Positions 1 through 64,000 of a DNA stretch of 64,000 nt are shown here, piece by piece. The translations under genes and the position numbers were made by a program. Position 1 is the stretch's first letter. Each line of letters starts with the position of its first letter. Source of the stretch: Candidatus Uhrbacteria bacterium (lineage in GTDB: Bacteria; Patescibacteriota; Patescibacteriia; UBA9934; UBA10169); the NCBI GenBank assembly GCA_016187485.1, contig JACPJO010000002.1:27912-91911 (forward strand), in the 5' to 3' direction. The notes under the pieces are model-generated. The model was not told the origin of the DNA, ran no database searches, and saw only the letters and a program-made list of their open reading frames with translations.

Positions 1-88
1 ATCAAGTGATAGGTATTGAACAGACAGACAAGGAGAAAGAAAAACAGGAAGACTCCAAAGGGAATGAGCACGTACCAGAGAGGGAATG

Positions 89-1129
89 TCATAAGAGGGA
101 GGGGGAAACTGCGGGACAGGGAAGACCGAGATGTTCGTACGCTCGAGGGGTGGCTTTGCGGCCGCGTGCGGAGCGTTCCAGGAATCCAAGCTGGAGTAAA
201 AATGGTTCATGTACGTCTTCAAGTGTGTCCGTTTCTTCTTGAGTGGCGGCAGCGAGAGTGGAAAGACCCACAGGGCCGCCGCCGAACTTCTCCACGAGCG
301 TATGTAAAATGTGCCGGTCTGCGGCGTCCAGGCCAAGTGGATCAATCGCGAGCATCTCGAGCGCTGCAAGCGCGCTCTCTGCCGTGACGGTGCCGCTTCC
401 GCGGACTTCGGCAAAGTCGCGTGCGCGCTTCAGCAGACGATTTGCGACGCGCGGGGTGCGGCGTGCGCGTGATGCAATGACCGATGCCGCCTCGTGTTCC
501 ATAGGGATGCTCATTTTCGCTGCGCTTTGGTGCACGATGCGCTCAAGCTCTGCCGGAGTGTAAAAGTTGAGGTGATAGGTGGCGCCGAAACGATCACGCA
601 TGGGGCTTGAAAGCAAGGAGAGGCGCGTGGTGGCGCCGATAAGCGTGAACGGCTCAAGGTTCAACCGGAGAGTGCGCGCCGTCGGTCCCTTTCCCACCAC
701 GAGATCAAGCACAAAATCTTCCATTGCGGGGTAGAGGACTTCTTCGATCATTTTGTTAAGGCGGTGGATTTCGTCAATGAAAAGGATGTCGCCCGGACCG
801 AGATTGGAAAGGATAGCAGCCAAATCGCCCACGCGCTCAAGCGCTGGCCCGCTTGTAATGCGGATGTTGGCGCCCATTTCTCTCGCAAGGACGTGGGCGA
901 GGGTCGTTTTTCCTAATCCAGGATTGCCGTAGAGAAGCACGTGCTCCAGAGGCTCTTGCCGTGCCTTCGCCGCTTCAAGGAAGATATGCAGATTTTCCTT
1001 CAGCTCTTCTTGTCCAACGAACTCTTCAAGGGTCTCTGGACGCAAACGCATTTCAAACGACCGCTCCTCGTTATTTGTATTTTGTGGAGTGACTGGAGAG
1101 GCGAGTTGTTCTTCTGTCCGCTCGAGCAT
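89..1129 (-). CDS. ruvB: Holliday junction branch-migration ATPase RuvB
   Basis: Walker [12 protein letters not shown], Walker [12 protein letters not shown], and the RuvB-typical C-terminal winged-helix region. Full-length 346 aa ORF. Confidence 0.9.
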
Positions 1130-1178
1130 AGTGTGGCCATTTTCCCAGCTCCTGTGATGTACGTCAATTTCAATACTG

Positions 1179-1263
1179 TGGTGCTACGGGAGGGATTCGA
1201 ACCCTCAATCCTTGCGGCAAGGGAGTTTAAGTCCCTCGTGTATACCAATTCCACCACCGTAGC
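1179..1263 (-). tRNA. tRNA-Leu (anticodon UAA), long variable arm, CCA encoded
   Basis: Reverse complement folds as a cloverleaf. Acceptor GCTACGG pairs with CCGTAGC, anticodon loop is CTTAAAC, and the T-loop is GGGTTCGAATCCC. Confidence 0.85.
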
Positions 1264-1352
1264 ATGTAAAAGGCCACAAAAGCGTACCGTGGAAAAGTTG
1301 AACTGTCCACTCTTGCGAGTCGTGGCCTCGCGTGTTATATTCGTCTCGTTTT

Positions 1353-1427
<75 letters not shown>

Positions 1428-1456
1428 TCTCGTTTTCACATGTTCCTCGATCAAAA

Positions 1457-1481
1457 AGACTCCATGGCTGGAGTCTTTTTG
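1457..1481. terminator. Rho-independent terminator-like hairpin, bidirectional
   Basis: AGACTCCA-tggc-TGGAGTCT stem-loop followed by TTTTT and preceded by an A-run. It sits between tRNA-Gly (+) and the 3' end of the minus-strand LTD-domain gene. Confidence 0.5.
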
Positions 1482-1622
1482 CGTTTCGGGTTTTTTGCGG
1501 ACTATGGCCTGCTGATAGCCTGTAGTTCACTCACGGCTTGCGGTTCAACCTCGAGGGTATTGGCCAGCGATTGGAAAGCGATCGTGATCTCCTTGTACCA
1601 CTTTGCTCCAGAATAGTCTTTC

Positions 1623-3710
1623 TTAGTTTCCATACGATGTTTGGAGAGTAAGGTGTTTTAATCTACGCGAACGGAGAAACCAACCGAGGAGAAGAAGCAT
1701 GCCGAAGGTAAAGACGGCAAAACTCCACAGCCATCGTGGCGGTTCACGCACGGCCAAGACGAGGCCCGAAGCGGCTGGTTCCTCTGCGGGTTGTTCCAGG
1801 ACGATGTCCTCTTGTGTACGTGGCAAGAGCTGGCGTGTCCCGTTTGAGAGGACGAGAATCCCTGTAATGGTGACCTTTTCGCCGGGGCTCAACGAGGTGA
1901 AGTTTATGCCGGTGGGACGTTTCGCCGAGACGATTAGCTCATGTGTTCCTTCTTGCAGACGCACGCGTTCCGAGGCGGCCTCGACAACTTCTCCTTCCGT
2001 TTTAAGAAGCGCGCCCACATGCTTGTCGCCGATCTCACCAAGCGGAAGCACTGTTGCCACGGGGGGCTCTTCGTGTCCGAGAATGGTGATGTGCTCGCGC
2101 GCACTCACCTTGAATCGTTTCTGTCCGTAGGCCTCGCCAAAAGTTCCTTGCATCCGCACACGGTCGCCGAGCGCAAGCTCTGGAAAGTCTGCTTTCTGCA
2201 TGTAGACCTGTGTATCCGGGTTTTGCACATAGAATTGTTGCGTGGAGAATGCCCCGGGCAGAGCGGACACAATCGCTTCGATGATCTCCGTGCGCGATGT
2301 CGAACTTTTCTTTACCTTTACTGAAGATGCGACGGCTATTTCTGGCGTATCGGGAGTGGGGGTGAGAGAGACGGGGGGAATCTCAAGAGGAGGGGGGCTT
2401 GGAGCCTCTCCGGACGGAGCGAGTGCCGCCATTTGCCCTTGCCACCGCCACGTCTCACCCTCTTTGCGGTAGCGGCCACCCTTTGGCGCATCTTTATAGG
2501 TCACGGAGTCAATGGGTATGCCGTTTGGGTGTACAAGAGTGATCGTGTCCGTGTCGTTGTTGAGGGTGATCTTGGTGAGGGGACGCGGAAGCTGCACTTC
2601 TGCATGTGCGGCAACTACGTGTGTACCCTCCGCTTTCCATACTTTGCCTCCTGCGTCTGCAAGCGACCAGCCGTAAAGCTCTGCTGGTGCATCTCCCGTA
2701 TTCACGATGGTGACGTATTCTTCTTCCTCGTCGGCGCCGTGTGGACGGGGATAGAGTTCTCCAAGACGCAGAGTAACGGCGAGGGGCGTCTCGGGGATGC
2801 TGGCTTGTGTAAGGCTAATCTCGGAGGGGGGAGGGGGCGATCCAGTAATTTCTGGAATCACAAGCGCAGGAGTTGAGGCGACCTCTGGTTCGCGCGGGGG
2901 TGGCGGGGGAGGGAATGTATTTGGAAGGCGCGGGCTTGCCGCGCTTGTTTTCTTCCACCCATCGACGCTCCATCCGGCCGTCTCGCCTTTTTGGAATGTG
3001 CCGCTGTACGCAGCGCTATCAATCACATCGCCGTTTGCGGCGTGAAGGACGACGCGGTCGCCAGAATTGTTGAGGATGCTGCCGGGCACCTCGACGAGTG
3101 CATACTGGTCAAAGCCGACCATGACATCGGGAAACTCCACGCGCTTATTACTGGCGTCGGTCAGATACATTCCTCGCGTGAGGATAAGATTGTTGTAAGG
3201 ATTGTAGATCTCCACCCACTCGGTTTCTCCTTCAATAGGGTTGGGAAGAATCTCGTTTATGCGCAGCGACCCCGGAGCGACGAGGAGCGGCGGCTCTTCT
3301 GCGGAAACGGTTGTCTGCATCTCTGTCGAGGCGGGCGCCCCTAGGGGATCAGGTGCGGCGGGAGAGTCATCGCTTCGAGGAAGAGGGTCCGCGACGGGTA
3401 TCTCGACAGCAGATCCGGAGGAGTCCGCAGGAGGTGAAGGATCCATTGGTAACGCCGCAACTGCGGGGAGGGTGATGATCGTGGCATCGGGCGTTTGCGT
3501 GTAGCGTGTGGGGCCATAGAGTTGTTCAATAAGACGAATAAGTGTCGTGGGGTCGAGTGTCCCTTCCGGAATTGTTATTTCCACGCTGGTGGTTTGTCGG
3601 ATGATCACCGGACGTTCTGGTGCGATTTCCGCATGTGCAGGAAAGGCGACAAATGTCGCCGCAGCCGAGAGGGCACACCCAACCAACCGTGCAAAGTGAC
3701 GTAAGAACAT
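1623..3710 (-). CDS. Membrane-anchored secreted protein with two lamin-tail-domain (LTD)-like modules and a Pro-rich linker
   Basis: The probable start is the internal Met MFLRHFARLVGCALSAAATFVAFPAHA, which is signal-peptide-like. The ORF-track start at 3803 is probably too long. Two LTD-like segments are present: INEILPNP..EWVEIYNP and LGELYPRPHG..EYVTIVNTG. There is a PPPPPP linker and a C-terminal hydrophobic helix WLWSFAVFTFGMLLLLGWFL. Confidence 0.5.
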   Translation of the reverse strand: MFLRHFARLVGCALSAAATFVAFPAHAEIAPERPVIIRQTTSVEITIPEGTLDPTTLIRLIEQLYGPTRYTQTPDATIITLPAVAALPMDPSPPADSSGSAVEIPVADPLPRSDDSPAAPDPLGAPASTEMQTTVSAEEPPLLVAPGSLRINEILPNPIEGETEWVEIYNPYNNLILTRGMYLTDASNKRVEFPDVMVGFDQYALVEVPGSILNNSGDRVVLHAANGDVIDSAAYSGTFQKGETAGWSVDGWKKTSAASPRLPNTFPPPPPPREPEVASTPALVIPEITGSPPPPSEISLTQASIPETPLAVTLRLGELYPRPHGADEEEEYVTIVNTGDAPAELYGWSLADAGGKVWKAEGTHVVAAHAEVQLPRPLTKITLNNDTDTITLVHPNGIPIDSVTYKDAPKGGRYRKEGETWRWQGQMAALAPSGEAPSPPPLEIPPVSLTPTPDTPEIAVASSVKVKKSSTSRTEIIEAIVSALPGAFSTQQFYVQNPDTQVYMQKADFPELALGDRVRMQGTFGEAYGQKRFKVSAREHITILGHEEPPVATVLPLGEIGDKHVGALLKTEGEVVEAASERVRLQEGTHELIVSAKRPTGINFTSLSPGEKVTITGILVLSNGTRQLLPRTQEDIVLEQPAEEPAASGLVLAVREPPRWLWSFAVFTFGMLLLLGWFLRSRRLKHLTLQTSYGN

Positions 3711-3837
3711 AGGAATAAGTTTATGGCGCGCCAAACAAAATATCTCCCCAACGAGGGAGATATTTGTTATGATCATTCCACCACAAATTGAGAAAAAAGT
3801 CAATGACTGTTAGGATGCTTTTTGTGCATAACTTTTA

Positions 3838-3922
3838 GCCGAGGTGGCGAAATTGGTAGACGCGCCAGCCTTAGGAGCTGGTGGGGCAACCCGTGGGGGT
3901 TCGAATCCTCTCCTCGGCACCA
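3838..3922 (+). tRNA. tRNA-Leu (anticodon UAG), CCA encoded
   Basis: Acceptor GCCGAGG pairs with CCTCGGC, anticodon loop is CTTAGGA, there is a long variable arm, and the T-loop is GGGGTTCGAATCC. Confidence 0.85.
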
Positions 3923-3955
3923 CAAATCACCTTCGTGATTAAAATTCTTCTCTCT

Positions 3956-4318
3956 ATGCATGAAGGACTACATCGTCCCGTTGAGGTAAAAGTAACCTTA
4001 CCCACAGAACTCGAGCTCACCAACCGGATCGGAGCCGCTGTTTCCGATCTCAATAAGCGTGTGAAAAACCGCGAGCGCATCACGGTACGTGCGCGTCTCT
4101 ACACAGAAGTCCTGCCGGAACTTCAAAGGCTTCTTGAAGAGCAGGAAGCTCCTATGGGGGACCCGGAGTTGGCTGAAAAAATTCGTCCGCTTGTGATGGA
4201 GGCCGGGAAGACACTCACAAAAAGCGTGCGGACCCAAGTTGAAGAGTCCCTGCTTGATGCGTTGCGGGCATTTAGAGTGGAGTTTATTACTCCGCCAAGT
4301 CAAGAAGAGGCAGCGTAG
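3956..4318 (+). CDS. Hypothetical small protein
   Basis: ORF 3881..4318 overlaps the tRNA. The first Met after the tRNA is at 3956 (MHEGLH...). I recognise no family. Confidence 0.3.
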   Translation: MHEGLHRPVEVKVTLPTELELTNRIGAAVSDLNKRVKNRERITVRARLYTEVLPELQRLLEEQEAPMGDPELAEKIRPLVMEAGKTLTKSVRTQVEESLLDALRAFRVEFITPPSQEEAA

Positions 4319-4361
4319 AGTGATTGTCACCACGGGAGCTTCCTGATAGGATCGGGCCATT

Positions 4362-4958
4362 ATGCGCGTCACTCTCGTTCATGGCATGAATGCCACTCCC
4401 GCATCGAATTTTCACCCGTGGCTCAAGCGCGAGCTTGAGGCCCGCGGGTTTAGCGTACGGGTTCCCGAACTTCCTCTGCACTCCGGCGAGCCGCTCGAGA
4501 TCCTTCCGCTCATGGAGATTCTGCACGAGAAGATCGGTATGTTGGACCACGAAGATATTTTGCTTGGGCACTCGCTTGGTGCGGTGCTCGCTCTTCGGTA
4601 CTTGGAATATGTGGAACTGAAAGGTCGGCCGCGCGCGTGCATTCTTGTGGGGGCGCCCTGGCAGGTAAAGACGCCAGAACTTCAAACACTTTTCATGACA
4701 GATCTGGACTTTGACGTCGTGCCGTGGAAGGCCTCGGAATTCTTTGTCGTCCATTCGCCCGATGACAACCTTGTGCCGTTCGATCACGCGAAGAAGTGGG
4801 CAGAGGCATTGAAAGCGCAGCTCGTGGACGCGAACGGTAACGGACACTACATGGACACAGAGTACCCGGTGCTCCTCGATCTTATTTCTGATGTCGCGAA
4901 GCAGGCGCTCGAATTTGCGCCAGGGCAGAGCCTTCCCGACGAACTTGCCGGACTCTAG
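4362..4958 (+). CDS. Alpha/beta-fold serine hydrolase (YdeN/RBBP9-like)
   Basis: GHSLG nucleophile elbow (LLGHSLGAV) with downstream Asp/His candidates (SPDDNLVPFDHAKKW). About 198 aa, the typical length for this small esterase family. Confidence 0.55.
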   Translation: MRVTLVHGMNATPASNFHPWLKRELEARGFSVRVPELPLHSGEPLEILPLMEILHEKIGMLDHEDILLGHSLGAVLALRYLEYVELKGRPRACILVGAPWQVKTPELQTLFMTDLDFDVVPWKASEFFVVHSPDDNLVPFDHAKKWAEALKAQLVDANGNGHYMDTEYPVLLDLISDVAKQALEFAPGQSLPDELAGL

Positions 4959-5052
4959 GCCCGTTTTTTAAGGATTTCCTTCATAAAATGAGCTTGACTT
5001 TCGCATAGACTGGTTGTGGAAAGGTTGAGGATAGAAAGCGGCGAGGAGGCTA

Positions 5053-5081
5053 TTGACAGGGAGAAGGGCCTACGATAAGAT
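5053..5081 (+). promoter_or_regulatory. Candidate sigma70-type promoter for the 23S-5S operon
   Basis: TTGACA, then a 17-nt spacer, then TAAGAT, about 440 nt upstream of the mature 23S 5' end. A second TTGACT lies near 4994. No 16S gene sits between the promoter and the 23S. Confidence 0.3.
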
Positions 5082-7673
5082 ACCTCCGCTTTATACACGG
5101 CTTCTGTGTCCCCGGAACGTGGAGATGAGATGGAGGGACGGAGGGAAGCGCGTGGTGAACCCAACATGAACTACATCGTAGAACAATCGTTGCGGAAACA
5201 TCACACGCCATAAACCCCCTCTTAGGGTGCGTCTGATGTTCCCGCGATTCGCGGGAATTTTGTTTCACTACAGAGCATTGCTCCGGGCATCGAATCAGTG
5301 CTCTGGCGTGAAGGCCAGACGGAACCTTCACAATTTACACACCAATACAAACAATGTCGCACGCAGAAATGCGTGTGGCGATGGCATGGAAAAAGCCTCA
5401 ACTACAAGGCATGGGGAGTCAGCGTCGGAGTCGTACTTTTTGTACGACGACGAGCTGACGGGGCCCCATAACGCCGTAGATGAGGAATTTTTACATGCCA
5501 GATCTATACAGATAGTGGGTGAAGAGCATAAGGGCAGATGGTGGATGGCTCGACCATAGACGCCGATGAAGGACGTAGCAGCCTGCGATAAGCTTCGGGG
5601 AGGTGGCAAGCAACCTTTGATCCGGAGATCTCCGAATGGGGAAACCCGGTCTGAAGAAGTCAGATCATCCAACACTGAATACATAGGTGTTGGGAGGTTA
5701 CCTGGTGAAGTGAAACATCTCAGTAGCCAGAGGAAAAGAAAAAGATAGCTCGTTGTGTATACGAAGGTTCTCCATTGGGAGCTTTCGTATACAACAACGA
5801 GAACATTCCCCTAGTAGTGGCGAGCGAACGGGGAACAGTCTAAACTTCGTGGATGAAGCGTTGAACAAAGTGGGTATCATTGATATTCATCCGTTTGGCG
5901 TGAAAGGCAAGGGCCGTTGTCCACGGAGGGTTGCAAGATGCGCGCGCGTCTTTCCCTTGAAAGGCGACATGATCGTTGTGTTATAGGAGAATCTGCTGGA
6001 ACGCAGAACCAAAGAGGGCGAACGTCCCGTATCCAAAATATCAACACGACGTGTGGTGCGCATTCTTAAGTACCACGAGACACGAGAAATCTTGTGGGAA
6101 CCTAGCGCGACTATGTGCTAAGACTAAATACGTCTATGGATCGATAGTGAACAAGTACCGCGAGGGAAAGCTGAAAAGAACCCCGGAAGGGGAATGAAAT
6201 AGTTTCTGAAACCATCTGCTTACAAGGAATCGGAGTCCCTCCGTAGCCGCAAGGTGAAGAGGGATGACGGTGTTCCTATTGAAGAATGAGCCAACGAGTG
6301 TGCTGCATGTCGCCGGTTAAGTCCTCCGGGATGAAGCCAGAGTGAAAGCAAGCATTAACGTGCGTCTCTAGCAATGTTCAAGGATGAGTTTCTCATTCTT
6401 GAACATGGCTAGAAGGTGGCATGCACACGACCCGAAACCGGGTGACCTAACCATGACCAGGGTGAAGTCCCGCGAAAGCGGGATGGAGGCCCGAACTCAC
6501 GTGCTGTGCAAAACACGGAGACGAGTTGTGGTTAGCGGAGAAATTCCAATCGAACTCGGTAATAGCTGGTTCTCTCCGAGATAGCTTTAGGGCTAGCGTC
6601 GGTTACAGTCTGTTGGGGGTAGAGCACTGAATGGGACAACCGCCTTCGGGTAGGTGTCCTAACCAAACTCCGAATACCAGCAGATGATCCCGGCAGTCAG
6701 ACGATGGGGGCGAAGCTCCATACGTCGAAAGGGAAACAGCCCAGATCTCAAACTAAGGTCCCAAAATCATCGTTAAGTGTAAAAGGTGGTGAGAAGACTT
6801 ATACAGTCAGGAGGTTGGCTTAGAAGCAGCCATCCTTTAAAGAAAGCGTAACAGCTCACTGATCAAGTTTTCTTGCGCCAAAAATGAATCGGGGCTAAAC
6901 GGTGTACCGAAGTTGAGGATGTCCCGCCTTTGGCGGGACGTGGTAGGAGAGCATTCGTGTCAGCGCTGAAGCCATACTGCGAGGTGTGGTGGAGCGGCAC
7001 GAAGAGAGAATGTTGGCATAAGTAGCAAAAAGACGGGTGAGAACCCCGTCCGCCGCAAACCCAAGGTTTCCACAGCTACGCAAATCGTCTGTGGGTGAGT
7101 CGGGAGCTAAGGCGAGCCCGAAAGGGGTAGTCGATGCACAGCTGGTTAATATTCCAGCACTTCGTTTACGTTCTGATGGGGGGACGTTCCGTGTACCTTC
7201 CTGCGTCCTATGGCTATGACGTCAGGAACTCTGGAGTGGCTTGTAGGAAAATCCGCAAGCCGCAAGCTCCGGGGTTGTCGCAATCTCGGGTTACACCGAG
7301 GGAGAGGAGGGGAAGCGGAACCAAGAAAAGCCTCTAGGGTTAACGTAAACGAACCCGTACCGGAAACCGACACAGGTGGGTGGGCATGAATGTGCCAAGG
7401 CGTACGAGAGAATGATCGTTAAGGAACTAGGCAAAAAAGCGGCCGTAACTTCGGGATAAGGCCTGGTTGCTCCCGGGAGGGAGCGACCCGCAGCGAAAGA
7501 CGTCAAGCGACTGTTTACCAAAAACACAGGTCCCTGCAAAACCGTAAGGTGAAGTATAGGGGCTGATGCCTGGCCAGTGTCCGAACGTTAAGGAAGGGGG
7601 TCATGCCCGCAAGGGCGGCAGCCTTCGACTGAAGCGCGGATGAACGCCGGCGATAACTATAATCGTCCTAAGG

Positions 7674-7929
7674 TTTTCCGTATTTTGGCTAAATTTAGCG
7701 AAAGTACGGAGAAGGACTGGGACGATTACGGTGAGTGGGTAAACAAATGAAGTGCTGCCTCACTCTACAGTAATGTAGAGTTGGTCCAAACATGGCTATT
7801 TGCTGGGAACCAGTTGCCAACTGGGATCAGCAGGGAAGTCCTCCGTGGCGGGGACCCCTCAGAGACTAAACGCCGTGCCCCTGGTGCAATCAGGGTGAAG
7901 ATATAGTCCTCCGTCCAAAGGAAACGGAA
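7674..7929 (+). other. Intervening sequence in 23S at an E. coli L1917-equivalent site (probable small group I intron, no ORF)
   Basis: Conserved CCTAAGGT is separated from AGCGAAATTCC by about 256 nt of non-rRNA sequence. Confidence 0.45.
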
Positions 7930-7949
7930 AGCGAAATTCCTTGTCGGGT

Positions 7950-8656
7950 GAACCATGTTCCTCTGTGGTCGGAGAGAACTTGCCCGAGTATCGTGGTAAC
8001 ATGATACAAGCAATCCAGCTCATAACGGGGAATCCTCAATGAGGAAATCCCGTGGGAAGCCCCGCTAAAGGTGGGGCCCCGTAACGACTGACCCGAAAGG
8101 GGAGGTTCCGCAGGTGCGGGACAACACGCTGGCTCTTCCTGATAAGACCAACCTATGGAGATTAATCCATGGTATGTATCTGGATTCGTCGATGGTGAAG
8201 GGAGCTTTCTCGTTTCCTTTTCTGTTCGTCAAAAGATGACGATGGGAATTGAAGCGAGGCCAAGTTTCACCATCAGCCAACACAAGAGAAGTATAAATGT
8301 GCTAGAGCACATCAAGACATACTTCGGGTGTGGCACGATCCGTTACAACATCCATGATGATACATACAAATATGAAGTGAGAAGTCTGGGAGATCTTCTT
8401 TGGAAGATTATTCCGCACTTCGAGCAGTATCCTCTCAGAACGTTGAAGCAGAAAGACTTTGAAACGTTTCGAGATATTTGTTACCTCATGCACACGCAAC
8501 ACCATCGATGTTCGTCTGGTATTAGACAGATCATTGATGTCGCCTATCAAATGAACAATTTTGGGGCGAGGCGTTATACGAAAGAAGATCTCCTAAAGGT
8601 GGTGGGAAGATGAAGGTATAGTCTGAACATCATGGCAACATGATGACTAACATTGG
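7950..8656 (+). mobile_element. Intervening sequence in 23S at an L1931-equivalent site (probable group I intron) carrying a LAGLIDADG homing-endonuclease gene
   Basis: Conserved TTGTCGGGT is separated from AGTTCCGACCTGCACG by about 707 nt. It contains ORF 8155..8613. Confidence 0.55.
8155..8613 (+). CDS. LAGLIDADG-family homing endonuclease (single-motif, I-CreI-like)
   Basis: N-terminal [13 protein letters not shown] motif, about 150 aa. Lies wholly inside 23S intervening sequence B. Local GC is lower than in the flanking rRNA. Confidence 0.75.
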   Translation: MEINPWYVSGFVDGEGSFLVSFSVRQKMTMGIEARPSFTISQHKRSINVLEHIKTYFGCGTIRYNIHDDTYKYEVRSLGDLLWKIIPHFEQYPLRTLKQKDFETFRDICYLMHTQHHRCSSGIRQIIDVAYQMNNFGARRYTKEDLLKVVGR

Positions 8657-8688
<32 letters not shown>

Positions 8689-9169
8689 GACGACTGTCTC
8701 AACGATCAACTCGGCGAAATTGCAAGAGGAGTGAAGATGCTCCTTACTCGTAGTTAGACGAAAAGACCCCGTGAAGCTTTACTACAACTTGGTATTGGTT
8801 TCAGATTTCGCATGTTGAGCGTAGGTGGGAGCTTCGGCGCCAATGAGACACCACCCTTGCGTTATTTGAAGTCTAACTTCGGACCGTGAATCCGGTTCGA
8901 AGGACAGTATCTGGTGGGTAGTTTGACTGGGGCGGTAGCCTCCCAAAAAGTAACGGAGGCGTTTACAAAGGTTGGCTTAGCGCGGATGGAAATCGCGCTG
9001 AAAGGGCAAACCCACAAGCCAGCTTTACTGCAAGACTGACACGTCGCGCAGTCGCGAAAGCGGAAGTTAGTGATCCGACCGTACGACATAGGACGGCGGA
9101 AGCTCAACGGATAAAAGCTACTCCGGGGATAACAGGCTGATCAGGCCCAAGCGTCCACAGCGACGGCCT

Positions 9170-9210
<41 letters not shown>

Positions 9211-9241
9211 AAGAAGCTCCCAAGGGTTTGGCTGTTCGCCA

Positions 9242-9285
<44 letters not shown>

Positions 9286-10021
9286 GGACAAAACCGCGCT
9301 GTCTATAAATTCGACTATATGCTGGAAACCCTGAATGAGTCTCAACAGGAGTAGAGGCTCAAAGAATCTCACACTACGTGCTATGCTTATTAAATATGGC
9401 ACGTGAAAATGTGTTGAGTGCAGGCAATCAGCAGGGAAGATTACATCGTCTTCAACCGTGGTATATCAGTGGTTTTGTGGATGGGGAAGGAAGCTTTCAT
9501 GTGGCGCTCTATAAAGATGCACACATGAAGACGGGATGGAAAATCATCCCAGAATTCCACGTCTCCCAACGTATAAGCAGTCGCCAAGTTCTTGATAGGC
9601 TTGTGGACTTCTTTCGTTGTGGGTATGTAAAACCAAACCATAGAACAAGTTCTTCCGATTTGACGTACGTATATGTTGTACGGGATCGCGGAGATCTTCT
9701 AAAGAAAATCATCCCTTTCTTTCAGCGGCATAACCTCCAGACGGAGAAAGTAAAAGACTTTCAACTGTTTGCGAGAGTTGTACAGCTGATGGAAAAGGGG
9801 GAACACCGGAACACCAACGGAGTAAAAAAGATTTTCGAGATCGCATACCAGATGAATGGTGGCGGTCGGTATCGACGGAAAAAAATACAAGCGATGTAAA
9901 ACCCTCAGAGACTATATGTCGAATTCCGCCATTTGCGGAAAAGATATAGTCCGAACTGCATGGCGACATGCAGAGAACACAAGAAATTGTGTTCCTCCAC
10001 AATTGTGGAAGTAACATATTG
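9286..10021 (+). mobile_element. Intervening sequence in 23S at an L2593-equivalent site (probable group I intron) carrying a LAGLIDADG homing-endonuclease gene
   Basis: Conserved GTCGTGAGACAGT is separated from TCGGTCTCCTATC...CTAGTACGAGAGGACCGG by about 736 nt. It contains ORF 9378..9899. Confidence 0.55.
9378..9899 (+). CDS. LAGLIDADG-family homing endonuclease
   Basis: [16 protein letters not shown] motif. The probable start is the Met at 9396. About 170 aa, inside 23S intervening sequence C. Confidence 0.75.
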
Positions 10022-10151
10022 TCGGTCTCCTATCTACTATGAGCGTTGAAGGTTGAGGGAACCCATTCCTAGTACGAGAGGACCGGAATGGACGAACCTC
10101 TTGTGTACCGGTTGTTCTGCCAAGGGCATTGCCGGGTAGCAACGTTCGGTT

Positions 10152-10184
<33 letters not shown>

Positions 10185-10339
10185 TGATCCCAAGATAAGC
10201 CTTCGTATGAGACCCCTCCGAGACGAGGAGGTTGATAGGCCGCAGGTAGAAGCGTGGTAACACGTGAAGCCGAGCGGTACTAATCGGTCCAGCTCTTCAC
10301 CCACTACCTGTAAAGATCACTTTGTATTGAGCGCATTGT

Positions 10340-10447
10340 TCTGGTGACATTTCCGGCAGGGCCACACCCGTTCCCATCTCGAACACGGCCGTTAAGCCTG
10401 TCCGGGCCGATGGTAGTCACATGGCGAGAGTAGGTCGTCGCCAGAAC
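10340..10447 (+). rRNA. rrf: 5S ribosomal RNA
   Basis: CCACACCCGTTCCCATCTCGAACACGG...GCCGATGGTAGT...GAGAGTAGG matches the bacterial 5S consensus. Lies about 40 nt after the 23S 3' end. Confidence 0.85.
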
Positions 10448-10492
10448 AATGGGCTTGATACAAACACCTCGATGAAAAACCGTCGGGGTGTT

Positions 10493-11218
10493 TTATTTAA
10501 GTATGGTGATGCGCGGGTCCTTACGATCGAGGCCGGGACTGAAGGCAAAAACCTCTCGTACACGCAAACGAGGAACCCCCTCTGGTTCCTCGTAGGTAAG
10601 AGAAACGGCACGATGGCGAACTTTGATAATCCATGTGTGCTCGCCTACCTGCCACCCGCGCATAGGGAATGTCTGAAGTTCACGTTGCTCAAAGACAAAG
10701 GGAGATGGCACGGGGGCAAGCAGAGAGGAGCGTACCCATTCAATGGTATGGTGCTCGATCTCGGAATAAGGATCGTTCCACTGATGTGTGTGCGTAAATG
10801 TGCGGAGCGTTGATGGATCATGTGCCATGGACGCGAAGATTTTTTGAATATGTGCAGGCAGGAGATTCGGTGCCGCGTGCCCCGGTCCCATACTGATCGT
10901 GATGTAGCGTACCACCTCTTCGGGCATCATAAATCCGTGCGACTGTCCGGCACGGATGATGACACTTGCTCCAGGTTCCAGAGTGACGCAAGACTTCTGA
11001 CTAATGACCGTGAGCGTCCCCTTCACCACAAGATAAAAGCGGTCAGCTTGATGGATGTGGAGGGGGATGTACCCCGGCCTCGCGTGCGCATGGAGGAGCA
11101 GCTCGTACGTGTCGGTCTCTCTCCATCGCACAACTCCATGCCCCTGCTCGCCAATCTTTGGCCAGAGTTCTTGCGGCATCATTCCAAGTGGGAGAGTTTG
11201 TTCATCCATACTATCCAT
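10493..11218 (-). CDS. Cupin-domain protein (possibly bicupin)
   Basis: HAHARPGYIPLHIHQADRFYLVVKGTLTV...GASVIIRAGQSHGF is a typical cupin motif pair (G(X)5HXH...G...PxG..H). A second cupin-like half follows in the C-terminal region. Confidence 0.5.
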   Translation of the reverse strand: MDSMDEQTLPLGMMPQELWPKIGEQGHGVVRWRETDTYELLLHAHARPGYIPLHIHQADRFYLVVKGTLTVISQKSCVTLEPGASVIIRAGQSHGFMMPEEVVRYITISMGPGHAAPNLLPAHIQKIFASMAHDPSTLRTFTHTHQWNDPYSEIEHHTIEWVRSSLLAPVPSPFVFEQRELQTFPMRGWQVGEHTWIIKVRHRAVSLTYEEPEGVPRLRVREVFAFSPGLDRKDPRITILK

Positions 11219-11283
11219 CGTAGGGCGTGGGGAGAGTTTGTCAAGGATGGCATTCTTGTCAGATCACTTTTGCTGGGCTACTA

Positions 11284-12065
11284 TGGAGCGGTTTATGGCA
11301 TTTGAAGATACAAAAATTGTTATCTTGGCAGCTGGGAAAGGAAAAAGAATGGGGCTCGAAATACCCAAAGTCCTGGTACCCATTCAAGGCAGACCTATGC
11401 TTGCGTGGCTCTTAGAGGCTGTCGAGAGCGCGGAGGTAGACGGCCCCCCTGTTGTCGTCTATGGACCGGGATTAGAAGAAATTTGTACGTTTGTTGGAGC
11501 ACGAGGCCACTGCACTCTTCAAGCCAAACAACTTGGGACAGCGCACGCTGTTCTCGCAGCAAAGGACGCGCTTGCAGGCGCCAAACGGCTCGTTGTCATG
11601 TACGGGGATGTCCCGTTCATCAGTGCGCGCGCCATTCGCAAAATTGTGGAGTACCACATAAAAAAACCTTGCCCTATCATGGCCGCGGTTGGGGTGGTTG
11701 AGAGTTATACGGGGTGGCAGAGAATTTTCCAGCAACTCGGGCGGATTATGCGTGATGAGGACGGGCTGATTCATGCGATCCGTGAGGCGAAGGACGCAAC
11801 GGAAGAAGAGCTTCGTATACGTGAGATCAATGCGGGCTTCTATGTGTTTGACGCCGAATGGCTATGGAATCATATCGAGAACGTGCAAAATAAAAACGCT
11901 CAGGAAGAGTATTATTTGACAGATGTGATTGCTATGGCGGTTTCGGAGGGACTGCCCGTGCGGACGTACCAGATTCCTATTGAAGAATGCATTGGGATCA
12001 ATAAACTCGAAGAGCGAGACGTGGCAGAAGTTGTTGCCCAACAGCTGGAGAGACGCCTCCCGTGA
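11284..12065 (+). CDS. Sugar-1-phosphate nucleotidyltransferase (GlmU N-terminal-domain-like / MobA-like NTP transferase)
   Basis: KIVILAAGKGKRMG glycine-rich NTP-binding loop and YGDVPFI. The ORF-track start at 11055 overlaps the divergent cupin gene. The Met at 11284 (MERFMAFEDTK) is the more likely start. There is no left-handed-helix acetyltransferase domain. Confidence 0.6.
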
Positions 12066-12084
12066 GCCATAGGCAAAAAATAAA

Positions 12085-12116
12085 AATCTCCGCGAGCATT
12101 TCGTGGAGATTTTTTC
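12085..12116. terminator. Bidirectional Rho-independent terminator
   Basis: AATCTCCGCGA-gcatt-TCGTGGAGATT hairpin (one G-U pair), flanked by AAAAATAAAAA upstream and TTTTTT downstream. It lies between the convergent genes ending at 12065 and 12121. Confidence 0.6.
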
Positions 12117-12120
12117 TTGA

Positions 12121-12201
12121 CTAGGCGCGGCGCTTTGCAGCCTTGCGCTTCTTCGCTGCTGGTTTGCGCTTTGCAACCTTACGTGCTTTCTTTTTTGCCA
12201 T
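12121..12201 (-). CDS. Very small lysine/arginine-rich peptide (26 aa, MAKKKARKVAKRKPAAKKRKAAKRRA)
   Basis: ATG preceded by a strong Shine-Dalgarno GGAGGTGA at about 9-nt spacing, TAG stop, then the terminator. A candidate TACAAT -10 element lies about 65 nt upstream. It is absent from the ORF track only because it is under 60 aa. Confidence 0.4.
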   Translation of the reverse strand: MAKKKARKVAKRKPAAKKRKAAKRRA

Positions 12202-12322
12202 AATGTTTTTGTCACCTCCTTTCTTTTTAGATTTCTCGCAAGATAAATTCTTGCTCGAGTGTATACATTGTAGCGTGTTTGGGAAAAAAAATTATCCAAC
12301 GTGTGGATAACTTAATTTTTTT

Positions 12323-12398
12323 TGGTGGACCACAGCGGATTCGAACCGCTGACCCCCACATTGCAAATGTGGTGCTCTACCAACTGAGCTAGTGGCCC
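12323..12398 (-). tRNA. tRNA-Ala (anticodon UGC), G3:U70 present, CCA encoded
   Basis: Reverse complement GGGCCAC TA GCTC AGTTGGTA GAGC A CCACA TTTGCAA TGTGG ... GTGGTCC A CCA. The G3:U70 alanine identity pair is visible. Confidence 0.85.
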
Positions 12399-12443
12399 CG
12401 AGGAAAGCGGCGGCATCGTATCAATGACGACGTGCGCTGTCAA

Positions 12444-13433
12444 TCACTGCACCAAGTGTGGAATTTTTTTTCCGTGTACGAACGCAAGGATGTTTTTTGC
12501 ACTTTCACGGCTCATGGCTTGGCGTGCTTCCCGCGAGGCGCTGGCTGTGTGAGGAGTAAGCACCACATTCTTCATGCGCCGGAGATCGAGCCGGTCGTGG
12601 GGGTTGCAATCAATAAACGGCTCGCACTCATACACATCAAGCCCTGCCCCCGCGATCTCCTTTTTTGCCAGCGCTTTTGTAAGTGCCAGCTCGTCTACCA
12701 CGGGCCCGCGCGCCGTGTTGATGAGAAACGCCGCCCCCTTCATCATTTTAAGTTCAGGTGTGGAGATAAGATGGCGTGTAGAAGGGAGAAGCGGAACGTG
12801 AAGAGTGACAAAATCAGATTCCTTAAGTAGGCGCGGGAGGGGGCGATACAAAGCCCCGTGCTCTTTTTCAAAACGGCGATCGCGTGTGGGGTTGTGGTAG
12901 AGAATCTTGAGACCGAATCCATCACGTAGCCTCCGTGCCACCATGCCGCCAATACGTCCGGCGCCGATGATCCCTACGGTCTTTCCTATAAGGTCTGTGC
13001 CAAGCAAGAGGTTCGGTCCCCATCCGTGATACTTTCCAGCACGCGTGAACATATCGGATTCAACAATGCGGCGCGCCAGGGCAAACATAAGCGCGATGGT
13101 GTGCTCCGCAACGGATTCAGCGATTTCCTCCGCGGGGGCGTTTGCCACGGACACGCCATGCTTCTTTGCCGATGCAAGGTCAATGTTATCAAACCCGATT
13201 GCGTAGTTTGCGACGAACTTCACCTGTGATCCGGTAACGAAGAACTCATCATCCACGCGATCGGTAAGCATCGTCCATACCATATCGGCTTTTTTGATGG
13301 AGCGAAGGAGCTCAATCCTGGAGATGACACGATCGTGCGGATAGACGGAAAGCGAAATGCGCGGGTCCTTCTTCAACAGACGGATACCTTCGTCGGGGAC
13401 GGGACGTGTGAGAAAAACACGGAGAGGTTTCAT
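12444..13433 (-). CDS. D-isomer-specific 2-hydroxyacid dehydrogenase (glyoxylate/hydroxypyruvate reductase or PGDH-like)
   Basis: GKTVGIIGAGRIGGMVARRL Rossmann motif, a catalytic-domain segment including the conserved Arg/Glu/His positions, and LTPHTASAS near the C-terminus. Confidence 0.8.
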   Translation of the reverse strand: MKPLRVFLTRPVPDEGIRLLKKDPRISLSVYPHDRVISRIELLRSIKKADMVWTMLTDRVDDEFFVTGSQVKFVANYAIGFDNIDLASAKKHGVSVANAPAEEIAESVAEHTIALMFALARRIVESDMFTRAGKYHGWGPNLLLGTDLIGKTVGIIGAGRIGGMVARRLRDGFGLKILYHNPTRDRRFEKEHGALYRPLPRLLKESDFVTLHVPLLPSTRHLISTPELKMMKGAAFLINTARGPVVDELALTKALAKKEIAGAGLDVYECEPFIDCNPHDRLDLRRMKNVVLTPHTASASREARQAMSRESAKNILAFVHGKKIPHLVQ

Positions 13434-14422
13434 AGTGTAGTGACAGGGATGGTAGCCAGCAATTTATTGCTTGGAAACTTTTTCAAAATTCCTTGTTTGG
13501 CACCAAGCGATTGGATCACGCTCTCGGCATTCAAGGTGCCCACCTGCAGAGCCGTGTAGATGCCATGCTCCATCATGAGGCAGGCTACGACGCCACTTCC
13601 AAATGCGTCGCCTGCGCCTGTGCGCGAGATGCTTGGTTTTCCGCTCGTGCCGCTGTGATAGCACGATCCACCGTTGCACAGATAGGCGCCGTTTTCTCCG
13701 TCGGTGATGATGCGCACGCGGTGATTCTCCGGTGAGAGACCTTCAAAAAGCTTCAGAATGTTTTCCCGCGGAGCTCCAGTAAGAGCCGCAGCCTCTTCTC
13801 GATTCACATTGAACACACTCACATCACGCTTTAGAAGCTCGCGAATGTCTTTTGCGCTTTCACGAATTTCCTGTGCTCCAGGATTCCATGCCACATGGAC
13901 CCCTGCCTTCCGGCACGCGTCAATAATACGCTTGCCAAGCGTGATGTTTCCCCCAAGAGAGGTGAGATAGACCCACCGTGTCTTCTTAAAAATATCTCCA
14001 TCTATGTCTTTTGGCGTGAAGGTTTTCGAGGCGCCGCGAAATACAAGGACTGTCCGTTCGCCGTCGTTTGTCGTAAGGAGGGTCGAGTATGCTGTCGGTT
14101 CATTCGCAACGCGGATCAGGTGTTTCGTTTCGATGCCGTAGGCGGCAAGCTCATCCGTCACGTCTCGTCCCACCGTATCTTCCCCCACGCGCGCCACGCA
14201 CGCTGTTTTAAATCCAAGTCGGGAGAACGTCACCGCTGCATTGGTCGCCCCGCCGCCGCTTGAAAGAAAAATTTTTTGTACGTCCACCTTCGAACCGAGC
14301 GCCACGCATTCGCCGAGCCCTGTGGAGAAGCGCTTGCTCTTAAATACTTGAAAGGCGTCTGATACGAGAAATACATCCCGTGTGGCCGCGCCAATGGTAA
14401 CGACATCGTAGATCATAGCCAT
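13430..14422 (-). CDS. PfkB-family carbohydrate kinase (ribokinase-like)
   Basis: N-terminal VVTIGAATRDVFL (GG-like motif) and C-terminal TGAGDAFGSGVVACL anion-hole / catalytic Asp motif. Confidence 0.75.
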   Translation of the reverse strand: MAMIYDVVTIGAATRDVFLVSDAFQVFKSKRFSTGLGECVALGSKVDVQKIFLSSGGGATNAAVTFSRLGFKTACVARVGEDTVGRDVTDELAAYGIETKHLIRVANEPTAYSTLLTTNDGERTVLVFRGASKTFTPKDIDGDIFKKTRWVYLTSLGGNITLGKRIIDACRKAGVHVAWNPGAQEIRESAKDIRELLKRDVSVFNVNREEAAALTGAPRENILKLFEGLSPENHRVRIITDGENGAYLCNGGSCYHSGTSGKPSISRTGAGDAFGSGVVACLMMEHGIYTALQVGTLNAESVIQSLGAKQGILKKFPSNKLLATIPVTTL

Positions 14423-15237
14423 GCAGAAAAAGAGTCAATATATTGCTGGAACGCCCGCGCGATCTTAGTAACAGCTTCTGCACGGGAAATCTTTTTATCA
14501 CGATAGCGCTTCAGGGGAGGGAAGAAAATAGTGCGGCCGACAGCGAAGCCGTTTACCACGCCACTTTTGGCTGCCGTTTTGAGCCATTGTCGGACTTCCG
14601 CGGTACTTCCTGCTCGCCCCAAGACGACGATGTCTGCCGTACCGGTCAGTGCGTGCACGCGGCGCCATTCTTGTGGTGTCCCAAGCCCTTCCACTTTCCA
14701 AAGGTCTACCTGCACGCCCGCCCTCGTGATCTCTCGTAGCGCACGCTGCATTTGAGAAATCCGTGAACCCGTGCCTGTAAGAAGAAGCTCGAAGAGAAAG
14801 GGAATGTGATGTGTTCGGCAAAATGTCGAGAGTCGCTTGAGGCGCGCCAACTGCCGCCCGTTGTCGTCGCGAACATTATAGCGCACAAGAGCTTTCGCGT
14901 AGGCCGGTTTCCAAGAAAGAAGATGTTTGCCAAATGTTTGTCCGTGAGCGAAATCGAATTCTTCTTGCCCGCTTTTTTCGATCGTAAGGGCAAAAGGGAT
15001 GCACCGCCGCTTTGCATCTTTGAGGATCGGCGTGCCGAACTCCTCATCGACGAGAAGGAACAATGATTCTTTGTGTGGAGACGCTTTATAGACGCGAAGA
15101 AACCCCTCATAGACGACACGCTTCATGTGCTGCACGCGTTTTTTCTGTGCGGTATTCTCTGGTGGATAGGGGAATCCAAGAAGTTCGTGGTCGAACCCTG
15201 ACCGATGATCGAACGGGAGAATGAAAATGCGGTTCAT
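14413..15237 (-). CDS. Class-I-aldolase-like TIM-barrel protein (LacD/DUF2090-like), function unknown
   Basis: N-terminal ILPFDHRSGF resembles the LAFDQRGS strand of LacD-type aldolases, and VDLWKVE resembles their VLKVE Schiff-base-lysine strand. This is a memory-based inference. The gene is sandwiched between two PfkB kinases, with 4-nt overlaps on both sides. Confidence 0.35.
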   Translation of the reverse strand: MNRIFILPFDHRSGFDHELLGFPYPPENTAQKKRVQHMKRVVYEGFLRVYKASPHKESLFLLVDEEFGTPILKDAKRRCIPFALTIEKSGQEEFDFAHGQTFGKHLLSWKPAYAKALVRYNVRDDNGRQLARLKRLSTFCRTHHIPFLFELLLTGTGSRISQMQRALREITRAGVQVDLWKVEGLGTPQEWRRVHALTGTADIVVLGRAGSTAEVRQWLKTAAKSGVVNGFAVGRTIFFPPLKRYRDKKISRAEAVTKIARAFQQYIDSFSAWL

Positions 15238-16205
15238 ACGGATGTGGGAGTGTAGGAAGGAGAAGCGGTGATGCGTTTGGACAAGCGGGCCCGTGATAAA
15301 AGCCCTGCCTGCGGACCGACATGTTCCACAACAGAGGCAGAGTTGAAAATGCCATAGGTCATACTCTTTGCAAGTCCAAGACCGCGCAAATAACCAGCCA
15401 AAAACCCGCTTGTGAAGGCGTCGCCCGCCCCCGTTGTCTCCACGCGCTTCGCTCGTGCGGCGGGGGCAAAAAGGATTTCTCCATTTGAGACACCATAAGC
15501 ACCGCGCGCTCCGTCAGTTACCAAAACCGTTCGCGGCCCCAGAGACTGAAGTTTATGGAGAAGAGAGGGCACATGGTCTGTCTCGTGAAGGGCAAGACGT
15601 TGAGCCTCCGCGGCGTTTACGACAAGAACATCAGCAGCGCGGAGGAGTGTATAAAGCGAAGGGTGGAGTTTTTCAAGCTGGACAGCTCCCGGATTCACTC
15701 CGAGACGGAACTCCCCCTTCTTTGCGCGTCTTGCAAGTTCGCGGAAAAGTGGCTCGTAGGAGATTCCAAGCTCGCTTACGAAAACAAAGCGACACCCGAG
15801 GCGCCGCGGAAGAATATAGGTGTGTGGTTCGTGGACGGCAAGGATGGTGCTTTCACCTTCAAAGTTAAGAACAGCGGAGAAGCTGCTTTTTGTTCCGTCC
15901 TCCTTTTTGAGGAACGTTGTCTCTACGCGTTCACGGCGGAGGAGTTCTTTTGCAAGCATTGCGGTTCCGTCGTCTCCCGTTACGCTCATCGCGGCTGTTT
16001 TCAGACCGAGCCGTCGCCCACCGATGGCAACATTGACTGCGCTTCCTGCAACCATGCTTACTGCCGAATCCACGGGGATTTTCTCGCCGAATTTCATGGA
16101 GAGCATGCAGCGCGGGCGGTCAATGTCACAGGCGATGCGTGCCTTCTTCCCCAGATCAATAAACACGTCCATTTTTGTGTCTCCGATGGTGAGAATGTCT
16201 GTCAT
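15234..16205 (-). CDS. PfkB-family carbohydrate kinase (second copy)
   Basis: The probable start is MTDILTIGDTKMDVFIDLG. The ORF-track start at 16346 adds an Arg-rich extension that overlaps the next gene. The C-terminal TGAGDAFTSGFLAGYL motif is present. Confidence 0.7.
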   Translation of the reverse strand: MTDILTIGDTKMDVFIDLGKKARIACDIDRPRCMLSMKFGEKIPVDSAVSMVAGSAVNVAIGGRRLGLKTAAMSVTGDDGTAMLAKELLRRERVETTFLKKEDGTKSSFSAVLNFEGESTILAVHEPHTYILPRRLGCRFVFVSELGISYEPLFRELARRAKKGEFRLGVNPGAVQLEKLHPSLYTLLRAADVLVVNAAEAQRLALHETDHVPSLLHKLQSLGPRTVLVTDGARGAYGVSNGEILFAPAARAKRVETTGAGDAFTSGFLAGYLRGLGLAKSMTYGIFNSASVVEHVGPQAGLLSRARLSKRITASPSYTPTSV

Positions 16206-17188
16206 AGGTGTTTCCGCTGTGCGGCGCGCGAGGCGGCGCGGGCAATATCGCGGGCCGTGAGGCCGAACCGAACAAAGAGTTCTTGCGGTTCTCCTGACTC
16301 CCCATAGCAATCGCGCATCCCGATGCGCTCGATAGGCACGGGACATGTCGCCGTCAGGAGTTCCGCCACTGCGCCGCCGAGACCCCCAGCAATCTGTGCT
16401 TCTTCACAGGTGACAACAGCGCCACACTCTTTTGCGGCCTTCAAGATTGTTTTTTCATCGAGGGGCTTTACGGTGTGGCAGTTGATGACGCGCGCTTCAA
16501 TATTCCTTTTTGCCAGATCCCGCGCAGCCTTTAAGGCCTCATAGAGAATAGGTCCGGCGGCGATGATGGCAATATCGTTCCCCTCTCGGTACACTTCTGC
16601 CCGACCAATATGGAAGGGGGTCTTTTTCGTGGTGAACAGGGGACTTGCGGCGCGGGCGAACCGAAGATACACGGGTCCCGTGTGCGTGGCCGCCGCTACG
16701 GTTGCTTTACGCGCCTCTTCTGCATCACAAGGGACAATCACAACCATGTTTGGCATAACACGCATGGTGGCGATGTCTTCCAGTGCCTGATGCGTGGCGC
16801 CGTCCGGTCCTACCGAGACCCCTGCGTGCGCTCCTGCAATCTTTACATTCGTATTTCCGAGGGCGATCGTCGTGCGGATTTGTTCCCAATTCCGTCCGGG
16901 GGAAAAGGCAGCGTAGCTTGAGATAAACGGTACTTTGCCTGCCAGAGCCATGCCCGCCGCGACTCCTGCCATAGCCTGCTCGCAGATTCCCATTTCCACG
17001 AATCGATCGGGAAACACTCTCTGGAATGCATCACTTTTGGTGGACTCCGTGAGGTCACAGCAGAGCACAACGACACGCTCGTCCATTTGCCCCGCTTCCA
17101 CAAGCCCCTCGCCATATCCAACACGGGTGGCCCTTTCCTCCGGCTTGCCAAAAAGATCCGAAATAAGTTTTGCCGATGGGCGGATCAT
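16202..17188 (-). CDS. Transketolase, C-terminal (pyrimidine-binding) subunit
   Basis: FPDRFVEMGICEQAMAGVAAGMALAGKVPF...THTGPVYLRFARA is the typical Pyr and C-terminal domain of the split transketolase. Confidence 0.85.
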   Translation of the reverse strand: MIRPSAKLISDLFGKPEERATRVGYGEGLVEAGQMDERVVVLCCDLTESTKSDAFQRVFPDRFVEMGICEQAMAGVAAGMALAGKVPFISSYAAFSPGRNWEQIRTTIALGNTNVKIAGAHAGVSVGPDGATHQALEDIATMRVMPNMVVIVPCDAEEARKATVAAATHTGPVYLRFARAASPLFTTKKTPFHIGRAEVYREGNDIAIIAAGPILYEALKAARDLAKRNIEARVINCHTVKPLDEKTILKAAKECGAVVTCEEAQIAGGLGGAVAELLTATCPVPIERIGMRDCYGESGEPQELFVRFGLTARDIARAASRAAQRKHL

Positions 17189-17191
17189 ATG

Positions 17192-18058
17192 CTACTCGTG
17201 CTCGGATGATATTTTCCCTCCAAGCGTGCGCAGTTCTCCAAGAGCTTGGCGCGCCTCGGCCGCATTCGGCGGTTTCCCATGCCACTCGGGCTTCCCCTCC
17301 ATAAAATCTACGCCCTTTCCTGGAATCGTGTGGGCAATAATCACACTCGGCTTTTTGTATACGGACTTTGCCTCGTCACATGCGTCCACGAACTCCTCCA
17401 CATTATGTCCGTCTATTTCCATAACATGAAAATTGAACGCTTCAAATTTGTCCCGTAACGGTTCGAGGCGCGACACGTCCTCTGTGAACCCATCAATCTG
17501 AATGTTGTTGCGGTCCACGATCACTGTGAGGTTAGAGAGGGCGTATTTTCCAATGAAAAGAAACGACTCCCAGCAAATCCCTTCCTCAAGCTCGCCGTCT
17601 CCCATCACGCAGTATGTATGCCAGGAAGCGCCGTCCATGCGGGCCGCGTAGGCCATGCCGGCTGCTTGCGCGATGCCTTCTCCAAGCGGTCCCGAAGTTG
17701 TCTCCGCGCCGGGGAGCCTCTCACGTTCGGGGTGTCCTTGCAGCCGTGTGCCGAGTTGTCGGAGGGTGGCGAGTTCTTTCTTTGGAAAATATCCTGCGTG
17801 GCTCATTGCAACATAGCGGATAGGACAAATATGGCCGTTTGAGAGGATAAGTCGGTCGCGGTCCTTCCATGCAGGTTGCTTGGGGCGGTGGCTTAACACG
17901 TGAAAATACAGCGCCGCGAAAATGTCCGCCATGCCAAGCGGGCCGGCCGAGTGCCCGGACTTTGCGCGCAGAAGCATCTTGATGAGGTCCTGGCGCATGT
18001 CATTGGCGCGGACCTCCAACTCTTTGATTTTGCGGTCGTGCAAAGGAGAGGGCATAGC
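17192..18058 (-). CDS. Transketolase, N-terminal (TPP-binding) subunit
   Basis: SGHSAGPLGMADIFAALY...GHPE...GSLGQG-like...MGDGELEEG. The probable start is MPSPLHDRKIKELEV at 18058. The ORF-track start at 18253 is probably over-extended. Confidence 0.85.
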   Translation of the reverse strand, partial: AMPSPLHDRKIKELEVRANDMRQDLIKMLLRAKSGHSAGPLGMADIFAALYFHVLSHRPKQPAWKDRDRLILSNGHICPIRYVAMSHAGYFPKKELATLRQLGTRLQGHPERERLPGAETTSGPLGEGIAQAAGMAYAARMDGASWHTYCVMGDGELEEGICWESFLFIGKYALSNLTVIVDRNNIQIDGFTEDVSRLEPLRDKFEAFNFHVMEIDGHNVEEFVDACDEAKSVYKKPSVIIAHTIPGKGVDFMEGKPEWHGKPPNAAEARQALGELRTLGGKISSEHE

Positions 18059-18152
18059 ACGGATAGTATAGCAGAAACAACAAAGACGGGGTGCGTGCCC
18101 CGTCTCCGTATCTTCCCACGCAGTAACTTTGCAACGTGGCACTCTGCAACTT

Positions 18153-18950
18153 CTATTGGACAATAATCGTTCCCGTAAATTGCGGATGGTAGCTGTCAAA
18201 GAATGTGTACGTTCCCGGGGTCTTGAATGTCCTTGAGAAGACGATTCCCGCACTCATGGTTCCCGATCCCCAGGAAAGGTCGTCGGATGTCACGGTGTGA
18301 TTGACCGTGTCCAAATTGGTGAAGCGAACGGTCCGGCCTGCCTGGATAGTCGCAAGGATAGGAGTGTAACCGCCTGCACTAATGTTCATGACAACGGGCG
18401 CTTTCAAGTCTTTATCCGTATTGATGTCCGGGACCGACGCCTTTACGCTCGCCGTGTTGTATTGGGAAGAGTCTGTGACATCACTGCTGCGCGTGTAGTT
18501 CGAGAAGAAGCCATCCGGCACGTCATCAATCTGCTTATTCCAGGTGCTTCCAAACAAAGCAATCGCAACGGCTTCGGTAGAGACCCAGTGTAAGGAACCT
18601 CCCCGGCCGATGGCGTAGACTTTCGGGTCCGTATCAATCTTGATCATACGGCTGCCCGGACGGTACGTGACGTTTCCGCCGATCTGAATAGTGCCGAGAT
18701 CGGCATCCGTGAGCCAGTTCACGTCGTTGAAGTTGTTGTACCAGGTAAAGTACGTCTTATCATTTACGAACACGTAACGGAAACCATCTGCCCCGTAGTA
18801 ATAGACGGCAGAACGAGATGTGCCGCGAATGAGCATGCCCGATTGAAGTTGGCTTAGGCTAATCGTAGAAGCGGCGCGCACCGGGACGGCAGGGAGGAGC
18901 AACGAGATACTCGCAAAGAACGCGAATACGCGCACGAGGAGAGATTTCAT
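18153..18950 (-). CDS. Secreted hypothetical protein (cleavable signal peptide)
   Basis: MKSLLVRVFAFFASISLLLPAVPVRA signal peptide. The C-terminal beta-rich region ends ...YTFFDSYHPQFTGTIIVQ, which is weakly cupredoxin-like but has no Cys ligand. Confidence 0.45.
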   Translation of the reverse strand: MKSLLVRVFAFFASISLLLPAVPVRAASTISLSQLQSGMLIRGTSRSAVYYYGADGFRYVFVNDKTYFTWYNNFNDVNWLTDADLGTIQIGGNVTYRPGSRMIKIDTDPKVYAIGRGGSLHWVSTEAVAIALFGSTWNKQIDDVPDGFFSNYTRSSDVTDSSQYNTASVKASVPDINTDKDLKAPVVMNISAGGYTPILATIQAGRTVRFTNLDTVNHTVTSDDLSWGSGTMSAGIVFSRTFKTPGTYTFFDSYHPQFTGTIIVQ

Positions 18951-18978
18951 AGAGATAGTCATAAGTAGGAAAAGTATA

Positions 18979-19647
18979 TCACATTCCAAGCGCCTTTCTC
19001 ATCTCTTCTAGCGCCGTATGTGGATTTCTCCCTGCAAAAATGCTTGAGCTCGCGCAAAAACGGGTGATTCCGGCCTGAAGGAAGCGGAGGATATTTTGGG
19101 CTGTTACCCCCCCGTCGGCGCCAAGCAAGATGTCGGGATAGCGCCGGTGAATTTCCACGACTTTCGCCAAGAGATCATCTTCGTGAATCCCGTGCGCGGG
19201 GTCGCCGATTCCTTGTCCCGAAGCGCCTGGGTGGACGGTCATGAGAAGGAGTTCGTCCAGAAGATGAATGGCGTGGTGCGCTTCCTCGACGGGCGTTTCT
19301 GGATTCAAGGCGAGGCCGGCATCAAGATGCATGCCATGAATCGCTTCGATGATAGGCTCGTGCTGGCGATCGAGTTCGGCGTGGAAGATCACGCGCGAGA
19401 GCCCGGTTACCTCTTCTTTCCATGTGCGTGCGACGGCAAGCGGATTTTCCACCATGAGGTGCAGTTCAAACTGTACAGACGTATCGAGTGATCCTACGGC
19501 GCGCGCGTCGGCCCAACTCATGTGGGGGAAGAGTGTGCCGTCCAACACGTCTACGTGCACCACAGATGCGTAGGCCTCCACGGCACGGAGCTGTGTGACA
19601 AACTGCTCTTTGGATTCGGCAAGAATGGCAGGAAGGATCTCGGTCAT
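18979..19647 (-). CDS. rpe: Ribulose-phosphate 3-epimerase
   Basis: VHVDVLDGTLFPH...HLMVENP...GADGG. The probable start is MTEILPAIL at 19647. Confidence 0.85.
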   Translation of the reverse strand: MTEILPAILAESKEQFVTQLRAVEAYASVVHVDVLDGTLFPHMSWADARAVGSLDTSVQFELHLMVENPLAVARTWKEEVTGLSRVIFHAELDRQHEPIIEAIHGMHLDAGLALNPETPVEEAHHAIHLLDELLLMTVHPGASGQGIGDPAHGIHEDDLLAKVVEIHRRYPDILLGADGGVTAQNILRFLQAGITRFCASSSIFAGRNPHTALEEMRKALGM

Positions 19648-20084
19648 ACCATTTTGGCGATGCGGCGCGCATGTCGCGGGGCGTTGGAGAAGGGAGTTTG
19701 CAAAAACATTGTGACAATGGCGATGGCCTCCTCTTTGGAGAGAACGCGGCCGGCGAGACACAAGACATTCGCGTCGTTGTCTTCACGCATGATCCGTGCC
19801 GCGTCTTTTGTGTAGCCAATGCCAGCGCGCACACCGGCTACTTTATTGGCAGCCATGCATGACCCTTGCCCGCTCCCGCAAATCACGATGCCTTTACTCC
19901 CTGCGTCCGTGGCGGCGCGCAGGGCGGTCGGCCGGGCAAAATCGGGATAATCGTCGTCGGGAACAAGGTGAGCGTTGCCGAGATCCACGACCTCATAATG
20001 CTCCGTCGCAAGGTGTTCTTTTATGGCCTCTTTTAACTCCCAACCCGCATGGTCGGCCCCGAGGTAGATTCGCGTTTGTTCCAT
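19644..20084 (-). CDS. rpiB: Ribose-5-phosphate isomerase B
   Basis: RIYLGADHAGWELKE...GIVICGSGQGSCMAANKVAGVRAG is the RpiB/LacAB signature. The start MEQTRIY is at 20084. Confidence 0.85.
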   Translation of the reverse strand: MEQTRIYLGADHAGWELKEAIKEHLATEHYEVVDLGNAHLVPDDDYPDFARPTALRAATDAGSKGIVICGSGQGSCMAANKVAGVRAGIGYTKDAARIMREDNDANVLCLAGRVLSKEEAIAIVTMFLQTPFSNAPRHARRIAKMV

Positions 20085-20125
20085 AATGACGCCATTATAG
20101 CATTGTGTTAGCATACCCTCATTCT

Positions 20126-23038
20126 ATGGATCAAAAACGGCCATTTCCCGAGATGGAAGAAGAAGTTCTCAAGTTTTGGGAGAAACAAGAAATCTTCAAA
20201 AAGACGCTTGAAAAGAATGCTCCGCACGGGGAGTTTGTCTTTTACGATGGACCGCCATTTGCAACCGGCCTTCCTCACTACGGGCACATTCTCGCCTCGA
20301 CGATCAAAGACGTTATTCCGCGTTACAAAACCATGCAAGGCTATCATGTCCGTCGCGTGTGGGGATGGGATTGCCACGGCCTTCCCATTGAAAATATCGT
20401 TGAGGGGCAGATGGAGATTTCCGGCAAGAAGCAGATCGAAGAAAAAGGCGTGGAGCAATTTAATCGCACATGCCGTGAGTGCGTGTTGAAGTATGCAACC
20501 GAATGGGGGCGCACCGTACGACGAATCGGTCGATGGGTGGATTTCGAGCATGCGTACAAGACCATGGATACTCCCTATATGGAGTCGGTGTGGTGGGGAG
20601 TAAAACAGATTTGGGAGAAAGGGTTGTTGTACGAAGGACGCAAAGTGCTTCTCTATTGTCCGCGTTGCGAAACGCCAATTTCGAATTTTGAAGTTGCGAT
20701 GGATAACAGTTACAAAGATGTTACGGAAGAGTCGGTGTATGTGAAGTTTAAGGTGAAGGACCCGGCGTCACACGGCCTGCCGAAGAATACGTATCTTTTG
20801 GCATGGACGACGACGCCGTGGACGCTGCCTGGAAATGTGGCGCTCGCGGTGGGGAAGGATATTGAATATGCTGTCGCTGTGCAGTCCAGGGAACATCTCA
20901 TTTTTGCAAAAACATTCAGCAATTTGGTGCCAGGTACCGAAATACTCAGTAAAACGGTGCTAGGCACCGATTTGGATGGGGTTGAATACGAGCCGCTTTT
21001 TGAGGTTCCAGCGCTTGCGGCGACGGGGAGGAAATCTCACTACGTGACAACGGCGGATTTTGTGACAACCGACGAGGGTACAGGCATCGTACACACGGCC
21101 GTAGTTTACGGTGAAGACGACTACAAACTTGGACTCGATCGCGACTTGCCCGTTGTGCCGCTATTGGATGCACAGGGACATTTTAATGAAGAAGCGCCGG
21201 AGCTTATTCGTGGGCAGTATTTCAAAAAAGCAGAAAAGGTGATCAAAGATGATCTTGCTGCGCGCGGGCTGCTCTTCAAAAAAGAGCAGAACACACATAG
21301 CTATCCGCACTGCTGGCGTTGCTCTACCCCACTTTTTTACAACGCGATTCCGGCGTGGTTTATCAATATCCAAAAAATCAAACAGCGAATGCTCGAGTTG
21401 AACGAGGACATCCACTGGTATCCTGAACACTTGAAGCATGGGCGGTTTTTGCATGGACTCGAGAACGCGCCGGACTGGAACATCTCACGTAACCGTTATT
21501 GGGCCACGCCGATTCCGATTTGGAAATGTGAAAAGGACGTGTTACATATGACGTGCATCGGTTCGGTTGAGGAACTTCGAACAAAAGCGAAAAACTTCGA
21601 CGCGGTGTATGGATCGGGGGTGAGACTTGAGAATCTTGATCTGCACAAACCTTTCATCGACGAGGTCGTTCTTTCATGCGACTGCGGCGGGGAGATGAGG
21701 CGCATCCCCGAGGTGATTGATTGTTGGGTGGAGTCTGCTTCCATGCCGTTTGCGGAGCTTCACGCGCCGTTTGAGAACAACGAACTGTTCAAACAACGTT
21801 ACCCCGCGCAATTCGTAGCGGAATACATTGCGCAAACGCGCGCGTGGTTCTATGTGTCGTATGTCATGAGCACGATCCTCTTTGACCGTGCGCCGTTTGA
21901 AAATGTCGTGACGACCGGTACGATTCTGAACGAAAAAGGTGAGAAACTCTCAAAGTCCAAAAAGAACTACACCGACCCCGACATCATCTTGGACAAGTTC
22001 GGCGCGGATGCGTTACGGTTTTACCTCATGAGTTCGGTCGTCATGAAAGCGGACAACCTCTTTTTCTCCGATCGCGAAGTGGATGAGGTGGTAAAGAAGG
22101 TTTTGAATCTCTTTTGGAACTGCGCGCAGTTTTATAAGCAGTACCAGGTACAACACTCGGTGTTGTCAAAAACGACACCGAGTGTTGTATATGTGCTTGA
22201 CCGGTGGATTTTGGCGCGGCTTGATGAGCTCGCCGCGGTTCTCACGGTTGCTCTCGATGCCTACGACACGCCTCTTTCGTGCCGGCTCATCCGGGAGTTT
22301 ATCGACGATCTCTCGACCTGGTACGTTCGTCGCTCGCGTGAGCGGTTCAAGAGTGACAACAAAGCCGACAAACAGGCGGCGATGGGGACGCTTCGTCATG
22401 TGCTCCTCGAACTCTCCAAACTCCTGGCACCATTTACCCCGTTCATTGCCGAGAAGCTGTATCGAGATTTGGGTGGGGAGAAGGAGAGCGTGCATTTAGA
22501 GGACTGGCCAACAGTCTCGAGTGATGGCGTATCTCGTGTGGAGGTACTCCAGGGGATGCATCTTGTCCGAAACATTGTCACAATTGCGCTTGAGCGTCGT
22601 GCTGCGGCGAAAATCCCCGTCCGCCAGCCGTTGGCGAAGCTTACTGTAACGTCTGCGGGCGAATTATCAGATGAACTTCTTGAGATCATTGCGGACGAAG
22701 TGAACGTGAAAGAAGTGAAACAGGAACCCGGCAACGGGCAACTGGCAGCCGAGCTCGACACCACTCTCACGCCCGAGCTCATCTCTGAAGGCATAGCGCG
22801 CGAAGTGATCCGGCGGGTGAATGATATGCGCAAACAAAAGGGGCTCACGGTAGCCGAGCAGATCGTTTTGTCTATTTTGCCAGATCCCAACGCCCAGATT
22901 CTTCCGCATGCGTTATCCACGCACAGAGAAATGATCCTCAAGGCCACACACGCAGATGCTCTCGAGGTGCGTGAAGTCGAAGGAATGGAGACCTTTGATG
23001 TTGGGGAGGCACTTCGGATCGGTCTTGAGGTATCATAA
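20126..23038 (+). CDS. ileS: Isoleucyl-tRNA synthetase
   Basis: HIGH-class motif PHYGHILAS, KMSKS-class motif KLSKSKKN, a CP1 editing-domain-length insertion, and an anticodon-binding C-terminus. About 970 aa. Confidence 0.9.
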   Translation: MDQKRPFPEMEEEVLKFWEKQEIFKKTLEKNAPHGEFVFYDGPPFATGLPHYGHILASTIKDVIPRYKTMQGYHVRRVWGWDCHGLPIENIVEGQMEISGKKQIEEKGVEQFNRTCRECVLKYATEWGRTVRRIGRWVDFEHAYKTMDTPYMESVWWGVKQIWEKGLLYEGRKVLLYCPRCETPISNFEVAMDNSYKDVTEESVYVKFKVKDPASHGLPKNTYLLAWTTTPWTLPGNVALAVGKDIEYAVAVQSREHLIFAKTFSNLVPGTEILSKTVLGTDLDGVEYEPLFEVPALAATGRKSHYVTTADFVTTDEGTGIVHTAVVYGEDDYKLGLDRDLPVVPLLDAQGHFNEEAPELIRGQYFKKAEKVIKDDLAARGLLFKKEQNTHSYPHCWRCSTPLFYNAIPAWFINIQKIKQRMLELNEDIHWYPEHLKHGRFLHGLENAPDWNISRNRYWATPIPIWKCEKDVLHMTCIGSVEELRTKAKNFDAVYGSGVRLENLDLHKPFIDEVVLSCDCGGEMRRIPEVIDCWVESASMPFAELHAPFENNELFKQRYPAQFVAEYIAQTRAWFYVSYVMSTILFDRAPFENVVTTGTILNEKGEKLSKSKKNYTDPDIILDKFGADALRFYLMSSVVMKADNLFFSDREVDEVVKKVLNLFWNCAQFYKQYQVQHSVLSKTTPSVVYVLDRWILARLDELAAVLTVALDAYDTPLSCRLIREFIDDLSTWYVRRSRERFKSDNKADKQAAMGTLRHVLLELSKLLAPFTPFIAEKLYRDLGGEKESVHLEDWPTVSSDGVSRVEVLQGMHLVRNIVTIALERRAAAKIPVRQPLAKLTVTSAGELSDELLEIIADEVNVKEVKQEPGNGQLAAELDTTLTPELISEGIAREVIRRVNDMRKQKGLTVAEQIVLSILPDPNAQILPHALSTHREMILKATHADALEVREVEGMETFDVGEALRIGLEVS

Positions 23039-23042
23039 GCAC

Positions 23043-23921
23043 ATGAATCCCGCACGGACACTTCTTATTGTTCCCCCAAACGATGAAGAGGCCTACTTGA
23101 TCGCCGAGATCGGGGAACGACTTGGCATGCAGGTCTATCGTTCGTCTCAACCTCATGGTGCCCGTCTTGAAAAAGAGCCGGGCGTGTGCGCGTTTATCAA
23201 AAAGTCTTCTGCCGATACGGTTGTTGTTGTCGAAATGCCGGGATTGAAGACGGAGGGGGAAATCCGCCGACTCGGCCGCCACCTTGTTATTATTGATCAC
23301 CACAATTACACCGACCTTGATCGTGCGCATGCGCTAGACGGGACGCCGCTCCCAAGCTCGCTTGAGCAATTTCTTCGTTTATTTGACGTGACGGATGAGC
23401 AACTGGACCGTTTTGGATATGTGCCGCGTTTTGTACGCGCGGTCGGTCTATGGGATGCAGGGTACATATGGGCCCTGTTTGACGCAGGATTTTCGCGCGA
23501 AGATATGGAGAAGTTTCTTGTCTTCAAAGATGAGATTGCTTTGCGTGTTGGCGCCGCGGAAGTCGCACCGCACAACAAAGAGATGGCGAAGGGAGCATGG
23601 GAACAGCGGGAGACGTTTGGAGATTTTCTTATTGTGACAAGTCTCGACCCCATCGCGCAGATCCGTTCGAACGTCTCGCGCCTGGCGGCCATGGAATTTT
23701 GGCGCCCAACCCCCATGATCATTTCGGAGCGCGGCGGTAAACGTTTGTACGTGCAAGAAACGGATCATGCGCTTGACCTCTTTCACCACTTTGGCGGGTT
23801 TACGTTTGGGACAGATCGTAATTGGGGGTACGATAACGATACCGAGAAAGTGTCCTGCACGCTCTCGGACGTGAAAACATTTTTGTATGACACGCGAAAA
23901 ACCCATGATGCGGGGATTTGA
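23043..23921 (+). CDS. Hypothetical protein (weak DHH-phosphoesterase-like motif)
   Basis: The start MNPARTLLIV is at 23043. The upstream ORF extension overlaps the ileS 3' end. It contains VIIDHHNY and GGFTFG, which are reminiscent of DHH motif III/IV but not convincing. Confidence 0.3.
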   Translation: MNPARTLLIVPPNDEEAYLIAEIGERLGMQVYRSSQPHGARLEKEPGVCAFIKKSSADTVVVVEMPGLKTEGEIRRLGRHLVIIDHHNYTDLDRAHALDGTPLPSSLEQFLRLFDVTDEQLDRFGYVPRFVRAVGLWDAGYIWALFDAGFSREDMEKFLVFKDEIALRVGAAEVAPHNKEMAKGAWEQRETFGDFLIVTSLDPIAQIRSNVSRLAAMEFWRPTPMIISERGGKRLYVQETDHALDLFHHFGGFTFGTDRNWGYDNDTEKVSCTLSDVKTFLYDTRKTHDAGI

Positions 23922-24534
23922 AGCGGAGTGGGCCGAAATCGACGAGGTGCGCACGGCCTATGCGGAGCTATTGGAAAAAGTCCGCGCCGCGGCAACTCTT
24001 GGCCAGCCGACGCGCAAACACGTGCTCTCCCATCCTGACACAAAGGGAATGGATCCGCTGGTGGTGGACTTGGTGTGTCTGCTTGATGACGCAGAGCGGC
24101 TCTTCGATCAGCGACGGGATGCGGTGGCCTATGAGCGCATTGAACACGTCGTTGCCACACACAGACACCCTGTTCTCTCCACCATGCGGATTTTGGAGGC
24201 GCTTGTGTGGGAACTCTCTCCGGCACATGTTATTGAACACATGCTGTACGCGGAGAACGAGGCGCACCCAGAGTATCGAGATGCGGCACAAAAGAGACGC
24301 GTGGCGGTACTCGCGCGCCGGTGGCAGGACGCGTTTCACGCTCACGGGCTTGATGGGGTGGCTCTTGGCCGGCTGCTTGCCATAAAACCAGGCCCGGGTC
24401 TTGGGCAACAGCTGAAAGAAATCCAGGCTTTTGCCAAAGGGGAGAGGGCAGAGCTTCCGGATGTTCCTCTTCCCGCTCGCGAAACACTCCTTCGCGCCGT
24501 GGATGGGGCTCGTGCTATGATGGCCGCCGTATGA
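23887..24534 (+). CDS. Hypothetical protein
   Basis: 215-aa ORF with a 35-nt overlap onto the upstream gene and a 4-nt overlap with ruvA (ATGA). I recognise no motif. Confidence 0.3.
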   Translation: MTREKPMMRGFEAEWAEIDEVRTAYAELLEKVRAAATLGQPTRKHVLSHPDTKGMDPLVVDLVCLLDDAERLFDQRRDAVAYERIEHVVATHRHPVLSTMRILEALVWELSPAHVIEHMLYAENEAHPEYRDAAQKRRVAVLARRWQDAFHAHGLDGVALGRLLAIKPGPGLGQQLKEIQAFAKGERAELPDVPLPARETLLRAVDGARAMMAAV

Positions 24535-25076
24535 TCGGACGTCTGCGGGGAACCGTTGTGCATCGAGGAGGGGATTATGTGTTGTTTGAGGTTGGCGCGG
24601 TAGCGTATCGGTTGGAAATACCTGCGGTTTCCGTGGCGCAGTTTGGCGGAGAGATGACCCTCTACACGCACGAAGTCGTGCGCGATGATGCGCATGAACT
24701 TTTTGCGTTTCTGACGCTTGAGGCTCTCGAGCTTTTTTGGAAGTTGATCGGCATCAGTGGAGTGGGGCCGAGGAGCGCGCAAAAGATCGTTTTTGCTGAC
24801 CATGTGGGCGTGGTGCGTGCGCATATTATGAAAGGCAACATTGCGTTCCTCACCCACATTCATGGTGTCGGCACAAAGACAGCGCAGAAAATCATCTTGG
24901 AGTTGAAGGGGGTGCTTATGGACGCGCCTGCGGGGCCGGTGGTAGATGTGGACGCACTCGATGCTTTACTTGGACTTGGGTACAAGCGTGCAGATGCGGT
25001 ACGGGCGCTCGAGGGGCTTTCCGGTTCGGCCGAGGAACAGGTACGCGCAGCGCTCAAACAGCTTGCGCGTCAGTAA
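24531..25076 (+). CDS. ruvA: Holliday junction DNA helicase RuvA
   Basis: MIGRLRGTV...GDYVLFEVGGVGY-like N-terminal OB fold, HhH region IHGVGTKTAQKIILELKG, and a C-terminal RuvB-interaction domain. Confidence 0.85.
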   Translation: MIGRLRGTVVHRGGDYVLFEVGAVAYRLEIPAVSVAQFGGEMTLYTHEVVRDDAHELFAFLTLEALELFWKLIGISGVGPRSAQKIVFADHVGVVRAHIMKGNIAFLTHIHGVGTKTAQKIILELKGVLMDAPAGPVVDVDALDALLGLGYKRADAVRALEGLSGSAEEQVRAALKQLARQ

Positions 25077-25077
25077 T

Positions 25078-25992
25078 ATGCGTGTCCGTCCTGTTTCAGA
25101 TGCCGGTCAGTGGGAAACCTTTGTTCTGGCGCACGCCCCCACAAGCGGTGCGTTTTTCTACGAGAGAGAAAATCGCGTTGAGTTCCTTGACGGAGAACGG
25201 CTCGTGGGAGTTGCCGTTGTCGAGAAACAACATACGCCGATGGGTTCCTATCTTTTTGTGCCGCGAGGCCCTCTTCTTGCCGATGGCGTTTCGTATCAAG
25301 AAGCGCTTCTTGCTCTTTGGGAGTTTTTTCCGGAGGCTCTCTTTATTCGTTTTGAACCGACGAAGGATGGAGACTACTCGTGGGCAACACGAACCGTGGA
25401 TGTGAACCCAAAGGAGACGCTCGTTCTTGATCTTACAAAATCGGAAGACGATCTTCTTGCCGCCATGCACCCAAAGACGCGCTACAACATCCGGCTTGCA
25501 CAGCGCAAGGGTGCCGTTGTGCGCGCTCTCGTGTCTTCGGAGTTTGACGTGGCGTGGAAAGTTTTTGAAGAAACAGCTCGACGCGATCATTTCCGCCTTC
25601 ACGCAAAGGCACATTACCAACATTTTCTGGAAACACTTTCTGCAAAGCTGATCGGGGTCTTCTCTGAGGGCCAACTATTGGCGGCGCACCTCATGGTGGA
25701 CGCGTATGGTACGCGCACATATCTTCACGGTGCCTCTTCTTCTCTCCATCGCGAGGTAATGGCGCCGTATCTTTTGCATTGGCAAGAGATCAAAGAGGCG
25801 AAAGACGCTGGATTAACCTGCTACGATTTTTGGGGCGTCTCAAACACAAAACCCGCCTGGGCGGGCATCACACGTTTCAAGCGCGGCTTTTCTGGTAAAG
25901 AAATTTCGTATCCGGGGACGTTTGATTATTACAGGTCCCCTTGGTCCTATAAGGCGTATACTTTTTTGCGTGCACTGCGCCGTTTTTTATAA
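25078..25992 (+). CDS. FemAB-family peptidyl/aminoacyl-transferase (peptidoglycan interpeptide-bridge-like)
   Basis: N-terminal ...FLQS..W-type region (WETFVLAHAPTSGAFFYERENR), YLFVPRGPL, KTRYNIRLAQRKG and LHGASSS...YLLHWQEIKEAKDAG match the FemX/FemAB pattern. The start MRVRPVSD is at 25078. Confidence 0.6.
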   Translation: MRVRPVSDAGQWETFVLAHAPTSGAFFYERENRVEFLDGERLVGVAVVEKQHTPMGSYLFVPRGPLLADGVSYQEALLALWEFFPEALFIRFEPTKDGDYSWATRTVDVNPKETLVLDLTKSEDDLLAAMHPKTRYNIRLAQRKGAVVRALVSSEFDVAWKVFEETARRDHFRLHAKAHYQHFLETLSAKLIGVFSEGQLLAAHLMVDAYGTRTYLHGASSSLHREVMAPYLLHWQEIKEAKDAGLTCYDFWGVSNTKPAWAGITRFKRGFSGKEISYPGTFDYYRSPWSYKAYTFLRALRRFL

Positions 25993-25996
25993 TCCC

Positions 25997-26073
25997 TGGT
26001 GCGCCCGACACGATTCGAACGTGTGACCTCTTCCTTCGGAGGGAAGCGCTCTATCCAGCTGAGCTACGGGCGC
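25997..26073 (-). tRNA. tRNA-Arg (anticodon CCG), CCA encoded
   Basis: Reverse complement GCGCCCG TA GCTC AGCTGGATA GAGC G CTTCC CTCCGAA GGAAG ... CGGGCGC A CCA. The acceptor stem is perfect. Confidence 0.85.
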
Positions 26074-26120
26074 ATGCGGCCGTATGGTATGCTAGGAGCA
26101 ATTAATCAGTCAATCACCCT

Positions 26121-26480
26121 ATGGCGCGCGAATCTTTTCCTTCCCCGGAGGCTGCACGGGCAGACGTCGTGGTCCCTCTCGGGGAATCTGTAGAGGCGGT
26201 AAATAACTCGTACGACAAACTATTAGGAGACCTCGGCCGCGTGAAAGCGGCGCTCGATGGTGCAAAGGAAGCCTATGAAGAGGCGCGGACAAGGGGGGAT
26301 CGCGCAGGCAAAGAGCGCCATGCCCACATGGAAATCGAACTCGGGCGCTACTACCTTAAACTTCTTGGTCAATTAAAGGAGACGCAACGGGCGCTCGACG
26401 GACTCATGGAAGGGTGGAAACTTGCACGTGAAGATGCGCAAAAACGTTATGGCGTTGAGTTTCCAAAAGTGACCGAATAA
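26121..26480 (+). CDS. Hypothetical small coiled-coil protein
   Basis: 119-aa ORF, charged and heptad-like (LLGDLGRVKAALDGAKEAYEEAR). No obvious SD sequence. Confidence 0.35.
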   Translation: MARESFPSPEAARADVVVPLGESVEAVNNSYDKLLGDLGRVKAALDGAKEAYEEARTRGDRAGKERHAHMEIELGRYYLKLLGQLKETQRALDGLMEGWKLAREDAQKRYGVEFPKVTE

Positions 26481-26491
26481 CACACAGGCAA

Positions 26492-28330
26492 CTAGAGGGT
26501 TACTTTTCCGTCATCGGTGGCGAAAGAGTCGTCATCCAAGCGAGTCGTCAGTCCGGCGGCCTCTGCACGCAACGTAGTGCCGTCGGTGTTTTTTGCTGTC
26601 ACGGTGGCCTGTTCGGAAAGCGGAAGAATAGATCCAGCTTGATTCTCTGTTGGCGTCACTTCCACAAAGAATCGTGTCTGCGCGCTGTCCGTGAGTGAAG
26701 GAATACTCCACCGAACCTCGCGTGAAGCCGTGTCGAACGTCACAGCGCCCAGAGAGGCATCCCCCCCGTTCACGAACGTCACGCCCGCAGGAAGCACCGT
26801 CTTTCCCACGATCTCTGTGAGCGATTCCGTTGGTTTTTCTAAAGCCCAATCAATGGCATAGCGTGTTGTTTGGCCCACGGTCGGTGGAAGAGGGCCTGTG
26901 CCAAGTGGGCCGCCGTCCGCATCGTAGTAGCGCGCAGAGGCAAGAAGGGAGAGAGGACCGAAGAAGCGGATCGTAAGGGGGGCGACTTGTAGGGTGAGCG
27001 GCTTGCTCTCGACGATTCCCGACAGGGACACCATTATGTGGAGCACCTCTGAAAATCGTGCCGGGTTGAGTTCTTCGGGGGTGGCGAGGACGAGGTCAAT
27101 CACTCCCTCGGCGCCGGGCGCCACAAGGTCGAATGCCTCGCGCTCATTCTGCCCCCAACGCACAACATTGCTCTCACGTACGCCGTCAGCCAAGTTGGTG
27201 TCCTCTGACGACCACAGGACGGGAACTGTCCGTGTCCCCGACAGCGTAAGAGCGACGGCAAAATTCTTTATGGGTTTGCTTCCTGTGTGTTTCCAGGGCA
27301 GAGAGACACGGAGCGCTGTGCCTGCAGGTAGACTCTGGTCTTTTGCAGAGCCGTTTACAATAATATTTCCGTAGGCGGCGCCGGCATCAACAGCAATCGA
27401 GGAACGCTCTCGCGAGAGATTTACGTAGGTTCCGTCCTCTGCCTTCTTTGAAAGCTCGCTCCCAATTTCTTCTTCGCTTTTGGCGTTGCTGGCAAAACTT
27501 CCCTGCACGCGAAAGGTCGCTTTGCTGTGTGCTTCCGAACGCCCAATATCCCACATGCCTCCTTTAAGGGGCGGCTCGCTGCTTTGCACGACGAAACTAC
27601 CGGGGAGGAGCGGCTGTACACACAGATCTTCGGTCGCCGTGTCAGACGCGTTCAGTAAATTATAAGAAAGGGTGATGGTTTCTCCGGCTGATGCACGCTC
27701 CACGTCCTCCCTGGCAAGAGAGAGGGCGCTCTCCTGGAGCTCCACGTTGAAATTTTTAATGAGATCGAATTCGGCATTGAAGTTTGCGGGGCGATAGGAT
27801 GCGACGATCTGGATGCGCTCGGTGCTTGGTACAGATGTGAAGAATGTCCCGAAGAGTTCAACAGCGCCGTCCGAACCGCGGGAGAGCGATCCCAGCGGGA
27901 ACAGTCCTGTCTCATCTTGTTCGGGAGATGCGTGATCGAGAAAAAACGTCTTTGGCAGATGCACGCGGACGGAGAGCGAGGCGAGCGACACATCGCCCGT
28001 GTTTTGGTAGGTGAGGACTAAACGCGTGGGAACACCAACCGTCACGGGGGGTTCACTATTCAAGGCAAAAACCACCGGTTCGCCAGCGGATTCTTGGGAA
28101 AGAGCACCAAACAACATGAGTCCTCCCCACGTGACTGCGGCAAGCAGGAAGACGATGCCCGAAACCGCCCAGGCACGACTTCGCCACGAACGTGTCGGTT
28201 CGCGCAGCCTCTGAAAATCTGGCAACTCTCCATCCTCACGATAAATTCGATCGAGATCGCGGGTCACCGCTTCCTGCCGGCGTCGCAAACGCAGTCGCCC
28301 GTGCATGGGGTGGCGTGGAGGGAGTTTCAT
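26492..28330 (-). CDS. Large membrane-anchored extracytoplasmic protein, unknown function
   Basis: N-terminal basic cytoplasmic tail, one TM helix (WAVSGIVFLLAAVTWGGLMLFGAL), then about 530 aa of Thr/Ser/Val-rich beta-type sequence. Confidence 0.5.
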   Translation of the reverse strand: MKLPPRHPMHGRLRLRRRQEAVTRDLDRIYREDGELPDFQRLREPTRSWRSRAWAVSGIVFLLAAVTWGGLMLFGALSQESAGEPVVFALNSEPPVTVGVPTRLVLTYQNTGDVSLASLSVRVHLPKTFFLDHASPEQDETGLFPLGSLSRGSDGAVELFGTFFTSVPSTERIQIVASYRPANFNAEFDLIKNFNVELQESALSLAREDVERASAGETITLSYNLLNASDTATEDLCVQPLLPGSFVVQSSEPPLKGGMWDIGRSEAHSKATFRVQGSFASNAKSEEEIGSELSKKAEDGTYVNLSRERSSIAVDAGAAYGNIIVNGSAKDQSLPAGTALRVSLPWKHTGSKPIKNFAVALTLSGTRTVPVLWSSEDTNLADGVRESNVVRWGQNEREAFDLVAPGAEGVIDLVLATPEELNPARFSEVLHIMVSLSGIVESKPLTLQVAPLTIRFFGPLSLLASARYYDADGGPLGTGPLPPTVGQTTRYAIDWALEKPTESLTEIVGKTVLPAGVTFVNGGDASLGAVTFDTASREVRWSIPSLTDSAQTRFFVEVTPTENQAGSILPLSEQATVTAKNTDGTTLRAEAAGLTTRLDDDSFATDDGKVTL

Positions 28331-28333
28331 AGG

Positions 28334-30814
28334 CTACTCAAAAAGGACGCCGACAAACCCAGGGGACCGGTTTTCTATGTCTGCCTTGATCACGCCATCG
28401 GTAAGCGGGTGGGAACTCCAGAGAGTGGGGAGGTTGGCAGGGGGAGTAAGACGTACGCGTGTGGTGCGTCCGACCGTACCCGATTGCGTATCAACCGTGA
28501 GAGTATGCGCTGTCGGTTTCTCAAACCCCAGACGATCAAGAACAGCCGTGAAGGCTCCTGTGGGACGAGTGAGGGGAACGCGCCAGGGAAGCTCGTAGGT
28601 GAAGGAGATTTGCGATGTTGTTCCCGGCCGTGTTTGGATCCAGTCTCCAAAAACCGTCTTTCCGAACTCCTCACTTACCCATGTGCCTGTGCGCGGGTCT
28701 CTGGCGCTGGTTTCCTCGGTGAAGGCGAGATCGGCATCGGTGGCAAGGGGGAGATCAGCAATCTCGAACGCGCTCTCTTTGGGGGGCGTTGCGCCATCGG
28801 TGTCAATAAGCGTGGCACCGCGCGGGACGTACAGGCGCACGAACGTCACGTTATTGGCTCCGGTGAAACGCGCGCCGGGAATTCCGTGGTGTGTGCGCAC
28901 AACGGTGACGGTATTGCGCACAACCCCTGCAGGAGAGATCGTGGAATCTACCTCTACTGTCTCGTCTATCACGGCATCGGTTTTTTCTCCTCCAATGTTT
29001 GCCTCTGCCACAAGAAGGTAGTCGCCGTTTGTGCGGCGCAACTCTCCTGTCACGCCAAACGCGCGTGCGGCTTCTTGCTCCGCAGGGTCAGTGAAATACA
29101 TCTGGACATCCTTCTGCGCTACCCCTGTTTGTAAGAGAGTGAGTGCGTCAAGGAACGTTGGTCCATCCAATGTTTGCAGACGCGCAAGAAGGAGCGGGGC
29201 CAGGTCTGCCAAGAACTGTTTGGGATTTCCGCTTGCACGCGCGGCGTCATTTTCTACGAGCATTTGCGTCTCCGTAATGAAGTTCTCTGCCGACAAGATC
29301 TTTCCATAAGCAGGAATGGAAATGGGCCCGAGTATTTCCAAAAGGTCGGCAACGAAAGAGGCGTTTATGGCAAGGACGCCATCCTTTGTCGCTCCACCAG
29401 AGTTGGCATCGAACCAGAGAAGTTTTTTCGCTGATGCGGGAAAATCAGGGAACCAGTTCGCATCTTGGAATTCCCAACGCGCGTTCACCAGTTGCAGAGG
29501 AGGGGGAGCGGCGACATACTCGGTGAGGACACCCTGGAGAGCATAGGATCCGCCGCCGGGGATGGAGAGCGCCGTGATTTCTCCAGCGGAGACTTCCATG
29601 TCTGCAAACGACCCAATAAACCCGCCCGTGGGGCGCAGCTCTGTCTGATTTTGGAAAACGACCAGGTATCGTTTGGCAGTGTGCGTGCCAAGTACTTCAT
29701 GCAAAATCTCCGTGGTATCCAGGAAAGTCCGGAGTGTTTTTTGAATACGAGGTAAGGACTCCCGGAGCGCCAAGAATTGCTCTTGCCGGTCTTGTGGGAT
29801 AGCCTCGTGCTCCACGCGTGTGCTTGCCTCCACGGCATCTTCGAGGAATGGCATGGCCGAGGAGATATAGCGTTCCAAGAGAGAAATTTTTGTGGAAAGA
29901 TTTTGATCTACCGACGTTGAGCTTGTTTCTACCCCCTCGCTTAAAAGGGCAGCGGCTTTCGTGAGAGCTTTGCCCATCGCAAGCACCGCCTCGGCGCTTC
30001 GCAGTCGCGCACCCTCTCGTGGCAGAAAAACGGCGAGTGCGCGCACACCGCTCCCCAAATGCTCGAGTGTATCCCACGCTTCCCCAAGCGATACGCTGGC
30101 TTTTGTAAATGTTTCTTTGGCTGCGGAAAAATCCACGCGTGAGGTTTCCTTTGCCGCGCTTTCAAGAAGGGCAAGCGCTTCGGCGCCCTCCGTCAGCATA
30201 TTTTTTCGCGAGGTAGAGACAGACGAAATGGTGCTCGTGGCCTGAAGAGGGAGAACAAAAGCAAACGAGAGGATAACAAAGCTTGCTACCCCGCGTGCGA
30301 GCGGGGAAGAGCTACTCCACGCCCTCTGGGCGCTTTGTGGAACGGGATTCCGCCAGGCGATGTGCGGCAGGGCGGGGAGAGAGAACGTAGGCCATGAGCG
30401 CGCGGACTTCTTTCCCAGGTTTACGTCATCTTCGGCCAACTGCGCCGCCACATCTTCCTCCTTCACGGGGAAGAGAATCGGGAGTTCCTCTTCTTCCTTC
30501 ATGGAGACCGAAAGCGAAGCGACAAATTCTTCAAAAGTGGGAAGGATCTCTTCCGGAGCCGATGCGCGCTCTGTTGTGGGGAGATGGGTGAACTCCTCGG
30601 TGGGCCGCAGATTGAGGACGTGCAAAGAGGGAGCGGGGGAAGCGGTTTGTGCAAGGGGGAGAGTATGAGAGACGGGTGAAGATGTCGTGGGGGAAAGACT
30701 TTCTGTGCGTAAAGATAGAGGAAGTGCTTGATCAAACACAAACGCCGCTTGTTGTTTCCGCGATTGTGCGGATAAGCGCCGGCGGGGTTGAGTTTTTTTA
30801 GAGGCTTTCTTCAT
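28334..30814 (-). CDS. Very large (826 aa) membrane-anchored extracytoplasmic protein, unknown function (possibly DUF4012-like)
   Basis: Lys/Arg-rich N-terminus, an internal hydrophobic helix (VASFVILSFAFVLPLQA), and a long extracellular region. A 4-nt gap separates it from the preceding large protein, and it overlaps the GT4 gene upstream. Confidence 0.45.
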   Translation of the reverse strand: MKKASKKTQPRRRLSAQSRKQQAAFVFDQALPLSLRTESLSPTTSSPVSHTLPLAQTASPAPSLHVLNLRPTEEFTHLPTTERASAPEEILPTFEEFVASLSVSMKEEEELPILFPVKEEDVAAQLAEDDVNLGKKSARSWPTFSLPALPHIAWRNPVPQSAQRAWSSSSPLARGVASFVILSFAFVLPLQATSTISSVSTSRKNMLTEGAEALALLESAAKETSRVDFSAAKETFTKASVSLGEAWDTLEHLGSGVRALAVFLPREGARLRSAEAVLAMGKALTKAAALLSEGVETSSTSVDQNLSTKISLLERYISSAMPFLEDAVEASTRVEHEAIPQDRQEQFLALRESLPRIQKTLRTFLDTTEILHEVLGTHTAKRYLVVFQNQTELRPTGGFIGSFADMEVSAGEITALSIPGGGSYALQGVLTEYVAAPPPLQLVNARWEFQDANWFPDFPASAKKLLWFDANSGGATKDGVLAINASFVADLLEILGPISIPAYGKILSAENFITETQMLVENDAARASGNPKQFLADLAPLLLARLQTLDGPTFLDALTLLQTGVAQKDVQMYFTDPAEQEAARAFGVTGELRRTNGDYLLVAEANIGGEKTDAVIDETVEVDSTISPAGVVRNTVTVVRTHHGIPGARFTGANNVTFVRLYVPRGATLIDTDGATPPKESAFEIADLPLATDADLAFTEETSARDPRTGTWVSEEFGKTVFGDWIQTRPGTTSQISFTYELPWRVPLTRPTGAFTAVLDRLGFEKPTAHTLTVDTQSGTVGRTTRVRLTPPANLPTLWSSHPLTDGVIKADIENRSPGFVGVLFE

Positions 30815-31919
30815 ACAAGCGCCGTGTGCGCTCTGCCATCGTATCCCACGAATAATGTTTCTTTTGTTGGCGACCCTTTTGAATGAGTTCCTGCCGAAGC
30901 GCCTGATCTTGCAGGAGTTTTTCCATGATGCGCACCATTGCCTCTAGGTCATCTGGGTCAAAGAAGAGGGCGGCGTCGCCGAGAATCTCCGGGAAGGCGC
31001 TCGTGGAGGAAGCGGCCACCGGTGTGCCGTGCGACATGGCTTCAAGTGGCGGGAGACCGAACCCCTCGTGACGGGAAGGGAAGAGGCAAGCTGTGGCAAA
31101 ACGGTAAAGGTCGGCGAGGTCTTCATCGGAGACGAATCCTGTAAAGACGACAGAGGAAGAGGGAATGGCAATTTCTTCCAACTCTTTGCGCAGCCTTTCG
31201 TAAAACACATTGGTTTTTCCTGCCAGGACAAGCTTCACTTCGGGGTGGGCTTTCACAAAGAAGGAGAAAGCGTGCAGGAGAGACTCCAGATTCTTGTGCG
31301 GATAGGCATTGCCTACGTAGAGGAAGTACGGGCCGGCTACGCGGCGGTTTCCCGCTCCTCCTGTTGCCTCCCCGGGTGCTCCTTCGTGGATAACGGAGAT
31401 CTTTTCCGGCGGGAGTTTAGGGAAATGCGCCATGATGCGCGCGCGAGTGAAGTCGGATACCGCGATCACGCGCCGGCTTTTCCAAAGAGCGTGGTGAAGG
31501 ACGGCGCGATACCCCATTCGTTTTACTTCAAAGAGTCCGGGCGGCAAGAGACTCGCGGCGCGCGCCGAGCGACGCTCTTCCATCAAGATAAGGTCGTGGA
31601 TGGTGACGACGAACGGCGTCCGGAGACAGAGTGGAACATTCCAATGAGGAATATGCACGAGGTCGCAACACTCCCGGTCTATGATGGCGGGCATGCGGAT
31701 CTGTTCAGCAAATGTGTACCAACGCACGGGCACCACCCGTTTGTGCATGTGGCGCCCCTTTGGTTTAAACAGGCGAAAACCCTCTTCGTTGAGAAAGACC
31801 ACGAAGGTGTGAGGAGCCTTTTGGGCATCCAAACGATCGAGAAGCTCGGCAACGTAACGTCCAAGCCCCCCACCCCCCACATTTGGCCCGTAAAACCGAG
31901 CATCAATCCCGATCTTCAT
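30798..31919 (-). CDS. Glycosyltransferase family 4 (GT-B, retaining)
   Basis: C-terminal E-x7-E region ...PSRHEGFGLPPLEAMSHGTPVAAS... and an N-terminal GGGG glycine loop. Confidence 0.75.
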   Translation of the reverse strand: MKIGIDARFYGPNVGGGGLGRYVAELLDRLDAQKAPHTFVVFLNEEGFRLFKPKGRHMHKRVVPVRWYTFAEQIRMPAIIDRECCDLVHIPHWNVPLCLRTPFVVTIHDLILMEERRSARAASLLPPGLFEVKRMGYRAVLHHALWKSRRVIAVSDFTRARIMAHFPKLPPEKISVIHEGAPGEATGGAGNRRVAGPYFLYVGNAYPHKNLESLLHAFSFFVKAHPEVKLVLAGKTNVFYERLRKELEEIAIPSSSVVFTGFVSDEDLADLYRFATACLFPSRHEGFGLPPLEAMSHGTPVAASSTSAFPEILGDAALFFDPDDLEAMVRIMEKLLQDQALRQELIQKGRQQKKHYSWDTMAERTRRLYEESL

Positions 31920-31963
31920 AGCGACATTTTACACCGAATTTGGTGGATAACATGGGGATAAGA

Positions 31964-32716
31964 TTATCGGTCAACGGGGGGCAGGACACGCGTGGTCTGC
32001 CAGAGCACGTCAAAAAGGTTTTTCTGCAGCTCAAAGAGCCGATGGGACTCAACAATCATCCCGAAGGGCTCCTCCGTGGTTCCCATGTAGGCGACCTTGT
32101 TGTCGTAGAGGTACATAGTGAGGTGGAACGTCATTTTCCCTGGCGCAATATGCACCTCGCGGTTCTCCTTAATGCTTGAAGGGTACTTGGCGCCGACTTC
32201 CGTTGCCTCAGAACGGATGACATGGAGGCGTTTCCCAGAAGTAATACGTCGAGTGGTGTAGTCTGCGAACCAATCTTGGCCAGCGAGAAGATCGATATCA
32301 GCGACGGAGAGAATAGCGCAGAGTTGCCGGCTCGTGTTGTTGAGCGTGTCCTCAAAGACGGTCTTTACTCCAGCGGCCCCTTCGTAGAGCCGTATGCGTG
32401 GTTGGTCGGAGGTCGTACGGAATAGGGAGAGAAGTTCCGGAAGAGCGCGCGCGGCTTTCTCTTGTTTCTCTCGAAGCATGGCTTCTAAACGTGTGGGCTT
32501 TTCTGCGCGATAGGTTCGGCGGCGCCCGATTGTGCTGTAACTTGCTAGACCCATGACAACCAGTTGTTGGAGAACTTCATGGGCGGTTGTCCGGGGGAGG
32601 CCTACTTCGCGACCGATGCGCTCTGCTGTCCCTGCGCCAACACGAAGCAAAGCGAGATAAATTTCCCCTTTTGTCTTTGGCAAACCAATTTCTCCGAGGG
32701 TTTCTTTGAGTGACAT
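31964..32716 (-). CDS. TrmB-family-like transcriptional regulator (wHTH plus sensor domain)
   Basis: N-terminal LGEIGLPKTKGEIYLALLRVGAGTAERIGREVGLPRTTAHEVLQQLVVMGL matches the TrmB-type winged helix. About 250 aa. Confidence 0.5.
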   Translation of the reverse strand: MSLKETLGEIGLPKTKGEIYLALLRVGAGTAERIGREVGLPRTTAHEVLQQLVVMGLASYSTIGRRRTYRAEKPTRLEAMLREKQEKAARALPELLSLFRTTSDQPRIRLYEGAAGVKTVFEDTLNNTSRQLCAILSVADIDLLAGQDWFADYTTRRITSGKRLHVIRSEATEVGAKYPSSIKENREVHIAPGKMTFHLTMYLYDNKVAYMGTTEEPFGMIVESHRLFELQKNLFDVLWQTTRVLPPVDR

Positions 32717-32875
32717 GAGTGGAACAAACGAGACTTACACACTTTCGTCGGAACTTTCCGACGACCATTATTGCATGGAAGTACTTATAAATGCAATTTT
32801 CCTACATATAGGAACTTACATATGTCGGAAATATACTTCCACTTTTGCCTCACCTAAGGTACGATCGGCACTTGT

Positions 32876-34609
32876 ATGAAGTCCAAAACACCAAACTTTG
32901 ATGAGAGGATTGAGGAACTGTTAAAAAAATTGGTGCCAGGCACCAGAGTGTGTAAGAAAACAGGAGAGACTTGGGAGCTTACCCAGGAAGAAATTGAATG
33001 GTGCCGGCATTTTCGTGTACCGCCGTCGGATGTAAGCCCACTCGCACGTCTGCGTATGCTCACGGCCTTTTTTGTGGGCTACCAGTGGTGGAACAATAAA
33101 AGCGCGAAAGATGGGAGGACGCTTGTGAGCTCCACGCATCCGGCGAGTGGTGTGAAGATTCTCCCAGACGAGGAGTGGCTTCAGCAGGACTTTTCTTCTC
33201 TTCGACGACCTATTCATTCGGACACCTCTGTTTTTCGTGTGCTCCAAGAGCTGTCCCGAGAGATCCCCTTTATGGCGTTTCGCAATGCGGTACCGCCAGA
33301 AAACTCCATCTCTACAATCTCCATGGGGGACCAAAACAGTTATTTCATGAACGCTTGTCGATCGAAGAATTCCTTTTTTGGGATGAATGCGCTCGACACG
33401 GAAGATTCTGCAGAAGTTTATCAGTCAGGAAAGATTGTCGGCTCCTACAATGTGGTACACGCCGAGCGTCTTTACCAATGTCGGTTTGTGCAAGAGTCGC
33501 GTGATTGTATGAGCAGCGCATTTCTTTTTGATTGTCGAGACTGCGAGCATTGTTTTATGGCGACGAACAAACGACGGGCAAAATATGTTTGGAAGAATGA
33601 GCAGCTTTCGCGGCAGGAGTATGAAAAACGTATAGCCGAAGTGGACCTGTCTTCCCGCGTGCGGCTTGAGGCGTACAAAACAGAGTTTCTGGAGTTGATA
33701 CGGACACAAGGAATCTGGCCCGAGAACTTCAACGAGAAAGCGGAACAAAGCTCTGGAGAGTATTTACAGGAAGTCACCAACTGCCATTTTTGCTATAACA
33801 ACAATTATGGGTGCCGTGACCAGCTTTGGTGCGCGTACATGTTTCATGAAACATTCCAAAATGCATTCGACGTCGGGCTTTTCTACGGAACGAACAACTG
33901 CTGGGGTTGTTCAACGGGGTCGCGAAGCGCGAACTGTCTCTTCAGTTATCTTGTCGTAAATTGCCAACGCGTGGAATACTCCATGCATTGTTACGATTGC
34001 GAGAACTGTTTTGGATGCGTGGGGCTTAACCGCAAGAAGTTTCACATCTTCAATACGCCATGTACGGAAGAGGAGTATTATCGGTTGCTCGATGAGATAA
34101 AGTGCGGGATGCTTGAGCGACGCGAATACGGGGAATTTCTTCCCGCCACTCTTTCGCCTACGCGCTTTTTGGATTCCGGCGCTGCGCTCTTTCTTTTGGC
34201 AGATGAGGTAGCGGGGCGGCAACTTGGTGCATTAGAGTATGCGCCTGAATCTGCAGGGGCAAGTGGAGACCCCTCGATTGTCCTTTTACCGGTGGGTGAT
34301 ATTCCCGACAGCATTTCCGATCCCTCGGTGGAGGCGCTTTCCGGCAAGCTCTTTTTTGACGAGTCTCTCGATCGACGTTTTACTTTCCTTAAACCAGAGG
34401 TGGAGTTTTATCGCGCGATGAAGATCGGTCCGCCTCGTGATCACTTTATTGCTCGTGTGCGCGATCTTAGCTTTCGCGCAAATTCAGGTGTATTTGAGGA
34501 CACCATCTGCGCCAAATGCTCACGGAATATTCTCGTCACGAAGAATAAAACATTTCCTTCACGCACTATATATTGCCGCGCATGTTACCAAGACACTCTT
34601 TCCGCGTAA
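32876..34609 (+). CDS. Cysteine-rich cytoplasmic protein with repeated CxxC/CxC modules, unknown function
   Basis: 577 aa with no signal peptide. Recurring units include ...CRFVQESRDCMSSAFLFDCRDCEHCF..., NCHFCYNNNYGCRDQLWCAYMF, NCWGCSTGSRSANCLFSYLVVNCQRVEYSMHCYDCENCFGCVGL and C-terminal CAKCSRN...YCRACYQ. Confidence 0.5.
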   Translation: MKSKTPNFDERIEELLKKLVPGTRVCKKTGETWELTQEEIEWCRHFRVPPSDVSPLARLRMLTAFFVGYQWWNNKSAKDGRTLVSSTHPASGVKILPDEEWLQQDFSSLRRPIHSDTSVFRVLQELSREIPFMAFRNAVPPENSISTISMGDQNSYFMNACRSKNSFFGMNALDTEDSAEVYQSGKIVGSYNVVHAERLYQCRFVQESRDCMSSAFLFDCRDCEHCFMATNKRRAKYVWKNEQLSRQEYEKRIAEVDLSSRVRLEAYKTEFLELIRTQGIWPENFNEKAEQSSGEYLQEVTNCHFCYNNNYGCRDQLWCAYMFHETFQNAFDVGLFYGTNNCWGCSTGSRSANCLFSYLVVNCQRVEYSMHCYDCENCFGCVGLNRKKFHIFNTPCTEEEYYRLLDEIKCGMLERREYGEFLPATLSPTRFLDSGAALFLLADEVAGRQLGALEYAPESAGASGDPSIVLLPVGDIPDSISDPSVEALSGKLFFDESLDRRFTFLKPEVEFYRAMKIGPPRDHFIARVRDLSFRANSGVFEDTICAKCSRNILVTKNKTFPSRTIYCRACYQDTLSA

Positions 34610-34657
34610 CAGTTCTCCCATTGGCGCGTCTCCTTATGCATGGGGTAGTCCCAAAAT

Positions 34658-35860
34658 ATGACGCGCAAAATGCAAAGCACCTGTGGGGTCTGTGTCGCTG
34701 TTGTCCTCGTTGTCGCTTCCGCGGGGCATGCTTCCTCTGTGATAAAGGGGAGAGAGAAGCGAGCAATGGAGCGCGCAGAGGCGTTTGTTTCTCAGCGTCG
34801 CGAGGCGTGGGGGAAGGAGGAAAACCCTTTTGAAGACCGCCCGGTTCTCCGCGTTCTCTTGCTTGGCCTTGACGCGCGAGTAGACCAGACGGTGGGACAC
34901 TGCGACGTCATCCAATTCATCGAAATTGATTCTACCAACGCCACGATAGATATTACTGCCGTCCCGCGCGGCACATATTCGCCTCTTCCGTCCGGCACCT
35001 ATGCCGCCACGGATTATTATCTGTCGAACGCCTGTGCTATCGGCGGCGTCGAGTACGGGATTTCACAAATTGAAAAACTTCTTGGCCGCACGGCAGACTA
35101 TGTCGTGCTTGTAAACTTTTCCGGCGCGCTGCACATTTTCCGCACGCTTGGGCTTCCTGCCTCGGACACGCTCGCGTGGTTGCGCCACCGCCAGAGTTTT
35201 CCGGTGGGGGAGCCGCAACGTGCGCACAACCACTCCGTTTTTCTTAAGGACTCCCTTGCTCGTTTTGAAAAGTTGTTGGATGACAAGGCCGCTACCCCGC
35301 TTCAGTATCTTCTCTATCGTACGGTAAAAACGGACATGACGTTTGCACAGGCGCGCGTGTTGGCAGAAACCGTTGGGCGCATGGACACGGCGCAACACGA
35401 GGACCGTGTACGTCTGTACATGATACCCGCGTACCCTGTGGCCGATATCCCATTTGATCCGGCGCGCGCAGAGGCAGAACTTGCCCAGTGGATGGAGCCG
35501 ATCCGCCCACTTCTGCACGGGGCCACATTCACCGGAGCGACAAGCGAGGAGGTGCAAGAGAAGGTCGTCTCCTTTTTGCGGAGTCACATACATGATCCAG
35601 CGTTTGTGCGCCGCGCCCTCGCCGAGCATCTCTGGCTTAGCATAGACGACGAAGCTCTCCGCGACGAACTTCATGCCGAGTTTTTGCGCGCGTATCTTCC
35701 GCTTGTGGGAGACGAAGAGCGTCTTGATGTGCTGGCGGACTATCTGCTGGAAATGGAAGAGGAAGGGAAAGAGTATCGTGTGGAATATGCAAAAGAAGAA
35801 CTTACGCGTCTCCTTGCGGCGACCACTCCTTATGCAGAGGCGTCTGCGAGTGCGCCGTAA
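34658..35860 (+). CDS. LytR-CpsA-Psr (LCP) family cell-wall glycopolymer transferase
   Basis: N-terminal TM (VCVAVVLVVASAGHA). LLLGLDARVDQ...HCDVIQFIEID...ITAVPRGTY...YYLSNACAIGGVEYGISQIEKLLGRTADYVVLVNFSG matches the LCP core motifs. Confidence 0.65.
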   Translation: MTRKMQSTCGVCVAVVLVVASAGHASSVIKGREKRAMERAEAFVSQRREAWGKEENPFEDRPVLRVLLLGLDARVDQTVGHCDVIQFIEIDSTNATIDITAVPRGTYSPLPSGTYAATDYYLSNACAIGGVEYGISQIEKLLGRTADYVVLVNFSGALHIFRTLGLPASDTLAWLRHRQSFPVGEPQRAHNHSVFLKDSLARFEKLLDDKAATPLQYLLYRTVKTDMTFAQARVLAETVGRMDTAQHEDRVRLYMIPAYPVADIPFDPARAEAELAQWMEPIRPLLHGATFTGATSEEVQEKVVSFLRSHIHDPAFVRRALAEHLWLSIDDEALRDELHAEFLRAYLPLVGDEERLDVLADYLLEMEEEGKEYRVEYAKEELTRLLAATTPYAEASASAP

Positions 35861-36945
35861 AGAGTCGCTGCCGCTTTCTCCCACGCGAATAAAGAAACGC
35901 GCGCATACCCGGCAGAGACAAGCTGACTCCCAAGCGCCTCGTCGCGCAAGAGTTCCCGTACGGCCGCCGCGATATGGTCTGCGCGTTTCGGATCCACAAG
36001 AAGCGCTGCGTGTCCTGCCACCTCGCGGGTCGCGGAGACGGCGCTTGTGACAACTGGGACACCATAGGCAAAGGCCTCAAGGATGGGTAGGCCAAAGCCT
36101 TCGTAAAAGGAGGGGAACACGAGAGCCGCGGCGTTTCGGTAGAGAGCCGGCAGGTCATCTTCTGGCACGTATCCGAGGATATGCACACGTGACCGGAGAC
36201 TTTCAGGAACCATGTGCCGCGCGGCCTTTGATCCGACAGAAACAAGGTGAACATGGGGGAGCAGAGAAAGCGCGGCGAGAAGCCCCGGAATATTTTTTCG
36301 CACCTCCCATGTGCCCACATGAAGGACGTATAGGATAGGGAGGTGATACTTAGAACGGATACCAGAATCTCTTGGAGATTTTTCGCTTGTAAACCGAGCA
36401 TCTATGCCGTGAAGGGCTACACGAGTATGTCCCTCGGTCTTTGGAACCAGGGCCGCTACGTCGTGTGCTGTTGTTCTACTTGGGACGATGACGACACGGG
36501 CCTGCCGCATCAGACGACATGGGCCGACCAGCGTGTGCCACAGGCGGTCTTTTTTTGAAAACCACGGGGCGTGAAGCAGAAACGACACGTCGTGAACGCT
36601 CAACACGTAGGGGCGTTTAGTGGAAAAAAAGTGCAGATTGGGAAGCCAGATGACGTCAGGTGGTGATTGGCAAAGGGACTCAAAAAGAGGGCGACGACCA
36701 AGAAGGATGCCTGCGTGCAGAAGTCTGTTGGGGATGAGGCGGTGCGTGTGGATGACGGGGCGGGGGAGTTGTTTGATGACTTGTGCGGCCGCGGCACGCG
36801 TGTGCGCGGATCCGGTGGTCACGATCTCAATTTCGTCACCCTCTTTTGCTACAAGACAAAGCTCTGTAAGAAGGGAGAGCGTGGCTCGACACACTCCCGT
36901 CGGGTTTTTCTCTGCCAGGTGTCGTCCGTCCACGGCGATTTTCAT
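35830..36945 (-). CDS. Glycosyltransferase family 4
   Basis: ...FPSFYEGFGLPILEAFAYGVPVVTSAVSATREVAGHAALLVDP... is the EX7E motif region. Confidence 0.75.
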   Translation of the reverse strand: MKIAVDGRHLAEKNPTGVCRATLSLLTELCLVAKEGDEIEIVTTGSAHTRAAAAQVIKQLPRPVIHTHRLIPNRLLHAGILLGRRPLFESLCQSPPDVIWLPNLHFFSTKRPYVLSVHDVSFLLHAPWFSKKDRLWHTLVGPCRLMRQARVVIVPSRTTAHDVAALVPKTEGHTRVALHGIDARFTSEKSPRDSGIRSKYHLPILYVLHVGTWEVRKNIPGLLAALSLLPHVHLVSVGSKAARHMVPESLRSRVHILGYVPEDDLPALYRNAAALVFPSFYEGFGLPILEAFAYGVPVVTSAVSATREVAGHAALLVDPKRADHIAAAVRELLRDEALGSQLVSAGYARVSLFAWEKAAATLYGALADASA

Positions 36946-38045
36946 AGTGTGCGTGCGTGCCGTTGGTGTGCCTCTTCCACAAGCGCGCGAAACTCGCGTT
37001 CGAATGTTTCTTTAGAGTATTGCAGAGCGTGCGCACGAACCGTCTCTGGGTCAAAGACATCTTCGTGGAATTCAATGATAGTGCTTGCAAGCCGCTCCCA
37101 CGTTTGCTCGTCGAAAAATGTCCCCGTCACTCCCTCGCGTATCGTCTCGACAGCTCCGCCCCGCCGAAATGCAATGACGGGACAGCCAGAGGCCATCGCT
37201 TCTACGGGCGTGATACCGAAGTCTTCTTCTTGCGGATGGATGAATGCGCGCGCTCCCTGGTACAGCCGTGCCTGCTCCTCGTTGCTTACGCGCCCGAGGA
37301 ACTCCACGGACGGTCCGGCTCGGCGTCGGAGCTCTGCCTCTACAGGGCCGGTGCCGAAGACTTTGAGTGGAAATCCTGTGCGCGTACATGCGTCCACAAC
37401 GACATCGAAACGTTTGTATGCCACAAGCCGTCCGCCAGTGAGGAAGTAGTCCTTCTCACCCTTTGAAACAGAAAATCGGGAAACATCTACGGGGGGGTGT
37501 ATGACAGTGCTCTCGCGCCCGTAGTATTTTTTAATGCGGCCCGCCACTGTTTGTGAATTTGCTACAAAAATATCTACGCGCTCCGCCGCCGCTCGGTCCC
37601 ACAGGCGCAGAAGGGAAAGGAGGGGTGGCAAGCACCACTTGATGACAAATGGCACACGCAGTTCAGATACATACTCTCGGCTATCGCTCCATAGATAGCG
37701 AGTGGGTGTGTGGCAATAACAGATATGTAGTGTGTGCGGTTTTGTGATGATGCCTTTGGCAAAGGCGCTGGAACTGGAAACAACGACATCAAAATTTGCG
37801 AGCGGGTAATGTTCCGTGGCTGCGGGCATGAGGGGGAGATACCATTGGAAGAGTCGATGGGCAAAGGGCAGATGTGATAGAAAGGACAGGCGCACGTCGG
37901 CATGGTCGAACCACCCGCCCATCTTTTTTCTATCAAAGATCAGCACAAAAAGAGGGGCCGCGGGCCACATCTTATGCAAGACATGTAAGACCTCTTCGGC
38001 TCCTCCCAGCTGGTTGAGGTGATCGTGGACAAGCGCGAGGCGCAT
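36942..38045 (-). CDS. Glycosyltransferase family 4
   Basis: ...HPQEEDFGITPVEAMASGCPVIAFRRGGAVETI... and an N-terminal GGAEE loop. 4-nt overlap with the downstream GT4. Confidence 0.75.
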   Translation of the reverse strand: MRLALVHDHLNQLGGAEEVLHVLHKMWPAAPLFVLIFDRKKMGGWFDHADVRLSFLSHLPFAHRLFQWYLPLMPAATEHYPLANFDVVVSSSSAFAKGIITKPHTLHICYCHTPTRYLWSDSREYVSELRVPFVIKWCLPPLLSLLRLWDRAAAERVDIFVANSQTVAGRIKKYYGRESTVIHPPVDVSRFSVSKGEKDYFLTGGRLVAYKRFDVVVDACTRTGFPLKVFGTGPVEAELRRRAGPSVEFLGRVSNEEQARLYQGARAFIHPQEEDFGITPVEAMASGCPVIAFRRGGAVETIREGVTGTFFDEQTWERLASTIIEFHEDVFDPETVRAHALQYSKETFEREFRALVEEAHQRHARTL

Positions 38046-38051
38046 GTGAAA

Positions 38052-39506
38052 TTAGTAGGCTCCCTTGCGAAAGATGACGACGAAGGGAGTTTTCATGAGA
38101 ATTTTGAGGTCAAGCCACGGGGACCAATGCTCCATGTAGAACGTATCTAAGCGCATTTCTTCTTCGAAATCAAGATCGGAGCGACCACTGATTTGCGCCA
38201 GCCCCGTCATTCCCGGACGGATGGTGTGGACCTTGCGGTGATGCGGAAGGTACTTGTCCACCTCGCGTGGCTGGTGTGGCCGCGGCCCCACCAGGCTCAT
38301 GGAGCCGGAGAGTATGTTGAACAGTTGTGGCAGTTCATCCAAAGAGTATTTGCGGATCTTTTGTCCAAAAGGGGTGACGCGTGGATCGTTGGCGATTTTA
38401 TAGACGGGCCCATGCTTCATGTTTTGTTTGCGGATAAGTTCCTCCTCCATCTTCTCGGCACGCGCTTGATTGCCGAGGCCTTTCTGCGATCCGATGCTGT
38501 ACTCGGCTCGCATGGAGCGAAATTTGAAGGTGAGGAACCGCCGCCCACCTTCTCCCACGCGCTCGTTTTTGAAGAGGATGGGCCGCCCACTTTCAAAAAG
38601 AATGCAGATCGTGATGAACAGCAGGGTGGGAGAGAAAAGGATGACGAGCACGAGAGCCAGCAGGATATCGAACCCGCGTTTGTAAATAGCCCCCCATCCA
38701 TCCAGAGGCGTTTTCTTCACGGTCATAAGAGGGACACCCGCAATGGTGGATGCGTCCACACGGAGCGAGCCTACGGTGAACAAGTCAGCGGAGTAGCGGA
38801 GGTCGAGATGTTCTACGTCGGAAAAACTCCGCAGGCGGGACAGCGTCTCGCGGCTTGCGTTGGGGTCCGTCAAAATAATCTCGTCGATGGCGCTACGGCG
38901 GGCCAACTGCATCAGCGTTTTCTCCGTTTCGTCTCCAAATGCGTCAAACGTTCCTACAACACGGATACCATAGCGGCGCCGTGTCTCAAATGTCTGACGA
39001 AGCACTTCGCCCGTCTCTCCGTTACCGATGAGAACGGCGCGCCGCATGCCGATCCCCAAAAAGAGAAGGGAATTTTGTATGCCACGGATCAGCAGGCGCT
39101 CCGTCCACACGAGGGTGACGGCTAAGCCCCAGCCGACCAAAATAATGAATCGGGATTCAAATGCCTCGAGGGTAAAAAAGAGAAGGGCGAAGATGACGGC
39201 CATTGCAGAGGCGCTCGCAAACAGAGTTGTTTGTACATCTTCCGCAAGACGTCGGCGAGAGGTGCGGTAAGCTCCAGCGAAGGCAAAAATAATAACCCAC
39301 AGCACTACAGCGGGGAGTGCAAGCTGGCTGTAGCGTTCGAGGGTAAGGTCGAAAATGACTGGTCGCCACTCGGTAAAGAAGGGGAGAAGGCGTACATGAT
39401 AAGCCGCGAGCGCGCCGGCAAAAATAGCCAGGGCATCCATGGGCACGAGGAGAGCCGTAAAAAACAAATCCGGGCGTTTCATATGATGGTGCTTATGATA
39501 CCGCAA
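38052..39506 (-). CDS. Polyprenyl-phosphate hexose-1-phosphate transferase (WbaP / bacterial sugar transferase family), initiating glycan synthesis
   Basis: Five N-terminal TM helices, then the C-terminal catalytic domain with GPVYKIANDPRVTPFGQKIRKYSLDELPQLFNILSGSMSLVGPRP. Confidence 0.8.
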   Translation of the reverse strand: MRYHKHHHMKRPDLFFTALLVPMDALAIFAGALAAYHVRLLPFFTEWRPVIFDLTLERYSQLALPAVVLWVIIFAFAGAYRTSRRRLAEDVQTTLFASASAMAVIFALLFFTLEAFESRFIILVGWGLAVTLVWTERLLIRGIQNSLLFLGIGMRRAVLIGNGETGEVLRQTFETRRRYGIRVVGTFDAFGDETEKTLMQLARRSAIDEIILTDPNASRETLSRLRSFSDVEHLDLRYSADLFTVGSLRVDASTIAGVPLMTVKKTPLDGWGAIYKRGFDILLALVLVILFSPTLLFITICILFESGRPILFKNERVGEGGRRFLTFKFRSMRAEYSIGSQKGLGNQARAEKMEEELIRKQNMKHGPVYKIANDPRVTPFGQKIRKYSLDELPQLFNILSGSMSLVGPRPHQPREVDKYLPHHRKVHTIRPGMTGLAQISGRSDLDFEEEMRLDTFYMEHWSPWLDLKILMKTPFVVIFRKGAY

Positions 39507-39534
39507 GGCCCCGCATGAAGCGAGGCCTGGGGCC

Positions 39535-40013
39535 GGGAAACGTATAAGCCGAATTCTGTTCTCCCATCACTCTTTGCAGAGCGTTAGGAGAGGTGACTAT
39601 CTATCTTGACTGCTCATTGCTGAACAGCTCCGCATGATCCTTGCGAACCATGCACGCGAGCGACCAAATTTGCTCTTGCACCGAAAAGGGTTTACCACAC
39701 CTCTGCGTCACCGCAGGGCGAATCGCGTAGCCCCGAAGGACATCGCGAAACTTTTCACGTTTCCCCCTACATAGCTCCGTGAGGAGCGACGTGGGGTAGT
39801 ATTGTCTCTGTGACACTTTCCCTAGAGTTCTCTCTGAGCCCGAAGAGCAATCTCTCCGGCAAAGCCGGATCCGGCTTTGCCGGACAGCTCCTCGATTCCA
39901 GATTTCCTCTGGCCGCCGTTAGCGGCTTTTCTTGTCTTCCTCTCTTGCGAAAGGGTAGGGTGTTCGGACTTTCCTCTCCCGCTTTTAACAGGAGCAGTCA
40001 CCGCGTTTCCTGG
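39535..40013 (-). ncRNA. rnpB: RNase P RNA (bacterial type, with insertions)
   Basis: Minus strand carries GGAAACG (P1 5') ...GAGAGGAAAGTCCGAAC (P4 5' strand, universal GGAAAGTCCG)... and ...GAGAACAGAATTCGGCTTATACGTTTCC (P4 3' strand ACAGAA-CGGCTTA plus P1 3'). It fills a 550-bp gap with no ORF between wbaP and trpS. Confidence 0.65.
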
Positions 40014-40062
40014 CGTGGCAGAAGATACTACACTTTAGAGACTTTGTCCATACCTCACAAGA

Positions 40063-41043
40063 TTACAATCGGATGCCGAGCACTTCACGCACCGCTCCCA
40101 TCTTTTTTTCTGCCAGTTCCTTTGCGCGGGCGGAGCCGTCGCGGAGCACGCCCACCAGATGCGCGGGGTCAGCCCGCAGAGCAAGATATTTTTCGCGAAT
40201 GGGTTGCAGGAATTCCACGAGCGTATCGGCCAGAGTCCCTTTGAATTCTTTATACCCTTTGCCGTCAAACGACTGCACAACCTCTTTTGGCGTCATGCCG
40301 GTAATTTCGGCCATGATGGTAACCAGGTTGCTTACTCCGGGCCGCTTTGCCGGCGCGAAGTCGATGGTCCCTTCCGAGTCTGTGACGGCGGCGGCGATCT
40401 TTTTGCGCACAGTGCCTTCATCGTCTGTGAGGGCGATGTAGTTTTTTGGACTCCCTGCGGATTTGGACATTTTCGTGGTTGGGTCATCAAGCCCCATAAT
40501 CCGCGCGCCGGTTTTTTTGATGAGCGGAGTGGGCATGGCGAATGTTTCTCCGAACATTTTGTTGAACCGTTCCGCCAGGTCGCGCGCAAGCTCCACGTGC
40601 TGTTTTTGGTCCTCGCCCACGGGCACATAGTCGGTATCGTAGAGGAGAATGTCGGCCGCCATAAGCATAGGGTAGGAAAGGAGGCCGACGGACGCGGAAG
40701 TGTTCTTCCCCTTATCTTTAAACTGTGTCATGCGCTCCGCCTCGCCCAGTCTGGTGAGGCACATCAAAATCCATCCCAGCTCTGTGTGCTCGTGCACTTG
40801 GGACTGCTGGAAGATGGTGGCTTTCTTGGGATCGAGACCTGCAGCCAGATAGATGGCCGTGGCATTCAGTAAGTGGTCGTGGAGTTCACGCGGCTCAAAT
40901 GGAACCGTCATGGCATGGTAGTCCACCAAAAAATAGAAAGCTTCCGTCTCGTGCTGAAGCTTCACGAATTGCGAAATCGCGCCAATATAATTCCCGATAT
41001 GCACGATACCGGTGGGCTGGATGGCCGAAAGAGAGCGTGGCAT
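40063..41043 (-). CDS. trpS: Tryptophanyl-tRNA synthetase
   Basis: HIGH-type GIVHIGNYIGAI and KMSKS (TTKMSKSAGS). About 330 aa, class Ic. The start MPRSLSAIQPTG is at 41043. Confidence 0.85.
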   Translation of the reverse strand: MPRSLSAIQPTGIVHIGNYIGAISQFVKLQHETEAFYFLVDYHAMTVPFEPRELHDHLLNATAIYLAAGLDPKKATIFQQSQVHEHTELGWILMCLTRLGEAERMTQFKDKGKNTSASVGLLSYPMLMAADILLYDTDYVPVGEDQKQHVELARDLAERFNKMFGETFAMPTPLIKKTGARIMGLDDPTTKMSKSAGSPKNYIALTDDEGTVRKKIAAAVTDSEGTIDFAPAKRPGVSNLVTIMAEITGMTPKEVVQSFDGKGYKEFKGTLADTLVEFLQPIREKYLALRADPAHLVGVLRDGSARAKELAEKKMGAVREVLGIRL

Positions 41044-41097
41044 ACGAACAGGAGTATAACACAAAGCGAGGTTTCAAACCTCGCTTTTGTTTCCCTT

Positions 41098-42924
41098 TTA
41101 TACCTCAATGATCACGGGCAAAATCATGGGCCGGCGTTCGGTATGCTGGAAGATGAACGTGCCCAAATCATTACGCAGGGTATTCTTCACATGCTCGAAG
41201 TCTGCAGCATTCGGTGCGGCATGGTTGTTCACGATGGTGCGCACTTTATCACGCAGATCATCCACAAATCGTTTCTGATCCTTCATGAAGATAAACCCAC
41301 GGCTGATGATGTCCGGCGATCCTACAAGCTTGCCGGTCTTTGAAGCAATCTGCGTGATCACAATGACCATGCCGTCTTCGGCAAGCACTTGTCGGTCGCG
41401 GAGCACCACCTGCGAAACGTCGCCCACGCCAAGCCCGTCTACAAAGACGTAGTCGGCAGGCAGACGTTCTTCCGTGAGCCGTCCTTCTCCAAGCTCGCCC
41501 GGTTTCTGTGATTTCTGGAATTCGGCTACTTGGCCGTTGTCCACCACAAAGACTCGTTCCTCGGGCCAGCCAAGCGAGTACGCCACTTCGGCGTTCTCGC
41601 GGAGCAAGAAGTGGTTCCCCTCAATCGGAATATAGTATTTCGGTTTGAAGAGAGAGAGCATGAGCTTGATGTCTTCTTTGTGTGCATGACCGCCAGCGTG
41701 CACATCCATCATGGCGTAGTGCACAACACGTGCTCGCTTACGATAGAGAACATCTTTGAGACGCTGAACCGAGCGCTCATTTCCCGGAATGACGGACGAA
41801 GAGAAGACCACCGTATCGCCCGGAATGATGCGTACACTCCGATGCTCATCGTTGGCGATGCGCATAAGGGCGGCATTGCGCTCTCCCTGCGCGCCGGTAC
41901 ACACCACAACGATTTTTTCTTTGGGGTAGTCATCTACCTGTTCAATAGGGATGAAGGTCTTCATGGATGCTTTGATGTAGCCCAACTCTTTAGCGATCTC
42001 CACGTTTGTTTTCATGGAGTAGCCGTCGAGCGCCACTTTCTTACCCTGCTTTTCCGCGATCTCGATGATTTGTTTCACACGCGAGAGAAGCGAGGCAAAC
42101 GTCCCGATGATGAGCCGCCCCGGCGCCTTTTCAATGAGGTGCTCCAGGGTAGCGCCGATTTCCCGCTCGCTCACTTGGTGTCCCGGTACGGACGCGTTTG
42201 TGGAGTCTCCCATCAGACAAAGCACGCCTGCCTTGCCGATTTCGGCAATGCGCTGAAAGTCGGCGGGCGCGGTCCCCACGGGGTGGAAATCAAATGTCCA
42301 GTCGCCGGTGTGGCACACGTTGCCGGCCGGGGTTTCCAAGAGCACGCCGGCAGAGTCAGGGATGTTGTGGTTGATGTGGAAGAGCGACACGCGGATAGCC
42401 CCAAGCTGGATGGGCTCTCCGATCTTGATTTGGTGAAGTTTCAAGGGCGGCGTCTTAAAATCAAGCTGGCGTTTTTTGATAATGCCAAGTGTGATGGGTA
42501 GTCCGTAGATAGGAGGATTTCCTACGCCAGGGATTGTGTGCGGAATAGCGCCGATGTGGTCGTAGTGGCCATGCGTGATGATGACGCCACGGATGTTTTT
42601 TTCCTTCCCTTTGAGGTAGGACATGTTGGGAATGATATAGTCCACGCCCGGCATGTCTTCCTCGGGGAATTGAAGGCCCATGTCTACCAGAACGATGTCG
42701 TTTCCGTACTCGAACATGGTGCAGTTACGGCCGACCTCCTCGCATCCGCCGAGTACGGCGATGCGCAGACGGTCAGTGGGTGCCTTGGTTTGAGGCACGG
42801 ACGGCGCCGATCGCGGGGCCTCGATGAACGTACGGCCGCCCCGGCGCGGCTTGAATGAAGGCCGTCCCTGCGGTCGCCCTCGACGGTTGTGTGAAGATGG
42901 ATGAGATGAATGCGGTTGCATCAT
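41098..42924 (-). CDS. rnj: Ribonuclease J (beta-CASP metallo-beta-lactamase) with Arg-rich N-terminal extension
   Basis: HxHxDH motif ITHGHYDHIGA, a beta-CASP region, and a C-terminal domain. The N-terminal approximately 60 aa are Arg/Pro-rich (RRGRPQGRPSFKPRRGGR). Confidence 0.8.
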   Translation of the reverse strand: MMQPHSSHPSSHNRRGRPQGRPSFKPRRGGRTFIEAPRSAPSVPQTKAPTDRLRIAVLGGCEEVGRNCTMFEYGNDIVLVDMGLQFPEEDMPGVDYIIPNMSYLKGKEKNIRGVIITHGHYDHIGAIPHTIPGVGNPPIYGLPITLGIIKKRQLDFKTPPLKLHQIKIGEPIQLGAIRVSLFHINHNIPDSAGVLLETPAGNVCHTGDWTFDFHPVGTAPADFQRIAEIGKAGVLCLMGDSTNASVPGHQVSEREIGATLEHLIEKAPGRLIIGTFASLLSRVKQIIEIAEKQGKKVALDGYSMKTNVEIAKELGYIKASMKTFIPIEQVDDYPKEKIVVVCTGAQGERNAALMRIANDEHRSVRIIPGDTVVFSSSVIPGNERSVQRLKDVLYRKRARVVHYAMMDVHAGGHAHKEDIKLMLSLFKPKYYIPIEGNHFLLRENAEVAYSLGWPEERVFVVDNGQVAEFQKSQKPGELGEGRLTEERLPADYVFVDGLGVGDVSQVVLRDRQVLAEDGMVIVITQIASKTGKLVGSPDIISRGFIFMKDQKRFVDDLRDKVRTIVNNHAAPNAADFEHVKNTLRNDLGTFIFQHTERRPMILPVIIEV

Positions 42925-43117
42925 AAAAGAATAGACTCAAGTTTCATGAAACTCACGAATGACTTTTGTCTGCGCTTGTGACGGACACAAGAGAAAGCAA
43001 AAGGTATCTTGAAGCGCCCGGACCAGCTTAGCTGGTCTCCCCTCGCTTAGCTTTGCGCTTGTTGGTTTAAGCAAAGCTGAGCTTTGCTCTGACGGGGACC
43101 AACCGAGCTAAGCTCGG

Positions 43118-43204
43118 TGGTGCGGATGGAGAGACTCGAACTCTCAAGCCATTGCTGGCACGGGCTTCTGAGGCCCGCGCGTATACCAATTCCGCCACAT
43201 CCGC
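43118..43204 (-). tRNA. tRNA-Leu (anticodon CAG), long variable arm, CCA encoded
   Basis: Reverse complement GCGGATG TG GCGG AATTGGTAT ACGC G CGGGC CTCAGAA GCCCG ... CATCCGC A CCA. Confidence 0.85.
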
Positions 43205-43367
43205 TCATTACGAAAGCTCTTAAAATAGCGATCTGTCGGCGCGCGCCGAGACATCTCATCTATTTTAAAAGCTTTCGTATCCTCTTTTTATTTCGGCGTA
43301 CGTCCTCCTCGTGCATTTTTCTCTCCACAAAGGGTGCTCGTGAGAGCATCAACAAGACTATGGTACG

Positions 43368-45248
43368 TTAAAAGCCGTTTTTTGTCAATAAACCTGGTCT
43401 GAACACGCGTTTTGTTCGCACGAACCATCCTTCGACGCGATTAAAGCGGTCGGCCGGAGTCGTGATGCGCGGGAGGTCATTTCCTTTGATCTTTGCCGCA
43501 GTAGCGTAGAGGTAGTCCGGTTGTACCAAAAACAAGGCCGGCAGGTCTTCTTTGATGGATGTTTCCACAATGGTGTAGGCTTCGGTGCGTTTTTGGGCAT
43601 CCGAACTTGCTCGGGCTGTTTCAAGCGCATCGTCCACCTTGCGATTCGCGTAGCCGGGTAGGTTCACTCCTGGGTCAGCGGCTTGCGAGGAATGCCAGAA
43701 GGGGAATGGGTCGGGATCCACGCCGTAGAGGATACCCGTCAAAAGCATCTGGTAGGCGCGTGGTTTAATGACGGCGCTCCCAAGTTCTGCCGGTTGGACG
43801 GCGCGTATGGTTACACGCACGCCGATCTCTTGCCATAGGTCTTTGAGGAGGGCGGCAAGTGTTGCGAAATCCGCGGTGTCCGGATACACAAGCTCGATTT
43901 CCAGCAACTCGGCTTCTGCGTCTTCATCTATATTTTTTGCACGCACGCCAGTCGTTTCATCAACCGCCCACTTTGCCGTGTCCAACTTTGTTCGTGCCTC
44001 TTCGAGATTTTGCTCTGTGGGAGTGCTTGCGGGGAGAAACGTGTCGGCAACGATGGGGCCGCTGAGCGCCTTCGCGAATCCTCCGTACACATTCTCTACG
44101 ATTGCCTTGCGGTTCACGGCAAGATCAAGAGCTTGTCGAACAGCGAGTTCTTTGAGCGCGGGTTGTGTTGTTTGGTTGAAGAAGATATTAATCTGCTGGG
44201 GGATGGTAGGGCGGAGAAGGCGAATAGCGCGTCCGTCAAGTTTCCGCGCGCTTTCTTGCGGAAGAAATGCGGCACCCTCGACCTGCCGGCCTTCAAGCGC
44301 GCTGACGAGCGCATTCAGGTTGTCGTAAAATTTAAAGGTGATGCGTTCAAGGGACGGACGATTTCCGTAGAACGCCGGAAAACGCTGGAGCGTATAACTG
44401 CGGATGGACCCGTTCTGATCCTTTGTAAATTTCTCAAACCGATACGGTCCATTCCCGACCGGTTGGGTGTTCAAATTCACGAGGCTTGCGCGGCGCGGCA
44501 GTATTCCCTCCCAAATGTGCGCAGGCAAGATTCCTACGGTAAGCGTGCTCAAAAAAGGAGCGAACGGTTCGGAGAGGGTGAACCGAACGGTGAGGTCGTC
44601 TACCGCCTCTACTTTTACGCTTCGAAATGTAACAGAGAGGGGGCTCAAGTATTCCGGGTTTGCTATGGCCTGGAATGTGAAGACAACATCTTGCGCGTTC
44701 AGGGCCTCTCCGTCGTGCCAGAGAGTATTCTCGCGTAAATTAACCACGTAGGCCTTACCGTCTTCTTCCACCGTGTAACTTTTTGCGAGGTCACCAATGA
44801 GGCCCGAGGCAGAATCGAAAATGAACAGGCCGCGGAATAACAAGCGCGTGAGGTCCGCGTCCACGGCGCTTGCCGAAGCGTAGAGGGGATTTAAAAACTG
44901 CGGCTCGCCTACAAGTCCTTCTGTATAGTCGCCGCCAACGGCGGGAAGAGAGACTTGGTGGGTGAGAATGTATACGCCAATGAGCAACAAGAAGGAAAAG
45001 ATGGCACCCGCACTTGCGAGCCGCACCAAAAACCGCTCGCCTGGCGAGAGGAGGCGTGGAAGTTGTCGCCACTGGGAAAGGGAAGGCACCGTTCCTTTGC
45101 GCGCAACGCGATAGACGTGCTCCGCCGTGAGATCCGGCGTCTTTCTGTCACGAGGAAACAACGGAGGGAAGTTCACACGTGAGGGGCACGCTTTATGAGA
45201 GGAGAATCTGTGCCAGAGCAACACCGAAAAACAGGATAGCAAGAGCAA
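43368..45248 (-). CDS. Membrane-anchored solute-binding protein, family 5 (OppA/DppA-like), orphan
   Basis: N-terminal TM (AIFSFLLLIGVYIL), then about 540 aa with the SBP_bac_5 architecture. The start is uncertain because the ORF 5' end overlaps secG by about 56 nt. No permease or ATPase genes are adjacent. Confidence 0.55.
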   Translation of the reverse strand: MLLLSCFSVLLWHRFSSHKACPSRVNFPPLFPRDRKTPDLTAEHVYRVARKGTVPSLSQWRQLPRLLSPGERFLVRLASAGAIFSFLLLIGVYILTHQVSLPAVGGDYTEGLVGEPQFLNPLYASASAVDADLTRLLFRGLFIFDSASGLIGDLAKSYTVEEDGKAYVVNLRENTLWHDGEALNAQDVVFTFQAIANPEYLSPLSVTFRSVKVEAVDDLTVRFTLSEPFAPFLSTLTVGILPAHIWEGILPRRASLVNLNTQPVGNGPYRFEKFTKDQNGSIRSYTLQRFPAFYGNRPSLERITFKFYDNLNALVSALEGRQVEGAAFLPQESARKLDGRAIRLLRPTIPQQINIFFNQTTQPALKELAVRQALDLAVNRKAIVENVYGGFAKALSGPIVADTFLPASTPTEQNLEEARTKLDTAKWAVDETTGVRAKNIDEDAEAELLEIELVYPDTADFATLAALLKDLWQEIGVRVTIRAVQPAELGSAVIKPRAYQMLLTGILYGVDPDPFPFWHSSQAADPGVNLPGYANRKVDDALETARASSDAQKRTEAYTIVETSIKEDLPALFLVQPDYLYATAAKIKGNDLPRITTPADRFNRVEGWFVRTKRVFRPGLLTKNGF

Positions 45249-45414
45249 TGGTTATTTGGTGTAAGCGCTTTTCTGCGCCGCGACGCTCATGCGCCACGAC
45301 ATCTTCACCGCCAAAGGCGGCGCCCAGGCCCGCGCTCTTGGGCTGAAGCAAGACGGCGGCAACGAGCAAGACGGCGAGAATCGCTTGGGAAATCCACAGG
45401 ATAGTCGAAATCAT
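45193..45414 (-). CDS. secG: Preprotein translocase subunit SecG
   Basis: 73 aa with two TM helices and the conserved LLQ.K.AGLGAAFGG loop. Confidence 0.6.
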   Translation of the reverse strand: MISTILWISQAILAVLLVAAVLLQPKSAGLGAAFGGEDVVAHERRGAEKRLHQITIALAILFFGVALAQILLS

Positions 45415-45544
45415 AGTGGCTCCATGCTAATGCAAACAGAGCTTTACGTCAACGCGCTGTTGCAGTTTTACGTCCGGCAAAACGTTTCATGCCGCGGCCA
45501 GACACGCGCATGCGCGGGGTGCGTTTCGTGTCGCGGCGCTTGGT

Positions 45545-46318
45545 GTGTTCTTCCATGCGTCGTGTCGCGCGATCCTCCATATGATACCATGGTACCACAT
45601 GGAGGATTCCAAGCGCTGGCTCCCGATTGTCGTGACGGGCATCTTGCTTTTGCTTGCGGGATTGTTTGTGCTTCGCGTCGTCGTTTTTTACAGCCAGATT
45701 CGCAAAGGCGACGACCAACAGCGTTCTTTCGGCGCGTCCGCCGAGCTCACACGCTCGCCCGCGCTGGCGGCAGCGATCCGTTCCACTCCCGCAGATGAAG
45801 TGTATAGCGTGGAGGACGACGATGACCCCATGCTTGGGGGCAAGGACGCACGGCTCACTATTGTGGAGTTTGCCGACTTTGGCTGCCCGTACTCGCGCAA
45901 GGCCTCGTCATCCATGCGCGCCCTTGCACTTACCTACGGCGAGAACATCCGCTATATCTATCGCGATTTTCCGATCACCGAGATTCATCCCGACGCGTTT
46001 TTAGCGGCGCAGGCAGGACAATGTGCCAACGAGCAGGATAAGTTCTGGGTCTATCACGACGCACTCTACCAACACCAAGAGGACCTTTCTCGCGCGGCGC
46101 TCCGTTCGTATGCACAGGCGGTAGGGATGGATGTCGGAGCATTTGATCGTTGTCTTGCCAGTGGGCGCTACCGCCAGGAAGTGGAAAAAGATTACGCGGA
46201 AGGTGTGGCGGCGGGCGTCGTGGGAACACCCACATTCTTTTTCAATGGGCGCCGTGTGGAAGGAGCCATCCCCCTCGAGATTCTTCGTTCGCTCATAGAC
46301 ACTTTTCTTAAGGTATGA
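45545..46318 (+). CDS. DsbA-family thiol:disulfide oxidoreductase (membrane-anchored)
   Basis: N-terminal TM, then thioredoxin fold with CPYS active site (EFADFGCPYSRKA) and ...GTPTFFFNGRRVEG. The stop overlaps the start of the next gene (ATGA). Confidence 0.6.
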   Translation: MFFHASCRAILHMIPWYHMEDSKRWLPIVVTGILLLLAGLFVLRVVVFYSQIRKGDDQQRSFGASAELTRSPALAAAIRSTPADEVYSVEDDDDPMLGGKDARLTIVEFADFGCPYSRKASSSMRALALTYGENIRYIYRDFPITEIHPDAFLAAQAGQCANEQDKFWVYHDALYQHQEDLSRAALRSYAQAVGMDVGAFDRCLASGRYRQEVEKDYAEGVAAGVVGTPTFFFNGRRVEGAIPLEILRSLIDTFLKV

Positions 46319-47646
46319 GAGCGCTCATCTCTCTGCTTTTCTTTCTCTCCTTCGCCCTGCCCGTGCAGGCGGCGGATCCGGCAGGGACTTGCCGGTGTTG
46401 GTGCGGGTCGACCGCGGGCGCTATTGAGTATGGCGTGTATCGTCCGGATGAAACGGAGTGTTTGAACCTCTGCAAGAGCATCAACCAGAGGTACTTGGGT
46501 TGTGTTGCGGAGGAAGACATTTCTCCTTTGGAGAACCTACGCTGTTGGTCTGCGCAAGAGTGCACACAAACCAATGCGGCGACGGGGAATCCGTCGGGAA
46601 TTTTTGATGATACACAGCCAACCGAATGCATGCCCGGATTCCGTTACTGTTTTCCCTATCCCGAACCGATTCCTCTTAGCGTGCATTTTGGGGACAAGAC
46701 GTTTGTTTATGGGATTGGCGGGTACACCGCGACCGTGTATCGCTGGCTTATAGGCGCTGCAGCTGTCTTTGCTGTCATCATGCTCATGGCAGGCGGCATA
46801 CAATATATGCTGGCGGGCGGGAGCGGGAACGTAAAAGAAGCGAAGGATCGCATGAAAAACGCCATCATCGGTTTTGTCATTCTTCTTTCAAGCTATCTCT
46901 TATTGCTCACGGTAAATCCGCAAACGTTATCCTTGCGCTTACCGTCTTTGCCGAAAATCCGCCCGCTCATCGTCGCAGACGGGAACCAGTCATGCGAGGC
47001 GTACCAGAATGCCAAATACCACGTGGAGGTAAACGGGAGCCAATTTTTCAGCGGGCTGTCTTGTGGCAGAAAAGGATCGGTAACGAAAGGACCCGACGGC
47101 GCGCAGCTTTCAGAGGAGACATCGTGTTTTTTCCGCGCGTGTACGCAAGCATCCATGACGGCAGCGGGGGAGACCTGTGCGATCGATACGACCGAAGAGA
47201 CCGGCTCGTGCATGACATGCGCGGATATTACGGCTGGCCAGACGGCAACACCGGGAGTGCTTGCCTCTCCCTCGTTGTGCAGCGGTTTATCGCAACTCGC
47301 CGGAGGATCGGGAAGCCGAGAACTTTGCCTCTATGTCCCCGCCGCTCCCGAGGAGAAGTTTCCGGACGGGTATTGCGGAAGTTTGACGCTCGACTGCAAC
47401 GCCATTGAAGACTGCGAAGATTACGGAGACCTCGTCCCGTACAATTCTGTGGTAGAACAGGTGGTGTCTACGCATACAGCCGTTACTATTGCCGCTGACC
47501 TTGAGGGCCTTTCAGAAAAAACGGGGCGCGAGGGAGAACCGCTTGCCGGTGTGTGCACAGACGATCCGTGCAACCTTGCGGCGGAAGGAAAACGCTGTGG
47601 CGTGCGCGTGACAGGGAATGATGTTTCGTGCGTCACAAATCCCTGA
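46315..47646 (+). CDS. Secreted Cys-rich protein with central two-TM hairpin (TrbC/VirB2-pilin-like core)
   Basis: Signal peptide MRALISLLFFLSFALPVQA. The Cys-rich N-domain has about 12 Cys. Two hydrophobic helices are separated by a short basic loop (WLIGAAAVFAVIMLMAGGIQYMLAGGSGNVKEAKDRMKNAIIGFVILLSSYLLLLTV). The Cys-rich C-domain has about 16 Cys. Confidence 0.45.
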   Translation: MRALISLLFFLSFALPVQAADPAGTCRCWCGSTAGAIEYGVYRPDETECLNLCKSINQRYLGCVAEEDISPLENLRCWSAQECTQTNAATGNPSGIFDDTQPTECMPGFRYCFPYPEPIPLSVHFGDKTFVYGIGGYTATVYRWLIGAAAVFAVIMLMAGGIQYMLAGGSGNVKEAKDRMKNAIIGFVILLSSYLLLLTVNPQTLSLRLPSLPKIRPLIVADGNQSCEAYQNAKYHVEVNGSQFFSGLSCGRKGSVTKGPDGAQLSEETSCFFRACTQASMTAAGETCAIDTTEETGSCMTCADITAGQTATPGVLASPSLCSGLSQLAGGSGSRELCLYVPAAPEEKFPDGYCGSLTLDCNAIEDCEDYGDLVPYNSVVEQVVSTHTAVTIAADLEGLSEKTGREGEPLAGVCTDDPCNLAAEGKRCGVRVTGNDVSCVTNP

Positions 47647-47727
47647 GAGGGACCGGCTCTTGCCAGAAAGAAAATTGTTTGTTATCGTTGCGGGCGATTT
47701 TCGTTTGCCTTTTGTTTTCCTTGTTAC

Positions 47728-50592
47728 ATGGCCCAAGAGTATCTGCGCGTCCGTGGCGCGCGTGTGCACAATCTCAAAAATGTTTCCGTGGATATTCCCA
47801 AAAAGACGCTTACGGTTCTTACGGGCTTGTCGGGGTCGGGGAAGTCATCTCTTGCGTTTGATACGATCCACGCGGAGGGCCAGCGCCGCTATATGGAGTC
47901 GCTCTCCAGCTATGCGCGCCAGTTTTTAGAAATGCAGGATCGGCCGGACGTAGACGAGATCACGGGTCTTTCGCCCACGGTAGCGATTGACCAGAAGTCA
48001 TCTTCGCACAACCCGCGTTCCACGGTGGGGACCGTGACCGAGATCTATGATTATTTGCGCGTGCTCTTTGCGCGTGCAGGCGAATCGTTCTGTCCTGTCT
48101 GCCGTGTACCGGTGGAAGAGCAGACTCTTGCGGCCATGGCGGTGCGTACGCAGTCCTTGCTTGGCACGCACGAGGTTCTCGTGCTGGCTCCACTCGTGCG
48201 CTCGATGCCCGGCGAACACAAACAGGTGCTTGTGGCGGCGCAAGCGGCAGGATTTGCACAAGCGCGCTATGACGGGTTTTTGACGGATCTCGATGAACTT
48301 GTTGCCATTCGTAAAGACAAAAAGAAGCCGCACACCATCGAAGCTGTTGTCGCCGTGTTTTCTCCGGAAGACGTCCCTGCGCCGGAGCGTGTTCGCGATG
48401 TTCTGAAGCGCGCTCTGGAGTACGGCAATGGCCTTGTTCTTCTTGTTGATAACGAAACGGGGGATGAAACTCTCTTATCGCAAGCGCTTGCCTGCCCTTC
48501 GTGTGGACTCAATCTCCCGAAACCCGAGCCGCGTCTTTTCAGTTTTAATTCGCCCTCTGGTGCATGCGCCTCGTGCATGGGGCTTGGTATTAAGTTAGTT
48601 CTTGAGGAAGATCTTGTTATTCCCAACCGTCGTCTTACCTTTGCCGAAGGGGCGATCAAACCCTGGACACGCATTGCGGGAAATCAAACGAGCCATGTGC
48701 GTTTATTGGAACAGGTCGGGGAGCGGCACGGGTTTTCTACGCACATGCCGGTCGTGAAAATTCCTCGCAAGACGATGGAGCTTGTCTGGAGAGGGACCGG
48801 AGAGGAAACCTATAATTTGGACGGAGCGTCGGTCACCTTTCCCGGTATTTTAGTGCAGCTTGAAGAAAAGTATCGGACCACCGAATCAGATTATGTGCGC
48901 CACGAGCTTGAAAGTTACATGCGCACGATGATCTGTGGCGCCTGTGACGGCAAGCGCTTGAAGCCCGAAATGCTTGCCGTGCGTGTACTTGGGTATTCTA
49001 TCGGGGACCTTGTTGGACTCCCTCTAGAGGACCTCAAGCTGTTTTTTGAAAAGCCGTCTGCTCTGGCGGGAGCTTCCCCTTCAGCAAAAGTTTTTTCGAA
49101 AGACCAAAAGCAGATTTTTGAAACTGTGCAGAAAGATGTACTCGAACGTTTGCGCCACATGAACCAAGTGGGTCTGGGCTATCTTACGCTCGATCGTTCG
49201 GCGATTTCCCTTTCGGGCGGAGAGTCTCAACGCATGCGGCTAGCGACCCAGCTCTCGGCGTCGCTTTCCGGGATCATTTATATTTTGGACGAGCCGTCTA
49301 TCGGGCTCCACCCTCGTGATAACGATGCGCTCATAGAGACGATGAAGACGCTACGCGATGCAGGGAACACTGTTCTGGTCGTGGAGCATGATGCGGCCAT
49401 GATGCGTGCGGCAGATCATATTATTGATGTGGGTCCCGGTGCCGGAGAATACGGCGGCGAGATTGTCGCGAAAGGAACGTCGGCAGAGATTAAACGCAAG
49501 AAAGAATCGCTGACCGGCCAATATCTTGCGGGAAAAAAGACCGTCGGATTCCCCAAGCGCTATCGAGCAGGAAATCGTAAAAAAATTACCATCGAAGGCG
49601 CCACGGCGCACAACCTTCAAAATATTACCGTTTCGATTCCGCTTGGCACGCTCACGTGCGTCACGGGGGTTTCCGGTTCCGGAAAGTCCACGCTTATTTT
49701 AGATATTCTCGGCAACGCTCTTTCGCAGAAGTTCTATCGAGCAAAGGAAGAACCGGGAGAGCATAAGGCGCTTCGCGGCGTTGAACACATTGATAAGGTT
49801 GTTATGGTAGATCAATCTCCCATTGGACGCACGCCGCGCTCGAATCCCGCAACGTATACGACCGTGTTTACCGCGATTCGTGACTTGTTCACGGAAGTGC
49901 CGGAAGCAAAAATCCGCAATTTTGATGCAGGGAAGTTCAGTTTTAACGTGAAAGGAGGCGGGCGGTGCGAGGCCTGCGGAGGAGACGGCATGCGCCGCAT
50001 CGAAATGCAATTCATGCCGGACGTCTATGTGGAGTGTACAGAGTGTCACGGGCGCCGATATAACGAAGAGGCGCTTGAGATTCACTACAAGCAGAAAAAT
50101 ATTGCAGACGTTCTGGACATGACGGTGGAGGAGGCGCGGCGATTCTTTGCCGACAAAGAGGCCATTTTTGAAAAACTTGATGTGCTGCACCGTGTGGGAC
50201 TTGGGTACTTGAAGCTGGGACAACCGGCTACGACCCTATCGGGCGGGGAGGCGCAGCGCGTTAAGCTCTCTACGGAACTTTCCCGCCGGGCCACGGGGCG
50301 CACGCTCTATATTTTAGACGAGCCGACGACAGGACTGCACTTCGAGGACATCAAACGTCTGCTGGGCATCCTTCACATGCTGGTGGAGAAGGGGAACACC
50401 GTGCTTCTTATTGAACACAACTTGGACGTGATCGCTTCTTCTGACTGGGTGGTCGATATGGGGCCCGAAGGGGGGGCAAAAGGGGGGGAAATTATTGCTA
50501 CCGGAACACCGAGAGACGTGGCGAAGATGCGGGAGAGCAAGACGGGACAATATCTCAAAGAGCTTTTCTCAAAGAAGCGGAAAAATAGCTAA
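47728..50592 (+). CDS. uvrA: Excinuclease ABC subunit A
   Basis: Two ABC modules ([12 protein letters not shown] and [11 protein letters not shown] Walker A, LSGGE signatures) and zinc-finger CxxC pairs. 954 aa. Confidence 0.95.
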
Positions 50593-50648
50593 GGATAGCT
50601 ATTTTTTCTTTAGGCTTCTATAGTAGCCATTGACAAAAAGCCCTAATT

Positions 50649-52382
50649 TTGCTATTTTCCCCTCTTATGAAAAAGACATTTCTCGCCGTTATTCTTGTGG
50701 CCATCTTGCTGCCCGCGGGCATTGGTCGTGCAGATAACCCCACTTGGCAGGTTTTAACTGCCACGGATGTATGGGATCGTGGAACACACCGCGTGGAGCG
50801 TTTGGATCTCCCGCGCATTGTGGAAGGTCCCCTCAACTTGGGTGACAATGTGGTTGTACAGACTGTTGCTTCCAGTTGTGTGAGTGCTGCCTGCGATGAA
50901 CGCGATGCCTATATTCTTCGCAACGGCTCGGCCATCCGCGTGCCTAACGTGCCCAAGAGCGCGCTTTCGCTTGCAGAGTTTAATGCGAACGGCGGGCGTG
51001 TTGTGTGGGCGGTGCCGGTGCCTTCGGACACGGGTCGTTGGGATGTGATTGAACTGGATCTTGCCAGCGGACAAAAAGTAAAAATCGCCGGGAACTTTTT
51101 CCTCGGCAATGTGGAAACCATGAAAGTTCGTGTGGCGGACGGAGAGATTTTCCTGAATCCTACGTTCATTTCTGGCGGAAATACCTTCAAGAACGCTGGG
51201 GTGTTCCGCTATGATCGTGCGCGCGGCGATGTGGTGAATGTTACACAGCGCTTCAACGCTCAGCACGAGGAACTTCTCGACGTGGATCTTGCCAACAACC
51301 GTATTCTCACGAAGATGTCGTTTGCCTCTGGGGAGAAACAACTTTGGCTTACCAAAATCACCTCGGAATATTTGAATGGCGAAGCCAACCGTATCATCGG
51401 CACATGGACGCCGGCGCATGAGGACCTTGTAGGCGGACACTTCCGTCCAGATGGTTCGGTCGAATACTTCCGCATGTACACGCGCAGCCTTTCTTCGACG
51501 AACGGGGTCGTGGATACATTCCAGACAACGGCGCTTGGCGAGCAGATGTCGTGGTACCGTCCGGCAAGCGATGCCGTCACTATTTCTGGTGACAACATGG
51601 TGTGGATCAACAATGATAATGAGCTTACCGTTTCCAATGAACAGTTCGGCACGATCCGTGTGGGCACTATTGGTCCGCGCGCGCCGCGTGTCGTTGGGAC
51701 AGATGTGTACTTTGCCACGCCCGAGGGCATGGGAATGGTCTATCGTCTCAAAGATGGAGTGAGCACGCTTCTTGATTACATGCCGACGGATCGCTTCAAA
51801 GTGGCGATGGTGGGTGTGGACGAGGCGGGAACAGTTCGTTTTGGCTCTACAAAGAACCCCGACGAGTCCATTTCGATGGGCGTGGGAACGGATGCGGCCC
51901 TTTCTGATGAGCGCCATGTCTATTGGCGCGGCGTGGACGGAGCGATCTACGAAGCAACGCTCTCGACAGATCCAGGCGTAAGCACAACGGGAAAGATGGA
52001 GGCCGTGAAAGTGGAGAACAATCCGACGGTGTTTCTGACCGATGGCGTGAATCGCTGGACCTTCACGAATGAGGATGTCTATCGTACGTGGTTTGACTCT
52101 ATGGACACGGTAAAGACGATCTCTGCGACACGACTTGCATACTTGCGTGATCGCGGCACGGCACAATTTGCGCCGGGCACAAAAGTAAAAGCAAAAGATG
52201 ACGCGCGTCTGTATGTGGTCGGCCGGGACAATAAGGCCCACTGGATCGTGAACGAGACGGTTGCCGATGCCGTGTTTGGATCCTCGTGGAACAAGGACGT
52301 CAAAGAAATTGATACCGCGGCGATGGTTTCCTACCAACAGGGCCGCACCATTGATGACGCTCTCGATATTGACCTGATCTAA
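50649..52382 (+). CDS. Secreted hypothetical protein (577 aa)
   Basis: Signal peptide MKKTFLAVILVAILLPAGIGRA. Beta-rich with no recognised motif. A candidate promoter TTGACA-17-TATTTT sits at about 50631..50659. Confidence 0.45.
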   Translation: MLFSPLMKKTFLAVILVAILLPAGIGRADNPTWQVLTATDVWDRGTHRVERLDLPRIVEGPLNLGDNVVVQTVASSCVSAACDERDAYILRNGSAIRVPNVPKSALSLAEFNANGGRVVWAVPVPSDTGRWDVIELDLASGQKVKIAGNFFLGNVETMKVRVADGEIFLNPTFISGGNTFKNAGVFRYDRARGDVVNVTQRFNAQHEELLDVDLANNRILTKMSFASGEKQLWLTKITSEYLNGEANRIIGTWTPAHEDLVGGHFRPDGSVEYFRMYTRSLSSTNGVVDTFQTTALGEQMSWYRPASDAVTISGDNMVWINNDNELTVSNEQFGTIRVGTIGPRAPRVVGTDVYFATPEGMGMVYRLKDGVSTLLDYMPTDRFKVAMVGVDEAGTVRFGSTKNPDESISMGVGTDAALSDERHVYWRGVDGAIYEATLSTDPGVSTTGKMEAVKVENNPTVFLTDGVNRWTFTNEDVYRTWFDSMDTVKTISATRLAYLRDRGTAQFAPGTKVKAKDDARLYVVGRDNKAHWIVNETVADAVFGSSWNKDVKEIDTAAMVSYQQGRTIDDALDIDLI

Positions 52383-52405
52383 AAACGGAAAAAGAAAAAA
52401 GGGCC

Positions 52406-52873
52406 TTAGAGGCTCTTTTTTCGTTCACGCAAGGCGCGCTTGAGACGAGAAGTCGGGCGTCCTTCCTTAAGGCGCGGACGCAGGAAGGAAAGTTTTGCGC
52501 GCCGGACCTTCATGGTTTTGAGTATCTCGACTTTTTCTATTGTAGGAACCGCAAGGGGGTAAATTTTCTCCACCCCATACCCTTTGCTGACTTTACGCAC
52601 TGTCATGGTGCGACCGATACCGGATCCGCCAAGTGCGACGACGGTCCCTTCAAACACCTGGACACGGACACGCTCTTCGCCGGAGGGAGTGACGTCTTTG
52701 ATTTTTTCGTGCACGCGGATAATCATGCCGGGGCGCAGATCGCGGTGCAAACGATCACGCTTCACTTCTTCCACGACTACGGGCTCGGCCGGTGTCTCTT
52801 CCTCTTGGGCTTCCGTCGGCGCCTGAACGGGGGTCTCAACCTCCGTCTGTGGGTCTTGTCCTTCGTCTGTCAT
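52406..52873 (-). CDS. rplS: 50S ribosomal protein L19 with acidic N-terminal extension
   Basis: RVQVFEGTVVALGGSGIGRTMTVRKVSKGYGVEKIYPLAVPTIEKVEI...VRRAKLSFLR matches the bL19 core. Confidence 0.8.
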   Translation of the reverse strand: MTDEGQDPQTEVETPVQAPTEAQEEETPAEPVVVEEVKRDRLHRDLRPGMIIRVHEKIKDVTPSGEERVRVQVFEGTVVALGGSGIGRTMTVRKVSKGYGVEKIYPLAVPTIEKVEILKTMKVRRAKLSFLRPRLKEGRPTSRLKRALRERKKSL

Positions 52874-52958
52874 AGACAGAAAATTTACGAGAGGATCACG
52901 TTCCGTTCCTGCGGCGGATCAGTGATCGTCGGTTATAAAGTGCGAGGAGTGTAAGAAA

Positions 52959-53348
52959 TCAGCCGCGAATTGTCAACCAGCCGCGCCAATTTTTCGGCCA
53001 ACCCTGCAAGAGGGTAAGGGCGAGAGGCGCGCCCCAATTTGCCCACCGTTCCACGAAATCCCACACCGGCTCGCCCACGATGGGGCGCAAAAGCGCCGTC
53101 CAGAATCCCCAGGCGGCTGCCCAGAGGAGGGCCAGACGGATGGGATAGAAGAGAACCAGGATGGCAATAAGGACGTCCAGAGCGCCCACATAGGTGACGA
53201 TCTGTGCTGACGTCTCGATACTCGTACCGAGGATTTGAGACACCCAGCCGTTCCATGCCTCTTTACCCAGAAGGCCGAACATGCCATGACCCAGGAATTC
53301 TCCCGCCACGGCGACACGCAGAATCCACTCAAGGAGAGATGGTTTCAT
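52959..53348 (-). CDS. Small integral membrane protein (DoxX-like, four TM)
   Basis: 129 aa with four hydrophobic segments. No catalytic motif. Confidence 0.4.
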   Translation of the reverse strand: MKPSLLEWILRVAVAGEFLGHGMFGLLGKEAWNGWVSQILGTSIETSAQIVTYVGALDVLIAILVLFYPIRLALLWAAAWGFWTALLRPIVGEPVWDFVERWANWGAPLALTLLQGWPKNWRGWLTIRG

Positions 53349-53384
53349 AAAAAAATTGGATATACTATAGTACGACTCATTCGC

Positions 53385-53459
53385 AGGCCCGTAGCTCAGC
53401 GGTAGAGCATCGAGCTTATACCTCGACGGTCGCTGGTTCGATCCCAGCCGGGCCTACCA
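53385..53459 (+). tRNA. tRNA-Ile with genomically encoded UAU anticodon (AUA-decoding), CCA encoded
   Basis: AGGCCCG TA GCTC AGCGGTA GAGC A TCGAG CTTATAC CTCGA CGGTC GCTGG TTCGATC CCAGC CGGGCCT A CCA. Acceptor stem perfect, U8/A9 present, anticodon positions 34-36 read TAT. Confidence 0.75.
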
Positions 53460-53482
53460 AGATGCCCTGAAATCTACTCTGC

Positions 53483-54202
53483 ATGAACAGAAAAATCAAT
53501 CTCCAGATTCTGTATGAAGATGCCGATATTGTTGTCGTGAACAAGCCGGCCGGTCTTTTAGTCCACCGCATACACGAGGATGACACAATGCCAAACGTTG
53601 CGGATCTGCTAGCGGAGAAGTTTCCTTCCCTGCGTACGGTGGGGGACCGGCCGGATCTCCGTCCGGGTATTGTGCACCGACTTGATAAAGAGGCCTCCGG
53701 GATTCTTGTCGTTGCAAAAACACAAGCGGCCTTCACGCATCTCAAAGAGCAATTTAAAACACGAACGGTGGAAAAATTTTACAACGTGCTGGTGTATGGG
53801 AAGGTTTCCAAAGATGTAGGAGATATTCATTTCCGCCTGTCGCGATCCAAAAAGACGGGACGCATGGCAGCTCTTCCCAAAGATGCTTCTCTGGGGCGCG
53901 AAGCGCATACGGAGTATGAGGTCATGGCACGGTATGCCACGGCAACACTTCTACGCATCCAGATTCATACAGGCCGCACGCATCAAATTCGCTCGCACAT
54001 GCTGGCTCTTGGACACCCGGTTGTGGGCGACAAACTGTACCGACGCGGACATATGCGGCATATTCGCCCCATAGAAACAGACCATCTTTTTCTCCATGCA
54101 GAAGAACTCTCCATCGACCTTCCCTCTGGTTTGCGCAAAACATTCCATGCGGAACTCCCCAAAGAACTTGAGGCCATTTTGCAATCTCTCCACAAAGTAT
54201 GA
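53483..54202 (+). CDS. RluA-family pseudouridine synthase (no S4 domain)
   Basis: Catalytic motif HRLDKEASGILVVAKT and the downstream QIRSHM/HQIR motif. Confidence 0.8.
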   Translation: MNRKINLQILYEDADIVVVNKPAGLLVHRIHEDDTMPNVADLLAEKFPSLRTVGDRPDLRPGIVHRLDKEASGILVVAKTQAAFTHLKEQFKTRTVEKFYNVLVYGKVSKDVGDIHFRLSRSKKTGRMAALPKDASLGREAHTEYEVMARYATATLLRIQIHTGRTHQIRSHMLALGHPVVGDKLYRRGHMRHIRPIETDHLFLHAEELSIDLPSGLRKTFHAELPKELEAILQSLHKV

Positions 54203-54762
54203 AAGGCACCCTCTTTGTGTTGACAGGACCATCTGGAGTGGGGAAAACGAGCGTGGCTCGCGAGCTTTTGGCTCGCGAAGAGCGTCTGCGCCGAGTGATT
54301 ACATACACGACGCGCAGCTCTCGCCCGGGAGAAGTGGACGGGAGGGACTATCACTTTGTTTCACGATCTGAATTTGAGCGTATGGTTGCAGTGGGCGAGA
54401 TGCTTGAATGGGCGGACGTCTATGGGCATTTATACGGGCAAACGATTGCCGACGTGGAGCGAACATTAGGAGAAGGTCATGACGTGCTGTTGGTGCTTGA
54501 TCCGCAAGGAGCGAAGACGATTATGGAGAGCGGGCGGGGAGCCGTGTCATTTTTTCTTGATGCGCCAGATGAAGAAATCTTGGGGCGACTCAAGGGACGA
54601 GAGACGGATACCGAAGAGGTAATCGAGCGGCGTGCGCGCGCTCTGGCGTTTGATCGCTCCCACGCATCGTTTTGCTCGCATCGCATCCAAAACACGGAGG
54701 GCAAGATGGCAGAAGCGGTCGAAGCCATCTCTGGAATCATGTATAATGACCGTGCGTTATGA
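54199..54762 (+). CDS. gmk: Guanylate kinase
   Basis: P-loop LTGPSGVGKTS and TTRSSRPGEVDGRDYHFV. 187 aa. Confidence 0.8.
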   Translation: MKGTLFVLTGPSGVGKTSVARELLAREERLRRVITYTTRSSRPGEVDGRDYHFVSRSEFERMVAVGEMLEWADVYGHLYGQTIADVERTLGEGHDVLLVLDPQGAKTIMESGRGAVSFFLDAPDEEILGRLKGRETDTEEVIERRARALAFDRSHASFCSHRIQNTEGKMAEAVEAISGIMYNDRAL

Positions 54763-54926
54763 TCTACATGTCCATCGGTGTCGCCATTACGATATTTGCC
54801 ACGATCTTTTTAGTCTATGGCGTGAAGCATCATGATCGGGAAGTGTTGATGGGTTCCATTCCTGTTCTTGCCGTTGGGATTTTCGTGGTCATTCTCTCCT
54901 ACGTGGTGTTCCGGTCACAGCTATGA
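54759..54926 (+). CDS. Small two-TM membrane peptide (55 aa)
   Basis: MIYMSIGVAITIFATIFLVYGVKHHDREVLMGSIPVLAVGIFVVILSYVVFRSQL. Start overlaps the gmk stop (ATGA) and the stop overlaps the next ORF start. Below the ORF-track length cutoff. Confidence 0.3.
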   Translation: MIYMSIGVAITIFATIFLVYGVKHHDREVLMGSIPVLAVGIFVVILSYVVFRSQL

Positions 54927-55318
54927 CAAGTGACCTTTCGTATCTTCTCATCCTTGCCGTGCTGTGGTTTTTGTTCTATTGGGTGCTTGGCGGGGCGTTT
55001 TTTGCCGTCATGTCCGTCTTTCGGCTTGGACGTTTAAAGAAGGCGCGGTTCTCGTGCCTCTTTACGCTTTTTACTGCAGCCTCGGCATTCGGCGCCGCGT
55101 ATTTCGGTCTCCGATGGGCCAACGAATCCTCGCGTGAATGCATTTCCCTCGCTCAATCAAACCTCGAAGGATTTGTGGGATTCTTCGGGTGCAGTCTTGT
55201 CTCACTTACCATGAGTTTTCTGGCTGGTGCGCTTGCCGTCATCGTACTTGGGTGGCTTGCCATGGGACTTTCGTCACTCAAGATTCTTTTGCCAGGAGTT
55301 GATGAAGAGAAGGAATAG
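54923..55318 (+). CDS. Hypothetical integral membrane protein (131 aa, four TM)
   Basis: Highly hydrophobic with no motif. Confidence 0.4.
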   Translation: MTSDLSYLLILAVLWFLFYWVLGGAFFAVMSVFRLGRLKKARFSCLFTLFTAASAFGAAYFGLRWANESSRECISLAQSNLEGFVGFFGCSLVSLTMSFLAGALAVIVLGWLAMGLSSLKILLPGVDEEKE

Positions 55319-56504
55319 GTCTCCCATCAAGCTCCGCACTTCGCACCGTATCGAGCAGACGGCGGAATTCCGGGCCGGGGGAAAACCCTTGTGCCAGGAG
55401 ATCATCACCTGTGAGGATAGGAGGCAGAGCAGAAGCGCGGAAAACAGAAAGGAGCCGCTCGGCCGCGCGAGCGTTTTTTGTTTCTTGAAGAAAGGGGACG
55501 AGGAGGGCGCGATGGGGGAGGAATGTGCGTTCGATCTCGGCGGAAGAAAATTTCTGCAGGCCGTGTTGATGGACAAGAAGAGCGACACGAATCGCTTTTC
55601 GGTTGACGGCGAGGCGCCAGTGTTTCAACCACGCGTCATAGCGGGGAGGATCGGTGTCCTTTCCGCAGAGGGCAAAGATGAGCGTAGGGTCCGTGACAGA
55701 GGTTTTAGGTACTGCCAGAGGAAGGCCGTCCCAGAGGACTTTATTCACGTGAGCGAAGGTTAGTAGTTCGTAGGCGCGCGGAGGGTCTGCGACAAACATC
55801 CGGAGCAATTCTTGCCCGACCATCTGGTGCGCGACAAGGGGACGGCCGTGGGAGTCGGTGTGGGCCAAGCGTGGAGCGAGCGTCTCGATAGCGTGCCACG
55901 TTTTGGGTTCGATGGTTGCAGAAAGCGCGCAAGCAAAGCGGATGGCGCGCAGGATACGCGTGGAATCTTCCTTGAGTCGTGCGAGGGGGTCGCCTACGGC
56001 ACGAATGATGCGTGCCTTGAGGTCTTGTTCCCCGCCGCACGGGTCAATCAATGTCTCGGTACGCCATTCCCATGCCATCGCGTTGACGGTAAAGTCACGT
56101 CTACGCAGATCTTCCTCAATGGGAAGGAACGGATCGCTTTGCACGGAAAAATTTTTGTAGCCGCCGTCTTGTTGTGTGGAGATTTCTGTGCGCGGCAGGG
56201 CGATTTCTATTTTCGGATTACGCGGGTTGGCGTAGGGAATGAACCCGAACACGCCAAAACGGGAGCCCTCTAACTTTACGATGCCGTGCGATTGGAGCCA
56301 CTCCGCGAGATCCTTCATCAAAACGCCGGTGACGACAAGATCGAGGTCGTGAAGGGGGACGCCCCGCAAGGCATCACGTACCGCACCACCTACGACATAC
56401 ACGTTCGCAGAGGGGTAATGTTTGAGAAGCTCATCAACCCACACGAGCGCCGTGAGGTGCTTGAAAGGGAACAGACAGTGATTATTGGGATGTTGTAGGG
56501 GCAC
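55278..56504 (-). CDS. cca: tRNA nucleotidyltransferase / CCA-adding enzyme (class II polymerase-beta-type head)
   Basis: VYVVGGAVRDALRG...DLDLVV head-domain motifs, ...RDFTVNAMA... and the body domain. 408 aa. Confidence 0.65.
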   Translation of the reverse strand: MPLQHPNNHCLFPFKHLTALVWVDELLKHYPSANVYVVGGAVRDALRGVPLHDLDLVVTGVLMKDLAEWLQSHGIVKLEGSRFGVFGFIPYANPRNPKIEIALPRTEISTQQDGGYKNFSVQSDPFLPIEEDLRRRDFTVNAMAWEWRTETLIDPCGGEQDLKARIIRAVGDPLARLKEDSTRILRAIRFACALSATIEPKTWHAIETLAPRLAHTDSHGRPLVAHQMVGQELLRMFVADPPRAYELLTFAHVNKVLWDGLPLAVPKTSVTDPTLIFALCGKDTDPPRYDAWLKHWRLAVNRKAIRVALLVHQHGLQKFSSAEIERTFLPHRALLVPFLQETKNARAAERLLSVFRASALPPILTGDDLLAQGFSPGPEFRRLLDTVRSAELDGRPIPSLHQLLAKES

Positions 56505-56686
56505 AATTTTCGAAACGCACTTACCTATTTATGGGAAAAGATTTACGTGCACACTCCTGGGGCTATCATCATTATTTCCATTGGTTTATCACTAGTATCC
56601 TCGTTCGGTTATCATTATTATTCCCCATTGGTAGATTTTCATGATTACCTCACACAAGTGCCGATCGGCCCTTGCATGAAGTTTTG

Positions 56687-57220
56687 CTAACAGTGTTCTT
56701 CTACGGTAAATACTCGGATCCACCGTGCGTGACGGGATTTTCGAAAGAGGTCTGTGATGGGTTCTGCGGCGTCAAAAGGGGAAATCCACACGCTTCTTTG
56801 TATTGGCATGAATCCGGCAGATTCAAGGAAACCACGCAGAAGCTTTCGGAGAGATCGGTGCGACTCTGGAATATCAAATACCACCATACACATTTTTTCT
56901 TCCGGGAGGAGGTCGGCATCGAAGACGCGGAGCCGGAAAATTTCTTGCCACCCCTTTTCTGTAATGGCCACCTCATATTTTTTAGCGGCACGCCGTGTTT
57001 TGATAAATCGTAATCGGCGAAGCCGGTCTAATGCTTGCTGTCGAGCCTTTCTTTTTGCCCGGGCATGGGCAATATGTAGTCCGTCGTAACCGTAGTAGTT
57101 GAGTGTGCGCCGCCCTTGTCGGCTCATCAACAAAAAGTAAGCTTCTCCCAAGTGAGAGAGTTCAGAAAGTATTCGTGCGGTCTCCGACCGATCTTTCAGG
57201 TGATAGAGCCGTGAGAGCAT
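56687..57220 (-). CDS. PaaX-like / Cas2-fold-like small regulator (wHTH plus VFDIPE motif domain)
   Basis: The probable start is MLSRLYHL. The ORF-track start at 57286 would read through the 44-bp palindrome. The N-terminal region is winged-helix-like. The central MVVFDIPESHRSLRKLLRGFLESAGFMPIQRSVWISP resembles the PaaX middle domain and the Cas2/VapD beta-alpha-beta core. Confidence 0.4.
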   Translation of the reverse strand: MLSRLYHLKDRSETARILSELSHLGEAYFLLMSRQGRRTLNYYGYDGLHIAHARAKRKARQQALDRLRRLRFIKTRRAAKKYEVAITEKGWQEIFRLRVFDADLLPEEKMCMVVFDIPESHRSLRKLLRGFLESAGFMPIQRSVWISPFDAAEPITDLFRKSRHARWIRVFTVEEHC

Positions 57221-57236
57221 ATTTGCGTAGATTCGA

Positions 57237-57280
57237 TCGAACCTCACACAAGGGCCGATCGGCCCTTGTGTGAGGTTCGA
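57237..57280. repeat. Perfect 44-bp palindrome TCGAACCTCACACAAGGGCCGA|TCGGCCCTTGTGTGAGGTTCGA
   Basis: Read directly from the sequence. An imperfect copy of the core (CCTCACACAAGTGCCGATCGGCCCTTGCATGAAG) lies at 56647..56680, immediately after the stop of the same gene. Confidence 0.9.
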
Positions 57281-57310
57281 ATACAATTGAAGAAACTATA
57301 TCAGGTATTC

Positions 57311-57397
57311 CTTCACGTGTTGAGCAGAGACCGAAACATCTTCACGTGTTGAGCAGAGACCAAAACATCTTTACGTGTTGAGCAGAAACACAAAATC
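57311..57397. repeat. Three tandem, spacer-less 29-bp direct repeats (CTTCACGTGTTGAGCAGAGACCGAAACAT, then x2 variants)
   Basis: Copies at 57311-57339, 57340-57368 and 57369-57397. The third is the most diverged. Each contains the CACGTG palindrome. An A-rich tract follows. Confidence 0.85.
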
Positions 57398-57594
57398 CTG
57401 CTTGAGCAAAAATAAAAAACACCCCGCTTGGACGGAGAATCCTTTACCTCTCGACTTCATGCACTCGACAAACGTACAGACTTTACTCAATCTATTCGAC
57501 GAGCTTTGCTTCTCGCGGTCGAAGAACATGACCCATCGACGAGCTCAGGGTCATACTGAGTTTATCGAAGCATGAGCGAGCAAAGCGAGTCGAA

Positions 57595-57671
57595 TGGTGG
57601 GCGGCACAAGAGTCGAACTTGTGACCTTCACAATGTCAATGTGACGCTCTAACCAACTGAGCTAGCCGCCC
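57595..57671 (-). tRNA. tRNA-Val (anticodon GAC), CCA encoded
   Basis: Reverse complement GGGCGGC TA GCTC AGTTGGTTA GAGC G TCACA TTGACAT TGTGA ... GCCGCCC A CCA. Confidence 0.85.
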
Positions 57672-57789
57672 CTTTATATTTTTCAAACGAACGCGCCGAT
57701 CGTACCAGCACGATTGACGATTGTAAAGATTTCCCCTAAAGTCGCAAAACCGGCCTTTCACAACTACTTCGGTCCTTGCGACCGAACAG

Positions 57790-60225
<2,436 letters not shown>

Positions 60226-60254
60226 CTCGCATCTGCGTGATCGTTCTTCTCTAC

Positions 60255-60803
60255 TCAACCGGCTTCCCCGGTTGTTTCGTTTTCTATCTCAATAATGGTC
60301 ACGGGAACATCATTCCAGTTGAATTGGGCTTTGAATGTTGCGTTTTCGTTACCCCCCACCCACACACGCCAATTCATAGTCGGAAGCAATCTGGCACATT
60401 CATCTGATTTCCCTGGCGTTGTATCGAAGAAAAGGAGGATTTCATTCTTATCTTCACTTACTTTTGATGTCACATGTCGATCAATGCACGTGCCATCGAT
60501 AGGGATAGAACCTTCCAGATAATGTTGCTTCTTATCAGCTTGCCACAAATGCTTCAATATAATCTCACTTGGGTGGTACAACGACTGGTAGTTCTCTGGG
60601 GCCGGGGGAGGGAAGGGGGCCTTTTGGGCTGGTTTCGGTTCGGGCTTCCAGATAGTGAAGTTGAATATGATGATCAAAACAGCAAGACAAATAAGGATGA
60701 GGCGGAAAATTACTTGGGGCGTTGGTCGTGTCATATTGAGAAAGAGTGTATTACAGGAAGACACATGTGGCAAAACAAAAACCTGTTTTCCACAGATTTC
60801 CAC
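60255..60803 (-). CDS. Hypothetical membrane-anchored protein
   Basis: An alternative start at the internal Met (MTRPTPQVIFRLILICLAVLIIIF, TM anchor). Pro-rich linker, then a small globular region. The gene is lower in GC than its surroundings. Confidence 0.4.
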   Translation of the reverse strand: MEICGKQVFVLPHVSSCNTLFLNMTRPTPQVIFRLILICLAVLIIIFNFTIWKPEPKPAQKAPFPPPAPENYQSLYHPSEIILKHLWQADKKQHYLEGSIPIDGTCIDRHVTSKVSEDKNEILLFFDTTPGKSDECARLLPTMNWRVWVGGNENATFKAQFNWNDVPVTIIEIENETTGEAG

Positions 60804-60993
60804 AGTCGAAACTCACGTGTTTTTTAGGGTCGTGCTATACTCCCTCCATACAACATAGGTACCTATGCATCTAACGAATGCAGTCTATTCAGTGTATTTT
60901 ACGTCGTAAGTCGATACGGCGGCCTTTTGTTAAGTAATTTTAAAATCGAAGTCGCTCATATACGCGTATAGCGAGTTCGAGAACATGTGAATT

Positions 60994-63900
60994 ATGAGTC
61001 AATACGTTAAATCAGTACTTTACGGGAAGGGAGGATGGCTGGCGCTTACGACGGTTACGGCCGTCGTGCTTGCCGCCACGGTGTCCCTTGTGACCCAGAC
61101 GACGCTGTTTTCAAGAGCGGCGATCTCTGGCCTCACGGTGGATCCGCTTATTACGACAGCGAACCGCGGTATCGTGGCAAGTTCACTGCAAGTTCCGGTG
61201 GTCGGGATTGATGTAGTTGGAAGCGCGGGAGAGTCTATTGATTACGTAGATGTCTCTGTTGATGATGCAGGCGGTGGCGAGTTTACCTACGCTACTGATC
61301 TTGCTGCTCTGGCTTCTGGTGTGAATGAGGCCTCAGGTGTTGCGCTCTATGTTGACGACGGAAGCTCATCTGGCCAGTTTGATTCCACAGATAGCATTGT
61401 GAGTTCATCTGCACTGGAAGACAACGGCGCTGGTGAAGTGCGTGTAAACGTCACCGCATCGCTCCCCGCGAATGACACGGGGGCAAACAGCGGCGATGAC
61501 TTTTATATTGTCATTCGATCTGGTGCCGATGACGCTGACACGGATGCCGGGGATGACTTTGATGTCAAAGTAGACAACGGTGACCTCGTGTTTAGCGACG
61601 CAAGCACGAATGGTGCAGAGGTTGCAGACACAACGAACCTTATCTTTGACCCGACGGCTCCGACTGTCTCAAGCCGAACGACTGTTGATGCCGATGATGA
61701 TGGATTTATCGATGCGGTGGATGTCGTGTTTACAGATGCGCAGTCGAGCGGGTTGAATGATGATTTCTCCGGTTTGACGATTGACGTTGCTGGTTACTCC
61801 GGCGAGTCAGTCGGGACGGGGAGTACGTCGGGTGACCTTACTATTCGTGTAACAGTGACAGAGCAAACATCCCCAAACTTCGATACGGATGCGATCCCGA
61901 CTGTACAAGTGACGGCAAACACGACACTTTCAGATCTCACTGTTGGCCGCGTCCGTGAAACGACATCAAGTAGCATTACTACATCAAACGGAAACTTACA
62001 CGCGACAGGCGCCGCAGTAGCTTCAACAGATGGGGCTGCGCCTGCCATTGTGGGTGTCGCGACAGATGATACGGATGGCAACGGCACGGTGGATCGGGTG
62101 ACGCTAACATTCTCCGAGCCCATTGATACCGTTGACTCTGGTGGTGCTGTAGACGGGTTTAATGCGTTGGAGGGTCTGGAAAATAGTTGTGCGATTGCCA
62201 ACCAAGATCTTAGCGCTAGCGACGATACAGAGTCCATGGATATTACAGTGTCTAGCTGTACTGCGGGCGATACAGCCATCACCACAACGATTAACTATGA
62301 ACAGGATGGCGCTTCGACGATCTTTGATAATGCTGCAAGTCCAATTGAAATGGAGGATGAAGAGACGACAACGAATGAACGTGATAACGCTCCGCCGGCC
62401 ATCCTTAGTTCAACCACGGACGATACGGATGGCGATGGTACCGTAAATCGCGTCACGCTCGCCTTCTCCGAGACCGTTGATATTGCTGATGGGAACGCGG
62501 GAGACGGCTTTAATGGTCTTGAGGGACTCGAGAATAGCTGTACGATTGCCAACCAAGACTTGGCTTCCAACAGTGTATCCTCCATCGCCATTACCGTTTC
62601 CGGCTGTACAGCTAGCGATACCTCTATTACCACAACGATCAATTACGAACAGGATGGTACGAACACTATTCTTGATGAGTCTGCGTCTGCAAACGAGATG
62701 GATGATGAGGAAGCATCTGGTTCAGAGGTTGACGGTGCCCCGCCTGCGATTCTTTCTATCACGACCGATGACACCTCCGGAGACGGTACAGTGGATCAAC
62801 TGACCGTGGCCTACTCGGAACAGGTGGATATTGTGGACACCAACGCTGGTGCAGACGGTTTCCCTGGTTTTGACGGCGTTACGGACTCCTGTGCCATCAG
62901 CAACCAAGATGAAACGGCAAGCAATGTTACGTCTTCAGTACTTACGGTAGGAAGCTGTACGGCGAGCGATACGTCCATATTAGTAGAACTTTCGTACAAC
63001 TCCGGCGACGCCAACACAAGCATTATTGATAATGCCTCCGTTGAGATGGATGATAACGAAACGGTAGCGACCGGTACCGATGGTGCTCCCCCAGCCATTC
63101 TTTCCATCACCACAGATGACACCTCCGGAGACGGTACAGTGGATCAACTTACCGTGGCCTACTCCGAACAAGTTGATATTGTGGATACAGGAACAGGCAC
63201 AGACGGCTTTGGCGGCTTCGATGGCCTCACGGACTCCTGTGCCATCAGCAACCAAGATGAGACGGCGAGTAATACGACATCTTCGGTTCTCACTGTTGCA
63301 AGCTGTACGGCGAGCGACACGTCCATCCTCGTAGAGCTTGCCTACAATGCAGGCGATGCAACAACAAGCATTATCGACAATGCTTCCGTGCAGATGGATG
63401 ATGATGAGACGATCGCTACAGGTATTGATGGGGCTCCGCCGGCGATTCTCTCGTCGACCTCTGATGACACGAATGGGAACGGCAACGTGGACCAGATTAT
63501 TCTGGTGTACTCCGAGCAAGTAGACATCACAGATGGTGCCGCCGGGGATGCGTTTCCAGGTGTCACGTTCTCGGACAGCTGTGTTGCGGCCAATGCAGAT
63601 TATGCGGCAAATAACGCCACAAGCAGCACGATTACTGTTTCCAGCTGTACATCAAACGACACATCTATCACGGTTGATCCCACCTATGCGGCCGCCTCTG
63701 GGCAGATCCAAGACAACGCAGCAACTCCGGTGGAGATGGACAACGGAGAGACAGTGACAGGTATAGATAACGCTCCGCCCGCCTTTATCTCGTCGACCTC
63801 CGATGACACGGATGGAAACGGCAACGTGGACCAGATCACCATCGTTTACTCCGAAGCTGTAGACATCACGGATGGTTCTGGTGCCGATGCTTTCCCAGGC

Positions 63901-64000
63901 GTGACGTTCTCGGACAGCTGTGTGGCGGCTAATGCGGACTATGCGGCGAACAATGCCACAAGTTCGACAATCACTGTTGCAAGCTGTACCTCAAATGATA
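60994..64000 (+). CDS. Giant cell-surface repeat protein (5' partial; over 1000 aa in window) with tandem about 105-aa repeats carrying DxDGDGTVD calcium-binding-like loops and paired Cys
   Basis: An ATG at 60994 follows an in-frame TGA. The N-terminal TM/signal is WLALTTVTAVVLAATVSLV. I hand-translated the frame with no stop through the window end; it is missing from the ORF track, presumably because it has no stop in the window. At least seven repeats of the form DGAPPAILS.TTDDT.GDGTVD..T..YSE.VDI.D....DGF.G..G...SC.I.NQD..A....SS....SCTASDTSI......Y....D..T.I.DNAS.EMDD.ET. Confidence 0.6.
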   Translation, partial: MSQYVKSVLYGKGGWLALTTVTAVVLAATVSLVTQTTLFSRAAISGLTVDPLITTANRGIVASSLQVPVVGIDVVGSAGESIDYVDVSVDDAGGGEFTYATDLAALASGVNEASGVALYVDDGSSSGQFDSTDSIVSSSALEDNGAGEVRVNVTASLPANDTGANSGDDFYIVIRSGADDADTDAGDDFDVKVDNGDLVFSDASTNGAEVADTTNLIFDPTAPTVSSRTTVDADDDGFIDAVDVVFTDAQSSGLNDDFSGLTIDVAGYSGESVGTGSTSGDLTIRVTVTEQTSPNFDTDAIPTVQVTANTTLSDLTVGRVRETTSSSITTSNGNLHATGAAVASTDGAAPAIVGVATDDTDGNGTVDRVTLTFSEPIDTVDSGGAVDGFNALEGLENSCAIANQDLSASDDTESMDITVSSCTAGDTAITTTINYEQDGASTIFDNAASPIEMEDEETTTNERDNAPPAILSSTTDDTDGDGTVNRVTLAFSETVDIADGNAGDGFNGLEGLENSCTIANQDLASNSVSSIAITVSGCTASDTSITTTINYEQDGTNTILDESASANEMDDEEASGSEVDGAPPAILSITTDDTSGDGTVDQLTVAYSEQVDIVDTNAGADGFPGFDGVTDSCAISNQDETASNVTSSVLTVGSCTASDTSILVELSYNSGDANTSIIDNASVEMDDNETVATGTDGAPPAILSITTDDTSGDGTVDQLTVAYSEQVDIVDTGTGTDGFGGFDGLTDSCAISNQDETASNTTSSVLTVASCTASDTSILVELAYNAGDATTSIIDNASVQMDDDETIATGIDGAPPAILSSTSDDTNGNGNVDQIILVYSEQVDITDGAAGDAFPGVTFSDSCVAANADYAANNATSSTITVSSCTSNDTSITVDPTYAAASGQIQDNAATPVEMDNGETVTGIDNAPPAFISSTSDDTDGNGNVDQITIVYSEAVDITDGSGADAFPGVTFSDSCVAANADYAANNATSSTITVASCTSND

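Follow-up and report, generated by a model that had tools for sequence, protein, structure and literature searches.

The question raised by the end of this window, a 64,000-nt stretch of DNA from Candidatus Uhrbacteria, is what is encoded by the long reading frame that opens there and runs off the last base. The first-pass annotation had read it as a stop-free frame from 60994 onward, encoding a giant tandem-repeat surface protein and left out of the ORF track for lack of an in-window stop. Translation from the ATG at 60994 to 63999 (+ strand), preceded by an in-frame TGA at 60988-60990, indeed gives 1002 codons without a stop, and the frame is missing from the track since it runs off the end. 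The expectation that automated annotation would miss the gene proved wrong: NCBI carries it as MBI2484695.1, and the Logan gene calls include a 601-aa fragment. The first 1002 residues of this GenBank protein (P0024) match the window frame at 1002/1002 positions (100%), identifying 60994..64000 (+) as the first 1002 codons of the gene. The record, from a Candidatus Uhrbacteria contig of 96,882 bp, lengthens the product to 2659 aa, which is a lower bound, as the contig still ends inside the gene and cuts the protein. The window frame thus probably covers the 5′ third of the gene, whose product would be a secreted surface fibre, giant and extremely acidic, of Candidatus Uhrbacteria, a CPR (Patescibacteria) lineage; the 23S rRNA with a group I intron in the same window fits the CPR setting.

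The protein, of at least 2659 aa and about 267 kDa, contains 15% Asp+Glu, 1.2% Lys+Arg and 26% Ser+Thr, and consists, in order, of a signal or anchor at the N-terminus, the N-domain (176 aa), 19 domains, a Big_5 domain, a Gly run and another Ig-like domain at the contig end. A domain HMM run on MBI2484695.1 places the 19 domains, each about 115 aa, in tandem back to back without linkers; most carry a DxDxDGxxD loop, and eight consecutive copies have a conserved Cys pair in addition. The Big_5 copy is canonical (aa 2433-2541, Pfam E 3.9e-9). With this chain of Ig-like domains behind an N-terminal signal or anchor, the description as a giant tandem-repeat surface protein was well founded.

The first 44 residues (60994..61125, +) form a predicted Sec-type signal or signal-anchor, as judged from hydropathy and from the start MSQY[VI]KS, which is kept in the distant syntenic sequence L003. 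They begin with basic residues (K6, K12), continue with a hydrophobic core (aa 14-39) and then read TLFSRA|A; this core, which corresponds to the N-terminal TM/signal noted earlier, is the single hydrophobic segment above 1.6 in the 2659 aa (Kyte-Doolittle 19-residue maximum 2.06 at aa 16). The mostly beta N-domain that follows (aa 45-220; 61126..61653, +) gave no match in Pfam, NCBIfam, PHROGs or a word-indexed homologue search, and its AlphaFold model (pLDDT 45) was unusable. Its only detectable relative is aa 46-240 of P0091 (phmmer E 3.2e-12), a 2040-aa protein in which this domain likewise stands directly after the signal peptide and which has a C-terminal FlgD_ig match. As for the suggested C-terminal sorting signal, LPXTG is absent from the available 2659 aa, and neither an SLH nor another known wall-binding module was found there or in the L003 orthologue; the contig ends before the C-terminus. 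Sec would export the protein, and retention at the surface may be achieved by an uncleaved N-terminal helix or by a C-terminal module like that of the syntenic orthologue, the latter route being derived from an L003 protein that aligns with 38% of the query at 38% identity.

The array opens with a divergent, Cys-less DxDxDG Ig-like copy, PTVSSRTTVDADDDGFIDAVDVVFTD... (aa 221-333; 61654..61992, +), recognized by the domain HMM at 15.5 bits (E 1.1e-6) and 50% identical over 34 aa to an L003 domain by BLASTP. It is followed on the same strand by the Cys-type repeats R1 (aa 348-465; 62035..62388) and R2 (aa 466-581; 62389..62736) of subtype a, R3 (aa 582-697; 62737..63084) and R4 (aa 698-813; 63085..63432) of subtype b, and R5 (aa 814-926; 63433..63771) and R6 (aa 927-1039, of which 76 aa lie in the window; 63772..64000) of subtype c. 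The DDTDGDGTVD-type loops and the two invariant Cys per repeat reported from the first reading are present. That reading counted at least seven repeats of about 105 aa; the window holds five complete and one truncated Cys-type repeats plus the one divergent copy, and the unit is longer, at 113-117 aa (339-354 nt), mostly about 116. Over the whole protein the Cys-type subtypes follow the order a a b b c c b a, with R3 and R7 93% identical in amino acids. The level of identity is 63-66% in amino acids and 64% in nucleotides for R1 and R2, 88% and 79-80% for R3 and R4 (dS about 1.3, dN/dS 0.06), and 87-88% and 80% for R5 and R6 (dS 1.06, dN/dS 0.08); the remaining pairs are 54-64% identical in DNA. 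Identities at the three codon positions are 0.90/0.95/0.53, the third position reaching 53-57% in the best pairs. Judged from these substitution patterns, the repeats are old internal duplications under purifying selection, and not a recent or phase-variable expansion, because dS is about 1.1-1.3 and dN/dS 0.06-0.08.

This result bears on the view, taken in the first-pass annotation, of a recently expanded contingency adhesin variable in phase or copy number, with adjacent repeats about 90% identical in DNA. The pair on which that figure was based (62731-63030 and 63079-63378) is in fact 79-80% identical, and with dS of 1.06-1.3 in the best pairs the synonymous sites are near saturation, so that recent expansion fails. 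Exact R3-R4 matches of 35 nt (62767-62801) and 32 nt (62881-62912) could allow rare in-frame recombination, and the interleaved subtypes suggest past block duplication or conversion, but nothing supports a potential for phase variation: all units are in frame, so that slippage would alter length with no on/off switching; the gene and the region ahead of it are free of homopolymer and short-unit tracts (TRF detects no more than the 348-nt period and a 10-nt promoter unit x1.9); and 59151-62796 is base-for-base identical in five contigs from five sequencing runs. We consider such an adhesin very improbable. We attach even less credence to the proposal that the repeats are non-coding satellite DNA or an assembly chimera with an accidentally long frame. 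It is true that the GenBank contig ends inside the gene, that k=31 contigs break within the repeats and that the repeats of the L003 orthologue are themselves interrupted by a stretch of N. The non-coding reading is, however, refuted by the coding evidence: 1002 sense codons (2659 in the full record) are unexpected by chance, the spacings of 354, 348, 348, 348 and 339 nt are all multiples of 3, without the variable phase of a satellite, the third codon position is far less conserved than the first and second, dN/dS is low, hundreds of homologous proteins exist, and the fold is predicted with confidence. The risk of assembly collapse is real but modest rather than high: five independent k=31 Logan contigs all stop at 62796-62801, within the 35-nt repeat, which with the 32-nt one is the longest exact repeat. 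At 80% identity, each repeat is unique over the length of a read, and 59151-62796 is reproduced exactly in five samples. Beyond 62801 the repeats may be miscounted.

An AlphaFold model of R4 (pLDDT 79, pTM 0.71) shows an all-beta, seven-stranded Ig-like sandwich with the D-x-D-x-D-G-x-x-D loop between the first two strands. In a search of 1.84 billion proteins, a profile of the domain matches 1258 at E<=1e-3, many of them several thousand residues long and with up to 43 copies. The Pfam search recommended earlier gave no match for the window repeats even at E<=10, to Big_5 (PF13205) or any other model, and when the repeat profile was compared directly with profiles of Big_5 segments, the match was weak (E 0.007, probability 5%) and confined to the first 33 columns. 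The repeat can be tied to Big_5 transitively, through a domain of P0001 that scores 66.7 bits (E about 3e-21) with the window-repeat HMM and 28.8 bits with Big_5, over the 23.6 cut-off; a Cys-type domain of P0010 reaches 20.9 bits with Big_5 (same cut-off). Besides these relatives at or near threshold and the canonical copy in the giant protein itself, the likeness to Big_5 arrays (named 'Ig-like domain-containing protein' at NCBI) lies in the beta-sandwich of about 105-115 aa, starting A-x-P-x-(I/V)-x-S and with an F-S-E strand, and in the long tandem runs in secreted proteins. The repeats differ in having the D-x-D-x-D-G-x-V-D loop after strand A, where Big_5 has S-P-x-x-G-x-x-x-V, and in the extra Cys pair of eight copies. 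This pair is kept in all 8, occurs in single copies in P0002, P0003, P0006, P0010 and P0011, and is absent as a pair from the other domain subtypes; it would form an intradomain disulfide. SWM_repeat (PF13753, 'putative flagellar system-associated repeat'), also repeated in giant cell-surface proteins, resembles the P0001 domain (E 1e-5, 26.1 bits) and that of P0010 (E 0.018), but both score under its 27-bit cut-off and the window repeats do not match it.

The loop matches the type seen in FG-GAP repeats of integrin-alpha, in which positions 1, 3, 5 and 9 are Asp. D-T-D-G-D-G-T-V-D, with these four Asp and Gly at 6, resembles FG-GAP/VCBS-type, EF-hand and dockerin loops, and as in FG-GAP repeats it joins two beta-strands. 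The matches of the repeat loop to FG-GAP_3, EF-hand and dockerin are weak and non-significant, and a PDB sequence search returned EF-hand and dockerin loop matches only (E 0.85-2.6, non-significant). The likeness is limited to the loop; its host fold here is an Ig-like sandwich, not a propeller blade or helix-loop-helix, and its position 12 is not acidic. Judging from this short motif, the loops would bind Ca2+ and, together with acidic domain ends (E-M-D-D-x-E), would make the chain a stiff rod with a length of tens of nm. The same principle, Ca2+ at acidic junctions of dozens of linker-less Ig-like domains of about 100 aa giving a stiff rod that projects an adhesive end, is known for MpIBP of Marinomonas primoryensis, SiiE and BIg adhesins of the LapA/Bap type (see also PMC7785521). 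Those proteins, however, leave the cell by type I secretion and have RTX repeats at the C-terminus and a retention module at the N-terminus, whereas ours has a predicted Sec-type signal or anchor at the N-terminus, no RTX repeats in the available sequence and no Pfam match to their domains.

With respect to the surroundings, the low-GC island noted ahead of the frame is genuine: GC is 0.438 at 60250-61000 compared with 0.540 for the whole window, in the lowest 0.1% of 750-nt windows, and comparable stretches occur only in or after the 23S rRNA intron region. It contains the membrane-anchored gene noted before (60255..60734, - strand; ORF list and hydropathy), for a 159-aa protein with an N-terminal TM anchor (Kyte-Doolittle maximum 2.91 at residue 8) and an extracytoplasmic part of roughly 110 aa. 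GenBank names it 'OadG family protein' (MBI2484694.1), a name that goes back to the TM helix only: Pfam OAD_gamma matches residues 12-49 at E 0.024 and 15.7 bits, where the cut-off is 27. NCBIfam and PHROGs gave no match, so that no real family was found. Upstream lies the gene for an 811-aa predicted lipoprotein (57790..60225, +; signal ending LSAC), a high-GC outlier (0.58-0.66) with 12 MopE-type 'putative metal-binding' Cys/Asp motifs in 12 PF11617 stretches (Pfam E 2.6e-93). A terminator-like hairpin found by consensus scan after this gene, CAACCGGCTTCCCCGGTTG with a T-rich tail (60256..60284, +), overlaps the 3′ end of the convergent 159-aa gene. In L003 the order is PolyA_pol, a MopE-motif lipoprotein (3083-5419, 36% identical, E 1e-85) and a 2168-aa giant ORF that starts MSQYIKS and closes with Big_5, an Ig domain resembling Kre9_KNH and a C-terminal domain of about 200 aa that is conserved; the 159-aa gene is absent, the intergenic region is 253 nt, and the equivalent hairpin stands directly before the conserved promoter block.

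Comparison with L003 supports the earlier proposal of a promoter region in front of the giant gene. The two giant proteins are merely 30-38% identical, and window 60797-61026 is 70% identical to L003 5483-5705 over 234 columns, with long near-identical blocks. An extended -10 element, TGcTATACT (60832..60840, +; TGtTATAAT in L003), is kept, and transcription would start at about 60847-60849, because strong conservation begins 7-9 nt after this element. About 30-50 nt 5′ of it lies the repeat TTTCCACAG(A)TTTCCACAG (60787..60805, +; TRF, 10-nt unit x1.9), a candidate upstream promoter or regulator site; TTTCCACAG occurs in three exact copies in the window (0.6 expected) and once at the same place in L003. 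The conserved leader, a predicted 5′ UTR of about 146 nt (60848..60993, +), has a local alignment score of 78 between these two sequences, where 100 shuffles reached 17 at most and neighbouring coding DNA reached 25. It gave no Rfam match, its folding z-scores are modest (-1.5 and -1.9), and no Shine-Dalgarno-like sequence precedes the ATG. At its 5′ end is a perfect 14-nt palindrome, CATAGGTACCTATG (60854..60867, +), identical in L003, which would fold as a 5-bp hairpin with a GUAC loop. A terminator-like hairpin, CGTCG...CGGCG followed by CCTTTTGTT (60902..60931, +; consensus scan), recurs in L003, where one pair has changed in a compensatory way (U-A to C-G); it could serve as an attenuator or mark the point at which a short leader transcript ends. 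The palindrome TATACGCGTATA, reported in the first reading and present at 60959-60970, is the apex of a 35-nt imperfect palindrome, TCGAA-G-TCGCT ... AGCGA-G-TTCGA (60946..60980, +); in L003 the stem is kept (GAATTCGCT/AGCGAATTC) and the apex, ATACATGTAT, is again palindromic, the central GC having become AT symmetrically. Perfect 12-nt palindromes number 20 in the window (15.7 +/- 4.3 in shuffles), so none is unusual per se; this one is significant because it is conserved in a second genome.

We regard this promoter and leader, the palindrome included, as the most interesting by-product of the analysis, and two alternatives have to be weighed in which it plays a part. One takes the upstream block as a DNA operator, its palindromes bound by a dimeric regulator, instead of a structured RNA leader. 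That both palindromes stay palindromic in two genomes, the second with its symmetrical change of apex, argues for an operator, as do the weak folding z-scores and the lack of a matching Rfam family. Conservation, however, runs from just after the -10 box into the first codons, as a transcribed leader would, the differences cluster in predicted loops with two compensatory stem pairs, and no adjacent regulator gene is common to both genomes, a PaaX/Cas2-like gene being present in the window only. We therefore hold the operator to be possible but doubtful. The other alternative, which we judge unlikely, is that the giant protein is not a fibrous adhesin but a lattice-forming S-layer protein, which would build a crystalline coat in two dimensions. 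SbsC, Sap and EA1 are the best structural matches of the repeat model; SbsC/SbsB (Geobacillus stearothermophilus) and Sap/EA1 (Bacillus anthracis) are likewise secreted acidic beta-sandwich chains, our protein being very acidic and Thr/Ser-rich, and Ig-like arrays are described as the fold met most often in S-layer lattice proteins (bioRxiv 10.1101/2025.04.02.646754). A further likeness, to highly expressed slp genes, lies in the conserved promoter and the structured leader: Gram-positive S-layer proteins have strong promoters and stabilising 5′ UTRs, in which stem-loops stabilise the mRNA (PMC10221546). Against this, identity to SbsC, SbsB, Sap and EA1 is just 13-14%, and no SLH or known wall-binding module was seen in the 2659 aa or the orthologue. 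Typical S-layer proteins are several times smaller than the at least 2659 aa found here, which is at least 2-3 times longer than those compared. The row of 19 linker-less domains suggests a rod, and the relative L002 has five paralogous genes side by side, a pattern commoner in adhesin families.

Returning to the secreted surface fibre, its closest counterparts in kind of organism, size class and membrane or surface location are the giant envelope proteins of the CPR bacterium Vampirococcus lugosii (1392-4163 aa), for which a role in host recognition and attachment has been proposed (PMC8080830). Those carry WD40, TPR, PKD, DUF11, integrin and fibronectin domains, and that paper describes neither the DxDxDG/Cys Ig subtype nor the conserved leader. 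In Candidatus Uhrbacteria, the conserved extended -10 promoter and the hairpin-rich leader of about 146 nt would drive expression of the giant gene, and its product would likely serve in attachment to host cells or particles or form a coat, fibrous or S-layer-like, in line with what has been proposed for the giant envelope proteins of other CPR bacteria.

Translation from the ATG at position 60994 yields 1002 sense codons up to the end of the window, and since the TGA at 60988-60990, just before this ATG, is an in-frame stop, 60994 is the first possible start. The coordinates and the general idea of a giant surface-protein gene in the first-pass annotation were right, but its expectation that automated annotation would miss the gene was wrong. 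The frame is missing from the ORF list of the window because ORFs running off the source are omitted there, and GenBank carries the product as MBI2484695.1 ('Ig-like domain-containing protein, partial [Candidatus Uhrbacteria bacterium]'), encoded on a 96,882-bp contig whose end falls inside the gene. This protein of 2659 aa (P0024) was the top match of our repeat profile and matches the window product at every one of its 1002 residues (100% identity). The giant gene is real, was annotated beforehand, and is of a kind common in CPR genomes. P0024 begins with a signal or anchor (aa 1-44), which is its sole hydrophobic segment, followed by an N-domain (aa 45-220), 19 linker-less tandem domains (aa 221-2434), 15 of which carry the loop D-x-[DNS]-x-[DN]-G-x-x-[DN], a Big_5 domain (aa 2433-2541, E 3.9e-9), a Gly run, and an Ig-like domain truncated where the contig ends. 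The composition is 15.2% Asp+Glu, 1.2% Lys+Arg and 26% Ser+Thr.

The repeats in the window follow a period of 348 nt (TRF and repeat search), with spacings of 354, 348, 348, 348 and 339 nt, all multiples of 3. When anchored on the protein, the Cys-type units are R1 (aa 348-465), R2 (aa 466-581), R3 (aa 582-697), R4 (aa 698-813), R5 (aa 814-926) and R6 (aa 927-1002 and beyond), and the domain profile detects a divergent Cys-less copy at aa 221-333. The earlier count of seven repeats was about right, with the Cys pair confined to six of the copies; the unit measures ~116 aa rather than the ~105 aa first estimated, and adjacent repeats share at most 80% DNA identity rather than ~90%. The closest pairs are R3/R4 (88% aa and 79% nt identity) and R5/R6 (87% and 80%), followed by R1/R2 (63% and 64%), and all other pairs share 42-59% aa and 54-61% nt identity. 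Between R3 and R4 the identity by codon position is 0.90, 0.95 and 0.53, and the Nei-Gojobori method gives dS ~1.3 and dN ~0.08 for this pair (~1.06 and ~0.09 for R5/R6). The repeats are old duplications under strongly purifying selection and are clearly coding. The recent expansion once supposed does not agree with best pairs of 79-80% nt identity at dS 1.06-1.3, and the suggested phase variation failed the contingency-locus test on the same dS values, with units that are multiples of 3 and DNA identity of ≤80%. TRF detected no simple-sequence tract able to switch frame, the 348-nt period being the only one in the gene, and five Logan contigs compared with the window showed no variation among the five samples. 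In full P0024, eight consecutive Cys-type copies occupy aa 348-1273 in the subtype order a a b b c c b a, R3 and R7 being 93% and R1 and R8 64% identical, and the DxDxDGxxD motif is present at 15 places in the 2659 aa, 7 of them in the window part. Since no other protein among the 150 best-scoring in the repeat-profile search exceeds two Cys-type copies, the amplification of this type is specific to the lineage of the giant gene.

A search of 1.84 billion representative proteins with the repeat profile (alignment A1) gave 1258 matches at E≤1e-3, of which 553 reached 1e-10 and 128 reached 1e-30. No Pfam family was found in the 1002-aa window product at E≤1, nor for R4 alone at E≤10, and NCBIfam gave no match to the window product; the cadherin, Calx-beta, BIg and dockerin families proposed in the first-pass annotation were not matched in Pfam. 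The single Big_5 match (PF13205, E-set clan; gathering score 23.6 bits) in full P0024 lies outside the window. A link of the repeat to this family is indirect: the closely related, Cys-less domain 150-259 of the homologue P0001 scores 66.7 bits with the HMM of the window repeats and 28.8 bits, above the threshold, with Big_5 (profile positions 5-95), and a Cys-type domain of the homologue P0010 reaches 20.9 bits, just under it. Alignment of the repeat alignment with Big_5 segments by hhalign was weak (E 0.007, probability 5%, 33 columns only), and the predicted fold of the repeat is the Ig-like β-sandwich expected of Big_5. The repeat unit is filed, through this indirect link, as a putative divergent Big_5-like Ig domain, in which the DxDxDGxxD loop appears to have taken the place of the stretch after strand A. 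Foldseek gave no significant match to PDB. The loop, with Asp at positions 1, 3, 5 and 9, is predicted to bind Ca2+, and we take its pattern to fit best the β-hairpin Ca2+ loops of integrin FG-GAP repeats; the predicted Ca2+ site would lie close to the domain junction. A dockerin or EF-hand was rejected, as the loop is predicted to lie between two β-strands and its position 12 is Thr, Leu or Ile, not acidic; PDB sequence matches to EF-hand or dockerin chains were non-significant (E 0.85-2.6, 14-20 residues covered). Because the two Cys are invariant in every Cys-type copy of the giant protein and of five relatives, and elsewhere are absent together, a disulfide between them (aa 56/78 of the unit) is suggested.

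No homologues of the N-terminal 345 aa were found by word-indexed search, and the AlphaFold model of the N-domain, built with 3 sequences, reached a pLDDT of only 45 and was unusable. The sole detectable relative of the N-domain was P0091 (2040 aa; 4507-10629 of locus L004), where it occupies the same position right after the signal peptide; the C-terminus of P0091 matches FlgD_ig and presumably is a type IX secretion sorting domain. The N-domain is suggested to be a 'head' module common to proteins with different anchoring ends. Sortase anchoring of the giant protein is contradicted by the absence of LP.[TSA]G both from P0024 and from the complete C-terminus of the syntenic orthologue P0002, the only hydrophobic segment being N-terminal. 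An S-layer protein held by SLH or CWB2 was likewise rejected, since Pfam and NCBIfam gave no match to these or similar wall-anchoring modules in the 2659 aa or in P0002 including its C-terminus (the giant protein's own C-terminus lies past the contig end). A giant adhesin of the RTX/T1SS type does not fit a protein with an N-terminal hydrophobic signal or anchor, and no RTX or haemolysin-type Ca-binding Pfam match was obtained in P0024, P0002 or the homologue P0003.

A conserved C-terminal domain of ~200 aa (...VYYVGxDxKRHxF...RPGTxxVKIQSDP...RWIPxEE...) is encoded at 11400-12179 of L003, the syntenic locus in a distant relative, and is also present in P0003, P0009, P0010, P0026 and P0028; many of these large surface proteins carry it, and no Pfam, NCBIfam or PDB relative of it was found. 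It is a candidate for an anchoring or binding module specific to these bacteria. Judged from the L003 orthologue, the giant protein probably continues beyond the contig end with Big_5, a Kre9_KNH-like Ig domain and this C-terminal domain. We propose that the protein would be exported by Sec and held by the N-terminal helix or the C-terminal module, that its domain chains would form Ca2+-stiffened, disulfide-stabilised rods, and that it may attach the cell or coat its surface, a role also put forward for the giant envelope proteins of Vampirococcus, a CPR bacterium (PMC8080830). With 19-21 domains of ~4 nm each, a fibre of this kind would measure ~70-90 nm. Its principle of action would be that of the BIg adhesins rigidified by Ca2+, and it also shows a resemblance to S-layer proteins built of Ig arrays.

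The longest exact repeats in the gene are 35 nt (62767-62801 = 63115-63149) and 32 nt. The five Logan contigs (runs SRR12113425, 28, 31, 32 and 33), found via the low-GC gene preceding the giant gene and only 3.0-3.7 kb long, match the window with zero mismatches and all stop at 62796-62801, within the 35-nt repeat, and the L003 orthologue contains a run of N within its own repeats. As the GenBank contig also ends in the gene, fragmentation is a real assembly risk; there is no sign of the collapse that had been feared, reads being long enough to tell apart units of only 80% identity. For k=31 assemblies, an exact match of 35 nt between repeats of just 80% identity is enough to cause a break, so that such genes will be systematically fragmented in unitig-level resources. 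Peptide-pattern scans of genome contig and metagenome contig collections detected no relatives of the 1002-aa product.

The low-GC island noticed before the giant gene was confirmed, together with its membrane-anchored gene. GC falls to 0.41-0.46 between ~60300 and 61050, and the value for 60250-61000 (0.438 vs 0.540 for the window) is lower than in 99.9% of 750-nt windows, comparably low GC being found only in and after the intron-bearing 23S rRNA region. The island gene (most plausibly 60255-60734, minus strand) encodes 159 aa with a very hydrophobic N-terminal helix and is named 'OadG family protein' (oxaloacetate decarboxylase γ chain) in GenBank (MBI2484694.1). We rejected this name, as PF04277 scores 15.7 bits against a cut-off of 27 and covers only the TM helix (residues 12-49), and the neighbouring genes are unrelated; NCBIfam gave no match to the gene. 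Because the gene is absent from L003, where the terminator of the upstream lipoprotein gene directly precedes the conserved promoter block, it was either inserted in the lineage of the window or lost in that of L003. A target-site duplication was not seen around it, the duplication of TTTCCACAG being tandem, not flanking.

The 259-nt intergenic region between the island gene and the giant gene holds the conserved promoter and leader. Window 60797-61026 and L003 5483-5705 are identical in 163 of 234 columns, with a local score of 78 vs ≤17 in shuffles and 25 for the adjoining coding DNA; the leader is ~70-80% identical between the two genomes, with the orthologous proteins encoded on both sides just 30-38% identical. 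The TTTCCACAG site is conserved in L003 and duplicated in the window, the extended -10 box reads TGcTATACT in the window and TGtTATAAT in L003, and right after it a near-identical block opens with ATACAACATAGGTACCTATGCAT. RNAalifold on these two sequences, the whole basis of the comparison, predicted four hairpins (31 pairs in all, of which 2 are compensatory): H1, a 14-nt palindrome (60854-60867); a second hairpin (alignment columns 31-54, between H1 and H3); H3, terminator-like with a T-run (60902-60931); and H4, a 35-nt imperfect palindrome (60946-60980) with TATACGCGTATA (60959-60970) at its apex. The 12-nt palindrome TATACGCGTATA, pointed out in the first-pass annotation, is not significant alone; its significance lies in the conservation, L003 still having a palindrome, ATACATGTAT, at the H4 apex. 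The start codon of the giant gene has no Shine-Dalgarno sequence.

We read the block as a putative strong promoter with a structured 5' UTR. Structured 5' UTRs stabilise S-layer mRNAs (PMC10221546). The main rival is that the conserved block, with its retained palindromes, acts as an operator rather than as an RNA leader; the folding z-scores are modest (-1.5 and -1.9). That the 5' UTR encodes a leader peptide was discounted, as the short ORFs from the conserved ATGCAT agree in neither frame nor length between the two genomes. Rfam gave no match to the leader; the one hit at E≤10 in 60200-61100 was a chance match to U6atac (E 3.1) on the other strand. Exact scans with a 21-nt pattern in genome and metagenome contigs and a 17-nt pattern in viral contigs revealed no further copies, and the leader showed no homology to those of the paralogous surface genes of L002, a locus of another relative, or of the next gene in L003. 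That the ~200-nt block (TTTCCACAG site, extended -10 box and 146-nt leader) is an undescribed cis-regulatory leader for the giant surface protein in one lineage of Uhrbacteria and that, jointly, the Cys/DxDxDG Ig domain, which is without a Pfam model and reaches eight copies only here, is a redox- and Ca2+-dependent CPR surface building block is a tentative reading that we consider rather unlikely as a whole. In it the leader, with a 5'-terminal hairpin, an internal terminator-like hairpin and the 35-nt palindromic hairpin directly preceding the start codon, would control the giant protein by stabilising or attenuating the mRNA, or in the form of a short RNA with its end at ~60931.

The RNA genes in the window are a 23S rRNA with a group I intron, 5S rRNA, RNase P RNA and 8 tRNAs. 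Upstream of the giant gene the order is pseudouridine synthase, guanylate kinase, a PolyA_pol-family enzyme, a PaaX/Cas2-like protein, tRNA-Val and an 811-aa lipoprotein with 12 MopE-type motifs, and L003 (ENA ERZ24794656) keeps the order PolyA_pol, MopE-motif lipoprotein (36% identical) and giant ORF (2168 codons including the N-gap, starting MSQYIKS...). The lipoprotein gene (window 57790-60225; L003 3083-5419), with 12 Cys/Asp 'metal-binding' motifs of the MopE type, immediately precedes the giant gene in the two genomes compared and has the highest GC nearby (0.58-0.66). Its conserved C-terminal domain of ~170 aa belongs to no family and gave no homologues in word-indexed search. The lipoprotein and the giant protein may function together.

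Further upstream, the 44-nt perfect palindrome TCGAACCTCACACAAGGGCCGATCGGCCCTTGTGTGAGGTTCGA (57237-57280), by far the longest perfect one in the window, lies within the first codons of the PaaX_M/Cas2-like ORF (56687-57286, minus strand), called from a TTG start. At a distance of 30 nt, between this gene and tRNA-Val, the 29-nt unit CTTCACGTGTTGAGCAGAGACCAAAACAT is repeated head-to-tail in 2.9 copies without spacers (57311-57395, 92% matches). This is not a CRISPR array; it could represent a series of operators or one end of a mobile element. ARAGORN and Rfam identified a tRNA-Ile with anticodon TAT (UAU) at 53385-53459; this tRNA is rare in bacteria, in which AUA is normally read by a lysidine-modified CAU tRNA. 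In the rRNA region (5518-10446), the 23S rRNA spans 3800 nt for a 2925-nt model and includes the group I intron (7731-7928) and low-GC ORFs at 8155-8613 and 9378-9899; the 5S rRNA (10340-10446) follows, with no 16S rRNA nearby, fitting the interrupted, unlinked rRNA genes typical of CPR. The RNase P RNA gene (39529-40013) has 485 nt where the model has 367, and the 30-nt perfect palindrome TCCGGCAAAGCCGGATCCGGCTTTGCCGGA within it (39855-39884) presumably forms an enlarged helix of this RNA. A 443-aa protein (46315-47646) with a type IV secretion system pilin domain (PF18895, E 2.7e-10) is encoded next to a family-5 solute-binding protein gene. In L002 (1-14894; GCA_965231095.1, contig OZ246416.1, 886 kb), five large Big_5/Big_1/Invasin_D3 surface-protein genes in a row, that of P0003 among them, precede an S8 peptidase and a group of genes for glycosyltransferases and sugar epimerases, an arrangement that looks like a surface-protein and glycosylation island.

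The novelty is modest, consisting of the Pfam-less Cys/DxDxDG Ig subtype at eight copies and the conserved leader; the locus is otherwise ordinary, the gene having been annotated beforehand and the supposed recent phase-variable expansion being absent. A life attached to other cells is assumed for CPR bacteria, and the prime candidates for making this contact are the giant proteins of their surface, almost none of which have been characterised. The locus offers a domain subtype missed by current domain libraries, with 1258 related proteins in 1.84 billion, a testable hypothesis of Ca2+ and disulfide stabilisation, and a conserved pair of genes for the MopE-motif lipoprotein and the giant protein, and its conserved promoter and leader could serve as an expression signal for organisms without genetic tools.
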